Sequence record: DRR723986_4137
Direction: 5' to 3' (one strand)
Length of the DNA: 64,000 bases
This document shows, in pieces, positions 1 to 64,000 of this stretch (positions are counted from its first letter, which is position 1; each line of letters begins with the position of its first letter). The position numbers were made by a program, and so were the translations under genes. The notes beneath the pieces are model-generated. The model was not told the origin of the DNA. It ran no database searches and saw only the letters and a program-made list of their open reading frames with translations.

Positions 1-151
1 CCCGCCGATAGAGCCGGGTACCGGGCACCTGCCTAATGCCAGCCGCCTTGCACATGCGACCCAACAAATAGCAACTCACGCCGATCAAGGCAGCAGCTTC
101 GACAGCGGTGACAAATTTCCTACTGTCCGTTTTGGGAGTAGATACGCTCAC
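1..151 (-). CDS. Small helix-turn-helix DNA-binding protein, excisionase/AlpA-like (3' end runs off the window; not in the ORF track)
   Basis: Manual translation from GTG at 151: MSVSTPKTDSRKFVTAVEAAALIGVSCYLLGRMCKAAGIRQVPGTRLYRR, open to the window edge. Strong RBS AAAGGAG just upstream. The T-x-x-EAAALIGVS...R-LY pattern is typical of HTH_17/Xis proteins. Confidence 0.7.
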   Translation of the reverse strand, partial: MSVSTPKTDSRKFVTAVEAAALIGVSCYLLGRMCKAAGIRQVPGTRLYRR

Positions 152-465
152 ATTTGCTCCTTTCAGATACCACACACTTCAACTACAGAATTAAACGACT
201 AGCGTTTCTTCTGCGTGCGTCACGGTTTTTGGGGCTTTTCGCAATTTTCTGTAAATTGCTTTCAGTTACCGCAATAAAGAATTTTCGCGGTACAACGGCA
301 AGCTTTGCTCGTCGAAGTCCGTCTGCGTCTGAGCGACGCTGTTAAAGCCTGCGCAACTTCACCTAGCTTTACGTTAAACTTCCTAGGGACCTGGCTCTTC
401 AAAAGCGATTGAGAGACCTAAGGTGTCACGCTACTTGCGATAAATGAACGAGCGGCTAAGCAAGA

Positions 466-1365
466 ATGGACCATCAGCGCGCCATAAGATCAATTGAAGA
501 CCTCACTAAGACCGGCAGTACAAGCGTGAGCTTTGTAACGCCAGTTGTGTCTGTTTGTCTTGCTGCCGCGAAGATTGGCTATTCGAAGGGCTTCAGTGTT
601 GAATTCAGCAGTGAAGCTACTGGCTATGCAGAAAACAATGGTCTGCGCTACCACATTGGGGAATCGAGCAACTCCCCGTCCCCAGGCGCCAGCCATGGTA
701 GGTCTTATTGTTGTGTTGAGAAGCTTTTCGGCCATGAGGATGTCGATCGAAGCAATGCTACGGTAGGGCGGCTACTTCGAAGACAATTGTCAAACTGTCC
801 GAACCAAGATCTCGTCTCCGCCACTTGTGGCGTCGTCGGAGAGCTTCACGATAACGTGGCCTCCCATGCGTACGGCGCAGGTTTCTCGGCTGCCCAGGTT
901 TACAAGGGCTCAAGGAATTCAATACAGATTGCGATCGCAGACGCTGGCTGTGGATTGCGTAAGAGTCTCTACCGTGTTGGATTCGACTTAAGTGATACGG
1001 AGTCGATTGAATGGTGTCTAAAAAGGGGCAACACAACCGCCGCGACAAAACCTTCGAGTGATCTGTTGGGCCCGCAGCGCGGTGTAGACAAGGAAATCCC
1101 AAATCGACCATCGGGAAATCACCACATGGGGGAAGGGTTATACAGGTTGGTCGAACTTGTAACGAATACCGGGGGCCAACTTTGGATATGGACAGGATTT
1201 GGCCAATTTTCGTACACGAAACATTCAACACGAACGATCGACAGCAAAGTACAATGGAACGGCACGGCGATCGAAATCGAATTGCCAATTGATGCTTTTC
1301 AGCGTTCTGAAGTCGCGACAGACGAGAACGCATTTGAGGGGCTCGCAAGGAGATTGAACTTATGA
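466..1365 (+). CDS. GHKL/HATPase_c ATP-binding protein (anti-sigma kinase-like)
   Basis: N box ELHDNVASHA, G1 IADAGCGL, G2 HMGEGLY, G3 WNGTAIEIELP. No TM segment. ATGA overlap with the next gene. Confidence 0.8.
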   Translation: MDHQRAIRSIEDLTKTGSTSVSFVTPVVSVCLAAAKIGYSKGFSVEFSSEATGYAENNGLRYHIGESSNSPSPGASHGRSYCCVEKLFGHEDVDRSNATVGRLLRRQLSNCPNQDLVSATCGVVGELHDNVASHAYGAGFSAAQVYKGSRNSIQIAIADAGCGLRKSLYRVGFDLSDTESIEWCLKRGNTTAATKPSSDLLGPQRGVDKEIPNRPSGNHHMGEGLYRLVELVTNTGGQLWIWTGFGQFSYTKHSTRTIDSKVQWNGTAIEIELPIDAFQRSEVATDENAFEGLARRLNL

Positions 1366-1658
1366 ATCAGAGATCTATTCGCCTATCGCAAGACCTGGGC
1401 AGCTACTTATCGAGTCGGGCTTCTGCCGCAAGTCTTCGCGAGCGCATCGAGCGCTCCGCCCCTGTGATCCTTGACTTCTCGGGAGTGCATTCTGTGAGCG
1501 ATTCTTTCGCTGATGAGTGCTTTGCGATTTTGGTACAGGACCATGGGCACGATTGGTTTGCAAGCAATATCTCGATTGAATCAATCAGCAATCAATCGCG
1601 TCTGGTGTTGCTAAGGGCGATTCATCTTCGGTGCGAATTCGAGCCTGCTGGATCCTGA
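1362..1658 (+). CDS. STAS-like domain protein (DUF4325-like)
   Basis: 98 aa with LSSRASA and VILDFSGVHSVSDSFADECF motifs. Translationally coupled to the ATPase. Confidence 0.8.
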   Translation: MNQRSIRLSQDLGSYLSSRASAASLRERIERSAPVILDFSGVHSVSDSFADECFAILVQDHGHDWFASNISIESISNQSRLVLLRAIHLRCEFEPAGS

Positions 1659-1708
1659 GCGGCAACCGTCAGTCTCCCTGTATCCGGAGCATATGAAGCG
1701 CTAGTTGG

Positions 1709-4099
1709 TCAGTTGACCTCGGTTCCACGCCTCTGCTGGATATCCTTGCGTGACTGTGCAGTGTTCAGCGTTTTCTGTTTCTGGTCAGCGATCTCGCGTT
1801 GTTTTGCGGTGTACCCCCGTTCCCTCGCGAGCATGGCCTCCACACGGCGGATGATCTGCTCTGAGATCTGCCGAGCATCCCGTTCGACCACAATGTTCAA
1901 CTGAGTCCGGTTGACTATTTCAGCCTGAACTTGGACAGCCTGAGCCTGGATAGCCTGCTGTTGGAGAGCAGCTTGCTGGATTCGTTGCCGTTCGCCTGCC
2001 CCAAAGCTTCCGAAGAAACCTGCTCGCTGGGCGTCCATGATATCGGCTTGCCGCACGGCGCCGGTGGCGTTCTGGGTACCGACTTGTCGTAACAGTTCCC
2101 GTTGTTCTCGGTTCAATTCGCCAGCCCTACCAGATTGGGCCAATTTCTGGGCTCGCAGCGCTTCAGCCTGTTCGCGCTGGCTTAGGTTGGCGAACCGCAC
2201 CGCTGCATCGCCCAGCTGTTCTTGAGCCGTGCTGCGGATTTTCTGCTGCGTCGAAAGCTCTTGGTCTAGTTGGCCTAATCGCTTCTCACCTGCTTGTATG
2301 GCCGCCCGGTTCATGTCCATCCGGGCGTCTGATTCGGAGCGAAGGAGGTCGATCTGATGCCTTTGATTGTCAACTAGCTGCCCAGAGATTGTTTGAGCTC
2401 TCTGCAGGGCATCTACAAACAACTCCTCCGACTTTACCTTGCCAGCACTGAATCCGTCGATCGTTTGAGTAGTCATCGCCAATTCACGGAGCAAATCACG
2501 CTGCGACATGAGAGCGGAGTTCATTGCGCTGCCCGAACCGTTGTCGAGGCGGAGCCCCCTAACAGTCTCCCGGTCACCTCTCGCTTGATCTCGCATCGCA
2601 CGTGCGGACGTCAGGTCAATGAGCCGGATCTTCGCAAGCAGCTCCTCTTGGATCGCATCGGCGACGCTTGATTGTCTGAGCTTCTGCGCGTTTTCGACCG
2701 CAACATCCCCGATGTAATCAAACGCTCCCGTGATCGAACCTACCCACGACACGACGGCTACTTCGGCCTGCCCGATTGAGTCTGACCATCCGTCGACACT
2801 TGCTCCTCCACGCCACCCGTACTCGTTGATGTCCTTGCCGAATTCCAAAGCACTCTTTCCGGCGAATGCTAGACCGGCTACCGCTGCTGCCGCAGCACCG
2901 CCGACAGCCGCCAGACTGCCTCCTACGGTCGTACCCAGTGCTCCGGCTGTCTTGGTGGCGAGTCCTCCGGCTGCTCCAGCTCCTCGGGCCAGCAGGGCAT
3001 CAACGCCAAATCCACCTACGGTCTGTGCTGTCGCGCCAATGCTTCCGCCACCACCCAGAGCCCCGGTTATGGCGTCAGCACCTATGATACCGATCACGCT
3101 GGCTGCCCCAGCGCCAACGCTGCCGCCCCTTCTCCGCCCGACTCGATTGGCGATGGCCTGGGCTCTACCCGCCCGATCTGTTGACGTCGCCAGCTTGTCC
3201 TCTGCCCGGGCAGCCCGCTCAGCAGCTTGCGCGACGTAGCGAAGTGTATCGGCGTGTTTTTTATTGCCGTTGGTAGTTTGCTTGAGCTCTACTCCTTCGC
3301 GATCGAGGATAGCGACATACTGCCGCGAAAACTCCATCAAGGCCTTTTGTTGTTGGGCCTGCCCCGCCTGGGACTGCGCGAACAACTTTGTTCGGTCGCT
3401 CAGCAAGCTTAACACCTGAACGCCACCGGAAAGCGTCTTGAAGCCCCCCAACGCGACGTCCGCTCCGCCTTTAACCTTCAGCAAGAGATCAACCAATTCT
3501 CTGGCTGACTCTGAGTCCGCCCCAAGGAACGCGAGACCGCTTGCCAGCTGCGCGACGCCAGAAGCCGACTCCTCGGCTTTCGAAGCGATCTCCCGAAAGT
3601 TACCCGACAGTTGACTCTCCACCTGCTGACCGGATGCCGACAACCGCTCCATGATGTCGGCCTGCTTTTCCAGGGCTTCAGTTGCAGCATCGGTCGCATC
3701 CGGATCTGGGGCGGGGACGGTTGGCGTAGGTGCGGGCATTGTTCCGCCAGGATCGCCACCGTAGCGCTGTGTCTGAAGCCGATTGCGACGTTGGGAGAAG
3801 CCTACCCGTTGATCCATCACCTCTAACCAGTCACTGCTCCCGGGATCACCGCTGGCACTAGCGCCGCTACCCGAACGCTCGGGGCGCGCAGTTTGAAGAC
3901 GATTCAGCTGCCGCTCATAGCCGCCTGTCTGGCTGGGTATACCCTCCGCGATTCGATGGGCTTTATCGCCCACGCTATCAATCGATGCACCAATCTGGTG
4001 CATGGTGCCACGGACTTTGTCCGCTAGGCCTCGAAGCTTTTGCTCCGTCTGTGGATGGTCGGCCAGCCCGATCCGGAAGAGTACATCTCTGTCGTTCAT
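1709..4099 (-). CDS. Phage tail tape-measure-like protein (tentative)
   Basis: 796 aa, Ala/Gln/Arg-rich helical sequence with central Gly/Ala hydrophobic stretches (GAAGGLATKTAGALGTTVGGSLAAVGGAAAAAVAGLAFAG). RBS AAAGGAG. Lies in an integrase-bearing element. Confidence 0.55.
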   Translation of the reverse strand: MNDRDVLFRIGLADHPQTEQKLRGLADKVRGTMHQIGASIDSVGDKAHRIAEGIPSQTGGYERQLNRLQTARPERSGSGASASGDPGSSDWLEVMDQRVGFSQRRNRLQTQRYGGDPGGTMPAPTPTVPAPDPDATDAATEALEKQADIMERLSASGQQVESQLSGNFREIASKAEESASGVAQLASGLAFLGADSESARELVDLLLKVKGGADVALGGFKTLSGGVQVLSLLSDRTKLFAQSQAGQAQQQKALMEFSRQYVAILDREGVELKQTTNGNKKHADTLRYVAQAAERAARAEDKLATSTDRAGRAQAIANRVGRRRGGSVGAGAASVIGIIGADAITGALGGGGSIGATAQTVGGFGVDALLARGAGAAGGLATKTAGALGTTVGGSLAAVGGAAAAAVAGLAFAGKSALEFGKDINEYGWRGGASVDGWSDSIGQAEVAVVSWVGSITGAFDYIGDVAVENAQKLRQSSVADAIQEELLAKIRLIDLTSARAMRDQARGDRETVRGLRLDNGSGSAMNSALMSQRDLLRELAMTTQTIDGFSAGKVKSEELFVDALQRAQTISGQLVDNQRHQIDLLRSESDARMDMNRAAIQAGEKRLGQLDQELSTQQKIRSTAQEQLGDAAVRFANLSQREQAEALRAQKLAQSGRAGELNREQRELLRQVGTQNATGAVRQADIMDAQRAGFFGSFGAGERQRIQQAALQQQAIQAQAVQVQAEIVNRTQLNIVVERDARQISEQIIRRVEAMLARERGYTAKQREIADQKQKTLNTAQSRKDIQQRRGTEVN

Positions 4100-4389
4100 T
4101 AGCTTGCTCCTTTTTTCGCAATCAAGCTAACACCAGAAACCTGGAACCAAAGAGCAGTCCTACTAAACAGGAGTAACCAATAGTCGCCAGCGGACAGCTG
4201 GTGCGGCCCGTGCCCTGATAATCGGTACACCCGTTCCAGTTTTCTCCCTACAGTCAGACTGCACCGAATAAAGCGTATCGCCGCTACAGAATGACTCGGT
4301 TTTCATCACTTTCTTGACGAACCAAAAGAGACTCACTCTTATTGGGCAGCCCGAGTCGGCCCCGGGTGAGGCTCTCAAGGAGGAGAAAC

Positions 4390-6453
4390 ATGACTAAGAC
4401 CTTTTGGCTAAATCTGTCGATTGTAGTGATCATGGCGGTGACTGGCTGCACGCATACACAGCTACGTTACAACACTGTTCGCCAAGCTCAGACCGTCGCG
4501 GATGTGCACACGAAACAGGTTCTGGACAACGTTGCAAAATTCGCGACCGATCCACACGCACTACCACACTTTTCGTATCCAAACCAAGGCGCTGCCGCCG
4601 TGGCGGATAGTGGTAGCGGAAGCACCAGCTTCAGCTTCACCCCACACAGGTTGGCCGGCTGGGGATTCGGCTTGGGCGGCTCCCGCACGAACAATGAGTC
4701 GTACGTGATGACGCCAATCAACGATCCTGAGCGTCTGACTCTGATGCGATGCTGCTACCAAAAAGCCGTCACAGGATGTACCGGGTGTTTCGCTGAATCC
4801 TGCGACTGCCCGAACTGCAGCAAGCGGCTTTCGAAGTTCTACACCGGTAGTGAAAACGTGAAACAGACCGGTGAGGTGACGCCAGATGGGAAGTCTGTTT
4901 ATTTGGTGAAGACAGATGTATTGATCATCTATTTCCCTCCGAGCGCGGGTGGTTCCTACTATGAAACTATCAGCAACGGCCCTGCTTACGAGCACTTCGT
5001 GACACTTGAAAAAGACGAACTCGGAAACGATATCTATCGCTACCTGCGGACCAATATTAAGTCCTCGGAAACTCAGGGAAGTGATTCTCGTTTTGACTTC
5101 CCTCCTGTTGGAACCGCCCTCTACAAACTGGGGCAGTCCGACATCTCGGCAGAGTGCGACTTGATGGCGATGCTTGATGCCTTCAACAAGTCACCTGAGC
5201 TCGCTCAGCAGGTTAGATTTGTGTTCCAAGACAGTCAGTATCTGTTGGCTGATATCGTCCCAGTCCTAGAGTTTGCGGGCTTGCTGCCACGTAGTGCGGG
5301 CCTGCCAGAGAGGTTGATGGCAAGCCCTCTGTACGGCAAGACTTTCATGTCGAGCGGTGGGCAGCTCAGTCTGACCGATGCTACCGACCTACCCGAAGCT
5401 GGGAGTTTCGCCAGTAAGGATATGTTCGAAGAGAAGCTGAGTGAGGTTCTTCAGTCAAGCTCCAGGAAGGATGAGAAGGACTTGGACACGGAGTCTTGCT
5501 TGCTTCGTACGGACGATCAGATCGCGCTAGCTGATCCTGCGGACCGCCCTATTGTCTTGATTCCGCAGGCATTCAATGCGAAGGAGGATCTTGATCGCCC
5601 GCAGGTAGCCAACTCTCTCGCTGAGCAGACGAGGAGATCGGGACGAGTTACGCCAGCTTGCGTAACGTCAGACTGCTGGTACTGCGTTGGCACGCGAAAA
5701 GAAGTTCCAAGGGGTATTCCTGCCAGTTATGTAGGGAACTTTGGTAGTACGTACGTTTGGGTCCCCAAACATGGTCGTGATCAACTCGCCAAGCTGACGC
5801 TCTGTATTCTCGACCTTGCAACCAGTGATGCTGCAACGTCCCCGACCACTGAGGTCTATGCGTTCGTTGGGGCCGACGGAAAGACGGCCACAGGCATGAC
5901 GGATGCGGCGTATGTAGCCAAAGCCACTCTCGGGCGAGGAAGTTCGTTTGGTGGCCTTCTGCCGACTTCCTCGACGAATGCGAAGCCACCATCTCTTGGT
6001 GAAATCAGTGCCCTTGAAAAGGCCAGGGACTCGCTCCGCGACGCGTTTGTTTTTGAGCTTGAATCACGGGGAATGAACGTCTTTGGTTCTGTCGCTCAAT
6101 TGAGTGAAACTGCTGACGAAGTCACATACCTCGGGTTCGACTTCAAGCAAAATTCTGTAGAGGTTGGGGATGATGCCTTGATTCGTCTTGCCGCGGCGGT
6201 CCTGAATTCGAAGGACCGAATGCCGAGCGTGCTAGTTGCCGAGAGCGATGAAAAGGCGACCGATGCGGTTACTACGAAGGTGATTCGTAAGGCTGCGAGA
6301 AACTTCTTGTCTGCCGAGCTTCGCCTTCAGCAACTCAACGGAGTAGCAGCTTCTACCGAGGGTGGAATTGTCACAGGTCCATCGAGTCCTTCGACTACGT
6401 TTAAGAGCAACATTTTGCAATTCAATCAAGCAGCAGAGGCGGTAGCGTTCTGA
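4390..6453 (+). CDS. Large hypothetical lipoprotein
   Basis: Start placed at ATG 4390 (RBS AGGAG at 4381). Signal peptide MTKTFWLNLSIVVIMAVTG-C with lipobox. Cys-rich segment CCY...CTGC...CDCPNC. Confidence 0.75.
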   Translation: MTKTFWLNLSIVVIMAVTGCTHTQLRYNTVRQAQTVADVHTKQVLDNVAKFATDPHALPHFSYPNQGAAAVADSGSGSTSFSFTPHRLAGWGFGLGGSRTNNESYVMTPINDPERLTLMRCCYQKAVTGCTGCFAESCDCPNCSKRLSKFYTGSENVKQTGEVTPDGKSVYLVKTDVLIIYFPPSAGGSYYETISNGPAYEHFVTLEKDELGNDIYRYLRTNIKSSETQGSDSRFDFPPVGTALYKLGQSDISAECDLMAMLDAFNKSPELAQQVRFVFQDSQYLLADIVPVLEFAGLLPRSAGLPERLMASPLYGKTFMSSGGQLSLTDATDLPEAGSFASKDMFEEKLSEVLQSSSRKDEKDLDTESCLLRTDDQIALADPADRPIVLIPQAFNAKEDLDRPQVANSLAEQTRRSGRVTPACVTSDCWYCVGTRKEVPRGIPASYVGNFGSTYVWVPKHGRDQLAKLTLCILDLATSDAATSPTTEVYAFVGADGKTATGMTDAAYVAKATLGRGSSFGGLLPTSSTNAKPPSLGEISALEKARDSLRDAFVFELESRGMNVFGSVAQLSETADEVTYLGFDFKQNSVEVGDDALIRLAAAVLNSKDRMPSVLVAESDEKATDAVTTKVIRKAARNFLSAELRLQQLNGVAASTEGGIVTGPSSPSTTFKSNILQFNQAAEAVAF

Positions 6454-6482
6454 TAAGGACTCCCATCGTGAACACTTAACTT

Positions 6483-6525
6483 TGGCGGTCACCTCTTCAA
6501 CTTGGGGGTGGCCGCCATCTTTTTT
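6483..6525 (+). terminator. Intrinsic terminator after the lipoprotein gene
   Basis: TGGCGGTCACCTC ... GGGGTGGCCGCCA stem (with G-U pairs) followed by TCTTTTTT. Confidence 0.75.
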
Positions 6526-6606
6526 GGGATTCGAACAACAACCAGACACAATTCGCCATCGCCTACCGTCGGTAGTTCACAACGACACCACAAAAAGGAA
6601 AGCGGC

Positions 6607-6846
6607 ATGGCATCAACGAGTCTATCTTTAGAACAACCAAACACACTCATTCTCCCGCGCAATTGGAACATCGTAGTCGCTGATATTGAGACGCGAGATT
6701 TCACGACGATGACCACCAATCTGTGTGGTTCAGACGCGGCTACCCTTTTTCGCCGCTTCAATCGCAGAGCCAAGCAGCGGCAAGCTGTCGCGCTCTTCTG
6801 GCCAAATTGGGCTCCACGCATCAGCATGAAGTTCGAGGCCGAATAG
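6607..6846 (+). CDS. Small hypothetical protein coupled to the integrase
   Basis: ATG at 6607 with upstream AAAAGGAA. 79 aa. Its TAG overlaps the integrase GTG (TAGTG). Confidence 0.5.
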   Translation: MASTSLSLEQPNTLILPRNWNIVVADIETRDFTTMTTNLCGSDAATLFRRFNRRAKQRQAVALFWPNWAPRISMKFEAE

Positions 6847-8243
6847 TGGCCTCCGTATTTAAGAAGACCTACACACAGCGCTTGCCACCGAACGCCAAAA
6901 TTGAAGGCGACAAGGTGCGTTGGAAAACTCGGGATGGTCGTTGGCGGATTGGTGAGCTGGTCGAAACAAGTTCGGGTCAACGTGTGCGGTTTAAGTCGCC
7001 GGTATGGCATTGCAAGTATCGAAATGCCGATGGTCGTGAGATCACGCAGTCAACCAAATGCCGTGACAAAGAAAACGCCAAGCAGAAGCTAGCTCAGCTT
7101 GTTGCGATGACTGAGCGAATCCTTGCGGGCGTTGTCTCAGCAGACGAAGCCGAGATTTCACAGCAACGATTCGCACCGATTGAATCGCAGGTGATCGAAT
7201 ACCTGAAGTACCTGCGAACGAAACCGGGGAAGGGGAAGCGGTCGTCTGTCACCACCAAGCATGTTGGTGAGTACGAACGGAGCTGCAAGCTCGTCATTGC
7301 TCAATGCAAGTTCAAAACACTAGCCGATGTCACTCGCGACCGAGTTCGTCTGTGGGTCAGTGACTGCGTTGAGGAACGTGCTGTTCGCAACTGGTCAAAT
7401 AGAACTATCAATGCCCATGTTGCCGCAATGTCCGCGTTCCTCAATTGGTGCGTTGAGACGAACCGGCTGGCTACCAATCCATTGATTCGGTTTCACAAAC
7501 TCGACGAGACTGCATCCAAGCATCCGCGACGAGCTCTAACCGAAGCTGAGCTAGAACGTCTACTGAAAGCTGCCCGCCTTCGGCCGGTCGCTGAGTACGG
7601 TCGTGAGGTTGAGAAACTGCCTAAGCCCGACGGCAAACGAACGGCGTGGACTCGGTTACCCCTCACGTTCGAGACCTTGGAAGAAGCCTTCGACGCCGGT
7701 TGTGGAGCGCTCCGAAGATCCCCTGCGAAGCTCAGAAGGCTGAAGAGACTCGGAGAAGAACGTTGTCTTATCTACCGAGTGTTGGTCACCACTGGCCTAC
7801 GTCGCGGGGAGTTGGAATCGATCAGAGTTCGAGACATCCACTTTTGCGCAAGCACTCTAACGTTGTCCGCGGAGAACGATAAGGCTGGTCGCGGCGCCAC
7901 GGTCGCACTCAGGTCTGACATCGCTGCCGAGCTCCGCGATTGGATCGAATCGAGGCAGCTGCCGCCTGAAGCTCCACCGCTCGTCGTACCTGACAAACTG
8001 ATTCGGATCCTGGACCGTGACCTTATCGCTGCGAACATTCCCAAAGTCGACGAACGCGGGCGGCGGATCGTCGTTCACTCGACCCGAAACACGCTGGCCA
8101 CGATGCTGAACAAAGCTGGCGTTGCACCCCGCGTAGTCCAAGAGGCAATGCGTCACAGCGACATACGTTTGACCATGCAGACCTACACCGACGCTGCCCA
8201 ACTGGACGTCGCTAAGGCTCTTGAAGGGCTACCAAAGTTCTAA
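6846..8243 (+). CDS. Tyrosine recombinase/integrase
   Basis: Likely GTG start at 6846 (MASVFKKTYT...). Catalytic motifs TGLRRGEL (R), HSTR (H-x-x-R) and MRHSDIRLTMQTY (H, Y). N-terminal arm-binding-like segment WHCKYRNADG...QSTKCRDKENA. Confidence 0.93.
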   Translation: MASVFKKTYTQRLPPNAKIEGDKVRWKTRDGRWRIGELVETSSGQRVRFKSPVWHCKYRNADGREITQSTKCRDKENAKQKLAQLVAMTERILAGVVSADEAEISQQRFAPIESQVIEYLKYLRTKPGKGKRSSVTTKHVGEYERSCKLVIAQCKFKTLADVTRDRVRLWVSDCVEERAVRNWSNRTINAHVAAMSAFLNWCVETNRLATNPLIRFHKLDETASKHPRRALTEAELERLLKAARLRPVAEYGREVEKLPKPDGKRTAWTRLPLTFETLEEAFDAGCGALRRSPAKLRRLKRLGEERCLIYRVLVTTGLRRGELESIRVRDIHFCASTLTLSAENDKAGRGATVALRSDIAAELRDWIESRQLPPEAPPLVVPDKLIRILDRDLIAANIPKVDERGRRIVVHSTRNTLATMLNKAGVAPRVVQEAMRHSDIRLTMQTYTDAAQLDVAKALEGLPKF

Positions 8244-8263
8244 TTTCACGGGCACCAAACGCA

Positions 8264-8300
8264 CGAAGGCCCCAGCAACTTCACAGAAGCTACTGAGGCC
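8264..8300 (-). terminator. Possible terminator hairpin between the convergent integrase and sigma genes
   Basis: On the minus strand GGCCTCAGTAGCTTC-tgt-GAAGTTGCTGGGGCC followed by TTCGTGCGTTT; the U tract is weak. Confidence 0.45.
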
Positions 8301-8459
8301 AACGCGATTGGAGTTCCTAGATTATCGCACTCTTCCGAGTTGCGTCGACTAAGCCTCAGCTCTCACCACAAGAACTGCCGATATTAACGGAGCGGAGCTT
8401 CGCAGCTCCGCGCTTCCTTTCGGGCTTGGCACCAATTGCGGTGCCAAGCCCGTTTGCGT

Positions 8460-8990
8460 TTAGAGTCGGTGCTTCATTTTCTTCAACGCTCGCAACCCGC
8501 GCGACACCAGCAGGCGTATCGCGTTCTCCGTCTTGCCTATCTGCTTGGCGATCTCAGGATAGCCCTTCTGTTCAAGGTAGCGGAGCTCAATGGCCTTCTG
8601 GCTGTCTGGCGACAGCCGATGCAGGTACTTCTTCACCAGTGGCAGAGTGTGCTCAGCTACCACAACGTCGATCGGCTCTGGCGTCTTTGCAAAGGGTTCG
8701 GCTCCGCGCTCTAACCGCTCCTTGCGAATATCTCGCTTCGCAGCGAAGTTCGATGCGACGGCCGTCAGGTAGCTTGACTTTGCGATGGTCAGAATCCAAT
8801 GTCGAAGTTGCTCGGGTGTTTCGGCCCTCGCTTTGTCGCGGCTCATGTGAGCCTTCATGCAAGTCACTTGAAACAGATCGTCAACGTCGAATCGGACCCC
8901 AAGGTTGCCCGACAGTTTTCGGTTAAAACGAGCTTTGATGAGAGGTTCAACTTCGCTCAGTGTGCGCGTAATGGTTTCACTAGTTGCCAT
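8460..8990 (-). CDS. ECF-type RNA polymerase sigma-70 factor, planctomycete-style
   Basis: Region 2 FDVDDLFQ...LRHWILTIA. Region 4 LSPDSQKAIELRYLEQKGYPEIAKQIGKTENAIRLLVSRGL. RBS AGAAGGAG. Confidence 0.88.
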   Translation of the reverse strand: MATSETITRTLSEVEPLIKARFNRKLSGNLGVRFDVDDLFQVTCMKAHMSRDKARAETPEQLRHWILTIAKSSYLTAVASNFAAKRDIRKERLERGAEPFAKTPEPIDVVVAEHTLPLVKKYLHRLSPDSQKAIELRYLEQKGYPEIAKQIGKTENAIRLLVSRGLRALKKMKHRL

Positions 8991-9688
8991 GGTTTGGCTC
9001 CTTCTAGGTTTGTGCGACTTAGAGGTCGCGATTGAAATTAAAGCGGTTGAGAAGTCCGCGGCGAGGAAGTTTCCCCGCTACTAACTTGGCCCCGAGTTGT
9101 GCGTCATCGGGCGCTCGGGTTTCAAAAAGAACATAAAAATGCGCCTGTTGGTTTCTCAGGCCAACTTCCACCAACAGCACTAGAAGGACGCTGCGATGAT
9201 GCCCGGCGCGAGGCATGTGCGAGAACGCTACCATGCTCCGACTGCATTACGCAACCTACCCTGTCGAAGTACTGTGCCAGAAGTGCCACAAATTTCGTTT
9301 AAGCCCCGACCGGGCTATCTCGTTGCTGGTCCATCGCAACCTCCGAAAACAGATCGAGCGCCTACATACCCCTGGCGCTCTCCGGGGTGTGTAGACGCGT
9401 TACTGATTCGTTCGCGCGTTGTTATGGCTAGAGTCACTGGACACTTGGGTACGTGCAGCAACTATTTCCGAAAGACGTTCCTTGAACTTCGAAAGCTGCT
9501 CAAGGTCCATGCCCGCACACAAGGCGAGAATCTCGGTCGTTAGAGCGACCTGCTCGGTTGTTCCAGATAGGCGGTCGAGCTGAGCTTCGTACTCTTCAGA
9601 AAGGGCCTCTAGCTGCGCCGGTGTGGTGCGCCCTGTTGTGCGAATATCATCCGAGCCGCGTTTTTCCTCAGGAATAGGAGCATCGTCT

Positions 9689-9707
9689 GAGTCCTTGCGG
9701 GGGTACT
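9689..9707 (+). other. Putative att site: duplicated tRNA 3' end (no intact tRNA)
   Basis: GAGTCCTTGCGGGGGTACT reads as T-loop 3' half GAGT, T-stem CCTTG, acceptor strand CGGGGGT and discriminator A. The 5' side lacks the matching CAAGG-TTC and forms no cloverleaf. About 1.4 kb from the integrase. Confidence 0.65.
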
Positions 9708-9731
9708 TCGGAAAACAGTTGTTTTCCCTAC

Positions 9732-9768
9732 AAAAAACGCCGTTTCTCCAGCAGAAACGGCGTTTTTT
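9732..9768. terminator. Bidirectional intrinsic terminator
   Basis: Perfect 16-bp inverted repeat AAAAAACGCCGTTTCT-ccagc-AGAAACGGCGTTTTTT. A second small hairpin GGAAAAC-agtt-GTTTTCC lies at 9710-9727. Confidence 0.88.
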
Positions 9769-10324
9769 CGTGTCTTGTTTGCTTGGGTGACGTTTCCTCC
9801 CTGCCGAGTCGGGTCAAACGACCATTTTGAGACTGGAGTGCCAACGCGTTCGAGAATTCCTTCTTGGATACACGGCGTCGGATAGGCCGCGTGACGCGTT
9901 GTCGAGCCGAGACCGGACCAAGCGTCACGCTGGCTGGCGTGCGCGTTGCTCGAAGTCGAGAATGGCTTCAAGCGGATCAGCGGCTACAAATCCTTACACG
10001 AGCAGAGTGCTGCCTTGCTGTGAGAACAGACTGCCGCACCTAAACCGCCGCAACCTGGGGCTAACCATTTTCCAACCAACCCTACATTACTGCTTTAAGA
10101 AACAGCTACTTCATCCCATAGCCATCCTAAGTCGTAGCAACCGTCGGGACTCCCAACGGGTTCGTTTCAAATTGGACTGAGGTGGTCTGACAGACTCGTG
10201 AAATGTCCGATCGTCGGTGACCGAGGCAACACCGTCGTATATATCGACTATCATTAGGCGAAGAAATGCTCGCGTTGCCGCGCTAAAACCTTACGATATC
10301 CAGGCTAGAGCCAAGGAATTCAGA

Positions 10325-10999
10325 GTGTCAAAAAGAAATTGCTTCCGCTCGCCAATTAGGTTCTCAAGTACTTCGTTCGTTTTGTTAATGGCTTTCGCAA
10401 ACTTATCTGCACCGAATTCATTCGGCGCCATCGTTGATGTAAACCTGAGGGGCTATGTTACGAACACAAGCGTATCGTTCATTTCGATCGGAGACGAACT
10501 TAACTGGCAGTTTACCTATCAAGTCAATTCTTCGGGGGCGTGCGAAAACCCAGACTTCAGCAACGCCTCGATATACAGATGCCAGGATATTGTCACTGAC
10601 GCAACGGCTAGGATCGGAAGCGAGCAGTTTGGAGCCTTTCCTGCAACCAATCAGTTCTTTGGTAGGGATAGTCTCTTGCAGGTGGAAAACTCTTCGTCTG
10701 ATCAATTTCAGGGGAGTATGGCATTCGAAGACTCCACCAACATGAGCGATCCTCTTCTTGCTTTCTATTTGCAGGATTCTTCAGGCAGTGCTTTTGATGC
10801 GTTTCCTCGTTTCCCTACCACATGGAACGAAAACAGCTTCCGCCAATTTGATGATAGGCGATTTACGCTATTTGATTACTCCGCTGGTTCTGCCGTTCAT
10901 GTGGCAAGCGGGATAATGTTCGTACCCGAGCCATCTTCTGTAATCTGGGGGCTCATTGGATTTTTTGGATTCATTTCACAACGCCGACGAACAAGTTGA
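10325..10999 (+). CDS. PEP-CTERM sorting-signal protein
   Basis: C-terminus VPEPSSVIWGLIGFFGFISQRRRTS. Likely GTG start at 10325 (RBS AAGGA) giving an N-terminal signal peptide. Confidence 0.85.
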   Translation: MSKRNCFRSPIRFSSTSFVLLMAFANLSAPNSFGAIVDVNLRGYVTNTSVSFISIGDELNWQFTYQVNSSGACENPDFSNASIYRCQDIVTDATARIGSEQFGAFPATNQFFGRDSLLQVENSSSDQFQGSMAFEDSTNMSDPLLAFYLQDSSGSAFDAFPRFPTTWNENSFRQFDDRRFTLFDYSAGSAVHVASGIMFVPEPSSVIWGLIGFFGFISQRRRTS

Positions 11000-11076
11000 G
11001 GAGCAGTGCGGAGTTGTGTTGGAATCTCTTCTGTAGATAAATTTCCCACACCACCTACTCATTGGAACGCTTGCAT

Positions 11077-13026
11077 ATGCCGAGAGTTGAGGATTACTCG
11101 GGCGCGACAATTGAAGCAAAGTTCGAGTCGATGTTTGAGGATACGAACTCGCCAAATGTCGCATCCGGCAAGTACATTCTTGCGCGGCCCATTCGGGTGC
11201 CCGATGGAATATCTCTAAATTGCACCGGAGCCACCTTTGACGGCTCTGCTCTAAGCCGCAGTGGAGGCAACGAAGCGATTTTTCAGTTGCAGCCCAGTGT
11301 AATAACGTCGTTCGTTCTCGTCGGCGGCACTTACAACGATGCTCACTTGTTGCGTACCACTGGAGCTAGTCTCGGCTCATTGGATATCGACATAGAGCGG
11401 CATGAAAGACTAGCGGGAACCTCAACGATCTCAATCATCACCAATGGCGCTCAGGAAATCGACGTTGCCAGTGCCAGAGTGCGTTGCCGTGAAAGCGTTC
11501 GAACCAGCCCACTGTTTTCAACGACTTTTGGCGGTGGAGATCTTGTGGTCCAGCTAGACCAAGTGACAGACTTGCACCAATACGGAGTCCGATTGCGTCC
11601 ACCAACTTTTGTCTGGGATAGAATAGTCGTGCAGAACTCAATCGTGGTGGGCAATGCAGACAATGACATTGTTGCGGTTCGGTTCTTTCAGGCGAGTGCA
11701 GCGGACTTGGTCACAATCCGCAATGTAACAATGAGCGACTTTTCAAATACTGGGTTTGTTTCATTCGTCTATTGGAGCGGTGGGGACTGTCTGATCCATG
11801 ACTGCACTATTTCGAATATCACCAGCGGTGGGGACGAAAATCTAATCGAATCCAAGTCGGTCAGTGACCATCAATTGAAGGTGTTTAGGGTATCCGTTGA
11901 TCAGTCCGCAGTGGATCCGTCCGTATCGCAGAATCGATTCATCGACGCGAAGGAACGGACCGCAATCGTGCACGACTGCACCACAATAGGGCTGACGAGT
12001 TCCTTTGTTCGGCGGTTCGGCCACCAGAACGGATTGCCTACTGTTACAGCCCGCATTTATGACAACACAATCATCAATTCGCGTTGCCCTGTCATATTCG
12101 AACTCAACAACATAGTTTCCATGACACTTGGGGATACCAGAATCACGAACAACACGATAACAGGCCACGCGAATCCGTGCGATATTGATGCCGCGGGCTC
12201 GTCGAACACGCGGATGCTTGACATTACTTCGGCCAGCGGACGCGGTGTCGTTGAGAATGTGGTCCTAGACGGAAATCTCTACACAAGTAGCAATGGTGGG
12301 GCATGCGCCGCAGTCCGAGTGAATGCTTACTCGGCTGAGGAAGCGGCCAATGACTTTACGTTTGGCCAGCAAGTTCGAGAGATTGTGCTTCGCAACAACA
12401 AGTTCACACTGCCTGGCGGTGCGCCGCTGCAATGCCGCAATGCGTATCCTGGGCTGTTTAGACTTCACGACAATCATGTCTTTGGTGCGGACTCCATGAC
12501 TTGGAATGACAGTAACGCTGTCATTGCAGTGTTTCCTGCCGTCGAAGGCACACTGCAACTAAACAACGAGTCGGTCCTGGGCGGGGATCGCATCGCTCGA
12601 GTGATGTTGCAGCGCACCAGGGACGAAATTAGTCCATCTGTAGCCTATGACAACGGCTTCATTTCAACTTGGACGTGGAGTGACGGTGCCACAACGGTAA
12701 GCAACTATCCATCGCATGCAGGCGGTGCGACCTGTGTGGTAGAGGTGATGCTTGAACACCTCACGAGCCTGAATCTTTCGGGCGTTGGAATGTCGTCGAA
12801 CACGTTCCCATTCCGGAGCTTGAAGAAATGCACGACAATTGACCTATCTGGAAACAACCTGAGCACCTACGAAGTCGATAGAATCATTGACCAACTGCTC
12901 CTTGCCCAAAACGAGAATCCCGTTATGAGCAACGGAACACTCGATCTCAGCGGAAACTCGCCGCCAAGCGATCCGTCTGATTTAGAGAATGTGGGCTGGT
13001 TAGTTACAGTGTCGAGTTTACCTTGA
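11077..13026 (+). CDS. Right-handed beta-helix (pectin-lyase-like) protein with a C-terminal LRR-like domain
   Basis: N-terminal GKYILARPIRVPDGISL motif. Repeated I/V-x-N/D-N/C-T-I stacks. C-terminal LTSLNLSG, IDLSGNNL and LDLSGN repeats. No obvious signal peptide. Start taken as ATG 11077. Confidence 0.6.
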   Translation: MPRVEDYSGATIEAKFESMFEDTNSPNVASGKYILARPIRVPDGISLNCTGATFDGSALSRSGGNEAIFQLQPSVITSFVLVGGTYNDAHLLRTTGASLGSLDIDIERHERLAGTSTISIITNGAQEIDVASARVRCRESVRTSPLFSTTFGGGDLVVQLDQVTDLHQYGVRLRPPTFVWDRIVVQNSIVVGNADNDIVAVRFFQASAADLVTIRNVTMSDFSNTGFVSFVYWSGGDCLIHDCTISNITSGGDENLIESKSVSDHQLKVFRVSVDQSAVDPSVSQNRFIDAKERTAIVHDCTTIGLTSSFVRRFGHQNGLPTVTARIYDNTIINSRCPVIFELNNIVSMTLGDTRITNNTITGHANPCDIDAAGSSNTRMLDITSASGRGVVENVVLDGNLYTSSNGGACAAVRVNAYSAEEAANDFTFGQQVREIVLRNNKFTLPGGAPLQCRNAYPGLFRLHDNHVFGADSMTWNDSNAVIAVFPAVEGTLQLNNESVLGGDRIARVMLQRTRDEISPSVAYDNGFISTWTWSDGATTVSNYPSHAGGATCVVEVMLEHLTSLNLSGVGMSSNTFPFRSLKKCTTIDLSGNNLSTYEVDRIIDQLLLAQNENPVMSNGTLDLSGNSPPSDPSDLENVGWLVTVSSLP

Positions 13027-13487
13027 AACCTTAGTAGTGTTGTAAGTGTCGATGCAGTTGGGTGTTCTTTTGGGCAAGGCGCCACCGATTCCTGAGCCGG
13101 TGGATTAAAAGAAGTCGCTTGGCAGCGAACTGAACAAAGAACCTGGGGGATGTGCTGGCTTCGTTCTAGCGAAATGCCTAGCGGGGCTTGAGCTTGGTTT
13201 TAGTCATATCAGCAAGCAGGTGTTTTTGTAGTTCTGCAATGGGGCCGTCCAAGGGTGCCCGGCAAGCCATTAATCAAGTGGCTTGTTTGCTGCACCTAGT
13301 GAGTGAGTTGACCGCTTTGCTCATTCCTTCAAGGGGGATTCTGCCACATCTCAGAGAGGAATACAAATTTCGACACCGCTTTCCAGGGAATCACGGACTT
13401 CTGAGGGCGTGGCGGATCTTCGTCGGCTAGCGAGTAGGACCGAGGTGCTTGGTTCGAATACTTTTCGCGAATACAGCATCAGGATTG

Positions 13488-13515
13488 GTAAGACATCGGG
13501 GGCGTGTGCGTCTAA
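13488..13515 (+). promoter_or_regulatory. Putative ECF-type promoter GTAAG-N16-CGTCTAA
   Basis: About 40 nt upstream of the GTG at 13554. The same motif recurs upstream of two neighbouring units. Confidence 0.5.
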
Positions 13516-13553
13516 CTAGATGCAATGCAGCTATTTCATTTGGGAGTCAAACA

Positions 13554-13751
13554 GTGAGCGACAACGAAGATCTACTTAAAGAGCATCTTGCTGGGCTGGG
13601 GTTGAGCGAAAAAGAAACTCAGGCGGTCTACGAAAAAGTTGCACAGTACGACCGCGAAACGAACCATTTATCCGTTTTCGATTCGATTGAACGTGGGACG
13701 TTCGATTTGCAAGCGATTATTGAGGAGGCACGCAATGAGCAAGACTCTTAA
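13554..13751 (+). CDS. Small acidic hypothetical protein
   Basis: GTG at 13554 with RBS GGGAG. 65 aa. Overlaps the start of the DUF1223 gene. Confidence 0.6.
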   Translation: MSDNEDLLKEHLAGLGLSEKETQAVYEKVAQYDRETNHLSVFDSIERGTFDLQAIIEEARNEQDS

Positions 13752-14511
13752 CACCACATTCGCAGCCGCACTTGGCGCCCTCTGTTGCAGCCTTGCTTCA
13801 CCCAGCATCGCACTTGGGCAGGACGGGAGCAAGAAACAGAGCTCCAGCAAGGGCATCGCGGTTGTCGAGCTTTTTACTTCTCAGGGATGTAGCAGTTGTC
13901 CACCGGCGGATAAAGTCTTGCAGCGAATCGCCGAGACCGCAGAAAAGCAAGAGTTGCCCGTCTACGCTCTGTCGTTTCATGTTGACTACTGGAACCAGCT
14001 CGGCTGGAAAGATCCCTACAGCGACTCGCTCTACTCGCGTCGGCAGCGAGCTTATGCGTCGCGTGGTAACGGTGAAGTTTACACGCCGCAGATGATTGTA
14101 AACGGCTCGTACGGCTTTGTCGGGTCTCATTCAAAGAAGGCGCAGCAAGCACTTGGCATGGCCCTCGGCAAGCCAGCTCTGGTGCAAGTGGTCGCTGAGC
14201 GTAAAGAAAGCCAGGATAGTACGTCGATCGACATTGACTACTCGACAGACCAGCGAGCCGTTGGTGGCATCTTGAACGTTGCCGTCGTGGATACGCCCGA
14301 CGCGAACGCAGTTCCTTTGGGCGAGAACGCTGGCAGGAAGCTTAGCCATGTGAACGTCGTGCGAGCTTTCAAGACGATGCCCATTCGTGAAGCCACTGGG
14401 CACGTCAGCATTGACACGCCAGAGGGGCTGAACACGAAGACTTCGCAAGTTGTTTTGTATGTTCAAGATCCCAAATCGCTGGCGATCGTCGGTGCGACGG
14501 CAGTGGAGTAG
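13735..14511 (+). CDS. DUF1223 thioredoxin-fold secreted protein
   Basis: VVELFTSQGCSSCPPAD, FHVDYW..LGWKDP, VYTPQMIVNG and GENAGRKLSHVNVVR motifs. Signal peptide. RBS GAGGAGG. Confidence 0.92.
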   Translation: MSKTLNTTFAAALGALCCSLASPSIALGQDGSKKQSSSKGIAVVELFTSQGCSSCPPADKVLQRIAETAEKQELPVYALSFHVDYWNQLGWKDPYSDSLYSRRQRAYASRGNGEVYTPQMIVNGSYGFVGSHSKKAQQALGMALGKPALVQVVAERKESQDSTSIDIDYSTDQRAVGGILNVAVVDTPDANAVPLGENAGRKLSHVNVVRAFKTMPIREATGHVSIDTPEGLNTKTSQVVLYVQDPKSLAIVGATAVE

Positions 14512-14612
14512 TCCTTGTCTCGTGATAGGTGGCCTCGTGAACTTGTGAGCTCTTGATCTCGTGACAAGTCAAATTTACCGGCCGCTCAAGCAATCAGCCG
14601 ATTTGTAACCTG

Positions 14613-16586
14613 CTAGTTGCCCGGGGATGGCTTGAGGGGCACGATGTCTAAGTCGGCAAGGTTCACTGGACCGTCTTGGCAAGTCAGTTCAAGCGAAGTA
14701 GTCGTGCCCTGCTCCGCTAGGATCCTGCCAAGCTCTTGGCTGTTGATGATCACAACAACCGCTGAGTCTTGACGTTGAAACTGCAAACGCTGGAACACCA
14801 CTTCATCGCCAGCGTTCTCGCTATCGTCGCCTTTTGAATCTACGTCGACCGATGCGTCTTTGTCCTTATCGCCGAGCGTGGGTTCGCTCGCGCCGGTGCG
14901 TTGTCGAGAGGGCCCCGCGATGGGTAGCGAGTTCAACTCAGTTGCTTTTCCGTCGGTAACGGATGACAGGGAAATGGAAGTCGCCCCCAACTGTACTGAG
15001 GCAGAAGGGTTCTGCTGATTCGACGGTTTGATATCGATCTGCAACGTCGCGTCCTCGGACAAGTAAACGCCGACTCGGAAACGCATGTTCCTAGTCTTTA
15101 CATCAGGTAGCTCCAGTGGAATGGTCATTCGAGCACCTCGGGCGCCCGTCAAAACTCTGCTTCCGTCTTGGGCAACTTCGGGTGACCAAAATCCAGCTTG
15201 TCGGAAACGCGGAACGCTTTGCCCGTTGAACAAAGGGACAGGGAAACCATCGACCGCCCACTCGATCAATTCCGCTTCCGCCTTGTCAGCCTCAGGGTTG
15301 CTTGCGTTTCGCGTTCCACTAAACCAGTCCGAGTAAGTCAGCAGCAGTCCGCCAGCGATCGTTCCCGCGGCCAGGCCCAACGCTCCACCAACGATTTGCC
15401 GTCGGCTCAAGCCACCAGACCGAAGCCCTGGCAACTTAGGTGCAGCGTCGTTCGAAGCGGCATCTGACTTCGTAACTGCGCTGCTGGAGCGATCCGGAGC
15501 AGTCTGCGTCGATGCGGAATCTTCTGCTGAAAGGCTAGGCAGAGACAACACTTTGTCGATGCGAGCGAGCAAGGAGTCGTAATCTTGAATCCGATCATCG
15601 ACCTTTGCGTGCGTCATGTCGAACAGCAACTCGCGCGAGGCCTGCGAAAGCGATTCGGGCGTTTGTTCACGCCAACGCTCGTCACCAAGCGTCTTGTGCA
15701 TGATGACCTTCATCGGCGATAGGTCGTAGTTCGGAGCGTTGCCGGTCAGAATGTGGAATGCCGTTGCCCCCAGAGCGTAGATGTCAGCTCGCAGATCGAC
15801 GTGCGAGTTGTCGAGTTGCTCTGGTGCGACGTAAGCGGGTGTTCCAAGCGTCATTCCGGTAGCCGTTAGTTGGGCATCATCGGATTGTTCAGACTCAAAT
15901 GCCAAACCAAAATCGACAACTTTGACCAAGGGGACGCCATCGGGCAAAGTCAGTCCGGCTGGTGCTTCGGATAGTAGCAAGTTGCTGGGCTTGATGTCGC
16001 GGTGGACAATTCCCGATTCATTGGCGTGCGACAACGCGGCGGCCACTTGACGGATGATGCCCCAAGCGACACGTTCATCGATCGGAGATTCTCGTTTGAT
16101 AAAGTCGGTCAGTGTCCCTCCACCAACCATCTCCATGGCAATACAAAAGCGTCCATCGTGAATCCCGCTGTCATAGGCCGTGACGATTCCCGGATGGTGC
16201 AGCTTTGCAATCGCATGTGCTTCGCGTTGAATCCGCGATCTGCCAGTCGAAGAAGCGTCCTGCGACCGAAGCCAGATGGTCTTGAGCGCTACGCTACGCC
16301 CAAGATTCTTCTGAAACGCCTCAAATACTAAGCCATTCGCACCGCAGCCGATCAATCCTGTGAGGACATAGCCAGGAAAAAGGCTCTCGGGGCGACACAA
16401 CAAGTTGACCGCTTCAACCTCGAAAGGTTCCATCAGAGATAAAGTCAACGCCGCATCAGACGCTTGCGTTTCTGTCGTCGCGCAGTGCTTGGCTATCTGC
16501 TCGGCGTGTCGCGGTTTAAGCAGTTTATGCTGAACAGCAACCTGCAGAAAACTCCCTGACTGGAACTCAAGTGTAGCGTCGTCCAT
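14613..16586 (-). CDS. Membrane-anchored Hanks-type Ser/Thr protein kinase
   Basis: IGCGANGLV, VALK, HRDIKPSN, DFG and GTPAYVAPE motifs. One TM segment followed by a beta-rich C-terminal domain. Confidence 0.93.
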   Translation of the reverse strand: MDDATLEFQSGSFLQVAVQHKLLKPRHAEQIAKHCATTETQASDAALTLSLMEPFEVEAVNLLCRPESLFPGYVLTGLIGCGANGLVFEAFQKNLGRSVALKTIWLRSQDASSTGRSRIQREAHAIAKLHHPGIVTAYDSGIHDGRFCIAMEMVGGGTLTDFIKRESPIDERVAWGIIRQVAAALSHANESGIVHRDIKPSNLLLSEAPAGLTLPDGVPLVKVVDFGLAFESEQSDDAQLTATGMTLGTPAYVAPEQLDNSHVDLRADIYALGATAFHILTGNAPNYDLSPMKVIMHKTLGDERWREQTPESLSQASRELLFDMTHAKVDDRIQDYDSLLARIDKVLSLPSLSAEDSASTQTAPDRSSSAVTKSDAASNDAAPKLPGLRSGGLSRRQIVGGALGLAAGTIAGGLLLTYSDWFSGTRNASNPEADKAEAELIEWAVDGFPVPLFNGQSVPRFRQAGFWSPEVAQDGSRVLTGARGARMTIPLELPDVKTRNMRFRVGVYLSEDATLQIDIKPSNQQNPSASVQLGATSISLSSVTDGKATELNSLPIAGPSRQRTGASEPTLGDKDKDASVDVDSKGDDSENAGDEVVFQRLQFQRQDSAVVVIINSQELGRILAEQGTTTSLELTCQDGPVNLADLDIVPLKPSPGN

Positions 16587-16604
16587 CGTGTGATTGCGCC
16601 GGTG

Positions 16605-17327
16605 CTAGTTTGTGTTGGCTGACTTTAGCACCGATAACATAGCCGAAATGCTGGGGCGATCTGCACTCATATCCGACCCAACGTAAGCCAGTCGGACATT
16701 TCCCGCAGTGTCAATAATGAACGTCGAGGGGTGAGCAAGGTTGGATTCGATGTTGAAGAAGCCTACTGCGCTGAGTTGTTCGTCAAGCACCAATGGGAAT
16801 GGGATGCTATCGACAACTTTCTTTTCAGTGCTCTTGGCCGCTTCGACGAATTCGTCCAGGTGGTCTCGCGATCCGGGGTAGACGACAAACACCTCTGTGT
16901 TCAACTCCGCGAACTTATCGTAATTGGCAACGAGGCGCGAGGTTTGAGTTTTGCAGAAAGGGCACAGCATGCCACCGGCGAAACCTTCTGTGAAGACCAG
17001 CACGATGTTCTTCTTGCCGATGTAATCTTCTAGGGCGACACGTTTTCCGGAAGTGTCCAAGAATACAAGACCATCCAAGCCGGTCGGGATCTCTACATTC
17101 GAGGCAACATCGTCTTTGAATTTTATGTCCGCCGGATTCGGCATCGACATCTTCTTCATCGCACCGCCGCTGCTGGTAGAAGCTGTTCCCGCACTTCCGG
17201 CGGGTGTTGATTCCTCTGGCGAGGTGTCGGCGGAGTTCGAATTGCAGCCGAGTATCGCGAAAGGAAGGACGACCGCCAGGGCAGCGACGGCAAGTCGATG
17301 AAGCGGATTACGTACGCGAGAGTTCAT
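16605..17327 (-). CDS. AhpC/TSA (peroxiredoxin-like) lipoprotein
   Basis: Lipobox ILGC. VLVFTEG...CPFCKTQ, PFPLVLD and HPSTFIID motifs. Confidence 0.85.
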   Translation of the reverse strand: MNSRVRNPLHRLAVAALAVVLPFAILGCNSNSADTSPEESTPAGSAGTASTSSGGAMKKMSMPNPADIKFKDDVASNVEIPTGLDGLVFLDTSGKRVALEDYIGKKNIVLVFTEGFAGGMLCPFCKTQTSRLVANYDKFAELNTEVFVVYPGSRDHLDEFVEAAKSTEKKVVDSIPFPLVLDEQLSAVGFFNIESNLAHPSTFIIDTAGNVRLAYVGSDMSADRPSISAMLSVLKSANTN

Positions 17328-17431
17328 GGTATTGCCTCAGTGGAGTACGCTTTAGCCTGCTCGGTATCGAACGAGGATGATGAGAAAGTTGTACGACGTA
17401 GCAGTGTATATCGAATGTTACGGACTTTACA

Positions 17432-17459
17432 GTTGTCGCTTCAGAAGTTCCCGTCTTAC
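17432..17459 (-). promoter_or_regulatory. Putative ECF-type promoter GTAAG-N16-CGACAAC
   Basis: About 105 nt upstream of the 17327 start. Matches the motif at 13488. Confidence 0.45.
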
Positions 17460-17622
17460 GCGACTTCTGAAAAATACGCGAAAATTCGAAGGTTCTGAAG
17501 TCTCTTGCGTTGTAGGGGCTTCTGTAAAACCGCAAACAAGAAACGGGCTATCGCGAGCCACACGGACGTATTAGCGTGCCTGCATCCAATAAATCGCAGA
17601 ATCTAATGCCGGCAGAGCAACG

Positions 17623-17653
17623 AAAAGGGGCATGCTCCGAAGAACATGCCCCT
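17623..17653 (-). terminator. Intrinsic terminator after the YHS gene
   Basis: Minus strand AGGGGCATGTTC-TTCG-GAGCATGCCCCT-TTT (UUCG tetraloop). Confidence 0.85.
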
Positions 17654-17710
17654 AGTCATCAAGGAAGTTTTCGTGTCCCGACTGCCACGCGAGCTAGCCG
17701 AGTGCTTTCA

Positions 17711-18637
17711 CTAGTTGAGCACTTTCAGCGAAGTTGGCTTGAGCCATGATACCTTGCCCTGCTTGCGAACCACGCTGCCTTCGACCGCGAGTCGCATTCC
17801 GTCGAATCGAGCGGCATAGATTTGGGGATAGCGACGGTGCGCGTCCTCGACGACCGTAACGCTTCCATCATCGCCAACAACCGCCAAGCCAAGTTCGCTC
17901 GGAGCGGAGATTGGTTTGACCCCAAATTCACAACCAGCACAGCCACTTCGACCAACCAAACGTACCGTTGAATTCGTCGCCTGAGCGGAACCGGCGGACT
18001 TCATAGCTGGTGCAACCTTCGAAACAAACTGCATCGGACTGCGACGAAATACGTCCGCTTCCCGAGCCGATGGGAACTGGTACCGCAAACCATCGTGGAA
18101 GACCGTGTGCTCCGCACTGCCCGGAACATGCTTGTTCATTTTGGCCATGCACACAATGCACTCGCCATTGATCGCCAAGTCGCTGTTTACGTAAGCGTCC
18201 GGTGACTGTTTGAACATCGCCAGCTCTTTGGCGCTCGGGAACAGGTAGACGCGCCCGCGGTTCAACGTCGCAAATTGTGGCTTGCCTGGCACTCGCTTGC
18301 CGTGCTTTTCGTAGCAAACGATGCAGTCGCCGTTGAGTGCCGGAACGTACTTCGCCGGGTTGGCTTCGAACTTGGCCTTCACCGCGTCGCTGGGGAACAG
18401 GTAAGTCACGCCATCAAAAGTTGAACGAATACTCTCCTTGCCCTTCTCCCATTTTTTCATCTCGATCAAGCAGACTGGGCAATACCCATCCAGGCCGACC
18501 CACATCTGCTTCATCTCTTTTTTCATCATCCCCTGCTGCTGATGCTGAGCTCGCACCATTGCGAAAGGCATAAGAGCAACTGCTGCTGAGAGGGTTGCGA
18601 CGGTCAAGCGAGATCGAAGACGGAGCGACATGTGCAT
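17711..18637 (-). CDS. Secreted protein with three YHS-like repeats
   Basis: Three repeats beginning GYCPVC, GDCIVC and GECIVC, each with Y-x-FPS...F...P..Y/F. C-terminal CAGC domain. Signal peptide from ATG 18637. Confidence 0.85.
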   Translation of the reverse strand: MHMSLRLRSRLTVATLSAAVALMPFAMVRAQHQQQGMMKKEMKQMWVGLDGYCPVCLIEMKKWEKGKESIRSTFDGVTYLFPSDAVKAKFEANPAKYVPALNGDCIVCYEKHGKRVPGKPQFATLNRGRVYLFPSAKELAMFKQSPDAYVNSDLAINGECIVCMAKMNKHVPGSAEHTVFHDGLRYQFPSAREADVFRRSPMQFVSKVAPAMKSAGSAQATNSTVRLVGRSGCAGCEFGVKPISAPSELGLAVVGDDGSVTVVEDAHRRYPQIYAARFDGMRLAVEGSVVRKQGKVSWLKPTSLKVLN

Positions 18638-18781
18638 GGGATTGTTCCTACTTTTGGGAAGAAGCATTGATTTGTTGGCTAGATAACAAGTTACGCGTCT
18701 CACCGCCGAGCGGCACTGATTGGGCTGTGTCGACTGCTCAATCAACAGTCAACACACCTCGTAACTCTCTGACACGCAAAC

Positions 18782-18807
18782 GACGCCACCATGCCGCGTC
18801 GCCTTAC
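18782..18807 (-). promoter_or_regulatory. Putative ECF-type promoter GTAAG-N17-CGTC
   Basis: About 145 nt upstream of the YHS start; third copy of the motif. Confidence 0.4.
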
Positions 18808-19126
18808 CAAACAATCTCAGAAACTTTCCCTTCAACAGCATCGTTTTCCACGCATAGAAAATCTGCGTGAAATCACCCACACAACTCGCCGTCCTCTGTG
18901 AACAACGAGACACTCGTGACTAGTGCATGCAATTAACAAGTGCGAGACTTTGCCAGCAAGAATGCGGTAAGTCGGACCTGTTGAGACGTCGCGTGCATTC
19001 GCGACTCGCTCGAAACGAATAGGCAGTTTCGCGGGAGAAGAGGGGGCGTTCTAGCCTAGAACGCCAGGAAGATGGAGGTCAGAGCGCTGGCCGATGTTGC
19101 TTGCCAGCGAGGGAAGGCGTGAAGAC

Positions 19127-20515
19127 CTAGCTTTTGCCGATTGAGCTCGTTTCGAAGCCGAGTTTGCGCAGGTGCAGCGCGTCCAAGACGTTTCGACCGT
19201 CGAAGACGAACGCTGGCTGGTGCATATTCTGGTAAACACGTTCAAAATCCAGCGAACGGAATTCGTCCCACTCGGTCAAGACAGCAATTGCGTGAGCACT
19301 TTCGGCGGCATCGAGAGCGCTGTCGGCGACCGCCAGGTTCTGTTCAATGAGCGCCGCGTCCTCCTTTGAAATCTCGCCACCCGGTGGAGCCATTGCCCGA
19401 TGAAGATCGCCTCGCATCTGAGTTTCACTCACTTGCGGATCGTAGACAACCAACTTGGCCCGCTCACGCAACAAATCGCGAGCCACGTAAATAGCCGCTG
19501 ACTCGCGCGTGTCATTGGTGTCTTTCTTGAACGCCCAACCCCAGATGGCAATCTTCTTGTCAGAAACAGTGTTGAACATGGTCCGCACGATGTTGGCTGC
19601 GAAACGCCGTTTCTGATAGTCGTTCATCGTGACGACTTGTTCCCAGTAAGCGGCCACTTCCTTCAGGCCGAAATACTCACATAGATACACCAGGTTCAGA
19701 ATGTCCTTTTGAAAGCAACTGCCGCCGAAGCCGACGGAGGACTTCAGGAACTTAGGGCCAATTCGCGAGTCTGTGCCAATAGCCCGCGCGACTTCATCAA
19801 CATCGGCTCCCGTTGCTTCGCAGAGTGCGCTAATCGCGTTGATTGATGAAACACGTTGTGCAAGGAACGCGTTCGCAGTAAGCTTCGATAGCTCGCTACT
19901 CCAGAGGTTGGTTGTCAGGATTTGCTCTTTGGGTACCCAAGTTTCGTAGACGCTGGAGAGGGCGGCAATTGCGTCTTTAGATTCGCCGCCAATGAGAACA
20001 CGGTCCGGATTGAGCAGGTCCTCGATGGCCGTCCCCTCGGCGAGAAACTCGGGGTTGCTCAGAACATCAAACGATGCATCGGTACTGACGCTGCTCAAGA
20101 TGCGTTTCACCGCTTCCGCAGTTCGCACAGGCAACGTTGACTTTTCGACGACAATTTTGTGTCCCGTTGAGACGGTTGCGATCTGACGAGCACACTTTTC
20201 GACAAACTCTAGGTTTGCCGCCCTGCCTCGCCCCACTCCGTATGTCTTGGTTGGCGTATTGACCGAAATGAAAATCATTTCCGACGAACGAATCGCTTCG
20301 TCGACATTCGTGGAGAACGTCAGGTTTCGTCCTCTGGCCTCCGCAACAACCTCCGCCAAGCCTGGTTCGTAGATTGGAAGTTGGTCAGAATTCCAAGCCG
20401 CAATACGGTCTGCGTTCACGTCGACCACGTGGACGTTAATGTGCGGGCACTGCTTGGCAATCATTGCCATCGTCGGGCCGCCAACGTAGCCAGCTCCAAT
20501 GCAACAGATCTTCAC
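19127..20515 (-). CDS. ugd: UDP-glucose 6-dehydrogenase
   Basis: [41 protein letters not shown] (catalytic Cys) and [12 protein letters not shown] motifs. Confidence 0.96.
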
Positions 20516-20587
20516 AAACGACTCTCCTGATATCTTGTTGCTATGTTCTGAGGAGTCGTTCGCAGTAAATTGAGAAATGCTGGCGAG

Positions 20588-21157
20588 CTAGATCGACTCC
20601 ATCTGGCAATCATCCAGTGCTACCGAAACGCCTTGTTCCATGAAGCGAACGTTGACGACCAATCGCAATTCATTGTCGCGGCGAAGCACTGTACCTTCAT
20701 AACCAGCAAAGCTACCAGACTTTACACGAATCCTGTCCCCAGGCTCAATTCGCGCTTCCGGCGTCAATGGCGCACCAGTTTGAACGAGCCCTTCGATCAA
20801 GGCAAGATCCGCCGTCAATTCTTGCGGCGACTCGACAGGAAGGCATCGACTCACGCAACCGCTGTCGATGGCGACAAACCTTGCTTGCTCATCTCCAGAG
20901 AGGAATACGTAATTCGAGAATAGCGGGATATGTGTCGTCCGCAGTCTGCCGTTGGGTGACCGATAGCGCTTTTCCACTGTCGGGCAATAAAAAGGCACTT
21001 CAGCAGCAAGTAGCGTTCGGCAGAGCTTCTTCTCTTGCTTTGAAAGCGTGTACAGAGCCCACCAATCACCAGAATTGGCCGATGTGAGCAAATCGCAGGG
21101 ATAGAGAGTTGTCTCTGGGGCGAGGATCGGCATGTTAAACACCACGAAATCAGACAA
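20588..21157 (-). CDS. Specialised NusG paralogue (UpxY/RfaH/LoaP-like antiterminator)
   Basis: NGN domain WWALYT...QEK...PLFSNYVF. KOW motif PGDRIRVKSGSFAGYEG. Located inside a polysaccharide locus. Confidence 0.9.
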   Translation of the reverse strand: MSDFVVFNMPILAPETTLYPCDLLTSANSGDWWALYTLSKQEKKLCRTLLAAEVPFYCPTVEKRYRSPNGRLRTTHIPLFSNYVFLSGDEQARFVAIDSGCVSRCLPVESPQELTADLALIEGLVQTGAPLTPEARIEPGDRIRVKSGSFAGYEGTVLRRDNELRLVVNVRFMEQGVSVALDDCQMESI

Positions 21158-21295
21158 TGAGGCTACTTGTAAAATGTAGTAGCGTCATTTTCTCGTCGAA
21201 GGTTGCACCAAATGAGCAGACAATGCAAATGAATTTGCCAGCCGCGTCGAGACGCAGCGATTAACCGGAAAGTGGTGGACTTTGCCCTGTCTAGG

Positions 21296-22831
21296 TCAGT
21301 TGGCGACCATTTCTGGCAGGTTTTCTTTTTCACTGGTCGGCGTTTGACGAGCCGCCAGCTCAGTTGGCAGCGACATGATCGTTTCAATCTGCGGGATCAA
21401 GTCTTCGCAGAGTTCAACCAGTTTTCCGACACCGCCCAAACAACCAGCATTCTGAGTCGGGCCAACGACATCGAGTCGCCCGGCGAGACGTCCGTCGGCG
21501 TAGATCGGCAAAGAGGTCGACCAACGCTCTAGCTTGTCAGGCATCTTGCCACGATACCATGTGCCATGAAAACCTTCTTCTAGCCAGGGCACATTTAGAT
21601 CCATGTGCAATTTCGAGAGAGATTCAGCTTCCGCGAATTCGACAAGAGTCTGCCAAACGGTTTCCCACTGCCGCGAGCCCTGCAATCGGACGGCTTTTTG
21701 ACGGACTTCATTGGGGACGCATTTGCGAACGGGCTGCAAAAAGCTGCGGGCGAAGTGTGTGCCGCGGCGAGCGAGCAGTGCCACTTCGGCGTAACCAAAG
21801 GCCTTGGTCGCCACCAGCATAGCGAAGACGACAGCAACGCTGATTGGGGCAATCCAGTCGCGCCCGAGTGCTTGACCGAGCAGTGCTCCTGCAGCAGTGA
21901 TCAGAGACAAAACCGTTACGGCCAGCAAAAGCCCCTTATCTCCGAGTCCTTTGTTACGAAGTGTGTGGTGCAAATGAGCACGGTCGGTGGTGTAGATCGA
22001 ACGGCCGGTTAACTTCCGGCGAACGATGGCCATCGCAGAATCCAAGAGCGGCAGAGCTAGGATCGCCAATGGTGCCAAAAACGCAACGCTTGCCGGCCCC
22101 TTGAGCGAGCAACGAATTGCAAGAGCTCCAGTCACCATGCCGATTAACAGACTTCCTGAATCACCCAGGAAAATTGTGGCTGGTGGAAAATTGTAGACCA
22201 GGAAACCGACGAGTGCTCCAGCAAAAGCGAAGGCAATCGCAGCCTCTGCGAAGTGCCCGTTAACGGAGGCAAGAATTCCTAAGGATCCAGATATAATGGC
22301 GCCCAATGTCGAGCAGAGGCCGTCAGCCCCATCTATCAGGTTCAGTGCGTTGGTTGTGGCAAGAAGCCAAACAATGCTGATTGGAATGGACAGAAGTCCT
22401 AATTCGAAATCGAAGCCCATCAGTTGGATCTGACCGATGCGGAATCCAGAAAACGCAAGCAATCCTGCAAAGAACACTTGTCCCAAGAGCTTTTGCCGGC
22501 CTCGCAGCGTCCAGATGTCATCGGCAAGCCCCAGCAGCCAAATCCCAACCATGGCGGTCAATAACGCCACGTAGGGCAAATAATGGTTGACGCTGAGTGA
22601 GACGACATTGAGTTGAAAAATTGCGAGGCCGCAAACCGCAAGTACGGAGAACAGAACTGCGGTACCTCCAGCTCGCGCGACGATTCTTCCGTGAAGTTTG
22701 CGGCGTCCATCTGGGCAATCCACAATTCCAAAACGGATCGCGGCGAGTCTGACCAAGGGAGTTAGGCAGACCGCGCACAGGAAGCTGCTAATAACAATTA
22801 GCGAGTGGGCGATTACATAGTCGTCGAACAT
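21296..22831 (-). CDS. wecA: Undecaprenyl-phosphate GlcNAc-1-phosphate transferase (WecA/MraY family) with C-terminal extension
   Basis: GLADD, NALNLIDGADGL, YNFPPATIFLGDSGS and DRAHLHH motifs. Many TM helices. Confidence 0.9.
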   Translation of the reverse strand: MFDDYVIAHSLIVISSFLCAVCLTPLVRLAAIRFGIVDCPDGRRKLHGRIVARAGGTAVLFSVLAVCGLAIFQLNVVSLSVNHYLPYVALLTAMVGIWLLGLADDIWTLRGRQKLLGQVFFAGLLAFSGFRIGQIQLMGFDFELGLLSIPISIVWLLATTNALNLIDGADGLCSTLGAIISGSLGILASVNGHFAEAAIAFAFAGALVGFLVYNFPPATIFLGDSGSLLIGMVTGALAIRCSLKGPASVAFLAPLAILALPLLDSAMAIVRRKLTGRSIYTTDRAHLHHTLRNKGLGDKGLLLAVTVLSLITAAGALLGQALGRDWIAPISVAVVFAMLVATKAFGYAEVALLARRGTHFARSFLQPVRKCVPNEVRQKAVRLQGSRQWETVWQTLVEFAEAESLSKLHMDLNVPWLEEGFHGTWYRGKMPDKLERWSTSLPIYADGRLAGRLDVVGPTQNAGCLGGVGKLVELCEDLIPQIETIMSLPTELAARQTPTSEKENLPEMVAN

Positions 22832-23058
22832 GCTGCTGGCTCATCCACGGGCGAGATAACTATCAGAACGGCTGCTTTCCACAATGAATGCAGACTTCCT
22901 AAACTTCCAGTTTCCGTTTAGGCAAGTTTGAGAGTCCTCCGCTGAGCGGTCATTCTATGGCGGTTATGCAGGTTTGGACAGCTTTGTGATGAGTTCTGTC
23001 AGATTTTCGTCGACTTGGTTGTCCGCAACACCCCGCAGTGAGATGCTTGAAGCCTACG

Positions 23059-23094
23059 AAAAAAGCCATCCAAGGCATTGCCTCGGATGGCTTT
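23059..23094 (-). terminator. Intrinsic terminator between wza and wecA
   Basis: Minus strand AAAGCCATCCGAGGC-aat-GCCTTGGATGGCTTTTTT. Confidence 0.85.
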
Positions 23095-23119
23095 GAATGA
23101 TTGACGGGAAACTTTTGAA

Positions 23120-24481
23120 CTAGTTGAACAGTTCTCGAATTCCGTAGGTGAAGAAAGCTCCAATTCCAAAGTTGATGGCTTCTTCGCACGGCTTGTACTG
23201 GAGTATCAAAGTGTCGCCCGGTTGGATAATTGGGCGAAGTCTCGGATCATTGACAGCCTTCGAAATGTCGACTTCTATCGCAATCTGCCCATTGCAAGGT
23301 GTCTCTCGCAGGATGTATAAGCGGCCTGGAGGCACGACCTGGGTGTTTCCGACTAAGCCCCCAGCTCCTCCGCCAGTACGATTGATGCTGGAAACACCAG
23401 CGCCAGCCATTGCCATAGCACCGAGTGCATCAAGATCGTAGTCGCGAGGGATCGGCCACTGTCCACCGGGCAGTAATCCACCGGTATAGAAAAACTCGTT
23501 CTCACGTGATTCGATCAGGACGATATCACCTTCCTGCAGAATAACGTCCTCTGGTCGGATGCTGGGCCAAACTCCAGGTGGAAGACGCAACGGAATTTTA
23601 AGGACCGTTGGATCCTCTGGCATTGGAGGTGGGCAACTGCATGGATCAGTGTGGCAACTAATCATCTGTTGATACTGTTGAACAAACTGTCGACGAGCTT
23701 CTCTGCTCTTCTTGCTACTCCGAAGAATCTTGATCTCATTTTTGGCACCATTTCCCGGAAGGCCACCAGTTTGGCTTAACGCTCGAAGAATGTCGTTCTC
23801 GAAAGCGTTCAGCTTTACGATCGAACTATCGCCTCTTGCTTCGTTGCCGACGACGCCGCGTCCTGAGCGACTAATTTGTTCAAGTTGGAACGCTCTTTGT
23901 GCAGTATCCTGCCGAACTACGATTACCTGGATCTGACGCTTCTTGATGATCGTCACCAGTGGGCTAACATTCGCGACATCCGGAAGGATGTTCGATTCGA
24001 CATATGTTTTGCGAATCAAATCGCGGGCTTGATCCGTGGTCAACCCTTCAACTTTTATAGGGTCCAACAAAGGAAGCGAGATTGTTCCATCGTCAATGAT
24101 GGTGATCGGAAATCCAGTCGACGGTGGAAGGTTGTCAGACTGTTCTGGGAAGTGGACTGGTGGAGGTTCAGGCGTCGCCTCAACTGACGTTGCTGGGAGG
24201 ATACTATCAACAGTAATCCCTAATACATCACCCGGGCCGAGTGTGTAGTCCCGTGGTGGTTCTTGGGCTAAAAGACTGATGTCAATTGGCACCAAGTTGT
24301 CCTTTTCACCCTGGAAAAACTGAGGTGGCAAGCGATCTGATGGAACCCCATTGATTGGTTGAGTCAGGGCGGTGCAGCCACTTCCGGAGAAGATCATTGC
24401 AACGGCCAGCAATGAAAGGGAGGCTGACTGTCGCTTTGGTTTGACGGCGGCTGCCGCCGGGTGCTTCATTCTGTATTTCAT
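23120..24481 (-). CDS. wza: Polysaccharide export lipoprotein (Wza/Poly_export family)
   Basis: Lipobox FSGSGC. YTLGPGDVLGI and DDGTISLPLLDPIKVEGLT motifs, SLBB-like segments, IQPGDTL. Start uncertain (24469-24511). Confidence 0.85.
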   Translation of the reverse strand: MKYRMKHPAAAAVKPKRQSASLSLLAVAMIFSGSGCTALTQPINGVPSDRLPPQFFQGEKDNLVPIDISLLAQEPPRDYTLGPGDVLGITVDSILPATSVEATPEPPPVHFPEQSDNLPPSTGFPITIIDDGTISLPLLDPIKVEGLTTDQARDLIRKTYVESNILPDVANVSPLVTIIKKRQIQVIVVRQDTAQRAFQLEQISRSGRGVVGNEARGDSSIVKLNAFENDILRALSQTGGLPGNGAKNEIKILRSSKKSREARRQFVQQYQQMISCHTDPCSCPPPMPEDPTVLKIPLRLPPGVWPSIRPEDVILQEGDIVLIESRENEFFYTGGLLPGGQWPIPRDYDLDALGAMAMAGAGVSSINRTGGGAGGLVGNTQVVPPGRLYILRETPCNGQIAIEVDISKAVNDPRLRPIIQPGDTLILQYKPCEEAINFGIGAFFTYGIRELFN

Positions 24482-24545
24482 GGCACTGTGCTTTCTGTTG
24501 CGTATTCTCAAGTGCTTGATGTTCAGTTCGATTTCGCCTCAGTCA

Positions 24546-25277
24546 CTACTGATGGGTGACTGTTGGCAAGCCTTGAGGTGCACTAATGCTGCCTCTTATC
24601 AATTGTTCGCCATCTCCGACCGGAATCGAGTCCAGAGGGATTCGGCTACCGTCTGCCATCGGGATCATGATCGCTGGCTTGGGTGGTTCTTTTGGTGCAG
24701 GCAATTGCGGTGCATTTGGGTCTGGGATCGGGTACAGAGCACCCTCATGAGTCAAAATCCCTGCTTGCTGATACTGAGCCTGCGTGCCGGCCGACATGGG
24801 GACCTGATTCCAATGGGAAACACCGTCTTCTTCCGCAGCACGAGCTCCATGTGGATAGCCCGCGAACCAAGCCGAAGTCTTCGCCTGGCCTTCGGCTGAC
24901 TGGTATTCCCAGCTCCAGTACTCCGACGGCGGGAACGCAGGCGTGCAACCGTCTGAGCCAGAGGCTACGGATTCGTAACCAGCTCGGAAACCCGCACAGA
25001 ACTCGCCGGAGTATTTCTCCTTGCAGAATCGGTGTTTGCGTCGATGCCAAGCCTTGGCGGACATCGATCGGTTGCGAAGAACGACGACCGTGTCGTTCCA
25101 GGAACCGTTTCGGGTCATTGCTACCCAGCCGTTGTGGACTACGCTACATCCACTTGATGCGACTGCGGCAATGGCCAAAGTGCTGGTTGTAAGGATTTTC
25201 GCTAGCGACATTGTCCGTCGTTGCGAGGTGAGGAGCTTGGGCTTTCCCACCTTTGAGGCAATACTAGTAGACGACAT
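24546..25277 (-). CDS. Hypothetical lipoprotein
   Basis: Lipobox VASSGC. GFRAGY...WFAGY..GA..AEEDG segment and a Pro-rich tail. Start uncertain (25211-25307). Confidence 0.75.
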   Translation of the reverse strand: MSSTSIASKVGKPKLLTSQRRTMSLAKILTTSTLAIAAVASSGCSVVHNGWVAMTRNGSWNDTVVVLRNRSMSAKAWHRRKHRFCKEKYSGEFCAGFRAGYESVASGSDGCTPAFPPSEYWSWEYQSAEGQAKTSAWFAGYPHGARAAEEDGVSHWNQVPMSAGTQAQYQQAGILTHEGALYPIPDPNAPQLPAPKEPPKPAIMIPMADGSRIPLDSIPVGDGEQLIRGSISAPQGLPTVTHQ

Positions 25278-25479
25278 CCTGTCGACCCCCCGAGTTCGAT
25301 CCGTCAATTCGTTTCTATTGGCCAGCGCAGGTTTGGGCGTTTCGAGAATTCAAGCGCGGACCTGCTAGCGGTTACCCTTATGATCGTTTGGTAACCTGTA
25401 CCGAGTTGAACAATTCTGGCGTTTATTCGTTTTGCTCTTGCATTCCAACAGCCGTGCCTCTTGTCTGATTGAGGAAGAG

Positions 25480-28086
25480 ATGCCGAATCCAAATGCCCAA
25501 ACACTCGCGAATAGACACCTTGCGAAGCTGCCGCGAGAACGTGGCCTGGCCGTTGTCGCCGGCACGGTCGGGCAAGCCGTGTTGCTGGGGCTTGTGCTAT
25601 GGGTTCCCTGGATCTACGGCAGTGCCAGGTGGAGCGAGCAACGCTATCTATATCCCGCCCTGCTCCTTGTGGTTGCTGCGTGTCTGTTAGCAACGCACGC
25701 AGGACGGCGGCCAATTGTCAATTCTTGGCCCAGCAGACTGGTGCTGATTCTGGTTGCTCTGACAAGCATTCAGATTCTGCCTCTTCCCGAAGCTCTCTGG
25801 ACGCATGTTTCTGCCATTCCAACCGAGGTTTCCGCCCTCGATGACCAGATGTCATTGTGGGGGTATACCGATACCGAGATGCCGAGACTGCTTTCGCAGG
25901 TTCCCCGAACAGTTAGCGTAAATCCAGAGTACACGCGGGCAGCACTTTCAATGCTGTGTTGTGGGATGTTAGTGTTCTTGTGTGGAAGTCAGTTATTCTG
26001 CACACGGCGGTCATTGGTGGTCCTCCTCGCGACGATTGCATGTGCTGGTTTGGCTTTCTCCACATGGGGCCTTATTCTGAAGTTGAACCCAGACAGTCTC
26101 ACATCGGGGTTGCGTCTACAGAATACGTCCTTCAGTACCTTTTACAATGCGAACACGGTCGCTCAATATTTAGCCTCTGCAGTCGGTGCCGTGTTGGGCC
26201 TAATGATGTACGCATTGCCCAAGCTAAGAATGGGGTGGTCGAACTTTCGCGAACTGATCAGTTCTCCGATACAGCTAGTGCCGATTCTGACCTTGTCGCT
26301 CTGGTTAGCTGTGCTATTTCTTGCCATCGCGATGGCGAATAGTAGAGGCGGCACTGTTGCGACGCTACTCGCTGTTCCGGCAGTCGCCTTGGTTGTCTTT
26401 CAAAATCGGCAGAGCTCGCAAGCCGGGAGCATCGTTTTGCTTTCCGCACTTCTATTGATAGGGCTATTTGTCTTGCCCATGCTGGGAGGTGGCGAAGTGG
26501 CTGAACAGCTCTCTTCCCTTAACCAAGAGCTTTATGACAGGGACAACGTACGAATCGACATTTGGAGAATGGTTGTCGGACGACCGGAGTCTTGGACGCT
26601 TGGCGGTGGTTTGGGGGCTTTTCAATTTGGTGTACTCTCCAGTTATCCTCAGCCAGAACGCGCGTGGTTCTATCACGGTGAATCTCTGTATTTCGAGATG
26701 CTTTACTGTCTCGGGCCGTTGGGTTTGCTATCGCTTTTGGCGATCATAATTAGTTCGTTAGCTACGCAAGTTAGACTCAAGGCAAATTCACGAGCATTAC
26801 AAGCGTCGGCGCTTGCCGCAAGTTTTCCGCTAATTGTTATCTCGATCAACTCAGTGACGGATTTCGGGTTTGTTGTACCTGCCGTTTGGCTCCCGTTCAC
26901 CTTGTTGATGGGGGCATTTTGGGGCCAAAAGGAACGGGCTACCATTCGAGTAAAAACCAAGACACGGCGGAAATCGTCCTCCGCAAACCGCAAGAGGGAA
27001 TCACACAAAGCCCCCACTGGCAGAGGCAAGTCGTCGTTTCGGTTTCTCCAAAGCCTGCTCGTAGTCGGAATCCTGTGCGTGATTGGGGGCCTGACCTGGC
27101 CTTCGGTTCACGCCTTGTCGAAAGCGGAGGCTATTGCCAAGGGGCTGATGCCTCCTCGCCCGAGCTCCAGCTCCGCCGAAGTACGGCTGCAGTCCGCGCG
27201 AGCAGAACAGGCGGAAATCGAGCTATTCATTGCGCAGCATTTAGATGGGCTAGAGGGTTTGCCGCAAACGCAGCTTGCAAGCCTTAAGAACTTGGGAGTT
27301 ATCACTGCGGTACTAAGAGGGACAGATCCTGCGTTCGGGGAACTGCAAACGCTCTTCGAGCCAATTCGGGAAGACCTAGACTCCAAGCTAGGTAGCAATG
27401 CTGAGCAATTCGCCAGCGTGCTAACGAATTGTCCAGTTGACTGGCGAGCGAGTTGGGGAATCTTGAGAACGGGAGTGGGGAATCAGCGGTCACGTGCAAG
27501 TGCATTTGCTGGGCTAACCAGATTCGGCAAGTGTGCTTCGGAAGTACTTGATGCAGCGGCTTTCAGCGCTCTACTAGCTGGTGAAAAGCAGCCTGCGTTT
27601 ACTTTGCTTAGGCAAGTTTTGCCAACTAGTTTCGGGGCAAGAAGTCGTTTACCCGCGTTCGTCCCGGCTTTGTTGTCGGTCGACGAGATGTTGCAGGTCT
27701 TCCCAGAGGATGCCATACAGCTTGCTGAAGTCGCCCGCCAATTCGATACTCGCGGCGATTCAGGACTGGCTCTACGGCTACTGGATTCAATTCGACTCGA
27801 CAAGTTCAATGAAAATTCTGCAGACGCTTCTGACTACGAGTTGTTGTCGTGGGCGGCGTCGATGACAGGTGACTTGGAACTACAGACTCAATTTCTGAGT
27901 CGAGCAGCGACTGCGGCCCCGTCATCGCACCGCCTCAGCTACGAGCTTGCCGTTTTACTTCGCGAGCGAGGGCAATTGGAAGAGGCCCTGGTTGAAATTG
28001 AACATGCCGCCCAATTGCGACCGGACATTGGCCGTTACCGAATGCTGGCGGAGGAATTGGGGAAACTTTTGCAGGACAAGCCGTAG
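25480..28086 (+). CDS. O-antigen ligase (Wzy_C) family membrane protein with C-terminal TPRs
   Basis: STFYNAN, ANSRGG, RIDIW, GGGLGAF and YHGESLYFE motifs. C-terminal TPR helices. ATG 25480 with RBS GAGGA. Confidence 0.85.
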   Translation: MPNPNAQTLANRHLAKLPRERGLAVVAGTVGQAVLLGLVLWVPWIYGSARWSEQRYLYPALLLVVAACLLATHAGRRPIVNSWPSRLVLILVALTSIQILPLPEALWTHVSAIPTEVSALDDQMSLWGYTDTEMPRLLSQVPRTVSVNPEYTRAALSMLCCGMLVFLCGSQLFCTRRSLVVLLATIACAGLAFSTWGLILKLNPDSLTSGLRLQNTSFSTFYNANTVAQYLASAVGAVLGLMMYALPKLRMGWSNFRELISSPIQLVPILTLSLWLAVLFLAIAMANSRGGTVATLLAVPAVALVVFQNRQSSQAGSIVLLSALLLIGLFVLPMLGGGEVAEQLSSLNQELYDRDNVRIDIWRMVVGRPESWTLGGGLGAFQFGVLSSYPQPERAWFYHGESLYFEMLYCLGPLGLLSLLAIIISSLATQVRLKANSRALQASALAASFPLIVISINSVTDFGFVVPAVWLPFTLLMGAFWGQKERATIRVKTKTRRKSSSANRKRESHKAPTGRGKSSFRFLQSLLVVGILCVIGGLTWPSVHALSKAEAIAKGLMPPRPSSSSAEVRLQSARAEQAEIELFIAQHLDGLEGLPQTQLASLKNLGVITAVLRGTDPAFGELQTLFEPIREDLDSKLGSNAEQFASVLTNCPVDWRASWGILRTGVGNQRSRASAFAGLTRFGKCASEVLDAAAFSALLAGEKQPAFTLLRQVLPTSFGARSRLPAFVPALLSVDEMLQVFPEDAIQLAEVARQFDTRGDSGLALRLLDSIRLDKFNENSADASDYELLSWAASMTGDLELQTQFLSRAATAAPSSHRLSYELAVLLRERGQLEEALVEIEHAAQLRPDIGRYRMLAEELGKLLQDKP

Positions 28087-28344
28087 AGCACCAAGTTCCA
28101 CAACCAAGTGTTTTCTAAAGATGTTCCATGTGGAGGGTACAATCCCTGCATTCGCTACCAGTCGTCCGACCCGAGAATTTTTAACCTCTGATTCGATGTG
28201 TCCCCACGAATCGTAGGCGTCAGGCTCGCCTTAAACTACGTCGCGCCTATAATTGGACTCCGTCGACGCATTCCGTCGCAGGAACTATCTTTCTCCTCAA
28301 TGAAGTCAATTTTTCCGCGGTTAGCACCGCTGAGAGAACACCCT

Positions 28345-30780
28345 ATGCCAGACTTGACTCTTGACCAAACAACAATGAATGGCAATGTCAGCCCCACAGC
28401 GGCCCAAGAAGAGGGATCTTCTGGTGGATTTGATCTAATACAAGTTCTATGGCGGTGGAAATGGCTTCCGATTCTCGGCGCGATTGTCGGCGGATGCATT
28501 GGTTTCCTTATTTTCTCACGTCAGTCTAAGACGTTCATCGCTCAGGCTCTGGTTCAGATCGATGACAGTGTCCAGCTAGTTCAAAATCCGATTTACGACC
28601 CTCAACAGGGGATTACACGGGACGATGAAACGCTGGTTATCCGTAGTCAGGCGGTTTTAACACGCGCCGTCAAGCTTGGAAGACTGACCGAACAAACTGC
28701 TTTCCAAGGACTTGAAGCAGAGGAGATCGTCGCCGTATTGAAGAGTGAGGATTCACCACTCGTTATCGAGCCTGCAGCCAAGAACGATAAAACGACTTTG
28801 ATTCGGATTGCTTATGTTGCGGAGGATCCCGACGCGGCGGCGAAGGTGGTTGTCGCGATCGTGGACGGCTATGAGTCTTATCTCTTGGATCAATTCAAAT
28901 CGGTAGGTGCCGAAGTCTCATCGATTATCGAAAAGGCTCACGGCGAACTAACATCCCGAGTAAATGAAATCTCGGCGGCAAGTAAGCAGTTTAAGGATGC
29001 AAACCCAGACATTGTATTTGTGGGAGATGAAGCGAACGACCCGTACCATCAGACGTTCCTGTCATTGCACGAAGACCTGAATGCGCTCAGGACACAGCTC
29101 TCAAAGCTTCAATCTGTGTCTTCAAAAGCGAAGGAGCTGATGGCAGGTGGAAGCTCTCCAGACGCAATTTTCAGCCTCCTGGCCCTATCCGGTGCATCAA
29201 CAGGCGTGCCGATACCAATGATGCAGGGTGGGCAAGCAGATGAACGTCCTGGAGTTGATTTTCGCACTGACACGCAATCGAAGCGGCTGGAGCAGCAACG
29301 GCTCTTCGACTTGAGGATAAGACTTAAAGTCCTCACCGAGAAGTTCGGAGAAGAACACCCAAACGTCGCGACAGTACGTAAAGAAATTGAACTCGTTCAG
29401 CGTCAAGTAAACGAGTTGCGCGAAGCAGAGAAAATTCTCGAGGACGAGATACGCAAGATCGATGACGAACACGAGCAGAAGACGGGGCAGCGAATGCGTA
29501 CTGTCACAGAACTTCTCGATGCACAGATGCAGGCTCTAGATAGCCAAATAGCTGCCCTCCAGCTTGAAGAGAAGAACTTGTCAGAGCGGGCTGAGAAGCA
29601 AAAGCGCATGTCTCGCGAATTGCAAGGAATGTTGGATGGTTACAGAATTCTGAGAACCGATCGTGAAGCTGTTGCAACGCTCCTCGGAGCTTACACTAAA
29701 CAGCTTCAGGAGATTGACCTGATGCCAAAATCTGGTCAGCGTACGTTGCGAAGATTGGATATGCCGCGGGCAGGTTCCCCCTACGGTCCGTTGATCGTTC
29801 CGTTTCTCTTGGGTGGTGCCGCCTTTGGGGTTGTTCTCCTTTCCGGCCTTGCAATCCTGATGGATCTTGCCGACCGCAGCTACCGAAATCCGTCCGAGAT
29901 TTCTTCTGACTTAGGTGTTCAGGTCTTGGGTCACATTCCTGTTATGAATACTGCCAAGGTCAAACCGCTAATTGACTCGGTTGACCCCGCGATCTGCGCG
30001 ATTCACCACAGCAAGGGACGTGTTGCTGAGGCATACAGATCAGTCCGAACATCCTTGTACTTCAGTAACAAGGGTAAAGAGCTGAAAGTTCTGCAGGTGA
30101 CGAGTCCTGTGCCTGGCGATGGGAAATCGACACTTTCAGCTAATATCGCTGTTACCATGGCCCAATCTGGGCGTCGTGTGCTTCTGATTGACGCTGACTT
30201 GCGTCGGCCTCGAGTTGCCAAGATTTTCGGAATTGAAACAGAAATTGGCGTAGCAGCAGTTATCAGTGGAAAGACGGAAATTGATGATGCGATTTGCACT
30301 GGTCCAGTTGCAAACCTGTCCATTCTTCCTGGTGGAAAGCGGCCCCCAAATCCTGCAGAGATCTTGTCCAGCGATCGATTCCGCAACATGATTGAGTTGC
30401 TGAAAGATAAATTTGACATGATCGTTATCGACACGCCGCCACTTTTGGCAGTGAGTGACCCCGGTGCAGTAGCCGGTATCGTCGATGGTGTGCTGGTCAC
30501 GATGCGTTTGCGTCGGAATGTTAAGCCGCTCGCAACACGTGCTAAGGACATCTTGGATAGTGTTGGGGCAAACCTGCTCGGAGTCGTTATCAACGGGGTC
30601 TCGTCTGAGGCTGGATACGGTTACAACTACGACTACAACGATTACCGTTACGCTTACAAGTACGGCAGTAACTACAGAACGGGCTACGGTTACCGATACG
30701 GCTACGGCAACTACCGTTATGGCTATTCGAAGAGCTACGACGAGGACCTGGCTTCTGTAGAAGCAACTACGAAGAGCTAG
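28345..30780 (+). CDS. wzc: Polysaccharide co-polymerase / BY-kinase (Wzc)
   Basis: Two TM segments flanking a coiled coil. EAYRSVRT, Walker A GDGKST, IDADLRRP, Walker B IVIDTPP and a C-terminal Tyr cluster. Confidence 0.93.
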   Translation: MPDLTLDQTTMNGNVSPTAAQEEGSSGGFDLIQVLWRWKWLPILGAIVGGCIGFLIFSRQSKTFIAQALVQIDDSVQLVQNPIYDPQQGITRDDETLVIRSQAVLTRAVKLGRLTEQTAFQGLEAEEIVAVLKSEDSPLVIEPAAKNDKTTLIRIAYVAEDPDAAAKVVVAIVDGYESYLLDQFKSVGAEVSSIIEKAHGELTSRVNEISAASKQFKDANPDIVFVGDEANDPYHQTFLSLHEDLNALRTQLSKLQSVSSKAKELMAGGSSPDAIFSLLALSGASTGVPIPMMQGGQADERPGVDFRTDTQSKRLEQQRLFDLRIRLKVLTEKFGEEHPNVATVRKEIELVQRQVNELREAEKILEDEIRKIDDEHEQKTGQRMRTVTELLDAQMQALDSQIAALQLEEKNLSERAEKQKRMSRELQGMLDGYRILRTDREAVATLLGAYTKQLQEIDLMPKSGQRTLRRLDMPRAGSPYGPLIVPFLLGGAAFGVVLLSGLAILMDLADRSYRNPSEISSDLGVQVLGHIPVMNTAKVKPLIDSVDPAICAIHHSKGRVAEAYRSVRTSLYFSNKGKELKVLQVTSPVPGDGKSTLSANIAVTMAQSGRRVLLIDADLRRPRVAKIFGIETEIGVAAVISGKTEIDDAICTGPVANLSILPGGKRPPNPAEILSSDRFRNMIELLKDKFDMIVIDTPPLLAVSDPGAVAGIVDGVLVTMRLRRNVKPLATRAKDILDSVGANLLGVVINGVSSEAGYGYNYDYNDYRYAYKYGSNYRTGYGYRYGYGNYRYGYSKSYDEDLASVEATTKS

Positions 30781-30814
30781 CGGACTTGTTTCCGTAAACT
30801 AGCAAGACGACAAG

Positions 30815-30845
30815 AAGCACGCCTGCCATCAGGCGTGCTTTTTTT
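30815..30845 (+). terminator. Intrinsic terminator after wzc
   Basis: AAGCACGCCTG-ccat-CAGGCGTGCTT-TTTTT. Confidence 0.88.
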
Positions 30846-31242
30846 ATTTCCGCAAGTAGTCGCCAAGCGGAGTTGCGTTCGCAACATGCAAGTCAAAGCT
30901 TCGCAGCCATACCGCTCGCCAGGAAATCGAGGTAGGTGGTGCTTGTCTGGCTGTTAACTTGCCGTTACCAGCGATGCAACTATCACAACTGGTGCTGCCT
31001 CTACGTAGTCTCTAGTTCCACCAGCTTCTTCAGAATAGCTAGTCATTAGTTTTGACTAATCTAAGTGTCATGCAATGCTTAATCGTTGCGTGGTTTACCG
31101 CCATAGGTAGACTCTGACGACGCTTAGCAATTTAAAGTTTTCGTTGATATTTCAGGTGAAGTGTCACCCAAGGGGACGGAGTCCGCGCTGACCGCCTGCT
31201 TTAATCCCCCGCACCAGAACTCGACTGCTCAGTAGAGAAACA

Positions 31243-32523
31243 ATGCCGCAATTTGAGCTTTCAGAATCGAAAATCGCTGTCATCGGACTTGGTTACGTCG
31301 GACTTCCTCTCGCTGTTGAATTCGGCAAGAAGTACCAAACGATTGGCTTTGATATTAACCAGGACCGGATTGCAGAGTTGGCTTCTGGTAAAGACTCAAC
31401 CCTGGAGGTTGAGCCCGACGAGCTAACGTCAGCCGCCCACCTGAGTTTTTCTTCGAACACAGAAGACCTACGAGAGGCGAATGTTTACGTGGTCACTGTG
31501 CCGACGCCCGTTGATCAGCACAAAATGCCTGACCTGACGCCACTGAAGCGAGCAAGCGAAATGCTCGGTGGAGTGATTTCCGAAGGCGACGTGGTCATTT
31601 ACGAGTCGACCGTTTACCCCGGAGCGACGGAAGAAGACTGTATTCCGGTCGTTGAGCGGGTTTCTGGGCTCGAATTCAATAAAGATTTCTACGCGGGCTA
31701 TAGCCCTGAACGGATCAACCCGGGTGACAAAGAGCACCGATTGACCACGATCACCAAGGTTACATCTGGTTCGACTCCCGAAGTCGCTGATTTTGTTGAT
31801 AGCTTGTACGGATCCATCGTGACGGCTGGGACGCACAAGGCAAGTTCCATTCGAGTTGCTGAGGCAGCGAAGGTTATTGAAAATACCCAGCGTGATTTGA
31901 ACATCGCACTCGTCAACGAGTTGGCAATCATCTTCGGCAAGATGGGAATTGACACTATCGATGTCTTGGAAGCAGCAGGTACGAAATGGAATTTTCTTCC
32001 GTTTCGTCCTGGTCTAGTTGGCGGTCATTGTATCGGAGTCGACCCTTACTACCTCACACACAAAGCTCAGGCGATCGGCTACACGCCAGAAGTCATTCTC
32101 GCAGGCCGGCGAATCAACGATTCGATGGGCCAATATGTCGTCGCTCAGATCGTCAAGATGATGCTCAAGAAGCGTATCCACATTCAGGACGCGAACGTCT
32201 TGATCATGGGGCTGACGTTCAAAGAGAATTGCCCCGACTTGCGGAACACGCGTGTGGTCGACTTGGTGAGCGAATTCAAGGAGTACGGTGCCAACGTCGA
32301 TGTATACGATCCATGGGTTGATGCCGAAGAAGCAAAGCACGAGTATGGTATCGACGTCACCGATCCAGCACCGGGCAAGTATGACGCGGTGCTGATGGCC
32401 GTCGCCCATGAGCAGTTTCGCGACGCAGGCGTTGATCAGTTGCGAAAGTACGGAAGGCAACACTGTATTTTTTACGACATCAAAGCAGTCTTGGATCGCG
32501 ACCAAATCGATGGTCGCTTGTAG
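31243..32523 (+). CDS. tviB: UDP-N-acetyl-hexosamine 6-dehydrogenase (TviB/WbpO family)
   Basis: [44 protein letters not shown] and [10 protein letters not shown] motifs. Confidence 0.88.
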
Positions 32524-32559
32524 TTCTTTGTCCATTGACATGCACAGCTTGAAAGCCAC

Positions 32560-33654
32560 GTGATGCAGTTTATCGATCTGAAAACACAGTACGAGAAATA
32601 TAAGGCAGAAATTGATTCGGCGATGACCGCCGTGCTGGAGCATGGTCGGTTCATCATGGGGCCTGAGATTGCCCAATGCGAATCAGCCTTGGCTGAATAC
32701 GCCGGTGTGAAGAATTGTGTAACGGTTTCGAGTGGAACGCATAGTCTGGAAATCGCGTTACGCGCACTCGGTGTTGGCCCGGGCGACGAAGTCGTGACGA
32801 CGCCGTTTACTTGGATAAGCAGTTCGGAAGTCATCAAGCTGGTCGGGGCCCGACCGGTCTTTGTCGACATCGATTCCACTTTCAATATTGATGTGGAAAA
32901 GATTGCGGCTGCCCTGACGCCTCAAACAAAGGCGATTCTGCCAATTTGTCTTTTCGGACAAATGCCGGACTTCGGACGCATTAATGAAATCGCGGGGGGA
33001 ATCCCGGTAATCGAAGATGCGGCGCAGAGCTTTGGCGCGACCCAGGGCGGTGTACGCAGTTGTGCGGTTTCAACCATTGGCTCCACAAGCTTCTTCCCAG
33101 CAAAGCCTCTAGGCTGTTTTGGTGATGGTGGTGCGTTGTTTACGAATGACGAAGACTTGGCAATGAAGATGCGGGCCGTGAGAACGCACGGTGGGACGAA
33201 ACGCCATCACCACACGCTTGTAGGTACAAATGGGCGGTTTGATACGCTCCAAGCGGCCGTCATCAATGCGAAGCTGCCGCACTTCCAAAACGAAGTTGAG
33301 GCACGAGGCCGCATCGGAGCTCGGTATTCGGAACTGCTGGCTGATTATTGTTCTGTGCCTTCAGTCGCGCCCGGCAATACGCATGTCTATGCCCAGTACA
33401 CAATCCGGGTGAAAGATCGTGAGGCGGTCGCGGCGAAGCTCAAAGAAGCTGGGATCCCAACCGCGATCTACTATCCCAAGTGTTTGCATGAGCAGCCCGT
33501 TTTCGAAGACCTTGGTTATTCGTGGGGAGACTTCCCCGAATCTGAGGCAGCATCGCGAGAAGTGCTCTCCCTTCCGATGCATCCCTTCTTAGATGAAGCT
33601 CAGCAAGATCAGATTGTTGAAGCTGTTCAAGCCGCAGTTGGCACGACGTGCTGA
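32560..33654 (+). CDS. DegT/DnrJ/EryC1/StrS aminotransferase (WbpE-like)
   Basis: MQFIDLKTQY, IEDAAQSFGA, SFFPAKPLGCFGDGG (PLP Lys) and VLSLPMHP motifs. Confidence 0.92.
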   Translation: MMQFIDLKTQYEKYKAEIDSAMTAVLEHGRFIMGPEIAQCESALAEYAGVKNCVTVSSGTHSLEIALRALGVGPGDEVVTTPFTWISSSEVIKLVGARPVFVDIDSTFNIDVEKIAAALTPQTKAILPICLFGQMPDFGRINEIAGGIPVIEDAAQSFGATQGGVRSCAVSTIGSTSFFPAKPLGCFGDGGALFTNDEDLAMKMRAVRTHGGTKRHHHTLVGTNGRFDTLQAAVINAKLPHFQNEVEARGRIGARYSELLADYCSVPSVAPGNTHVYAQYTIRVKDREAVAAKLKEAGIPTAIYYPKCLHEQPVFEDLGYSWGDFPESEAASREVLSLPMHPFLDEAQQDQIVEAVQAAVGTTC

Positions 33655-33695
33655 GATGAGCTTGTTTCCTGTTTGCCCACAAAGAAGTGCAATTG

Positions 33696-35372
33696 ATGAA
33701 TAAACGCGATCTCGCTTTAGTAGGTGTTGGCTATTGGGGAAAAAATCTAGCCAGGAATTTCAATGCTCTCGGAGCCCTGCATACCCTGTGTGATACGAGT
33801 GATGGTGCCTTAGCAGCTTACGGCGAAGACTATAGCGAATGCAAGAAATCTAAGTCCTTCGATGAAGTGCTTGCCGATTCCTCGATCTCAAAAGTTGCGT
33901 TGGCAACGCCAGCTCCCACACACTTCAAGCTTGCGAAGCTTGCGATCGAAGCTGGCAAAGATGTTTACGTTGAGAAGCCACTGTGCCTCGACGCTGCCGA
34001 AGGGCAGACGTTGATCGATCTTGCGAATGAGCATCGTCGAATTCTGATGGTTGGCCATTTGCTGCAGTATCATCCTTACATCGCAAAACTGAATGCGATG
34101 GTGAAGCAGGGTGAACTTGGGCGGCTACTTTACATCACGTCGAACCGACTCAACCTTGGGAAGATTCGGCAGGAAGAAAATTCTCTTTGGAGTTTTGCAC
34201 CTCACGACATTTCCGTGATCTTGGGATTGGCCGGAGCTAAACCGGAGTCAGTTGTCTGCCATGGTGATTCTTATCTGACCGAGGGGGTTGCTGACACTAC
34301 GATTACTCAGTTAGGTTTCTCCAGTGGTTTACGAGCTCATGTCTATGTTAGCTGGCTCAATCCTTTCAAAGAGCAAAAGCTCACTGTTGTGGGCTCGACC
34401 GGCATGGCGGTCTTCGATGATACTCTTCCGTGGGAAGAGAAGCTTGTTGTTTACCGTGACTATTTGAAGTGGACTGACGGCAATGTTCCGACGGCACAGA
34501 AAAACGCTGGTGAGCCGGTGGTTGTCGAACAGGCAGAGCCGCTGAAAGACGAATGCCAGCACTTCATTGACTCCTGCGTAAATCGAACAAAGCCACGCAC
34601 CGACGGCGCAGAAGGGCTGGCCGTGCTGCAGGTTTTGAATGCGGCACAAGAGAGCTTGGATTCAAACGGTGCTGCTGTTGCTCCCAAAGTTCAATCCACT
34701 GGCGCGTTGACTTACTACAGTCATCCGAGTGCGGTGGTAGATTCAGGAGCAAGCGTTGGTGCCGGTACCAAGATTTGGCATTTCTCACACGTTAGTTCAG
34801 ATGCTACGCTTGGTGAGAGCTGCAATCTTGGGCAGAACGTATTCATTGCCCCGGGCGTCAAGCTTGGCCGCAACGTCAAGATTCAGAACAACGTCTCAGT
34901 TTATACAGGCACTGAGATTGAGGATGATGTTTTCTTAGGGCCATCTTGTGTGCTAACGAACGTTTCGAATCCTCGGAGCGAGATTAATCGCAAGGGAATT
35001 TACGAAGAAACTCTGATCCGCAAAGGAGCAACGATTGGAGCCAATGCCACGATCGTCTGTGGTGTGACAATCGGCCGGTTTGCTTTCGTCGCTGCAGGTG
35101 CTGTAGTAACAAAGGACATTCCCGACTACGGCTTTGTTCGCGGCGTCCCCGCCAAGCAAGTTGGCTGGATGAGTCGACACGGCCACCCACTTGATTTTGG
35201 CGAGTCCGACGAAGCAAGGTGTCCAGAGTCGGGATACGCATACAGCAAAATAGATGGAAGCGTTCGGTGTGAGTCAATCACTACGGATGTTGATCTGCCG
35301 AGTGAGCTAGCGGTAGGTCGACACAGCTATTCAGAGATAAAGAATAAACCTTCCGGCTCGACAAGCGGATAG
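33696..35372 (+). CDS. Fusion of a Gfo/Idh/MocA oxidoreductase (WbpB-like) and a hexapeptide N-acetyltransferase (WbpD-like)
   Basis: N-terminal GVGYWGKN and VEKP. C-terminal GAGTKIWHFSH, CNLGQNV, VKIQNNVSVY, FLGPSCVLTNV.NPRS and GVPAKQVGWMS. Confidence 0.9.
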   Translation: MNKRDLALVGVGYWGKNLARNFNALGALHTLCDTSDGALAAYGEDYSECKKSKSFDEVLADSSISKVALATPAPTHFKLAKLAIEAGKDVYVEKPLCLDAAEGQTLIDLANEHRRILMVGHLLQYHPYIAKLNAMVKQGELGRLLYITSNRLNLGKIRQEENSLWSFAPHDISVILGLAGAKPESVVCHGDSYLTEGVADTTITQLGFSSGLRAHVYVSWLNPFKEQKLTVVGSTGMAVFDDTLPWEEKLVVYRDYLKWTDGNVPTAQKNAGEPVVVEQAEPLKDECQHFIDSCVNRTKPRTDGAEGLAVLQVLNAAQESLDSNGAAVAPKVQSTGALTYYSHPSAVVDSGASVGAGTKIWHFSHVSSDATLGESCNLGQNVFIAPGVKLGRNVKIQNNVSVYTGTEIEDDVFLGPSCVLTNVSNPRSEINRKGIYEETLIRKGATIGANATIVCGVTIGRFAFVAAGAVVTKDIPDYGFVRGVPAKQVGWMSRHGHPLDFGESDEARCPESGYAYSKIDGSVRCESITTDVDLPSELAVGRHSYSEIKNKPSGSTSG

Positions 35373-35382
35373 CTGCGAAGAC

Positions 35383-36627
35383 GTGAGCAGGTTTCTTAGG
35401 TTAGTTCGCTCTGACACATTCGTGCTGTTAGCTGGCAGAGTTATCAGTCTTTGTTTGGTCTTCGCATTGACGCGAGCAGCAGGAGTAGAGGCAACGGGAG
35501 TTTTCTCGCTAGCCACGTCCTTGACAGGAATCTTTGCGTATGTCCTTTCCCTTGGAGTGGCTACAAATTACCCTCATTTTGTGCACACGAAAGACTGGGA
35601 TGTCAACACTTTGCTTTCGTCCGCAGTCGTGTTAGTGGCCGCGGGGACTTTGCTGGGCTCGGTAGTTTGGTTTTGCTGCTCCGGCCTAATTGCCCATTGG
35701 TTTTTTCAGCACTGTATCGATTACTGGGCGGTCGCAATTCTATTTATCTGCGTTCCCGTTAGCCTAATTGAAAGCACCTGCTCCGGTGTCATACAAGCGT
35801 TGCAACATATGCGAATACTTGCATGGTGCCGAGCGTGCAGCCTCGGAGGCCCGGCTATCGGCGCACTCGTTGGTTACGTTGTAGATGGCCAGTTGAACTC
35901 TGTCGCCCTCGGAGTAGTTTTAGGAAAGTCTTGCTCGGGGCTTATGCACTTGCACTTCACAATCCGTATTGGGCAACCTTTTCAATTCAAGTTGCCATCT
36001 ACCCCAGAATTGACCGTTCTTCTTAAATACGGGCTGGCTGGACACATCGGTGGAATCGCATCGCTCGCAAACAACCGGTTGGATCGTCTGTTGGTAGGAG
36101 CCTTGGGGGGGCCCGCAGTAGTTGGGGCGTATGCAATCATCGCTCGTATCGCAGAGTTGAGTCGGTTAATTCCCAATGCAATAGAAACAACGCTGACGCC
36201 AGAGATTGCGAAGATCAAAAAAGCTGATGCTGTCAAATACACGTCATCCTTCGTGATTAGACTAGCACTGTGGCTACCTCCGATATCAATGTGCATATTC
36301 TTCATTGGTATCGTAGCAATGTGGGTTCTGAAGATTGACAACGCAGACTCTATTGATCTCGCTTTGCTTTGTCTGGCTAGTATGTTCGTCGGTATTGCAT
36401 CTCCGTTCATTGCGTGCAATGTCGCAACTGGAAGGCCGGGGAACAATTCACGCGCAGCACTGATTGGAATGTTTGCAACTATAGGCTTGGCACCATTCCT
36501 AATTCCCGCCTGGGGCATTCGAGGGGCCTGTGCTACTTCACTTGTCTCATACTCACTCTTTGCCCTGTTTCTTGCCACCAATACGCTGCAAGCTAGTTTC
36601 CGCGATTTAGAGAACGTGGTGCGGTAA
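35383..36627 (+). CDS. Wzx-like polysaccharide flippase
   Basis: About 12 hydrophobic segments. RLDRLLVG..G...VGAYAI and LIPAWGIRGA motifs. Confidence 0.8.
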   Translation: MSRFLRLVRSDTFVLLAGRVISLCLVFALTRAAGVEATGVFSLATSLTGIFAYVLSLGVATNYPHFVHTKDWDVNTLLSSAVVLVAAGTLLGSVVWFCCSGLIAHWFFQHCIDYWAVAILFICVPVSLIESTCSGVIQALQHMRILAWCRACSLGGPAIGALVGYVVDGQLNSVALGVVLGKSCSGLMHLHFTIRIGQPFQFKLPSTPELTVLLKYGLAGHIGGIASLANNRLDRLLVGALGGPAVVGAYAIIARIAELSRLIPNAIETTLTPEIAKIKKADAVKYTSSFVIRLALWLPPISMCIFFIGIVAMWVLKIDNADSIDLALLCLASMFVGIASPFIACNVATGRPGNNSRAALIGMFATIGLAPFLIPAWGIRGACATSLVSYSLFALFLATNTLQASFRDLENVVR

Positions 36628-36633
36628 GTCGAA

Positions 36634-37179
36634 ATGAAGAGACTACTGCTAATTCCTTTGCGCCCGATTGTTCGTGCGTTTTATCCACGGAAGTACCTGC
36701 AAGGCCGCTACTTTGATAAATCTTCTGGTGGATGGTACTGGGCAGTACGTGGTTTGGTCACGCAGAAGTTGCTGGGAATCAACCGCGCGGTACCCTGGCC
36801 ATGTGGCCCACGGGTTGTCGTTTCGTCACCAAGTAATCTTGAGTTCCATCCAGATGACCTAAACAATTTTCAAACGTTTGGGTGCTATTTTCAGTGTTGC
36901 CATGCAAAGATCGTTATCGGGAGAGGGACCTATATTGCCCCCAACGTTGGCATTATCACGGGCAACCATGATCCAAAGGACTTAGATCGTCATCTTTCGG
37001 GCAGACAAGTAACGATAGGTGAAGGATGTTGGATAGGAATGAATGCCGTTCTACTCCCCGGAGTGGAACTGGGGAACGCCACTATCGTGGGGGCAGGTGC
37101 TGTCGTAACGAAAAGTTTCACTAAGGGAAATTGCGTTGTTGCAGGAAACCCTGCAAAGGTGATCAAGGAACTAGGTTAA
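36634..37179 (+). CDS. Hexapeptide-repeat O-acyltransferase
   Basis: IGRGTYIAPNV, VTIGEGCWIG, VGAGAVVTKS and VAGNPAK motifs. Confidence 0.9.
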   Translation: MKRLLLIPLRPIVRAFYPRKYLQGRYFDKSSGGWYWAVRGLVTQKLLGINRAVPWPCGPRVVVSSPSNLEFHPDDLNNFQTFGCYFQCCHAKIVIGRGTYIAPNVGIITGNHDPKDLDRHLSGRQVTIGEGCWIGMNAVLLPGVELGNATIVGAGAVVTKSFTKGNCVVAGNPAKVIKELG

Positions 37180-37189
37180 GGTACGAACT

Positions 37190-38485
37190 ATGAAGTCCTC
37201 TGATCGTCTTGCGCAAATCTGTTTTCTTGGGTTCGTCCTCACATCATTCTGGACGCATACAATTGCACCATTCGGCACGCATCCGATTTTTGGCAGGATT
37301 GTATGGGCCGATTTATTTGGGCTCGGCACGGTTGCTTTCTTTCTGATTGGAAATTCATCCGAAATAGGGCAACTGGGCAAAGGCGTTATTTGGTTCTTGG
37401 TTTGTCTAATTCCTGGCGTGTGGGTGTCAATTCGACCTGTTGGGACCTTCCTTGAGATTGGGATTATCGCGTATTTGGCAATAATAAGCATCGCAGGCTC
37501 TTACACGATCCGGAATGCGACGGACCTGCGGTGGATTGTCCGTTGCGTTGCCATGGCTGCTTTGCTGGCAGCATTCTTCGGGGCCTACGAGAATACGGCT
37601 GGTTACACCGGGGCTGAGAGGTTGTTTGAGGATGACGTGCGTAACTATAAGGGAGCCACTTTCCGAAACAGCGGCCAAGCTGGAACTTACCTGATGATAT
37701 GTCTATCTCTGTTGGTTCCCATGCGATTCAGCAATATCAGCAGCGTCCTGACGCGATTTGACCGCATTCTGATTTCAATATCGATCGCGGTGAGCGTTGT
37801 CAATCTGGTGATGACGGTAAAGATTGCAGCGTTCATTGGGCTCGGCATTGGCGCAACTGGCTTCGCACTTCTAAAACGAAAAGTGGGCTTCATTATCCCC
37901 GTATTGTTCGCTGGCCTATTATTCATGACGCAAAGAGAATGGTTAGCTGACACATTTCCGACTTTGGCTGGAAGGATGGAGCACAAGGTGACAACGCGTC
38001 TTTCCACGGATTTGTTCAGGTCTCAAGGAGGTTTTCTGGATCGGAACTATTCTGCCGCGATGACAGCATTCTGGGACAACCCGTTGTTTGGCTCTGGTTT
38101 GTTCGGTTTTCATGGCCGATACGACAACTATGAAGTGCACAGTACTCCGTTGAAGTTGATTGGCGAGACTGGTCTGCTGGGATGCCTCGGATACTTCATC
38201 TTGATGAAGAGTTTTGGACGCCAGCTATATCGTTACAAGCGATTCCCTGTTAGTAATCCATATCAGCAGTATTTGGCGTACGCTATCCCCTTTGTCCTGG
38301 GGTGTTGTATTAGCTTCATCTACACGTGGCACTTGAGAAAACGCGAGTTCTGGATAATGGTCGCCGTATTAACGGCAGTCCTAAACTTGATGAGGTACTA
38401 CGCACAATGGAAGCAGGCTGAACTAGAGAAGCAAGCTGTTTCTCCAAAATCAAATGTGTCAAAAGTTGCGTTGTCTTCAAATTGA
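37190..38485 (+). CDS. Wzy polymerase / O-antigen ligase family protein
   Basis: Polytopic. ATFRNSG, NPLFGSG and EVHST.L...GETGLLG motifs. Confidence 0.75.
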   Translation: MKSSDRLAQICFLGFVLTSFWTHTIAPFGTHPIFGRIVWADLFGLGTVAFFLIGNSSEIGQLGKGVIWFLVCLIPGVWVSIRPVGTFLEIGIIAYLAIISIAGSYTIRNATDLRWIVRCVAMAALLAAFFGAYENTAGYTGAERLFEDDVRNYKGATFRNSGQAGTYLMICLSLLVPMRFSNISSVLTRFDRILISISIAVSVVNLVMTVKIAAFIGLGIGATGFALLKRKVGFIIPVLFAGLLFMTQREWLADTFPTLAGRMEHKVTTRLSTDLFRSQGGFLDRNYSAAMTAFWDNPLFGSGLFGFHGRYDNYEVHSTPLKLIGETGLLGCLGYFILMKSFGRQLYRYKRFPVSNPYQQYLAYAIPFVLGCCISFIYTWHLRKREFWIMVAVLTAVLNLMRYYAQWKQAELEKQAVSPKSNVSKVALSSN

Positions 38486-38501
38486 TTTTTTGCTTAGGTA
38501 G

Positions 38502-39581
38502 ATGAGAAAACTAGTATATACCGTCGTTGGCGCAAGACCGCAGTTCATCAAGGCAGGTGCACTGTCGCGGGTGCTGAGCCGCACAGACAGCATAGAAGAA
38601 CGAATCATTCATACGGGACAGCACTATGATGATTCAATGTCAGCCGTCTTCTTTGAGCAATTGGACATCCCGATGCCATGGAAGAATCTCGAGGTAGGTA
38701 GCGGCACACATGGCTCGCAGACTGCTCTAATGATGACGAAACTGGAAGAAATATTTTCCAATGAGCCTCCCGATGCAGTCATCACCTATGGAGACACGAA
38801 TTCGACACTTGCGTCGGCATTGGTCGCTAGCAAGATGCACATTCCCCTCGTGCACGTCGAAGCTGGGTTGAGGAGTTTCAATCGAAAAATGCCGGAGGAG
38901 GTGAACCGTGTTCTAACCGACCACGTGTCAGACCTTCTTTTTTGTCCCGCAGAGGGGGCAGCGAAGCATCTCGCTTCAGAGGGGATCACTTCCGGTGTGC
39001 ATGTCGTTGGTGACGTAATGTATGACGCTTTATTGCACAGCAAAGGCGTAGCGGATGCGAACAGCCAAGTACTTCAGCAGATTCCATATTCAAAAGGGCA
39101 GTATTTAGTTGCAACTCTTCACAGAGCAGAAACGACCGACGTAGACGGAGCCTTAACAAGTATTCTTCAGGGAATGGAGGCCACCGAGCAGCCAATTGTT
39201 CTCCCGTTGCACCCCAGGACGGCCAAGGTTCTTCGCGAGCGCCAGATTACGTTGCCGACAAACGTGACTCGATTGGGACCGCTGCCCTACCTTGACATGG
39301 TGCATCTCGTTGCCAACTCATCTGGAGTGATAACCGACTCGGGGGGGCTACAGAAAGAGGCGTTTTGGATGTCAAAACCCTGCACAACTGTTAGATCGGA
39401 AACCGAGTGGACGGAACTGGTCGAACTTGGCTGGAACCGTGTTGTGGGATCGGACCCTGTTGCATTGAAGGAAGCCGTGCTCAGCAAGCCGATTGGGCAA
39501 CCGAAGCCGGTTTATGGGACGGGGGATTCTGCAGCGAAGATTGTGGAAATTGTCTCCGACTTCCTGAGAGATGCGCAGTAG
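38502..39581 (+). CDS. wecB: Non-hydrolysing UDP-GlcNAc 2-epimerase family (WbpI/WecB-like)
   Basis: TVVGARPQFIK, HTGQHYD, YGDTNST, HVEAGLRS, MPEEVNR and TDSGGLQKEA motifs. Confidence 0.9.
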   Translation: MRKLVYTVVGARPQFIKAGALSRVLSRTDSIEERIIHTGQHYDDSMSAVFFEQLDIPMPWKNLEVGSGTHGSQTALMMTKLEEIFSNEPPDAVITYGDTNSTLASALVASKMHIPLVHVEAGLRSFNRKMPEEVNRVLTDHVSDLLFCPAEGAAKHLASEGITSGVHVVGDVMYDALLHSKGVADANSQVLQQIPYSKGQYLVATLHRAETTDVDGALTSILQGMEATEQPIVLPLHPRTAKVLRERQITLPTNVTRLGPLPYLDMVHLVANSSGVITDSGGLQKEAFWMSKPCTTVRSETEWTELVELGWNRVVGSDPVALKEAVLSKPIGQPKPVYGTGDSAAKIVEIVSDFLRDAQ

Positions 39582-39586
39582 GACGA

Positions 39587-40858
39587 ATGCAAATGAAACG
39601 TCGGGTACTATTCATCACACATTCGTTTCCACCATCCAACGCGCCCGCCGCCCAGCGGGTGTTCTTTTTTGCTAAGTATCTCGAATCTTCGGGTGAAATT
39701 GTGCCCGAGGTCGTGACTCCAGAGGTGGCGGTGACCAAGGCTGGCACAAGTGACTGGGATGCAGTTCATGGTTGTGGCTTCAAGGTCCATAAAACGAGCT
39801 ACTTGATCAAGCCTGGAAGTGGCACGGGCGCGGCGAAAAGTCCCGGCGCTCAAAAATCAACGGGGCGAAGGGGAATTGCCCGTCTAATGGTTCCTGATCG
39901 AGGCATCATTTGGTACCCCACTGCTGTCTCATATTGTAAAAAGCTATTAAAGACGAACGATTACGCCGCCGTGATCTCATCTTCGCCGCTTTTTGGTGAC
40001 CACCTGATAGCGAGAAAGATTGCAAAGTCGCATGGCATAAAATGGATCGCCGATTTTCGTGACTTCCACTACATTGAAAACCACGAAAAAAACTCGTCAG
40101 GTCTCTTCAAATACATGCAGCGTCGTATTGAAGAAAGTGTAATTCGGGACGCCACCAGCCTCGTCTTCATTAGTGAAAGAATGCGAGATGAGTACGTTAG
40201 GCGGTATCCATCTGCCAGTGAAAAAGCCAACGTTATCTTCAATGGTTATGATCCACCAGAGTACCATGAGCCATTGCCAACTGATTCTGGTCCCTTAAGA
40301 ATTTTTTACTCTGGTTCATTTTATGGCGGTACACGTTCACCGACTCCGATGTTGCGAGCGCTCGAGCATCTACTTGAAACAAAGCGTGCGACAAAAGAAG
40401 ACTTTCAGATACTGCTAGCCGGCAATCCGAATCCTGAAACCGTCGAGCTTTTCGATCGTCATAGGCTTATCGAGCCTTGTGTAAGGTTTCTTGGGCAGCT
40501 ACCCAGAACCGATGTTCTTAAACACTATGCTTCATCGGATGTGCTGTGGCTCATTGTTGGTCAAAGTAAATCGCACCGCTACGGTTTTCCTCTAAAGGGC
40601 TTCGAGTATTTCGGTGCGCAGCGTCCGATTGTTGCTTTTTGCCCCGAGGACTCAGATGCCGAGCAGTTCTTAGAAATGGCAGGTCGAGGTAGAACTTTTG
40701 TTGGTGAGGCGAATATCGAGCAAGTCGCAGACCATCTTCTAGACTTAGTACGCGACAAAAGCACTAGCAGAATCCCGAAGAGCTTTAAGCATATCGAAGC
40801 GTTTACACGCGATTTTCAAACCAGGCAGATGACGAACCTCATTCTTGAGAGCCACTGA
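39587..40858 (+). CDS. GT-B (GT4-like) glycosyltransferase
   Basis: LFITHSFPP, WIADFRD, IFNGYD and P.K.FEY.GA.RPI motifs. Confidence 0.85.
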   Translation: MQMKRRVLFITHSFPPSNAPAAQRVFFFAKYLESSGEIVPEVVTPEVAVTKAGTSDWDAVHGCGFKVHKTSYLIKPGSGTGAAKSPGAQKSTGRRGIARLMVPDRGIIWYPTAVSYCKKLLKTNDYAAVISSSPLFGDHLIARKIAKSHGIKWIADFRDFHYIENHEKNSSGLFKYMQRRIEESVIRDATSLVFISERMRDEYVRRYPSASEKANVIFNGYDPPEYHEPLPTDSGPLRIFYSGSFYGGTRSPTPMLRALEHLLETKRATKEDFQILLAGNPNPETVELFDRHRLIEPCVRFLGQLPRTDVLKHYASSDVLWLIVGQSKSHRYGFPLKGFEYFGAQRPIVAFCPEDSDAEQFLEMAGRGRTFVGEANIEQVADHLLDLVRDKSTSRIPKSFKHIEAFTRDFQTRQMTNLILESH

Positions 40859-40877
40859 GCACGCACGCAGGCGTTCA

Positions 40878-42251
40878 ATGTTTCAAAAACTCTACGATTC
40901 TTCGCCAGTAGTAATCCAAAACTTGATGGTCACCGCTAGTAACCATCTGTCGATTCGAAAGAGAAGAAGTCGGCGATACAAAGACTTGCGTCGGTTCTAC
41001 GAGGAAAGCGAGTTTTTACCTCGGAATCAATTACTCGAAATGCAACGAGAGCGACTTGAAGAGTTTCTCTTGCATTGCCAAGTAAATTCACCGTGGCACC
41101 ACGAACGCTTGTCAGGATTTGACCTTCGCGGAATGACAGTTGAACGCTTGTCCGAGCTGCCAATGATGAGCAAAGAGGACTTGCGTAGTAATACCAAACG
41201 TCTCGCCACAATTAGCAAAGACATAGCTTATATATCGAAGACGGGAGGAACGACCGGAGCCGCACTGCAGGTCTTGTTCACATGGGAAGATTTCCAGGAT
41301 AGGACAGCCTTTTTGGAGTTTTTTCGCGAGCGATTTGCGAAGGTCGTGGGTGCAAAGACTGCTTGGTTTAGTGGTAAGAGTTTGATTCCAAATCCAGCCA
41401 AGGAAAAAACATTCAGTCGTTATAACTTTATTGATCGCATTCGATACTATTCAACATTTCACACCAACTTCGAAAATGCTGAGAAGTATCTTCGTGACAT
41501 GGAGAGGTTTCAGCCAGAGGTACTAGTGGGATTCCCTTCCTCAATGCTTGAACTGGTCCGGTTCGCAGAAAGTACGGGAAGGCAATTCAATATACAACCA
41601 AAGGCTATTTTCCCAACGGCGGAAACCCTGACTCCGCACATTCGCGCTAGCATCTCCGAGTTCTTCGCAGCGCCCGTTTATGACCAATATGCCTCCAGTG
41701 AAGGTGCTCCTTTCATCACAGAGTGTGAGGAAGGCAATCTACACATCGAACCTTTGACCGGGGTTTTTGAGGTTATTGATGAGGAAGGCCGCCCTGCCGT
41801 GACTGGCGATCTTGTCGTCACAGCATTTGGCACAAAGGGAACGCCATTAGTTCGGTACAAAATCGAGGACCGCGTAACCCTTCAAGAGGGTAAGTGTCCA
41901 TGTGGCCGCAATACGCAGTTGGTTCAATCAATTGACGGACGCAGTAATGACTATCTGTTTTCTCCTGAGCGAGGCCGGATAAATCTTGGCAACGTTTCGA
42001 ATTGTGTAAAAGGTGTTAAAGGGATCCGACAGTTTCAAATTGTCCAGCCTTCGACTAATCGACTAGAAGTAAATCTGGTTTGTTCTGAAGAATTCACCTC
42101 TGAAGACCGCACGACATTTCTGGCAAATCTTACGGACCGAGTTGGCGACAAAATGCAGATTGAAGATCGGCAAGTTAACCAGATCCCCAGAGAAAAGAGT
42201 GGCAAGTTTCGTATCGTTAAGAATTTGCTCAGTGCGAATGAACAGAGCTAA
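40878..42251 (+). CDS. CapK-like / phenylacetate-CoA ligase family protein
   Basis: KTGGTTG, YDQYASSEG, PLVRYKIED, IDGRSND and KSGKFR motifs. Confidence 0.88.
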   Translation: MFQKLYDSSPVVIQNLMVTASNHLSIRKRRSRRYKDLRRFYEESEFLPRNQLLEMQRERLEEFLLHCQVNSPWHHERLSGFDLRGMTVERLSELPMMSKEDLRSNTKRLATISKDIAYISKTGGTTGAALQVLFTWEDFQDRTAFLEFFRERFAKVVGAKTAWFSGKSLIPNPAKEKTFSRYNFIDRIRYYSTFHTNFENAEKYLRDMERFQPEVLVGFPSSMLELVRFAESTGRQFNIQPKAIFPTAETLTPHIRASISEFFAAPVYDQYASSEGAPFITECEEGNLHIEPLTGVFEVIDEEGRPAVTGDLVVTAFGTKGTPLVRYKIEDRVTLQEGKCPCGRNTQLVQSIDGRSNDYLFSPERGRINLGNVSNCVKGVKGIRQFQIVQPSTNRLEVNLVCSEEFTSEDRTTFLANLTDRVGDKMQIEDRQVNQIPREKSGKFRIVKNLLSANEQS

Positions 42252-42276
42252 CAACACTGCTCAGGCAGAAAGTGCA

Positions 42277-43392
42277 ATGCAACGAAATTGCGTGGTTGGC
42301 GTTTACCCGTATTCGGTTGTTGGCTTCCGGGGGGACTTGATTCGGGCGATGGTCGCGGAGCAGCATGATGTTACGGTCATGACTGCAGACTGTGAGGAGG
42401 AGACGAGAGCTGAAATCGAGAGCCTTGGCGTTACGTTTAGACCTTATCCAGTGAAACGCAATGGGATGGATCCGAGAACTGATCTCGGGACGCTACGGCA
42501 TCTGAAACAAGCTTTTCGCGAGATGCAGCCTGACGTTATGTTGGCGTACACCATCAAACCAATCGTTTGGGGCGGCCGCGCGATTCGAGTCGTGCCCAAC
42601 TGCCGGTTCTTCGCATTGATAACTGGCCTAGGGTACGCTTTCCAAGGGGGCAGTCTGAAGCGAAGGTTGCTCAATAGATTGGTATCGGCTCTGTACAAGC
42701 AGTCGCTGCGGCGGGCGGAAGGAGTGATCTTCCAGAACCCCGACAATCTTGAACTATTCGTCGAACGCGGAATTGTCGAAAGAGACAAGTGTCATGTGGT
42801 GGCCGGTAGCGGAGTCAACACGGAAGACTTTTCTGCGAAATCGCTTCCCGATGGACCACTGCGTTTCCTGCTGATTGCAAGACTGCTTGGGGAAAAGGGG
42901 ATTCGCGAGTATGCCGCCGCCGCTAGGCAAATTCGTAAGGAGTATCCCGACGTCACATTCTCGCTTGTGGGGCCGGAAGACCCTTCACCAGATGGAATAC
43001 CAATTGATGAAATCAAGCGACTTCACGATGCGGGGAATATCGAGTACTTAGGAGCAACCAAGGATGTCCGGCCGTATATTGAGCAGTCGCATGTCTACGT
43101 TCTGCCTTCATACCATGAGGGGATGCCGCGGACTGTGCTCGAGGCGATGGCGATGGGGCGCCCAATTATCACTACTGATACGACGGGTTGTCGAGAAACC
43201 GTGGAAGCTGGCAACAATGGTTGGCTAGTGCCGGTTGCCGACACCGCCGCCCTCGAAGTAAAGATGAAATGGTGCATCGAGAATAGAGATGCCCTCCAGG
43301 AAATGGGGGATTCAAGCCGCCGGCTGGCAGAGCAACGGTTTGATGTGCGTAAGGTCAACCAAGACATTATCGAGATCATGTATGGAAAGTAA
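42277..43392 (+). CDS. GT4 glycosyltransferase (PglA/CapM-like)
   Basis: YTIKP, ITGLG, FQNPD, GSGV, ARLLGEKG and LPSYHEGMPRTVLEAMAMG motifs. Start could be 42238. Confidence 0.9.
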   Translation: MQRNCVVGVYPYSVVGFRGDLIRAMVAEQHDVTVMTADCEEETRAEIESLGVTFRPYPVKRNGMDPRTDLGTLRHLKQAFREMQPDVMLAYTIKPIVWGGRAIRVVPNCRFFALITGLGYAFQGGSLKRRLLNRLVSALYKQSLRRAEGVIFQNPDNLELFVERGIVERDKCHVVAGSGVNTEDFSAKSLPDGPLRFLLIARLLGEKGIREYAAAARQIRKEYPDVTFSLVGPEDPSPDGIPIDEIKRLHDAGNIEYLGATKDVRPYIEQSHVYVLPSYHEGMPRTVLEAMAMGRPIITTDTTGCRETVEAGNNGWLVPVADTAALEVKMKWCIENRDALQEMGDSSRRLAEQRFDVRKVNQDIIEIMYGK

Positions 43393-43627
43393 TGAAGAAA
43401 TACGTGAGCGATTCTTTAGAGTGCTATCAAGCATCTTAACTTCAGAGTTTTCGCTTGTTTCAAATACGCGACTGCGTGACGATTTGGGAATGGACTCTCT
43501 GCAACTTGCCGTGATGACGGTCAAGGTTGAAGCTGAATTTGGCGTGGATGTGTTCGCCGATGGAGTCGTCCATACGGTGGGTGATGTCGAGGAAAAGATC
43601 AACCGACACCTGGAAAGCGTGGAATAA
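43382..43627 (+). CDS. Acyl carrier protein
   Basis: 81 aa, acidic. LRDDLGMDSL (phosphopantetheine Ser), VEAEFGV and TVGD motifs. Confidence 0.88.
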   Translation: MESNEEIRERFFRVLSSILTSEFSLVSNTRLRDDLGMDSLQLAVMTVKVEAEFGVDVFADGVVHTVGDVEEKINRHLESVE

Positions 43628-43695
43628 TCGTGCCCTGCTCTGCTCTGGATTTCGATCAGCAGTCCTGTATAACGTCTTTGGTTTGTAAATAGTTG

Positions 43696-45009
43696 ATGAT
43701 AGGTCCTGAAAAGATCTTTTTTATTGAACCGGCACATGAAAGGCGGGCTTCTTACAGCGAGTTTGCGAACGATCTTGAGCTTCCAAGGGATTGCTCATGG
43801 CGCGACCACTTGTTAGGGGGCTGCGCCGGAATAGATGAAGCTGGCGCAGAGAAGATTTTGTGCGAGAGGCCTGCCCGCGAAGCAGAACGTCTGAGCGATA
43901 GCTCCGGTTCAAGAAGCCTCACAGAGAGTCCTTTCTACCGAACATTTTGCAAGCTCGCCGGTGCGATTGTTTCTGGGAACGAAGTGGTGCTGGGGGACGA
44001 AGGCTGCGAGCAAACCTCGCCGGATCGGTTCGGCGCTGGTGAGTTTGCAGCGGAACAAGCTGTAACGTTGGAAGATGGTGTCAGGAGGTCTCGAGCGAGA
44101 GTCGGTGTAAAGACAAGCGGTACTACGGGGCGACCAAAACTGATTTGGCACGCTATGGATACACTATGCCGTGGTCTGCGGGTTGCTGAGCATCATCGAG
44201 ACGATGTTTGGGGGTTTGCCTATGATCCCGCGCATTTCGCGGGTATCCAAGTGTTCCTGCAGGCGCTGGCCAACAGGAACACAATTGTGCGGCTGTTTGG
44301 ATTGGAGCCTGTGGTCGCGCGAGCTGCAATCTTGGGCCACGAGGTTACTCATTTGAGTTCGACGCCAACGTTCATAAAGATGCTTTGCGGCGAAGATGCA
44401 AGGTTTCCGAGCGTAAAGAGGCTGACTCTTGGCGGCGAAGCGATCGACACCGCTACAGAATCTGTTGTTCGGCACGCCTTTCCAAACGCTCGGCTGCGAA
44501 ACGTTTACGCGTCCACTGAGCTTGGCTCCATACTCAGTTCCACAGGCAACATTTTCACAGTTCCCGACGTTTTTTCGGGTAAAGTAATTGTTCTTGACGG
44601 AGAGCTGCACGTCAGTCCTGAGCTGTTGGCTGATTCAATTCATACAGACGAAAAGCACTTCGCAACTGGCGACCTGGTCGAAGTGCTTAGTGAACGCCCA
44701 CTGCGGTTTCGATTTGTTGGCCGACGTGGGGACTGGATTAACGTAGGTGGTGAAAAAGTTAACCCGCACACCGTTGAAGCTGCACTGACAAGTTTGCCGG
44801 GGGTGTCGGCGGCCCGGGTCTTCGGAACGCCAAATTCCGTACTTGGAAACTTGGTGTCCTGTGAGATCGTTTTAGCGGATCGAGTCCGATTAAGCGAGTC
44901 GGAACTAAAGGATGCTTTGCAGAACAAACTGTCGCGTTATGAAGTACCTCAGATTTTCCGTTTTGTGGATCAATTGACTCTAACTAGTAGCGGTAAGCTA
45001 CAGCGGTAG
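43696..45009 (+). CDS. AMP-dependent (ANL family) ligase
   Basis: TSGTTGRPK, YASTE, FATGDL, GR..DWINVGGEKV and TSSGK motifs. Confidence 0.88.
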   Translation: MIGPEKIFFIEPAHERRASYSEFANDLELPRDCSWRDHLLGGCAGIDEAGAEKILCERPAREAERLSDSSGSRSLTESPFYRTFCKLAGAIVSGNEVVLGDEGCEQTSPDRFGAGEFAAEQAVTLEDGVRRSRARVGVKTSGTTGRPKLIWHAMDTLCRGLRVAEHHRDDVWGFAYDPAHFAGIQVFLQALANRNTIVRLFGLEPVVARAAILGHEVTHLSSTPTFIKMLCGEDARFPSVKRLTLGGEAIDTATESVVRHAFPNARLRNVYASTELGSILSSTGNIFTVPDVFSGKVIVLDGELHVSPELLADSIHTDEKHFATGDLVEVLSERPLRFRFVGRRGDWINVGGEKVNPHTVEAALTSLPGVSAARVFGTPNSVLGNLVSCEIVLADRVRLSESELKDALQNKLSRYEVPQIFRFVDQLTLTSSGKLQR

Positions 45010-45115
45010 CTGATCATCGCGTGGCTTCAGTTGACCGTGTTTGCCAGAAGTTTAACGTTGGCATTGATATTGAAAGCACTACAGTGACGCTGATGGTTTA
45101 CGCGAGTGATAGACT

Positions 45116-45847
45116 TTGACTGATACAATGCATTGTTTGGTAACAGGAGCATCGCGGGGGCTTGGGCTGGAGGTCGTCAAGCAATTGCTTGAACAAAATT
45201 GGACCGTCGTGGCAACGAGCCGCACACTGAGTCCTGGCTTGCAAGAGCTAATGGACAAGAGTGACGGGCGATTGCGTTACTTTTCGTGCGATCTGTCGGC
45301 AGCGAACGAGTCGGTTGCTGAGGCTCTCAAAGAGAACTTGCCTACTGAGCTTGTCATTGACGGTTTGGTCAACAACGCAGCCGTGGCTTACGATGACTTG
45401 GTGACGAATGCGAATGCGGACAAACTAGCTACAATGATGCAGGTCAATGTTACTGGACCAATCATGGTGACCAAGTTTGTGCTCCGGCGCATGTTGCTGC
45501 ATTCGACACGGGGATCGATTGTTCACGTTTCGAGTGTTTCTGCGCATCGGGGATATCGTGGGCTGGCAATGTATGCGGCAACCAAAGCTGCCCTGGAGGG
45601 GTTTTCAAAAGGTGTAGCTCGGGAGTGGGGGCGGTTGGGCATTCGTTCCAATTGTGTCGTTCCAGGCTTTATGGAAACCGATATGTCGAGAGACTTGGAC
45701 GAATCGCAACGTGAGCAAGTGTTTCGACGAACGGCACTTGGCGAGCCAACAGATCTTGCCAGCGTCGCTCAGACAGTTCAGTTCCTGCTCTCAAGTGAAT
45801 CGCATTCGATAACTGGAACCGCAGTTCATGTTGACGCCGGGACTTGA
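45116..45847 (+). CDS. FabG-like SDR oxidoreductase
   Basis: TGASRGLG, VNNAA, YAATK and PGFMETDM motifs. Confidence 0.9.
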   Translation: MTDTMHCLVTGASRGLGLEVVKQLLEQNWTVVATSRTLSPGLQELMDKSDGRLRYFSCDLSAANESVAEALKENLPTELVIDGLVNNAAVAYDDLVTNANADKLATMMQVNVTGPIMVTKFVLRRMLLHSTRGSIVHVSSVSAHRGYRGLAMYAATKAALEGFSKGVAREWGRLGIRSNCVVPGFMETDMSRDLDESQREQVFRRTALGEPTDLASVAQTVQFLLSSESHSITGTAVHVDAGT

Positions 45848-45928
45848 CGCAGTGGCTTTGCAACGTCTGGCATAATGGTGACGAAATCTGCAACCGAGGA
45901 TTTCAGAAATGAACCTTGTTAATCAACC

Positions 45929-46546
45929 ATGACAGCACGAATGACTAGTAAAGCAACCTTGGTCGTTGTCGGCGATCGGACTGCAAATGAGGTCCGCGAG
46001 GCGGCTGAAGCAACCGACCGTTACGCGCGAGTTTTGCAGTACTATTTCGACCCAGCTACGATCGCAGAATTCGCAAGCACGTTGCACGACGGCGAGGTAG
46101 TGTTCAATATCGGGATCGCAGACCCGGAGTTGAAAGCCGAGATCGCTCTGACGCTTCAGCAGCAAGGGTGGAAACCGTCTACCATCATCCACCCATCAGC
46201 GGTGGTTGCTAAGTCAGCGAGTATCGGTCACGGTTGCTTTATTGCTCCGCTTGCTGTTGTTTCAAGCAACGCCGTTGTGGGAGATGGGGCAATTGTTCAC
46301 ATACACGCGTCCGTTGGTCACGACGTACAGCTTGAGGAGAATGTTGCCGTGCTTCCTGGTGCTCGGATAAGCGGCAATGTAGTCGTCGGTAAAAACACGA
46401 TCGTCGGAAGCAACGCATTTTTGGCTGCGGGCAGATCCGTTGGAGCGGGATGTCGAATTGACGCGCTCGCCTACGTTGCTGAAGACCTTGCCGCAGGGTT
46501 TATTGCCTCACCGCGATTAGACCAACCCGTACGCAGAGTCGTGTAA
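45929..46546 (+). CDS. NeuD/PglD-like hexapeptide acyltransferase
   Basis: TIIHPSAVV, ASVGHD and PGARISGNV motifs. Confidence 0.82.
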   Translation: MTARMTSKATLVVVGDRTANEVREAAEATDRYARVLQYYFDPATIAEFASTLHDGEVVFNIGIADPELKAEIALTLQQQGWKPSTIIHPSAVVAKSASIGHGCFIAPLAVVSSNAVVGDGAIVHIHASVGHDVQLEENVAVLPGARISGNVVVGKNTIVGSNAFLAAGRSVGAGCRIDALAYVAEDLAAGFIASPRLDQPVRRVV

Positions 46547-46588
46547 TCAATGACTGTGATCGACCTACTAGCCAGTGAGTAAGATGCT

Positions 46589-47779
46589 TTGAGTGATTTG
46601 GCAGAACAAATTGTTGATGCCGTGAAACGAGTTGTTGGAAAGCAAGGCGAGTTTGTCTTGTTGCACGGTCCGACTATCCCTCCGAATGCATGGCGTTACA
46701 CCAAGGAGTGTTTGGATACGGGGTGGGTTTCTTCAGCGGGCAAGTACGTTACCCAATTTGAAGAGCAACTGGCTGAATTCGTCGGATGCAAGCGGGCTGT
46801 GGCTGTCGTCAATGGAACCGCCGCGCTTGAAATGTGTCTACGGCTGACAGGCGTCGAACCCGGCGATGAAGTGATTTGTCCATCGCTAACATTCGTAGCT
46901 ACAGCCAATGCCATTTCACACTGCGGGGCAACACCGCATTTTGTTGATGTGGAGCCCGGAACTCTGGGGCTTTGTCCCGATGCATTGAAGCGGCGGCTAG
47001 CTGAAGTGTGTGAAGTGCGTTCGGGAGTTGCGTTCAACCGGCGGACCGACCGTCGTATTTCTGCTGTTTGCGTAATGCACTGCTTTGGTCACCCTGCTCG
47101 GCTCGATGAATTAGTGGCAGTGTGCCAGGAGTATGGAATTGAGTTGGTTGAGGATGCCGCTGAGTCGCTCGGGTCTTACTACAAGGGGATGCACACAGGC
47201 CGGACTGCAAAGCTATCTGCTGTCAGTTTCAACGGCAACAAGATTATTACGACTGGTGGCGGCGGGGCTATTGTCACCGACGACATTGAGTTGGCTGACA
47301 GAGCGAAGCACCTGACGACTACGGCCAAGACGCCTCATAAGTGGGAATTCCACCATGACCAGGTGGCTTGGAATTTTCGGATGCCGAACCTCAATGCCGC
47401 CCTGGGCTGTGCTCAGTTAGAAATGCTGCCTGAGATCTTGAAGGCGAAACGAATACTGCACGAAAGATATGTGAAAGAATTTGCGACGATCGATGGCGTA
47501 GATTTACTCGCCCAGCCCGTCAATTCACAAAGCAACCATTGGCTGAACTGTATCGTCCTGGACGGCAGTACTTCCAGTGATAGAGACGTCGTGTTGGATG
47601 CACTAAACTCTGCGCAGCTCCAGAGTCGTCCATTGTGGCAACCGATGGACCAACTGCCCATGTACTCGAGTTGTCCCTCCGGTGAACTCGAGGTCACCGC
47701 AGATATGGCGAAGCGATGCATCAATGTTCCAAGTTCATCGTTCTTGGTAAATGAGACTGACCAACAGGGAGGAGATTGA
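46589..47779 (+). CDS. LegC/PglE-type sugar aminotransferase
   Basis: GWVSSAG, LTFVATANA, EDAAESLGS, SFNGNKIITTGGGG and RMPNLNAALG motifs. Confidence 0.92.
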   Translation: MSDLAEQIVDAVKRVVGKQGEFVLLHGPTIPPNAWRYTKECLDTGWVSSAGKYVTQFEEQLAEFVGCKRAVAVVNGTAALEMCLRLTGVEPGDEVICPSLTFVATANAISHCGATPHFVDVEPGTLGLCPDALKRRLAEVCEVRSGVAFNRRTDRRISAVCVMHCFGHPARLDELVAVCQEYGIELVEDAAESLGSYYKGMHTGRTAKLSAVSFNGNKIITTGGGGAIVTDDIELADRAKHLTTTAKTPHKWEFHHDQVAWNFRMPNLNAALGCAQLEMLPEILKAKRILHERYVKEFATIDGVDLLAQPVNSQSNHWLNCIVLDGSTSSDRDVVLDALNSAQLQSRPLWQPMDQLPMYSSCPSGELEVTADMAKRCINVPSSSFLVNETDQQGGD

Positions 47780-47780
47780 T

Positions 47781-48425
47781 TTGGGCCGCTCTGTTGCAAT
47801 CATTGGTTTCGGCGGGCATGCGCGTGTGCTGCTCGCGGCGCTTCGTGCGGCGGACATGAATGTTGTTGCCGCAACTTGTCTAGAGGTACCGGATAGTCTG
47901 CGCCACGGAATTGAGGTCATGACGGACGATGAACTAACAAGGGCATTCGCGGCAGACTCCGTCAGTTTAGCGCTTGGGCTTGGGACGGTGCGGGCAGATT
48001 GTGCGGATGGAAATCGTGAGCGAATCGTTGATGGCTTTGTTGATGCCGGTTACGACTTTGTCGGTGTACAGCACCCGTTTTGCTGTGTGTGCCCCGATTC
48101 GGAGGTTGCCCTAAGCTCCCAGGTGTTCGCCGGAGCGGTTGTGCAAGCTGGCGCGAAAGTCGGGGACTTTTCGATTCTAAATACAAACTGCTCCGTTGAT
48201 CATGATTGTGTTGTCGGAAAGTTCTGCCACATTGCTCCGGGCGTAACATTGTCAGGTAACGTTGAGGTGGGGGATTACGCACATGTCGGCACTGGTGCCA
48301 ATGTTATTCAGGGAGTGCGAATTGGCGTAGGGGCAACAGTTGCTGCCGGCGCCACTGTGATCAAGGATGTTCCTCCCGGAGCGATAGTTGGTGGCACACC
48401 TGCTCGTGAAATTGGTAAAGAGTAG
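47781..48425 (+). CDS. NeuD/PglD-family sugar N-acetyltransferase
   Basis: IIGFGGHARV, NT.CSVDHDC, HIAPGVTLSG and GTPAR motifs. Start TTG 47781 (RBS GGAGG) or ATG 47751. Confidence 0.9.
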   Translation: MGRSVAIIGFGGHARVLLAALRAADMNVVAATCLEVPDSLRHGIEVMTDDELTRAFAADSVSLALGLGTVRADCADGNRERIVDGFVDAGYDFVGVQHPFCCVCPDSEVALSSQVFAGAVVQAGAKVGDFSILNTNCSVDHDCVVGKFCHIAPGVTLSGNVEVGDYAHVGTGANVIQGVRIGVGATVAAGATVIKDVPPGAIVGGTPAREIGKE

Positions 48426-48458
48426 CGCGACCGCATCAGGAAAGAACCTAAGGAAACA

Positions 48459-49667
48459 ATGGACAACATCGAACTTATCAAGTTAATTGGTCGTGAGCGA
48501 GCCATCTTTCAGGAGGATCTCGCCAAGCACGAGACTGAGCTTTCCGAACTGATCGCTGGTGGAAAGTTCTTAGTTGTCGGTGGTGCTGGCTCGATTGGTG
48601 GTGCTGTTGTCAAAGAACTGTTCAGACGCAACCCGAAAACTCTGCATGTGGTTGATACCAGCGAGAATAACTTGGCAGAATTGGTGCGTGATCTCCGCTC
48701 TTCGCTTGGTTACATCGATGGCGACTTTCATGCGTACTGCTTTGACCCTCTGGGGGCTGAGTTTCCGGGATTCGCCAAGAGTAAGTTGGCCGAAGGGACG
48801 CCCTACGATTATGTACTGAATTTTTCGGCGTTGAAGCATGTTCGCAGTGAGAAAGATCCATTCACTCTGATGCGGCTGCTGGATGTGAATGTCTATTTGA
48901 CTCGGAAGCTATTGGAGTTTTCGAAGCAGTGTGGCGCAAAGAAATTTTTCTGCGTTTCAACAGATAAAGCCGCCAATCCAGTTAACATGATGGGTGGGTC
49001 GAAACGCATCATGGAAATGTTCTTGATCGGTGACGAAACGGGTACCGCAGTTTCCACCGCAAGATTTGCCAATGTCGCTTTCTCCGACGGTTCCCTGCCC
49101 TTTGCATGGACGCAACGCATCCTAAAGGGGCAGCCTATCTCGGCACCAAATGATATCCGACGCTATTTCGTGACTGGGCAAGAAGGTGCACAGTTGTGTT
49201 TGTTTTCCATTCTGCAGGGCGCTGATCGGGAAATCTACTTTCCGAAGTTGAGTGCTAATTTGCACCTAATTACGTTCTCTTCGATGGCAGAGCGATACTT
49301 GACCAGTATCGGATACGAGCCGCATCTGTGTGACAGCGAAGAGGAGGCCCGGAGCCGGGTTGCTGAGCTGAAGGCCGACAAGAAGTGGCCTTGTTACTTC
49401 TTTGCTACAGATACAACCGGAGAAAAGGACTTCGAAGAGTTCTATACCGATGCGGAACAGGTTGATTGGGACCGTTACTCGGAGCTCGGTGTTGTGATGA
49501 ACGAAGCGTTCGTCGATCAAAGCCTGCTTAGGGACTTCGATAACAAGATTCACCGACTGCGCGAGCGGGAAGCTTGGACCAAAGAAGAAATGCTTGATGC
49601 GTTTTCTGGTCTGCTTCCCAATTTCGCTCATAAGGAAACCGGCAAGAACCTCGACAATCGAATGTAG
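48459..49667 (+). CDS. UDP-GlcNAc 4,6-dehydratase (CapD/PglF catalytic-domain type)
   Basis: GGAGSIG, SALKHVRSE, VSTDKAANPVNMMGGSK and RFANVAFSDGS motifs. Confidence 0.9.
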   Translation: MDNIELIKLIGRERAIFQEDLAKHETELSELIAGGKFLVVGGAGSIGGAVVKELFRRNPKTLHVVDTSENNLAELVRDLRSSLGYIDGDFHAYCFDPLGAEFPGFAKSKLAEGTPYDYVLNFSALKHVRSEKDPFTLMRLLDVNVYLTRKLLEFSKQCGAKKFFCVSTDKAANPVNMMGGSKRIMEMFLIGDETGTAVSTARFANVAFSDGSLPFAWTQRILKGQPISAPNDIRRYFVTGQEGAQLCLFSILQGADREIYFPKLSANLHLITFSSMAERYLTSIGYEPHLCDSEEEARSRVAELKADKKWPCYFFATDTTGEKDFEEFYTDAEQVDWDRYSELGVVMNEAFVDQSLLRDFDNKIHRLREREAWTKEEMLDAFSGLLPNFAHKETGKNLDNRM

Positions 49668-49691
49668 TGTCTGATGAATCAGTTCAAGCAA

Positions 49692-49766
49692 TGTAGGGTG
49701 GGCGGAGCCCACCGATTCTTAGTCTCAAGAGCGTGCCGCGCTGCGGTGGGTTTTACCCACCCTACA
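49692..49766. repeat. Inverted REP doublet (GTAG-type, REPIN-like)
   Basis: TGTAGGGTGGGCGGAGCCCACCG at 49692-49714 and an inverted copy TGTAGGGTGGGTAAAACCCACCG at 49766-49744. Each has a GTAG tetranucleotide plus a GGTGGG-N-CCCACC palindrome. Confidence 0.82.
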
Positions 49767-49804
49767 AAAGCCGAATACAGAATGAGTAGATTGGGGAAGA
49801 CACG

Positions 49805-50494
49805 GTGCTGAAACGTTTGCTTGATATCGTGGTTTCTGGCTGCGTGCTACTGCTGCTATCACCACTGTTGATCGTTGTCATTTTGATCCTCAAACTGACC
49901 GGTGAAAAGGAAGCGTTCTATTTTCAACCTCGTGTTGGATATCTGGGAAAGATCATCTCGGTAACCAAGTTCGTCACGATGGTGAAAGATGCGCCGAACC
50001 TCGGAACGAAAGACATTACGCTTCGGGATGATCCGCGAGTGCTGCCGGTTGGCAAGTTCTTGCGAAAGACAAAGCTGAACGAAATCCCTCAGTTTTGGGA
50101 TGTCTTGGTCGGGAAGCTCTCGCTGGTAGGCTGGCGTCCGCTGATGCCAGAAGGCTTTGATGAGTATTCAAAGCGAGTCAAAGAACAAATTGTGAAGGTG
50201 AAGCCTGGCCTGACTGGAGTCGGATCCATGGTATTTCGTGACGAAGAGGCAATTGTCACGCGGGCTGCAGAAGAAGGTCGCGATCTGCGAGCTTGCTATC
50301 GCGAAGACATTATGCCCTACAAAGGTGAGCTAGAGATTTGGTATTCACAGAATGCTGGCTTGTTCACGGACATAAAGATCATGCTCGCCACGGCGATTGC
50401 GATCCTAATGCCTCGCTGGCGGGGGTATGCCAGCTGGTTCAGTGGATTCCCGCGCCCGGAATCAAAGGTACTCAAAGATACTTTGGGGCTATAG
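49805..50494 (+). CDS. Monotopic phosphoglycosyl transferase (PglC-like, Bac_transf)
   Basis: KRLLDI, QPRVG, KFVTM, DDPRV...GKFLRKTKLNEIPQ, SLVGWRP and KPGLTG motifs. Confidence 0.92.
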   Translation: MLKRLLDIVVSGCVLLLLSPLLIVVILILKLTGEKEAFYFQPRVGYLGKIISVTKFVTMVKDAPNLGTKDITLRDDPRVLPVGKFLRKTKLNEIPQFWDVLVGKLSLVGWRPLMPEGFDEYSKRVKEQIVKVKPGLTGVGSMVFRDEEAIVTRAAEEGRDLRACYREDIMPYKGELEIWYSQNAGLFTDIKIMLATAIAILMPRWRGYASWFSGFPRPESKVLKDTLGL

Positions 50495-50781
50495 GCAAAG
50501 CTGGCGATGAAGCTTTTTAGAGTTGCTTTAGGGCGGAGCTGTCTCCTTTAACAGCGGCTAATGGAAGCTGCGATTGCTCAGCAAATTGAGCGGCCAACTT
50601 GTGCGGTTACTTACGCATGGGCGAGGCAGGCAATTTGGGGGATTACTGATGCTACGCGCAACTTAACTGTTGCAAGAACTTCAACTTTGTCTAACATCCT
50701 ATCTAAACAGACTAACGTGAAAGCTCCAGGTGCGCTCGACTCCACTTTCCGTTAACTCACCACAGCAGGGAGAATACTGCA

Positions 50782-51300
50782 ATGAAGAAATTTGTAATGG
50801 CATTGGCGGCACTATGCTGCTTTGCCGCCCCGAAAGCAGCGAACGCGGACTTCGTTCTTTCACTCGGTCCTCAGGTCGCGAACTTGAACTACAGTCCAGC
50901 TGGCACTTTCAGTGTCGATATCCTCGCAAGTAGGGTTGGCGAAGACCGCGGTTATAGCTTCGACAGTGTCACGGTCCCCGCGACGGACGGTGGAAATAGT
51001 GCCTTTATTGACACATTGAATGGTACGGTTGACATCAATTCATCGTTTGTCGTGACCTCGACTCCAACTGCAATTGGTACGTTCTCATTCGACGTTTCTT
51101 CTGGATTCGTTGGTATGATCAGCGAGACAACCACTTTCCAGATCGAAGCTACTCAGCTTCTACCAGCCGCTGGTGCGGGTGCCACGGCAACAGGTAGTTT
51201 CGCTGCTGCCGGAACTGTAAGTGCTGTTCCAGAGCCAGCTTCGGCTGCATTGCTCGGACTTGGCGCGTTCGGTTTGGTTCTACGTCGTCGACGTAGCTAA
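50782..51300 (+). CDS. PEP-CTERM sorting-signal protein, Ser/Thr-rich
   Basis: Signal peptide ending ANA-D. C-terminus AVPEPASAALLGLGAFGLVLRRRRS. RBS GGAG. Confidence 0.93.
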   Translation: MKKFVMALAALCCFAAPKAANADFVLSLGPQVANLNYSPAGTFSVDILASRVGEDRGYSFDSVTVPATDGGNSAFIDTLNGTVDINSSFVVTSTPTAIGTFSFDVSSGFVGMISETTTFQIEATQLLPAAGAGATATGSFAAAGTVSAVPEPASAALLGLGAFGLVLRRRRS

Positions 51301-51326
51301 TCGAATAAGCTCAATATTGAGTCATG

Positions 51327-51357
51327 AAAGGGAGGAGCGTTTGCTCCTCCCTTTTTT
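51327..51357 (+). terminator. Intrinsic terminator between the PEP-CTERM gene and the exosortase
   Basis: AAAGGGAGGAGC-gttt-GCTCCTCCCTTT-TTT. Confidence 0.88.
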
Positions 51358-51379
51358 CGTACACAAACGCAATCGTTGT

Positions 51380-53038
51380 ATGAATCGATCACAGAATTTC
51401 AACTTTTCGCTAACTGTAACGCTGCTTTGCTGTGTCGGTTGCCTGCCGTACGTGCTGGTTTATCTGGCTAATCTTTGGCAGCAGCCCCACTATCAGTTCT
51501 TTCCCGTGCTGCTCGTTGCCGTTGGGTGGATGTTTTGGCAGCGTTGTGGAGGAATCCTTAACGCAGGTTGGGCTTGGAAGCTCTTTTGTAGCGTCGTCTT
51601 GCTAGGCGGAGCATTTGGCGTGCTATGTGCGACCGTGTTCGCTTCCCCGTGGATGGGCTACTTTGGTTTTGCCGCGTCCGCAACTGCGGGATTGGCGATG
51701 CTAATGGATCGAGGAACGGGACGAAGTCTTGCCTACCTTGGCTTGCCACTGTTTCTAATTTGGCAGCCGCCTTACAACACCATCATCACCGCTGACACCG
51801 TCTTGATCCAACAGCTACAGGTCGTCAGCGCCAAACTGTCTTCGCGATGGCTCGATGCCCTGGGCTATCTCCATTTCCAGCCCGGCACGGTTCTGGAATT
51901 CGCCGGCAAGAGCTTTGGCGTCGCTGAAGCTTGCAGTGGTATTCAGTCATTTTTTGCCGTGGTTTGCTTCGCTGCCCTGCTCTGTGCTTACTTCCGCCGA
52001 GGTCCGGTGCACACGCTTCTGCTGATGGCGACCAGCCCCCTCTGGGCATTGCTGATGAACACAATTCGCATCACGGCGATTCCGATTGCCTACTCAGCCC
52101 TGGGCGTCGACTTGTCTCATGGTCTCATCCATGACCTGCTCGGCTTCGGGACGATGGGTCTAGCGATCGTCTTGCTCATCAGCGCTGATGAACTGCTGCT
52201 AAAGATGGCCGAATTGTTTGAGCCGTGGTTAGGAAGTTTTGCAGTCAAGCATTCGCCTGGCACACAATCGGAATCAAGTGGCACTAGTTTCTCCTGGGCT
52301 GCGGTAGGTGGCTTACCAAGACCACAATTGCTGCTGCTTGCGATACTTGCCTTGCCCTTTATTGGCATGTTTGGCTTGCAGGCCAACGATGCCTACACCT
52401 CGTGGGGCATGCAAAAGAAAACAATCGATTTCTTCCGAGATGAGCCGCTGATTGAGATGTCCGTTCGTGATGCTCCTGAGTCGTTGATGGGATGGAAGCG
52501 GGTCAATTATATCCGTGAGAATCGCGCCCGGGACAACGACGACCTGGGGCAGCAGAGTGATCTTTGGTATTACCAAAACGCCAACGGACGGACGACCGTT
52601 TCATTTGACCAGATGTTTCCAGGATGGCACGAGCTCACACGGTGCTACCGTTCGGCTGGTTGGAAGCTTGAGCGGCGGGGTGTACTCTCAAGTGACGTCG
52701 CTGGCGAATGGCCAATCGTCGAGGCTTACTTTTCCCGCAGCGGTGAGTACGGTTACTTAATTTGGTCGCTGAAGACTCGCGATGGAAAACCGGTTCAGCC
52801 GCCTGGCGAATGGAACCCTTGGACGTCACTCAAGGAACGATTGCAGAATCGCCTAACACCTGCAGTACGAGGAGCCCTATTCGGCTTAGCTGCGTACCAG
52901 ATTCAAATGTTTGTTAGCGATTCGACACCGATGGATGAACGTGGCCGAACTGAGTGCATTGAGCGATTCTTGTCGGTGCGGCCGGAATTGTGGGGGCACG
53001 CAGAACGACGACTCATTGAAATGGGGCTCGCAGAGTGA
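51380..53038 (+). CDS. xrtU: Exosortase (exosortase U type) with C-terminal EpsI-like domain; intact triad
   Basis: VAEACSG (Cys185), NTIRI (Arg230), LIHD (His251). C-terminal GWHELTRCY..AGW. Adjacent PEP-CTERM gene. Confidence 0.9.
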   Translation: MNRSQNFNFSLTVTLLCCVGCLPYVLVYLANLWQQPHYQFFPVLLVAVGWMFWQRCGGILNAGWAWKLFCSVVLLGGAFGVLCATVFASPWMGYFGFAASATAGLAMLMDRGTGRSLAYLGLPLFLIWQPPYNTIITADTVLIQQLQVVSAKLSSRWLDALGYLHFQPGTVLEFAGKSFGVAEACSGIQSFFAVVCFAALLCAYFRRGPVHTLLLMATSPLWALLMNTIRITAIPIAYSALGVDLSHGLIHDLLGFGTMGLAIVLLISADELLLKMAELFEPWLGSFAVKHSPGTQSESSGTSFSWAAVGGLPRPQLLLLAILALPFIGMFGLQANDAYTSWGMQKKTIDFFRDEPLIEMSVRDAPESLMGWKRVNYIRENRARDNDDLGQQSDLWYYQNANGRTTVSFDQMFPGWHELTRCYRSAGWKLERRGVLSSDVAGEWPIVEAYFSRSGEYGYLIWSLKTRDGKPVQPPGEWNPWTSLKERLQNRLTPAVRGALFGLAAYQIQMFVSDSTPMDERGRTECIERFLSVRPELWGHAERRLIEMGLAE

Positions 53039-54585
53039 GTACGCGGGAAACTGTTTGGGGAAGCCCACCGAATTGGCGAAGTGGGATCCCTGCAATTGCT
53101 TTTGCTGGCATCGCGGGCCTCTTGAGCCTCTATGCTGTGTGGTCTGTGCCTAGAAAAGTGCCCGTTGTCTATGGCAGCGCACTCGAAGAACAGTTGCAGG
53201 CATATGGGCAAGCGGATCGTTCTGATCGCGAGTCGATTGAGAAGATTGCGGGCACGATCAACGTTGCATTCAGTCGTCTTACTTCGACTACCGCGGACAA
53301 CGAAGACTTGCTTTGGCGTTGGGCGGAGTTTAGTCGAGAACATGCTGACAATCTCCGCAGCATTGCATCCAGTGGTGAGGTTTCCGATGAATCATTGGAA
53401 CAGCTAGAAGCAACGATTGCGCGGTACTCGTCCAGAGCCAGCGACAACCTGGAGTTCTTGGCCGCAGGTGAATCGAAATACAGCTCTGAAGCAGCGGTGA
53501 TTGTTACTTACAGAAAGGTTTCGGACGTGCTAGCTGCCGGCCTTGTGCCGCCTCTCGGATACGCCGATGCATTAACGGAACATGGCGATACCGGCGGGGA
53601 TACGTCTGGTCGAGCGTCGGCGATTGTAAGCTATGTATTGCTTGAAAATTTCCAGCCGGAGTCGACCTTAGACGTGTCTGGAGAACAGGCTCCTGCGGCT
53701 GAACAAGTTCGTGCACAATTAGATACTGCTTCCCAGGATCTACCACTCGCGGCGGCGGCAAATTTGGTGTTGAGTGCTTGGGAGAGTCAGGATGCTTCTG
53801 CAGCGAGCAACGATGATTCATCGGAGGAGTCCGAGCTCAGCAGCCAGAACTATTTGTCCGCCGACGCCGCCTGGGAAGAGGCCGTATCGAATGCACTGGT
53901 TTACATCCACGACGGCGACTGGAACTCGTTGTCATTCTTGCTATCACGGCTTGAGGAGCCCAACGTTGCGATTGTGCGACATGTCGCCGCTCGCTGGATC
54001 TCCCGCTTGGCTGAGTCGAAGCTACCCGGGCGATCGGAGCAGTGGTTGGATCGTCTTCCGGACGGATTGCAATTGGCCGGTCAGATAGCCCCGGAGAGTC
54101 CACACTTCGCAACTCTGATGTGGCGAATTGGTACGACCGCATCTGAAGATGAATTTCCGGCAGCGGTTGACCAACTATTGTTAGAGACGGTCGTTGGTGG
54201 CAGATCTCCGGTGATTCAGCACGTAGCCTTGGCGATCAGCAATTGTGCTGATGGAAATCTGCCGACCGCCCGGTCGCACGTGCAGTTGGTCCAGCGCGCA
54301 ACTTCCTCGGTGGATCTATTCGTTTCGATTGTGCTGGGGCAAATGCGTTCCGGAGCACAAGAACCAGAATTACGGGTGATGCTCAAACTTTGCGAAATTC
54401 TAGTCGATGTTGAGCCTCGTCCCGGCATACCGCTCTACGCGCAAGCGATGGTCGCGTACGAACTGGGCGACCTTCAACTAGCTGCCGAATCGATGGCGGA
54501 GGCCAGTGAAGCGCTTCCGAAAAATGATAATTTGCTGCAGTTGGCTAAGCAATTTAGCAATGAACTTGAAGCCCGCGGCGAATAG
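53035..54585 (+). CDS. Membrane-anchored TPR-like helical protein
   Basis: N-terminal TM (GIPAIAFAGIAGLLSLYAVW), helical repeats and a C-terminal TPR-like motif. GTGA overlap with the exosortase stop. Confidence 0.72.
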   Translation: MSTRETVWGSPPNWRSGIPAIAFAGIAGLLSLYAVWSVPRKVPVVYGSALEEQLQAYGQADRSDRESIEKIAGTINVAFSRLTSTTADNEDLLWRWAEFSREHADNLRSIASSGEVSDESLEQLEATIARYSSRASDNLEFLAAGESKYSSEAAVIVTYRKVSDVLAAGLVPPLGYADALTEHGDTGGDTSGRASAIVSYVLLENFQPESTLDVSGEQAPAAEQVRAQLDTASQDLPLAAAANLVLSAWESQDASAASNDDSSEESELSSQNYLSADAAWEEAVSNALVYIHDGDWNSLSFLLSRLEEPNVAIVRHVAARWISRLAESKLPGRSEQWLDRLPDGLQLAGQIAPESPHFATLMWRIGTTASEDEFPAAVDQLLLETVVGGRSPVIQHVALAISNCADGNLPTARSHVQLVQRATSSVDLFVSIVLGQMRSGAQEPELRVMLKLCEILVDVEPRPGIPLYAQAMVAYELGDLQLAAESMAEASEALPKNDNLLQLAKQFSNELEARGE

Positions 54586-54779
54586 CGGCTGCTGCGACGC
54601 GGAAATCAGAAGCGTTTTCGATACGGACGGCTATGCGGGTCGTATCAGTTAGGTCGCTTCACTTGTTCAGAATCAATGTTTCACTACTCTGAAGCGATAC
54701 CCAGCGTGATACTCTAAATTAGGCTGGTCATTCCCGGCGAAGGCTTTCGTATTCTAAGGCGTCATTGCAGTAAGACTAA

Positions 54780-56471
54780 ATGAACGACACCGTCAAAAAT
54801 GAGCACTCCGAGGCCAGTGCTGGCGACACTTTGCCTAAATCTGCGAAGCTTCTCGCAGATATTGGCTTAGGCGTTCTGTGGCTCGCCTCACTGCCATTGC
54901 TATATCTATTTCTCGCAGATATCTGGGGGCGAACCGATGTTTCGCTCTTAGTCTTTTTGCCATTGGTCAGCATGCCGTTCATAGTGCCGTTGTGCAAGCT
55001 AGGCGGCGCGGTTTCCTTCCAACGGACCTGTTGGGCGACTGGTGGGCTGTTGCTGGCAGGAGTTCTGGCGTTAGTTGGTGCCTTTATTCTGTCACCGTGG
55101 GTTGCGCTTCTGGCTGTTGTTATTGGGAGCGCAAGTTGGGCTTTGTTGCGGATGGCATCTTTCGCATGGCATCGCCCATGCCGAGCGCTCGTTCCGCTTG
55201 CGGTTTTGCTGGTCCTGCCGATTGCAGATGCAGCCGATTGGACGGAAACTCTTGAGGTTCAGGTTGCAGGTGCTTCGGGTACTCTGTTGGATCTTCTTAG
55301 CGTGCCGCACTTGGTCGATTACAGCGAAATTCGCCTGAGATTTGATGCTCCGCTTGATTCATCTCTTGCTTGTCGAAATATCGCCAGCCCCTACGTGTTA
55401 TTCTGCGTATCGGCGCTTCTGCTGATGGTCGCTTCTAGGAGTCTTTCTAGCGCACTGCTTGCTCTTGCTACCGTGCCGCTTTGGAGCTGGCTGTTGTCGA
55501 CGATGCATTTGACAGCCGCTGCTTGGCTTTGGGAGCAAAAAGACACGGTCATTTTCGCTGGACCAACTCGGAACTTGATTTCTCAGTTCTGCTTTCTGAT
55601 CCTTGGGCTTGGATGTGTCTTCTTAACCCGCGTTGTGATATCGAATCTCTTAGCACCACTCGCGAACATTTCATCGGACGCAAGTTGGACGCACGCCCTT
55701 TTCAATCGTTTGGCGATGTGGCCCAACCTTGACGCGGAAATGCTCGAGGAAGTTCGTACCAAAGACCGAGAAGACGACAGACAATCACGCGTCTTCGATT
55801 CTCGGTTTTATCTTGCCATCACCGCTGTGTGTATTCTTGCGTTTGCCGCGTCGGGGATCATCGGAATACAACGAGCGTCAGCGTCTGAGGCTAGGTTTTC
55901 GAGATTGGGATTGGTCGAGCGTCAGGACAGTCTGCCATCGCTCAAAGTTCCGGAACAAATAGGTGAACTACGCCGAATCGGTAGCATGACCGCTAGAGCA
56001 AGCGAGAGCGAGTTTGCGGATCAACTGGTCGTAGGATGGACTTATGCGAATTCTCGGCGACGCGTGCTGATTGAACTGCGCACGCCACAACGGGGGGCGG
56101 TGAATCTGGAGAAGCGATACCTGAACCAGGTGCGGCGCGAGAGTGAGCCGCGGAGCACTATTTTACAGTATCGTGATTCATTGGGAGCATTTCTGGTCAG
56201 TGATGTAATGCTGCTTGATGAACTGTATGGACGATCCTACCTTTGCTACGTGAATTTGACCGCCAGCGGGGAGGCCCCTGTTCAGACGATTGCGTTTGGG
56301 CAGCGGCTTAGTCTTCGCAGTCTGAAGCATTCCCTGACACTTCAGCCAACTGCTTATACGTTGTCCTTTTTCGTCGAGGGAACCGAGCGGCTGAGTGAAG
56401 AAGAACGCGTGGAGTACCACGAGATTTTGCTACAATTTGCGGAATCGCTTGCAACGCAGTTGCAGCAGTAA
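54780..56471 (+). CDS. Exosortase-family paralogue with Cys-His-Arg (swapped) triad positions
   Basis: Gapless match to the 51380 protein around LAC...ATVPLW...STMHLTA...GPTR (Cys198, His243, Arg264). Same TM plus periplasmic-domain layout. Confidence 0.8.
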   Translation: MNDTVKNEHSEASAGDTLPKSAKLLADIGLGVLWLASLPLLYLFLADIWGRTDVSLLVFLPLVSMPFIVPLCKLGGAVSFQRTCWATGGLLLAGVLALVGAFILSPWVALLAVVIGSASWALLRMASFAWHRPCRALVPLAVLLVLPIADAADWTETLEVQVAGASGTLLDLLSVPHLVDYSEIRLRFDAPLDSSLACRNIASPYVLFCVSALLLMVASRSLSSALLALATVPLWSWLLSTMHLTAAAWLWEQKDTVIFAGPTRNLISQFCFLILGLGCVFLTRVVISNLLAPLANISSDASWTHALFNRLAMWPNLDAEMLEEVRTKDREDDRQSRVFDSRFYLAITAVCILAFAASGIIGIQRASASEARFSRLGLVERQDSLPSLKVPEQIGELRRIGSMTARASESEFADQLVVGWTYANSRRRVLIELRTPQRGAVNLEKRYLNQVRRESEPRSTILQYRDSLGAFLVSDVMLLDELYGRSYLCYVNLTASGEAPVQTIAFGQRLSLRSLKHSLTLQPTAYTLSFFVEGTERLSEEERVEYHEILLQFAESLATQLQQ

Positions 56472-56557
56472 ACCCCATGAACGGGCTACGTCACAAGTTG
56501 AATGAGACAGGTTCCGTCTAGGAACTGAACCTTAATTCTTTAAATGAAAAGAACATT

Positions 56558-58060
56558 ATGTTTCGCGAAGAGTTAATCGAATTCATTCTCGCGTTCGTGA
56601 AGAGCCGAAGTTGGTGGAGACTGATTCTACAAGGAGGCTTGTTGGTTATCCTACCTTTGGTCGCGGGTGGCTTCGTGCTCTACGGAGCTTCGATACCGGT
56701 CAACAGGATCGGTGAGCGTTACATGACGGAGGTTAGTAACGAAGTTGACCAGCGGTTCGCCGCGCTTGAGTCTGGCAAAGAAGGCTCGGTTGACGAAATG
56801 GATTCGAAACTCCGCATTTCCCTGGAGCGTATTTTACAACTAGGTGAATCTAACGAGCGTGTTTCCTACATGGTGGCAATGCAGTTGGCTTTGCAGGGAC
56901 GCGTGGAGACAGCCGCGAAAAAGATGCGAGATATCGCTCCTGCAAACGGGGCTGGTTTCGCCCCTGCCCATGCATGGTTATCAAGCTACGAGGCCGAGCG
57001 GTTTGACAACACGAAGGAAATGGCGGAAGTAGTGCTGAATGATCTGACGATTGCTAACAACGCCCTGTCGACCATGCCCGAAAATCTAACCAACCTACAA
57101 GCCAGATTGTTGGTATCCCTTGGACGCCGAACAGAAGCGTTGGACATCTTGAGTTTTCGGGCTGAACAAAAGCCTCAACTGTATTCGAGCTTGGCTGATC
57201 TAGCGGTTCAAATGAAAGATCGGGCGACGCTGCGGGAGGCGGTGCAGAAGACTCGCGAGTTTTTGAAGGTCCGCTACGCTGATCGGGAGCTTGACGAGGC
57301 TTTCTATATTCAGAACTCAAAGCTAGAGGATTATGAAAACGACCTTGATGGCGTGTTGATGTATACGAAGCAGGGATTGCAAAAATTTCCTGAATCAGGC
57401 TTGTTGCGACGCTATCTTTCCAATGCTTTGCTTGTGAAATTCAATCGAGTTCAGAGCAACTTAGACGACGGTGAGCCAGGGCGAGATTACCTTCAAGAGG
57501 CTTACGACTCAGATCCAGCGAACCCTGCAATTATGGTGCAGATTGCGAAAGCGATCGCTCAAGGAGAAGATACTGGCGACGAATTGCGGGAGGCTCTTGA
57601 GCAACGGCTGGAGGATGGCACTGCATCAGGTGTAACGTATCTGATCCTAGGCAACAGCAGCCTAGGAAACGGCGATATGGTTCAGGGGATCGACTACTTA
57701 GAAAACGCGTTGGAAGCGTTTCCGGATGCACCGCTTGTTCTGAACAACTTAGCTTACGCCATGCTACAGCTTGACCCGCCCAAAATTGATGAGTCACTGA
57801 AGGCGGTGGAAAAGGCCCTTGCTTTCAAGGAGATTCCGCCCGCCTTTAAAGCGTCAATCAAGGATACTCAAGGCGAAGCGCTTGCCCTGAAGGGCGATGC
57901 ATTGGGGGCGATTGAATGCTATGAAGCAGCGATTGGGATCGACCCCGGCAAAATTTCGTCTCGCGAAAAGCTTGTCCCGCTCTACAAGGCCATCGGTATG
58001 GAAAAGATGGCAACCGTTCAGCAAGAACGAATCAATGAACTCAAACAGCAGCAACCGTAG
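56558..58060 (+). CDS. Membrane-anchored TPR protein
   Basis: N-terminal TM. TPR motifs TYLILG...YLENALEAFPD, VLNNLAY and DTQG...AIECYEAAIGIDP. Confidence 0.88.
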   Translation: MFREELIEFILAFVKSRSWWRLILQGGLLVILPLVAGGFVLYGASIPVNRIGERYMTEVSNEVDQRFAALESGKEGSVDEMDSKLRISLERILQLGESNERVSYMVAMQLALQGRVETAAKKMRDIAPANGAGFAPAHAWLSSYEAERFDNTKEMAEVVLNDLTIANNALSTMPENLTNLQARLLVSLGRRTEALDILSFRAEQKPQLYSSLADLAVQMKDRATLREAVQKTREFLKVRYADRELDEAFYIQNSKLEDYENDLDGVLMYTKQGLQKFPESGLLRRYLSNALLVKFNRVQSNLDDGEPGRDYLQEAYDSDPANPAIMVQIAKAIAQGEDTGDELREALEQRLEDGTASGVTYLILGNSSLGNGDMVQGIDYLENALEAFPDAPLVLNNLAYAMLQLDPPKIDESLKAVEKALAFKEIPPAFKASIKDTQGEALALKGDALGAIECYEAAIGIDPGKISSREKLVPLYKAIGMEKMATVQQERINELKQQQP

Positions 58061-58065
58061 CTGCT

Positions 58066-59700
58066 TTATTCTGTAAGCAGCCCGCTACGGATCTCAGTGA
58101 ACTGGTTTCGGTATTCTGCCAGTTCACTGCTGGTTAGTTGGGCAGATGGTTCGGCGATCAGTTGAAGGCAGTGCGTTACGGCGGTGACGCTCGTGTTGCC
58201 TTCTAAGCTGGAACGATCAAACTCAAGACGTTCTGGAGCCCCATTGAATGCGACGCCAGCGTCTGTTGAAAGGCTGTAGATTACATATCGCCAGTCGCCT
58301 AGCTCGTTGGCAAGCTCGCACTCTACCGTGACCCAACCTTCGGTCGTGTAGCCCTTCTCTTTCTCGACACTCCAGCCGCGCTGTTTCCACTGGGTTGTCG
58401 GATCGTTCCAGCCGAGATACGGCAGAGAAAGTAACACTGCGAACTGCTTTTGACGATTTGCATACCGGCGCAGAATGGAATACTGACCGCGGCTGCTAAT
58501 GATTTGCGGCTTCGCTTCTTCCAGGACCAACTGCCAGCCTGATGAAGTTTGTTTCGGAAGGTTAAGTGAGTCTGCAATCTGTGCCGCGTCTTGCTCAGTA
58601 TAGGAAGGCAGGCTGAACCGGAGATCAGACGAGCCCCCACCTAGCAATTTGCTGGCGGGAAGAATCATCAACAAGACCGCTGCAATGCCGAGGATCTTGG
58701 GTAGGAGGCTGGAAAGCAGTGCGCTCTCTGTTGCTGCTGTATGGTCCGCCTCCTCCTGAGCTGCGACCGCTTCTGGCTCGTCAACTGCACCAGGCCATGC
58801 GAAAAAGCGATTGAGGTTCGTGAAGAATCCGCCAAACTTCGAGTCAGCGGTTGGGATCGGTGCAAACAGATTGCCAAGGAATCGTATTGATAAAGCGATC
58901 AATGCCGCCAATAAGAGGAAGGTTCCCACATGGAGCAGCAGGTAGTCTTTGCCATTGCTAAGGTCGCGACCATACCAGAGGGGCGCGAGGATAATTGCGG
59001 TCATTCGAAGCAGATTACCTACCCAAGCCCACATTGGAACAAGTGCGAGGGCCAATAGTGAAACGAGCAATCCACTTCGCCGAAACGCGCAGATACCGAG
59101 TGTTAGGGACGCCAATCCAAAGATGCTTCCCCAAGTTGCCGCCACACTGCTACTAACAACAAGCGTGTTTTCCACCTCGATGGACGCACCATGTTGGATC
59201 AGGGTTACCTGAAGAGCGTCTAGGATACTGGCTGTACCAGATGCGGCTGTGGCGTAGACCCAATTGAGCACCGTTTGATCTAGATCGCGAGGCAGTGGAA
59301 TCGTTGACGCCAAGAAAGCGGTCCAGCCAACCGTGGTTCCCCAATGAAGCGTTCGGAAGCGGCCGGTCGCCCAACCTCCGATGAACAGGACAAACGCAAC
59401 TTGCCCTAGCCACGCAGAGTCCCGTAAGGCTCCGGCGGCCAGCGCGGCTGTGCCCGCAAGTAGAAGCGCAGCGGCGACCAAGAAGCGTTTTTCGGAGTGC
59501 TTTCCTGCCGGCCGTCTGGCACCTACAAACAGCAATGCGATGAAAGCGACGAATGTTACGGGCACGAAAGCCATGTGAGGCTTTGTTCCCAGGACGGCAA
59601 TCTGCTGAATAAGAAGCGGTAAACATGCTACCGCCGGTAAAATTCCTGCAAACAGATCCCACTGCGTAAAGCCGCGGCTGGTTGTTTTGGGCGTATTCAT
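58066..59700 (-). CDS. Exosortase-family paralogue lacking the catalytic Cys (Ala-Arg-Tyr)
   Basis: KPHMAFVP, ILDAL and ALVPMWAWVGNLLRMTAI...GRDLSNG align to the 51380 protein (Ala187, Arg232, Tyr253). Confidence 0.8.
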   Translation of the reverse strand: MNTPKTTSRGFTQWDLFAGILPAVACLPLLIQQIAVLGTKPHMAFVPVTFVAFIALLFVGARRPAGKHSEKRFLVAAALLLAGTAALAAGALRDSAWLGQVAFVLFIGGWATGRFRTLHWGTTVGWTAFLASTIPLPRDLDQTVLNWVYATAASGTASILDALQVTLIQHGASIEVENTLVVSSSVAATWGSIFGLASLTLGICAFRRSGLLVSLLALALVPMWAWVGNLLRMTAIILAPLWYGRDLSNGKDYLLLHVGTFLLLAALIALSIRFLGNLFAPIPTADSKFGGFFTNLNRFFAWPGAVDEPEAVAAQEEADHTAATESALLSSLLPKILGIAAVLLMILPASKLLGGGSSDLRFSLPSYTEQDAAQIADSLNLPKQTSSGWQLVLEEAKPQIISSRGQYSILRRYANRQKQFAVLLSLPYLGWNDPTTQWKQRGWSVEKEKGYTTEGWVTVECELANELGDWRYVIYSLSTDAGVAFNGAPERLEFDRSSLEGNTSVTAVTHCLQLIAEPSAQLTSSELAEYRNQFTEIRSGLLTE

Positions 59701-59914
59701 GGAGTTTCGCGAAACGTGGTTCGGTGAATTTGTTCAGTGCGAAAGTGTTGATCGCACATTCTACAAATGCAAGGACGATTCGGGCACTACTACACGAATG
59801 AGTTGAGGCAATTGGTCTCAAAACAACCACTTGCGAGTAAATCAGAGAATCCGAAGGAGCAGCCAGCGTCGGTTTGTCAGATTCTTCGCCAGACTGCATA
59901 TAGACGCGTTTGAT

Positions 59915-60943
59915 TTAGCGACGGTTCACAGGCGGGAAATGACTTGGTGCGAGCGAAGCGTCGCTAGGAGTGACACCAAATTCGTGGCTACCGGCCTGAT
60001 TGCGGAATGGATAGTCGAGGCCAGACTCGCCAGCTAGGTCTTGCCAATGCACGCCGCTTTCAAAATCGAATGCATCAAGGTCGATAAAAGCGATACGACC
60101 GTCACGATACAGAACATTGAAACCGCGCCCTTCGTGAGCAACAAACTGTTCCTCAACGCTTCGCAGTACAATTGGGGCGTCGGCAAGAACGGGCATGTGA
60201 GCGCCGCCAATCAGTCTTGGAGCAACTACTCGACCCGATTCGTTGATCCCCAGTGAGTAGGCGTAATTGCCTGCTGCCACTCGACGGAAATACTGCAACG
60301 ATTCGTCTGACAAGTCAGAAACATTAGCAGCTCTCAGGCTGCCGAACGGATTTCTTGACTGGTCATCGTCGATTCCAATTCGGCTACTACACTGCAAATT
60401 AGCGGTTCGAAGCGGCATACCTGCATCAGCAAGTTGCACGGTAAAGTAGCCCGCAAATGCGCCAGTTCCGGAAGTTGGAATCTGTGGGAATCGCCCCTCG
60501 GGGTTCACCGTTGCGTAATTAATCAGTGATTGACCTGTCGTCCGAAGGTTATTCGCACATTGCAGCTTGCGAGCTGAGTAGCGAGCGCGGACGACGGCAG
60601 GCAAAATCAAGCAGCAAAGGGCCGCGAGGCTGAGACTTAGCGCTGGCGAATCCCAGAACGACCCCCGTGATCGAGAGTTGCTTGCAGGTGATAGGTGAAC
60701 TGGCGGTTCCGCTGGATGCGGCGCCACCGCATCGTCTATCCGTGCCAGGGTCGAATCGACCAGGTCCGCAGGAGCTTCAAATACCGGGTGGGGACCTTCC
60801 AGGGCACCGAGCATTTCACGCAGATGCTCGATACGTTCGCGAATGGACGAGTCGCCCTGGGCTGCGGATTCGATTCGCTCGGACAACTCGGCCGTTGAGT
60901 CACCGAGGACGTAGAGAACAAGTTCTTCTTCGGAAAACTGCAT
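59915..60943 (-). CDS. Putative anti-sigma factor fused to a DUF1559-like domain
   Basis: N-terminal EEELVLYVLG...ERIE...PADLVDSTLARI, then a TM segment, LILPAVVRAR.SARKLQCANNL and C-terminal HEGRGFNVLYRDG. Directly downstream of an ECF gene. Confidence 0.75.
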   Translation of the reverse strand: MQFSEEELVLYVLGDSTAELSERIESAAQGDSSIRERIEHLREMLGALEGPHPVFEAPADLVDSTLARIDDAVAPHPAEPPVHLSPASNSRSRGSFWDSPALSLSLAALCCLILPAVVRARYSARKLQCANNLRTTGQSLINYATVNPEGRFPQIPTSGTGAFAGYFTVQLADAGMPLRTANLQCSSRIGIDDDQSRNPFGSLRAANVSDLSDESLQYFRRVAAGNYAYSLGINESGRVVAPRLIGGAHMPVLADAPIVLRSVEEQFVAHEGRGFNVLYRDGRIAFIDLDAFDFESGVHWQDLAGESGLDYPFRNQAGSHEFGVTPSDASLAPSHFPPVNRR

Positions 60944-61029
60944 ACCGGCAAGTGCCCAGTTGCGCTAAACAGTGAGGCCAGAACAACGGCGGTTCAACTG
61001 GTCACAATTCCACAGAGGGGAACCGACAA

Positions 61030-61674
61030 TCAACCACTCGACTTCTCTTCATTACGCTGCCAGATGGCCGAAAGTTTGCGAATTGCTGAGTGAACGCGGC
61101 TCTTTACTGTTCCAACAGGGACGTCCAACGCGGTTGCGGCGTCTTTGTAGGACAAGCCTTGCAGGTAAATGAGCTCAATGGCACTCTTGCCTGGCTCTCC
61201 AACCTGATCGACGGCCGCAAGCATTCGCTCGCGGAATTCGGCTTCGACTAAAAGGTCGCCGTCGGGTGCGCGATGATCTGGAATTGATGCTGCTGCCGAG
61301 GCACTGCGGCTTTCGCCCTCGTCATTGGACCAATCTAGGCTCTGATGATTTTGACGTTTGCAACGTCGTTGCAGGTCAATGGCTTGGTTGGTGGCCACGC
61401 CGTAAAGCCACGGGCGAAACCTTCGCTGCAGATCGAACTGCGAGCCCTTTTGATAGACTCGTAAGAAAGTCAGTTGAAAAGCATCTTCGGCGTGTTCGTC
61501 GTTGCCCAAGTAACGCCGCAGGTAGTTATACAGCTCGTGTCGGTACCGCCGGAGAAGGATTTCAAAACTACCTCGGTCCCCGTTTTCAACGAACGCTCGC
61601 AAAAGCTCTTCGTCGGTACGCAACTCGATCGAGTCTTGATCACAAGGCTTCTGAGAAGTTTGTAGCTGCGACAT
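61030..61674 (-). CDS. ECF sigma-70 factor
   Basis: TDEELL, AEDAFQ.TFL, FRPWLY..ATNQAID and GLSYKDAA..LDVPVGTVKSRVH motifs. Confidence 0.93.
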   Translation of the reverse strand: MSQLQTSQKPCDQDSIELRTDEELLRAFVENGDRGSFEILLRRYRHELYNYLRRYLGNDEHAEDAFQLTFLRVYQKGSQFDLQRRFRPWLYGVATNQAIDLQRRCKRQNHQSLDWSNDEGESRSASAAASIPDHRAPDGDLLVEAEFRERMLAAVDQVGEPGKSAIELIYLQGLSYKDAATALDVPVGTVKSRVHSAIRKLSAIWQRNEEKSSG

Positions 61675-61862
61675 GAATCAACGACTGAGTTTGGAGTTTC
61701 TGCAGATACCCAACACGATGCATTCATTTTAGACGAATGACAGCTCAAATTGCAACAATTGAGAGGCCAATGACACGGTGCCAGACGCGATCTCGCAGAA
61801 TTTCTCTCCGGTTAACCGCGTCGGGTCGTGGCTGCCAGTCGCATGTTTCTTGATCTAAGTTG

Positions 61863-64000
61863 TTATGCTGTAACGGGTTGTGGCAACGCGTGTTCCGGTC
61901 GTGGTGCACGGCTACGTGGGAGCAGACAGAACAGGCTGGGCACGAGCGTTAGCGAAATAAGTGTGGCTCCAGTCACTCCGGTGCCAATGGCGATGGCCAG
62001 GGGAGGCCAAAAGCCTCCACCACTGACTACAAGCGGCAGGAAACCAACCACGGTTGTTGCGGTGGTCGCCAGCACGTGACGTGTCACTTCAACGATCGTT
62101 TCGACAGTCTTCTCGCGATCGCCAGTTCGAACGCCCTCTGAGTGTCCGAGGGCCGCGACGACCACGATTGAGTCATTAATGGCGATCCCAATGAGTCCCA
62201 TCGTTCCGACAATCGCCATGAAACCAAATGGGTAACCGAAAAGGTAGAGCGAACCGACGCCCAGTCCGATCGCGAGTGTTGCAACGAGCCCGATCATCGC
62301 GGCGAGCCTGAACGAAGCGAGGGCAAGCACCAGGGAGGCGACCATACCGACTAGGAGCACGGCTACGCTGGCAAGCAAACGCCCAACCGCAGCGTCGCGT
62401 TCTGCGGACTCACCGCCGATTTCGATGGAGTAACCAGGCGGGAGATCAGTCAGTCCGGAGTCGGCCAGGCGTGATTCCAGGCCCGTGAGAACTTTGGATG
62501 GCAGTGTGCCAGCGGTGATGAAGCTCTGGACTTCGTTCATTCGGCGCCCGTTGTAGCGCGTGATGGCTGCCTGCTGCGGCTCAAGTTGAACGGACGCAAG
62601 GGCCGAAACAGGTATAGCGGATGTTTGCACCTGTGGTCCGTTTGTATTCGAGTTCGCCGTCCTGGTTACCAGAATGCTGGAGCTGTTCAGTTGGTCTATT
62701 CCGGCGATGCGCCCTTCCTTGAGACGGACGCGCACGGGGATTTCTTCGACTTCCTCAACAATGGTCCCGGCCGGTAGGCCTTGAATGGACGCAAATAGTT
62801 GTTCTCCGACAGCTTGTTCTGTTAGGCCTGCCCAAGTCGCCTGTTCACCTTTGATACAGACAGCCGCCACGGGACGCGAGTCGCTCAAAGCGGTGCGGGC
62901 ATGCAAAACGTCGGGCACGGTCGTGGCGATCGAACGAATCTTCTCGCCGTACTCTCGCAATCGATCCAAACTAGGCCCGAAAACACGCAGTTCAACCGGC
63001 GCATCGAATGGCGGCCCCTGCTCTAGTTGTCGGACAAGCACGCGTGCCTCCGGACACAATTCGTCCAGCTCGAACTGTAGCTCTTGGATTAGCTCTAGTG
63101 AACTGCGGTTGCTGTCCAGCGTAACGATGGCCTGTCCATAGTTTGGTGCGTTCTTACGCCGAGCGATGATGTTGTAGTAGAACGATGGTGCACTTTCACC
63201 GAAAAACCAGCTCAACCGCTGTACTCGAGGTTGTTCGGAAAGGGATTCGCTGATCCGCTCGCACACTCGCTGCGTCTGTTCAATCGAGGCGCGTGGTTCT
63301 AGCTCTACTTCGATGTAAAACTGATCCCGATCTGCGGGCGGGAAGAACTGTTCGCGCAGTCCGGTGCTTGCAACAAATCCAAGAATCGGAAGTGTGCAGC
63401 CGGCGGCAATGCCCACGATTGGATACCTGAGCATGAAGTTCAGCCATCGCTTGTAGATGCGAGTGATGAAGGGGACACTGATTCCGCCCCGCAACAGTCG
63501 GCCGAAAAATGACCTCGACGCATGGTGGTCGCTCGATGAACCTTGGAGTAAAGCGGCTGTTGCTGGCAATACCGTCATTGCAAGAAGGAACGAGCTGAAG
63601 ATCGCCAGCATGACCGTGATAGCGATCGATCCAACGAATTCACCCGCCGGGCCTTCCATCAATGCGATCGGTGCAAACGCGAGGGCAGTAGTCACCGTGG
63701 AAGCAAGCAGCGGTGCAAACAGTCGCGATACCATATCGATGACGGCCTCTTTCGGCGAAAGTCCCCGGCGGAGGCTGATGTCAATCTCGTCAGCCGCGAT
63801 GATGGCGTTATCGATTAAGAGACCGAGCGCGATGATCAAGCCGGTAATCGACATCTGGTGGATTGGGATGCCCAGGAAGTTCATGCCTCCGACGACCATC
63901 AGTGCGGCTACCGGAAGCGTGGCCGTTACCAGTAGCGAACTCCGCCAGCCCATGAAGATCAGAGTGACCAATCCGACTGCGGAAACACCCACCAGCAAGT
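61863..64000 (-). CDS. RND efflux permease (AcrB/AcrD/AcrF family), 5' part outside the window
   Basis: GLIIALGLLIDNAII, STVTTALAFAP, QFFPPADRDQF, GIAINDSIV and GGFWPPLA motifs. Confidence 0.93.
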   Translation of the reverse strand, partial: LLVGVSAVGLVTLIFMGWRSSLLVTATLPVAALMVVGGMNFLGIPIHQMSITGLIIALGLLIDNAIIAADEIDISLRRGLSPKEAVIDMVSRLFAPLLASTVTTALAFAPIALMEGPAGEFVGSIAITVMLAIFSSFLLAMTVLPATAALLQGSSSDHHASRSFFGRLLRGGISVPFITRIYKRWLNFMLRYPIVGIAAGCTLPILGFVASTGLREQFFPPADRDQFYIEVELEPRASIEQTQRVCERISESLSEQPRVQRLSWFFGESAPSFYYNIIARRKNAPNYGQAIVTLDSNRSSLELIQELQFELDELCPEARVLVRQLEQGPPFDAPVELRVFGPSLDRLREYGEKIRSIATTVPDVLHARTALSDSRPVAAVCIKGEQATWAGLTEQAVGEQLFASIQGLPAGTIVEEVEEIPVRVRLKEGRIAGIDQLNSSSILVTRTANSNTNGPQVQTSAIPVSALASVQLEPQQAAITRYNGRRMNEVQSFITAGTLPSKVLTGLESRLADSGLTDLPPGYSIEIGGESAERDAAVGRLLASVAVLLVGMVASLVLALASFRLAAMIGLVATLAIGLGVGSLYLFGYPFGFMAIVGTMGLIGIAINDSIVVVAALGHSEGVRTGDREKTVETIVEVTRHVLATTATTVVGFLPLVVSGGGFWPPLAIAIGTGVTGATLISLTLVPSLFCLLPRSRAPRPEHALPQPVTA

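Follow-up and report, generated by a model that had tools for sequence, protein, structure and literature searches.

A distinct clade of exosortase U paralogues with remodelled motif columns, encoded beside canonical exosortase U in Pirellulaceae

Exosortases are widespread, and the Cys-Arg-His mechanism proposed for them rests on sequence invariance. To our knowledge, no experiment exists on any exosortase U (XrtU). In its account of the EpsH motifs, Haft 2006 (PMC1569441) gave six invariant residues, distributed in the motifs C-x-G, N-x-x-R and H-x-x-x-G, and proposed for the Cys, Arg and His a role comparable to that of the sortase triad. A 2018 review (PMC6098224) stated, where it deals with exosortases, that none had been analysed experimentally, and a 2025 paper on cyanoexosortase B contains no passage dealing with catalytic residues. 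In the archaeal ArtA of Haloferax volcanii, C173, R214 and R253 were given as critical in the passage concerned of a later article (PMC9263693, citing Abdul Halim 2018). The triad of sortase A, a family non-homologous to exosortases, is Cys-His-Arg. Dead paralogues that partner an active enzyme are also known, inactive rhomboids among them. The trypanosomatid AdoMetDC/DHS prozymes (PMC5201418, PMC3663545) are another such case. Pseudoenzymes of this kind are paralogues with changed catalytic residues, maintained by purifying selection and co-encoded with an intact copy.

The window analysed here, that is, the whole stretch of 64,000 nucleotides, carries an EPS locus of about 30 kb (at about 19-50 kb), which is closed by a conserved module of XrtU, a putatively TPR-like protein, a diverged XrtU paralogue (W2), a TPR protein resembling PrsT and a third paralogue that lacks the Cys (W3). 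The association of W2 with an EPS locus and with a gene for a PEP-CTERM protein is characteristic of exosortase U systems.

50782..51300, plus strand: PEP-CTERM protein, likely XrtU substrate (PF07589, 1.9e-6; TIGR02595, 28.7 bits, cut-off 16)
51380..53038, plus strand: W1, canonical exosortase U with C185/R230/H251 (NF033780, 1.1e-38, 132.7 bits, cut-off 40; PF09721, 2.8e-28)
53035..54585, plus strand: membrane-anchored protein without a Pfam or NCBIfam match, its start overlapping the XrtU stop by 4 bases
54780..56471, plus strand: W2, diverged XrtU paralogue (open reading frame of 563 aa)
55371..55376, plus strand: codons of Cys198-Arg199, a C-R motif replacing the canonical C-S-G (TGT at 55371)
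55506..55508, plus strand: codon of His243 (CAT), occupying the canonical Arg column of N-x-x-R
55569..55571, plus strand: codon of Arg264 (CGG), falling in the canonical His column of H-x-x-x-G or in the one just ahead of it
56558..58060, plus strand: TPR protein with a distant likeness to PrsT, next gene downstream of W2 (TPR Pfam matches; TIGR02917 PrsT, 1.4e-14, below cut-off)
58066..59700, minus strand: W3, third XrtU paralogue with Cys replaced by Ala, His by Tyr and Arg kept (BLASTP to XrtU, 1e-17)
59915..61674, minus strand: anti-sigma-like protein and ECF sigma factor, beside the module (homologues in the loci L001 and L060)

The frame of W2 was intact over its 563 aa, and the protein comprised an exosortase-type membrane domain (residues ~20-290), a cytoplasmic linker, an additional TM helix (341-373) and, at the C-terminus, an alpha/beta domain (376-562). 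None of the curated Pfam and NCBIfam models covers the W2 clade: PF09721 scored W2 at 11.9 bits (E 0.14), below its gathering score of 25.7, and NF033780, which defines the XrtU C-terminal domain, at 14.8 bits (E 0.019), below the curated cut-off of 40. W2-type proteins fall under these cut-offs and would be labelled hypothetical by annotators. Despite the sub-cut-off NF033780 score, the C-terminal domain of W2 is homologous to that of XrtU by hhalign and was confidently modelled, and the AlphaFold2 model of the entire protein represented a confident fold (pLDDT 90.9, pTM 0.91). The homology between W2 and XrtU goes beyond chance, with a BLASTP E value of 3e-5 for the pair and an hhalign probability of 100 (E 5e-86, 554 columns) for the W2 clade against the canonical XrtU clade. 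The hhalign result also places W2, with its homologous polytopic membrane domain, within the exosortase/EpsH superfamily (PF09721, TIGR02602), and phmmer searches from W2 recovered canonical XrtU as well. Foldseek returned no PDB match to the W2 model at E 0.001 or better, VIA-align (wide) gave no convincing match to its membrane domain, and a PDB sequence search with XrtU gave nothing at E up to 1; therefore, the PDB searches offered no solved exosortase usable as a reference. For the C-terminal domain, VIA-align produced middling matches (Z up to 8.9), the best of which, 2xb3_A (Z 8.9, rmsd 3.4, 126 residues), represents a likeness to PsbP/Mog1-type binding domains.

A preliminary description of this locus had proposed, from the comparison of W2 with the neighbouring XrtU, that the catalytic Arg and His had exchanged places exactly. 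The residues and six codons on which it relied were confirmed by a codon check, since TGC at 51932, CGC at 52067 and CAT at 52130 encode C185, R230 and H251 of XrtU, and TGT at 55371, CAT at 55506 and CGG at 55569 encode C198, H243 and R264 of W2. The two proteins do align without gaps over 67 residues from the Cys, with 20 identities, and the residues listed as common to both (I+3, S+5, C+11, ALL, R+22, AT.PLW, T+43, TA and G+63) are indeed shared. The reciprocal swap itself held in this ungapped pairwise alignment but not in MAFFT, in hhalign or across the clade. On the one hand, H243 fell in the column of R230 in BLAST, MAFFT and hhalign alike. On the other, R264 fell on H251 in the BLAST alignment of the pair, but a 3-residue gap was then required directly after the motif, and both MAFFT (two alignments, 144 sequences) and hhalign placed in W2 a one-residue insertion, P262, confined to W2 and its 64-66% identical orthologue. 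With P262 taken as an insertion, R264 falls on I250, N265 on H251 and the clade-conserved Q269 on G255 of H-x-x-x-G. The Arg coincides with the canonical His solely in W2 and this nearest orthologue, both carrying the one-residue insertion, when they are aligned pairwise without gaps; the other Arg-bearing members of the clade show G-x-R-x-x-x-x-Q against the canonical G-x-x-H-x-x-x-G in a gap-free alignment anchored on both sides. An Arg just before the His was also seen in His-bearing canonical XrtU (P0063, P0114 and L044_7568), and the residue at this position varies freely across canonical XrtU.

According to DSSP on the AlphaFold2 models, H243 and R230 are each placed 11 residues ahead of the equivalent helix end, and R264 and H251 each take the fourth place in the following helix, whose start is a conserved Gly; H243 sits mid-helix (H232-254) in the W2 model. 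By motif, C-x-G appears in W2 as C198-R-N, with the Cys kept and the Gly gone (clade consensus C-R-G), N-x-x-R is replaced by S-T-M-H, and the columns of H-x-x-x-G hold N265 and Q269 by profile alignment, so that 5 of the 6 canonical invariants (G, N, R, H and G) are altered.

Relatives of W2 were gathered by a full HMMER scan, and the clade was represented by 19 full-length sequences; because these stand for clusters at 50% identity and were recovered through their similarity to W2, the clade counts are no census. The clade obtained a support of 100 in FastTree and in IQ-TREE, with a stem length of 0.61 and a position nested among canonical XrtU clades, and is distinct and previously unmodelled among exosortase U paralogues. 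In canonical XrtU, the C, S, G, R, H and G were invariant in 38 of 38 sequences, as was C-S-G as a motif, matching the EpsH invariants listed in the motif account of Haft 2006 (PMC1569441). In the W2 clade, the Cys was found in 15 of the 19 members and was replaced by L, V, F and L in the other four, with at least three changes on the clade tree and one loss (P0007) nested beside P0004, a sister that keeps the Cys; W2's own sub-clade kept it in 11/12. An Arg followed in 16/19, wherever the Cys was present, and was specific to the clade. The canonical-Arg column (+45) held H in 11 members, L in 4, Q in 2 and Y in 2, never R, and changed at least five times on the clade tree, a His at this position being nearly restricted to the W2 clade. 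The Asn of N-x-x-R was found in none of the 19. Toward the third motif, 17/19 members carried an Arg in the column preceding that of the canonical His, only P0014 had a His in the His column itself, and the Gly column contained no Gly and a Q in 17/19. The four Cys-less members still presented His at +45 in three cases, and therefore this His does not track the nucleophile.

A permuted Cys-His-Arg triad conserved across the clade, as the preliminary description would require, was not supported, since orthologues vary at +45 (H/L/Q/Y), the Cys is lost in 4/19 and the Arg stands one position off; variable residues in orthologues had been named there as the outcome that would speak against it. 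The full C-R...H...R set was present in W2 and nine other full-length members (P0001-P0005, P0009, P0011, P0027 and L012). The Cys retained in 15/19 members (11/12 in the sub-clade) and always followed by Arg, together with the polar His kept mid-helix within the membrane in 11/19 and the elevated identity of the motif region (78% versus 64%, see below), is no less compatible with an altered active site that has been kept than with a dead one. The clade had 16 invariant columns (D27, D47, R51, W107, W120, P139, P147, D171, Y205, W235, S298, H305, P315, W420, R438 and G439), and C198, H243 and R264 were all outside them; 71 of the 563 columns were at least as conserved as C198, 187 as H243 and 45 as R264, and 45 columns were conserved in at least 17/19 members. 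The sequences sharing the 16 invariant columns were about 25-64% identical to W2, and its orthologues remained full length down to ~25% identity. Compared with XrtU, D47, R51, D53, S298, H305 and R199 were new conserved residues specific to the clade. W2 resembles exosortase U (NF033780 and PF09721) in full-length homology of the membrane and C-terminal domains, domain order, secondary structure, neighbourhood (PEP-CTERM gene and EPS locus) and nesting within XrtU clades on the tree, and differs from it in scoring below both curated cut-offs, in five of the six canonical invariants and in the new clade-specific residues.

A W2 orthologue, 64-66% identical, was found in a Pirellulaceae MAG (L001). 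The comparison of both genes gave a pN of 0.239 and a saturated pS of 0.787, pN and pS being reported in place of dN/dS at saturated synonymous sites (pS of at least 0.75); against the same MAG, pN was 0.119 for XrtU and 0.222 for W3. Residues 190-275, around the motifs, were 78% identical to the L001 orthologue, versus 64% for the whole protein. W2 is real and held by purifying selection.

The gene order of L001 was that of the window: XrtU, the protein encoded at 53035, W2, TPR protein, W3, anti-sigma and sigma. The order was XrtU, 53035-type protein, W2, anti-sigma and sigma in L060; 53035-type protein, W2 and TPR protein in L061; and W3-type, TPR protein, 53035-type protein, W2-type and XrtU in L048. 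A homologue of the 53035 protein adjoined every W2-type gene with readable flanks, directly upstream in L001, L060 and L061 and downstream in L048. Features from the ESM Atlas were TPR-like for this protein, as a lead only. Usable genomic context was limited to four loci, and wherever a W2-type locus had sufficient flanking sequence (4 of 4: the window, L001, L048 and L060) a canonical XrtU was encoded within ~5 kb. The TPR protein at 56558 was kept in L001, L048 and L061, and also adjoins other XrtU-family paralogues. W3 scored 25.3 bits with PF09721, just below the cut-off of 25.7, and presented the triad A/R/Y both in the window and in L001.

Degenerate-triad XrtU paralogues are common in Pirellulaceae. 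In addition to W2 and W3, other members of the family carried the triads L/R/L, L/R/G, C/R/Y, C/L/H, C/M/H, C/R/Y preceded by 'CR', and G/R/F, and a homologue of the 56558-type TPR protein stood directly beside five of these paralogues. The W2-type copy of genome G343 (L048) was itself C/Y/L, and short forms of the W2 type also exist. At least one canonical-motif copy was found in each of the seven genomes with a degenerate paralogue that were checked (G001, G343, G475, G641, G648, G680 and G701), that of G475 being truncated at the end of its contig, ahead of the Cys. In L040 and L044, two fully canonical XrtU genes were placed side by side.

These comparisons suggest, with a probability of about 0.5, that W2 would be an accessory XrtU paralogue, probably non-catalytic or at best weakly catalytic, within XrtU/PEP-CTERM sorting. 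On the available sequences, a non-catalytic or rewired helper would be more likely than a permuted enzyme because the Arg/His swap is not conserved among relatives. Moreover, no triad position is invariant, the Cys was lost at least three times and the highest conservation lies elsewhere, from which we infer that the common function of the clade is independent of Cys-Arg-His transpeptidation. The clade would have been born by duplication of a canonical XrtU lineage other than that of the neighbouring XrtU, followed by fast divergence along the long stem branch and then by purifying selection. It retains the entire XrtU architecture (exosortase membrane domain, extra TM helix and periplasmic C-terminal domain), with C-S-G remodelled into C-R-G (C-R-N in W2), N-x-x-R into x-x-x-H (L, Q or Y in other members) and G-x-x-H-x-x-x-G into G-x-R-x-x-x-x-Q. 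Having presumably lost canonical catalysis, W2 would hold the substrate, the acceptor or the TPR proteins encoded on either side, in putative physical cooperation with these and with the canonical XrtU of the same operon-like cluster, which would perform the cleavage. Like the prozymes, W2 combines changed catalytic columns (the canonical Arg and His, with the Cys lost in 4/19 of the clade) with purifying selection and a co-encoded intact copy; inactivity and partnership, which belong to the prozymes, are putative for W2.

Otherwise, the Cys-bearing members, including W2, may be active variant exosortases with a rewired Cys/His/Arg site and a different signal or acceptor, a possible but doubtful reading in which Cys198 would be the nucleophile, His243 the general base/acid, and R264 or R199 would stabilise the transition state. 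Such a site would fit the C-R...H...R set of W2 and nine other full-length members, the agreement of H243 and R264 with the positions of R230 and H251 relative to helix ends in the two models, and the higher identity of the motif region to the L001 orthologue, but in 4/19 an L, V, F or L stands in place of the nucleophile and the +45 column holds L, Q or Y in 8/19, with the His persisting in 3/4 Cys-less members. Furthermore, the Asn of N-x-x-R and the Gly of H-x-x-x-G are missing in 19/19 (Q for Gly in 17), and the clade-level Arg lies outside the His column. The genomes G001 and G343 encode 14 and 19 PEP-CTERM matches, substrates enough for more than one sortase, and the paired canonical genes of L040 and L044 provide a precedent for a second active sortase in this type of locus. 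Arg is accepted as catalytic at two positions in archaeal ArtA, according to the passage cited (PMC9263693). ArtA belongs to a homologous family of polytopic Cys enzymes and accepts a second Arg instead of His; unlike W2, it keeps the first Arg, and its spacing is +41/+80 versus +45/+66. W2 has one C, one H and one R close to the same membrane face, recalling sortase A, but the families are non-homologous and the order and positions of these residues are not conserved among the orthologues of W2. Of the earlier view of W2 as a still-active permuted enzyme, the absence of decay stood and the conserved triad did not. It appears unlikely that the W2 clade jointly represents a functional exosortase with a rebuilt centre (Cys198 with a recruited Arg199, His243 where the Arg had been and Arg264 next to the former place of the His) and a second sorting enzyme in a multi-paralogue complex. 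If true, the rebuilt centre would be the first catalytic-residue migration in the exosortase/archaeosortase superfamily, and planctomycetes would have a second sorting enzyme, acting on a substrate class or acceptor of its own, in a complex with XrtU, the third paralogue, which lacks the Cys, and dedicated TPR proteins.

A role outside PEP-CTERM sorting is less probable still; there, the exosortase fold would be a scaffold in a membrane module of XrtU-like and TPR proteins, serving polysaccharide export/assembly or signalling to the adjacent ECF sigma/anti-sigma pair. This would account for the position of the module at the close of the ~30 kb EPS locus, for the conserved sigma and anti-sigma genes alongside, for the recurrence of XrtU-like and TPR pairs with degenerate triads and for the resemblance of the C-terminal domain to PsbP/Mog1-type binding domains (2xb3_A, Z 8.9), but that fold match is of middling strength, and the link of W2 to sorting is the simpler reading because a canonical XrtU gene and one for a PEP-CTERM protein are in every case nearby. 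Decay of an XrtU duplicate into a pseudogene, with the H and R acquired by random drift, is disfavoured and highly improbable. Arbitrary residues do occupy these columns in many XrtU paralogues, the residue before the His varies freely in canonical XrtU, and C/Y/L and short forms occur among W2-type copies; against this, the 563-aa frame is intact, full length is kept down to ~25% identity, pN is 0.24 versus a saturated pS of 0.79, 16 columns are invariant and 45 conserved in at least 17/19 members, and the nearly clade-specific His at +45 fits a single ancestral event over repeated chance. The confident model and the 78% identity of the motif region bear out the earlier judgement that W2 is no product of decay.

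That no such variant had been described also held among the papers listed by the literature searches. The XrtU branch repeatedly yielded conserved paralogues that drop or move triad residues, each with a TPR partner and a canonical copy alongside. Such paralogues constitute a natural mutant set for telling the residues that the fold requires in catalysis from those that serve it otherwise, and they raise the hypothesis that planctomycete PEP-CTERM sorting is carried out by a multi-paralogue machine and not by a single enzyme.

Regarding the occurrence of these genes, a match was obtained in 5 of 301 genomes of a phylum-wide sample and in 190 of 401 genomes of a family sample, nearly all of the latter being canonical XrtU. 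Among the best 20 loci of the family sample, a W2-type gene, assigned when A1 scored above A2, was found in L048 only. In metagenome contigs, the pattern of an 8-row W2-clade alignment gave 92 pattern matches, none of which was confirmed, and the same alignment recovered three loci in genome contigs.

Three exosortase-U-like genes were found inside 8.5 kb of the window, where an exopolysaccharide locus (~19-50 kb) runs directly into the PEP-CTERM and exosortase U (XrtU) genes. The arrangement is as follows:

19127-50494 (~30 kb), exopolysaccharide locus: two UDP-sugar dehydrogenases, Poly_export, a Wzc-like P-loop protein/ATPase, two Wzy-like proteins, a flippase, GT4 enzymes/glycosyltransferases, aminotransferases, acetyltransferases, AMP-binding enzymes and a priming sugar transferase
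50782-51300, PEP-CTERM protein, first gene after the exopolysaccharide locus, followed by XrtU
51380-53038, plus strand, W1, a textbook XrtU
53035-54585, plus strand, membrane-anchored protein of 516 aa with one N-terminal hydrophobic helix, between XrtU and W2
54780-56471, plus strand, W2, the XrtU-like gene under study
56558-58060, PrsT-like TPR protein, directly after W2 and followed by W3 on the opposite strand
58066-59700, minus strand, W3, an XrtU-like paralogue
59915-61674, minus strand, anti-sigma-like protein and ECF sigma factor, after W3

W1 reached 132.7 bits with NF033780, the NCBIfam model of the XrtU C-terminal domain (cut-off 40), and 2.8e-28 with Pfam Exosortase_EpsH. W2 remained under all curated cut-offs (PF09721, E 0.14; NF033780, 14.8 bits against 40), and W3 was borderline (PF09721, 25.3 bits against 25.7). 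In W3, Ala stands for Cys and Tyr for His, with Arg kept, both in the window and in the 67% identical orthologue of L001, a Pirellulaceae MAG locus; relatives in the W3 clade present C, M or Y at the Cys position, all without His.

Scanning all 1.84 billion representatives with HMMER returned 141 hits, from which trees were inferred with FastTree (121 rows, each 440 aa or longer) and IQ-TREE (54 selected rows). W2 was placed in a clade of 19 with support 100 in both. This clade has a long stem (0.61) and is nested among clades of canonical XrtU that do not include that of W1. It is genuine and conserved, an unannotated variant within a known enzyme family, and apparently undescribed, as the preliminary description had supposed: the name XrtU did not occur in the papers listed among the matches of one literature search, nor the word exosortase in those listed for another.

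That description presented W2 as an exosortase with the catalytic Arg and His exactly exchanged (Cys-His-Arg). The six codons named for these residues were all correct, and the gap-free alignment of W1 and W2 from the Cys does extend over 67 residues with 20 identities. The exact swap, however, held in this pairwise alignment only, where H243 falls on R230 and R264 on H251; BLAST of the two proteins required a 3-residue gap right behind the motif. Two multiple alignments (MAFFT of W1-W3 with 141 relatives, and a second one of 144 rows) and a profile-profile alignment in which the W2 clade was set against 38 canonical XrtU (probability 100, E 5e-86, 554 columns) agreed in giving W2 and its nearest orthologue one residue more, P262. 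In all three, R264 aligns with I250, one position ahead of the His, N265 with H251, and the clade-conserved Q269 with the glycine of H-x-x-x-G, G255. The remaining members of the clade that carry the Arg display G-x-R-x-x-x-x-Q against the canonical G-x-x-H-x-x-x-G, gap-free and anchored on both sides. Because canonical XrtU that retain the His can carry an Arg one position before it (P0063, P0114 and one L044 ORF), the Arg of the W2 clade is better described as a fixed neighbouring residue than as a His-to-Arg replacement. The striking swap is for the most part a coincidence of alignment confined to one lineage.

The AlphaFold2 model of W2 was confident over its full length (pLDDT 90.9, pTM 0.91; W1, 82.3 and 0.79). 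DSSP on these models placed H243 and R230 each 11 residues ahead of the equivalent helix end, and R264 and H251 each as the fourth residue of the following helix, which begins at a conserved Gly. Alignments and models together place the W2 Arg at the His site or one residue off, at the periplasmic start of that helix. Sequence and structure searches found no solved relative of the W2/XrtU membrane domain. The modelled C-terminal domain of W2 (residues 381-563) is alpha/beta, with PsbP/Mog1-type likeness at middling scores (best matches 2xb3_A, Z 8.9, rmsd 3.4 over 126 residues, and 1jhs_A, Z 8.5). We know of no earlier fold assignment for the C-terminal domain of the XrtU family, which in the W2 model also resembled domains of the Tsi3, DcrB and LpqN types (best Z 8.9); all these, PsbP and Mog1 included, are extracytoplasmic binding modules.

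In canonical XrtU the C, S, G, R, H and G of the motifs are all invariant (n=38), matching the six invariant EpsH residues in C-x-G, N-x-x-R and H-x-x-x-G reported by Haft et al. 2006 (PMC1569441). The corresponding columns of the W2 clade were distributed as follows:

Residues at the motif columns in the 19 members of the W2 clade
Cys column (C198): C in 15/19; the others L, V, F and L
Residue after the Cys (R199): Arg in 16/19; Ser in canonical sequences
Canonical-Arg column (H243): H 11, L 4, Q 2, Y 2; R in 0/19
Position before the His (R264): Arg in 17/19
Motif Gly column (Q269): Q in 17/19

The clade has 16 invariant columns, none of them C198, H243 or R264, and 71, 187 and 45 of the 563 columns, respectively, were at least as conserved as these three. 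Over the whole alignment, canonical C/R/H stood in 66 of the 134 rows having residues at all three columns. At least three changes on the tree were needed for the Cys state and at least five at the His243 column; P0007 has lost the Cys that its sister carries, and three of the four Cys-less members retain the His. Short W2-type proteins consisting of the membrane domain only were also observed (L012:1513-2658, minus strand, 381 aa; L048:9834-10922, minus strand, 362 aa), with tblastn of full-length clade members detecting no C-terminal-domain remnant downstream of either gene; P0017, P0020, P0027, P0029, P0031 and P0032 have similar lengths.

The gene order of L001 is identical to that of the window from the PEP-CTERM/XrtU module through the ECF sigma gene. 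L060 carries XrtU, a homologue of the 53035-54585 protein, a W2-type gene, anti-sigma and sigma; L061, the homologue, a W2-type gene and TPR; and L048, a W3-type gene, TPR, the homologue, the short W2-type gene and XrtU. The homologue adjoins the W2-type gene in 4/4 loci, lying immediately upstream of it in L001, L060 and L061. A canonical XrtU lies within ~5 kb in all four W2-type loci having enough flank (the window, L001, L048 and L060). In the window this 516-aa protein starts with GTG, overlapping the XrtU stop by 4 bases, and has no Pfam or NCBIfam match; ESM Atlas features offer, as a lead only, a TPR-like nature. PEP-CTERM matches numbered 14 in genome G001 and 19 in G343.

XrtU-family paralogues from other Pirellulaceae genomes presented L/R/L, L/R/G, C/R/Y, C/L/H, C/M/H, G/R/F and other combinations at the three columns; C/H/R is one pattern among many. 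A homologue of the window TPR protein (56558-58060) was directly beside an XrtU-family gene in 6/16 loci, five of these six genes being degenerate, and all seven genomes checked with a degenerate paralogue also had at least one canonical-motif copy (in G475, the canonical-type copy ends at the contig edge before the Cys). More interesting than the swap is this recurrent architecture of multiple XrtU paralogues with TPR proteins, one canonical and several remodelled.

Because the three residues are not invariant, a canonical copy is always present and the module is conserved, we infer that W2 is an XrtU paralogue with an accessory and probably non-catalytic role (probability about 0.5); in PEP-CTERM sorting it would act together with the canonical XrtU and the TPR proteins encoded on either side. 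The earlier proposal that an exact swap marks a permuted yet active triad did not survive the comparison of orthologues suggested for it, none of the three residues being invariant in the clade. The main rival, more tentative, is that the active site has been rewired in those members that have the Cys, perhaps with the new Arg199 taking part: the Cys is retained, always with Arg right after it, the motif region is more conserved than the whole protein (78% identity to the L001 orthologue over residues 190-275, 64% overall), a polar His is placed midway along a membrane helix, and there is an archaeal precedent in ArtA, which depends on Cys173, Arg214 and Arg253 (PMC9263693).

A role of W2 outside sorting and a decaying gene are both less likely than either an accessory or a rewired protein, the former being improbable and the latter very much so. 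W2 is 64-66% identical to its L001 orthologue, with pN 0.239 (XrtU, 0.119; W3, 0.222) and pS 0.787 at saturated synonymous sites; these values and the confident full-length model bear out the initial view that W2 is not a product of decay.

Non-canonical XrtU-family paralogues were common in Pirellulaceae, occurring at L045, L047, L050, L052, L054, L055, L057, L058, L070, L073 and L080. At L040 and at L044, a pair of XrtU genes, both with the full canonical motifs (C-S-G, R, H-x-x-x-G), is separated by a few kb; one gene is W1-like and the other from the lineage that apparently gave rise to the W2 clade, so that a two-XrtU locus may be the ancestral state. In L001 and L060 the anti-sigma-like and ECF sigma genes are likewise kept beside the exosortase genes, which suggests a dedicated envelope-stress-type regulation of the locus. 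The genome of L060 (G701) has a W3-type gene on another contig (G701:C26:161725-163230; L074, L078, L082), seemingly split into three adjoining matches, one with an in-frame TAA, that may be a broken copy. At the opposite end of the window (1709-8243), two large ORFs of 796 and 703 aa, without Pfam match, lie beside a phage-integrase-family gene (6723-8243); GC is raised at 2001-4000 (0.60 versus ~0.53), and the region may be an integrated element.
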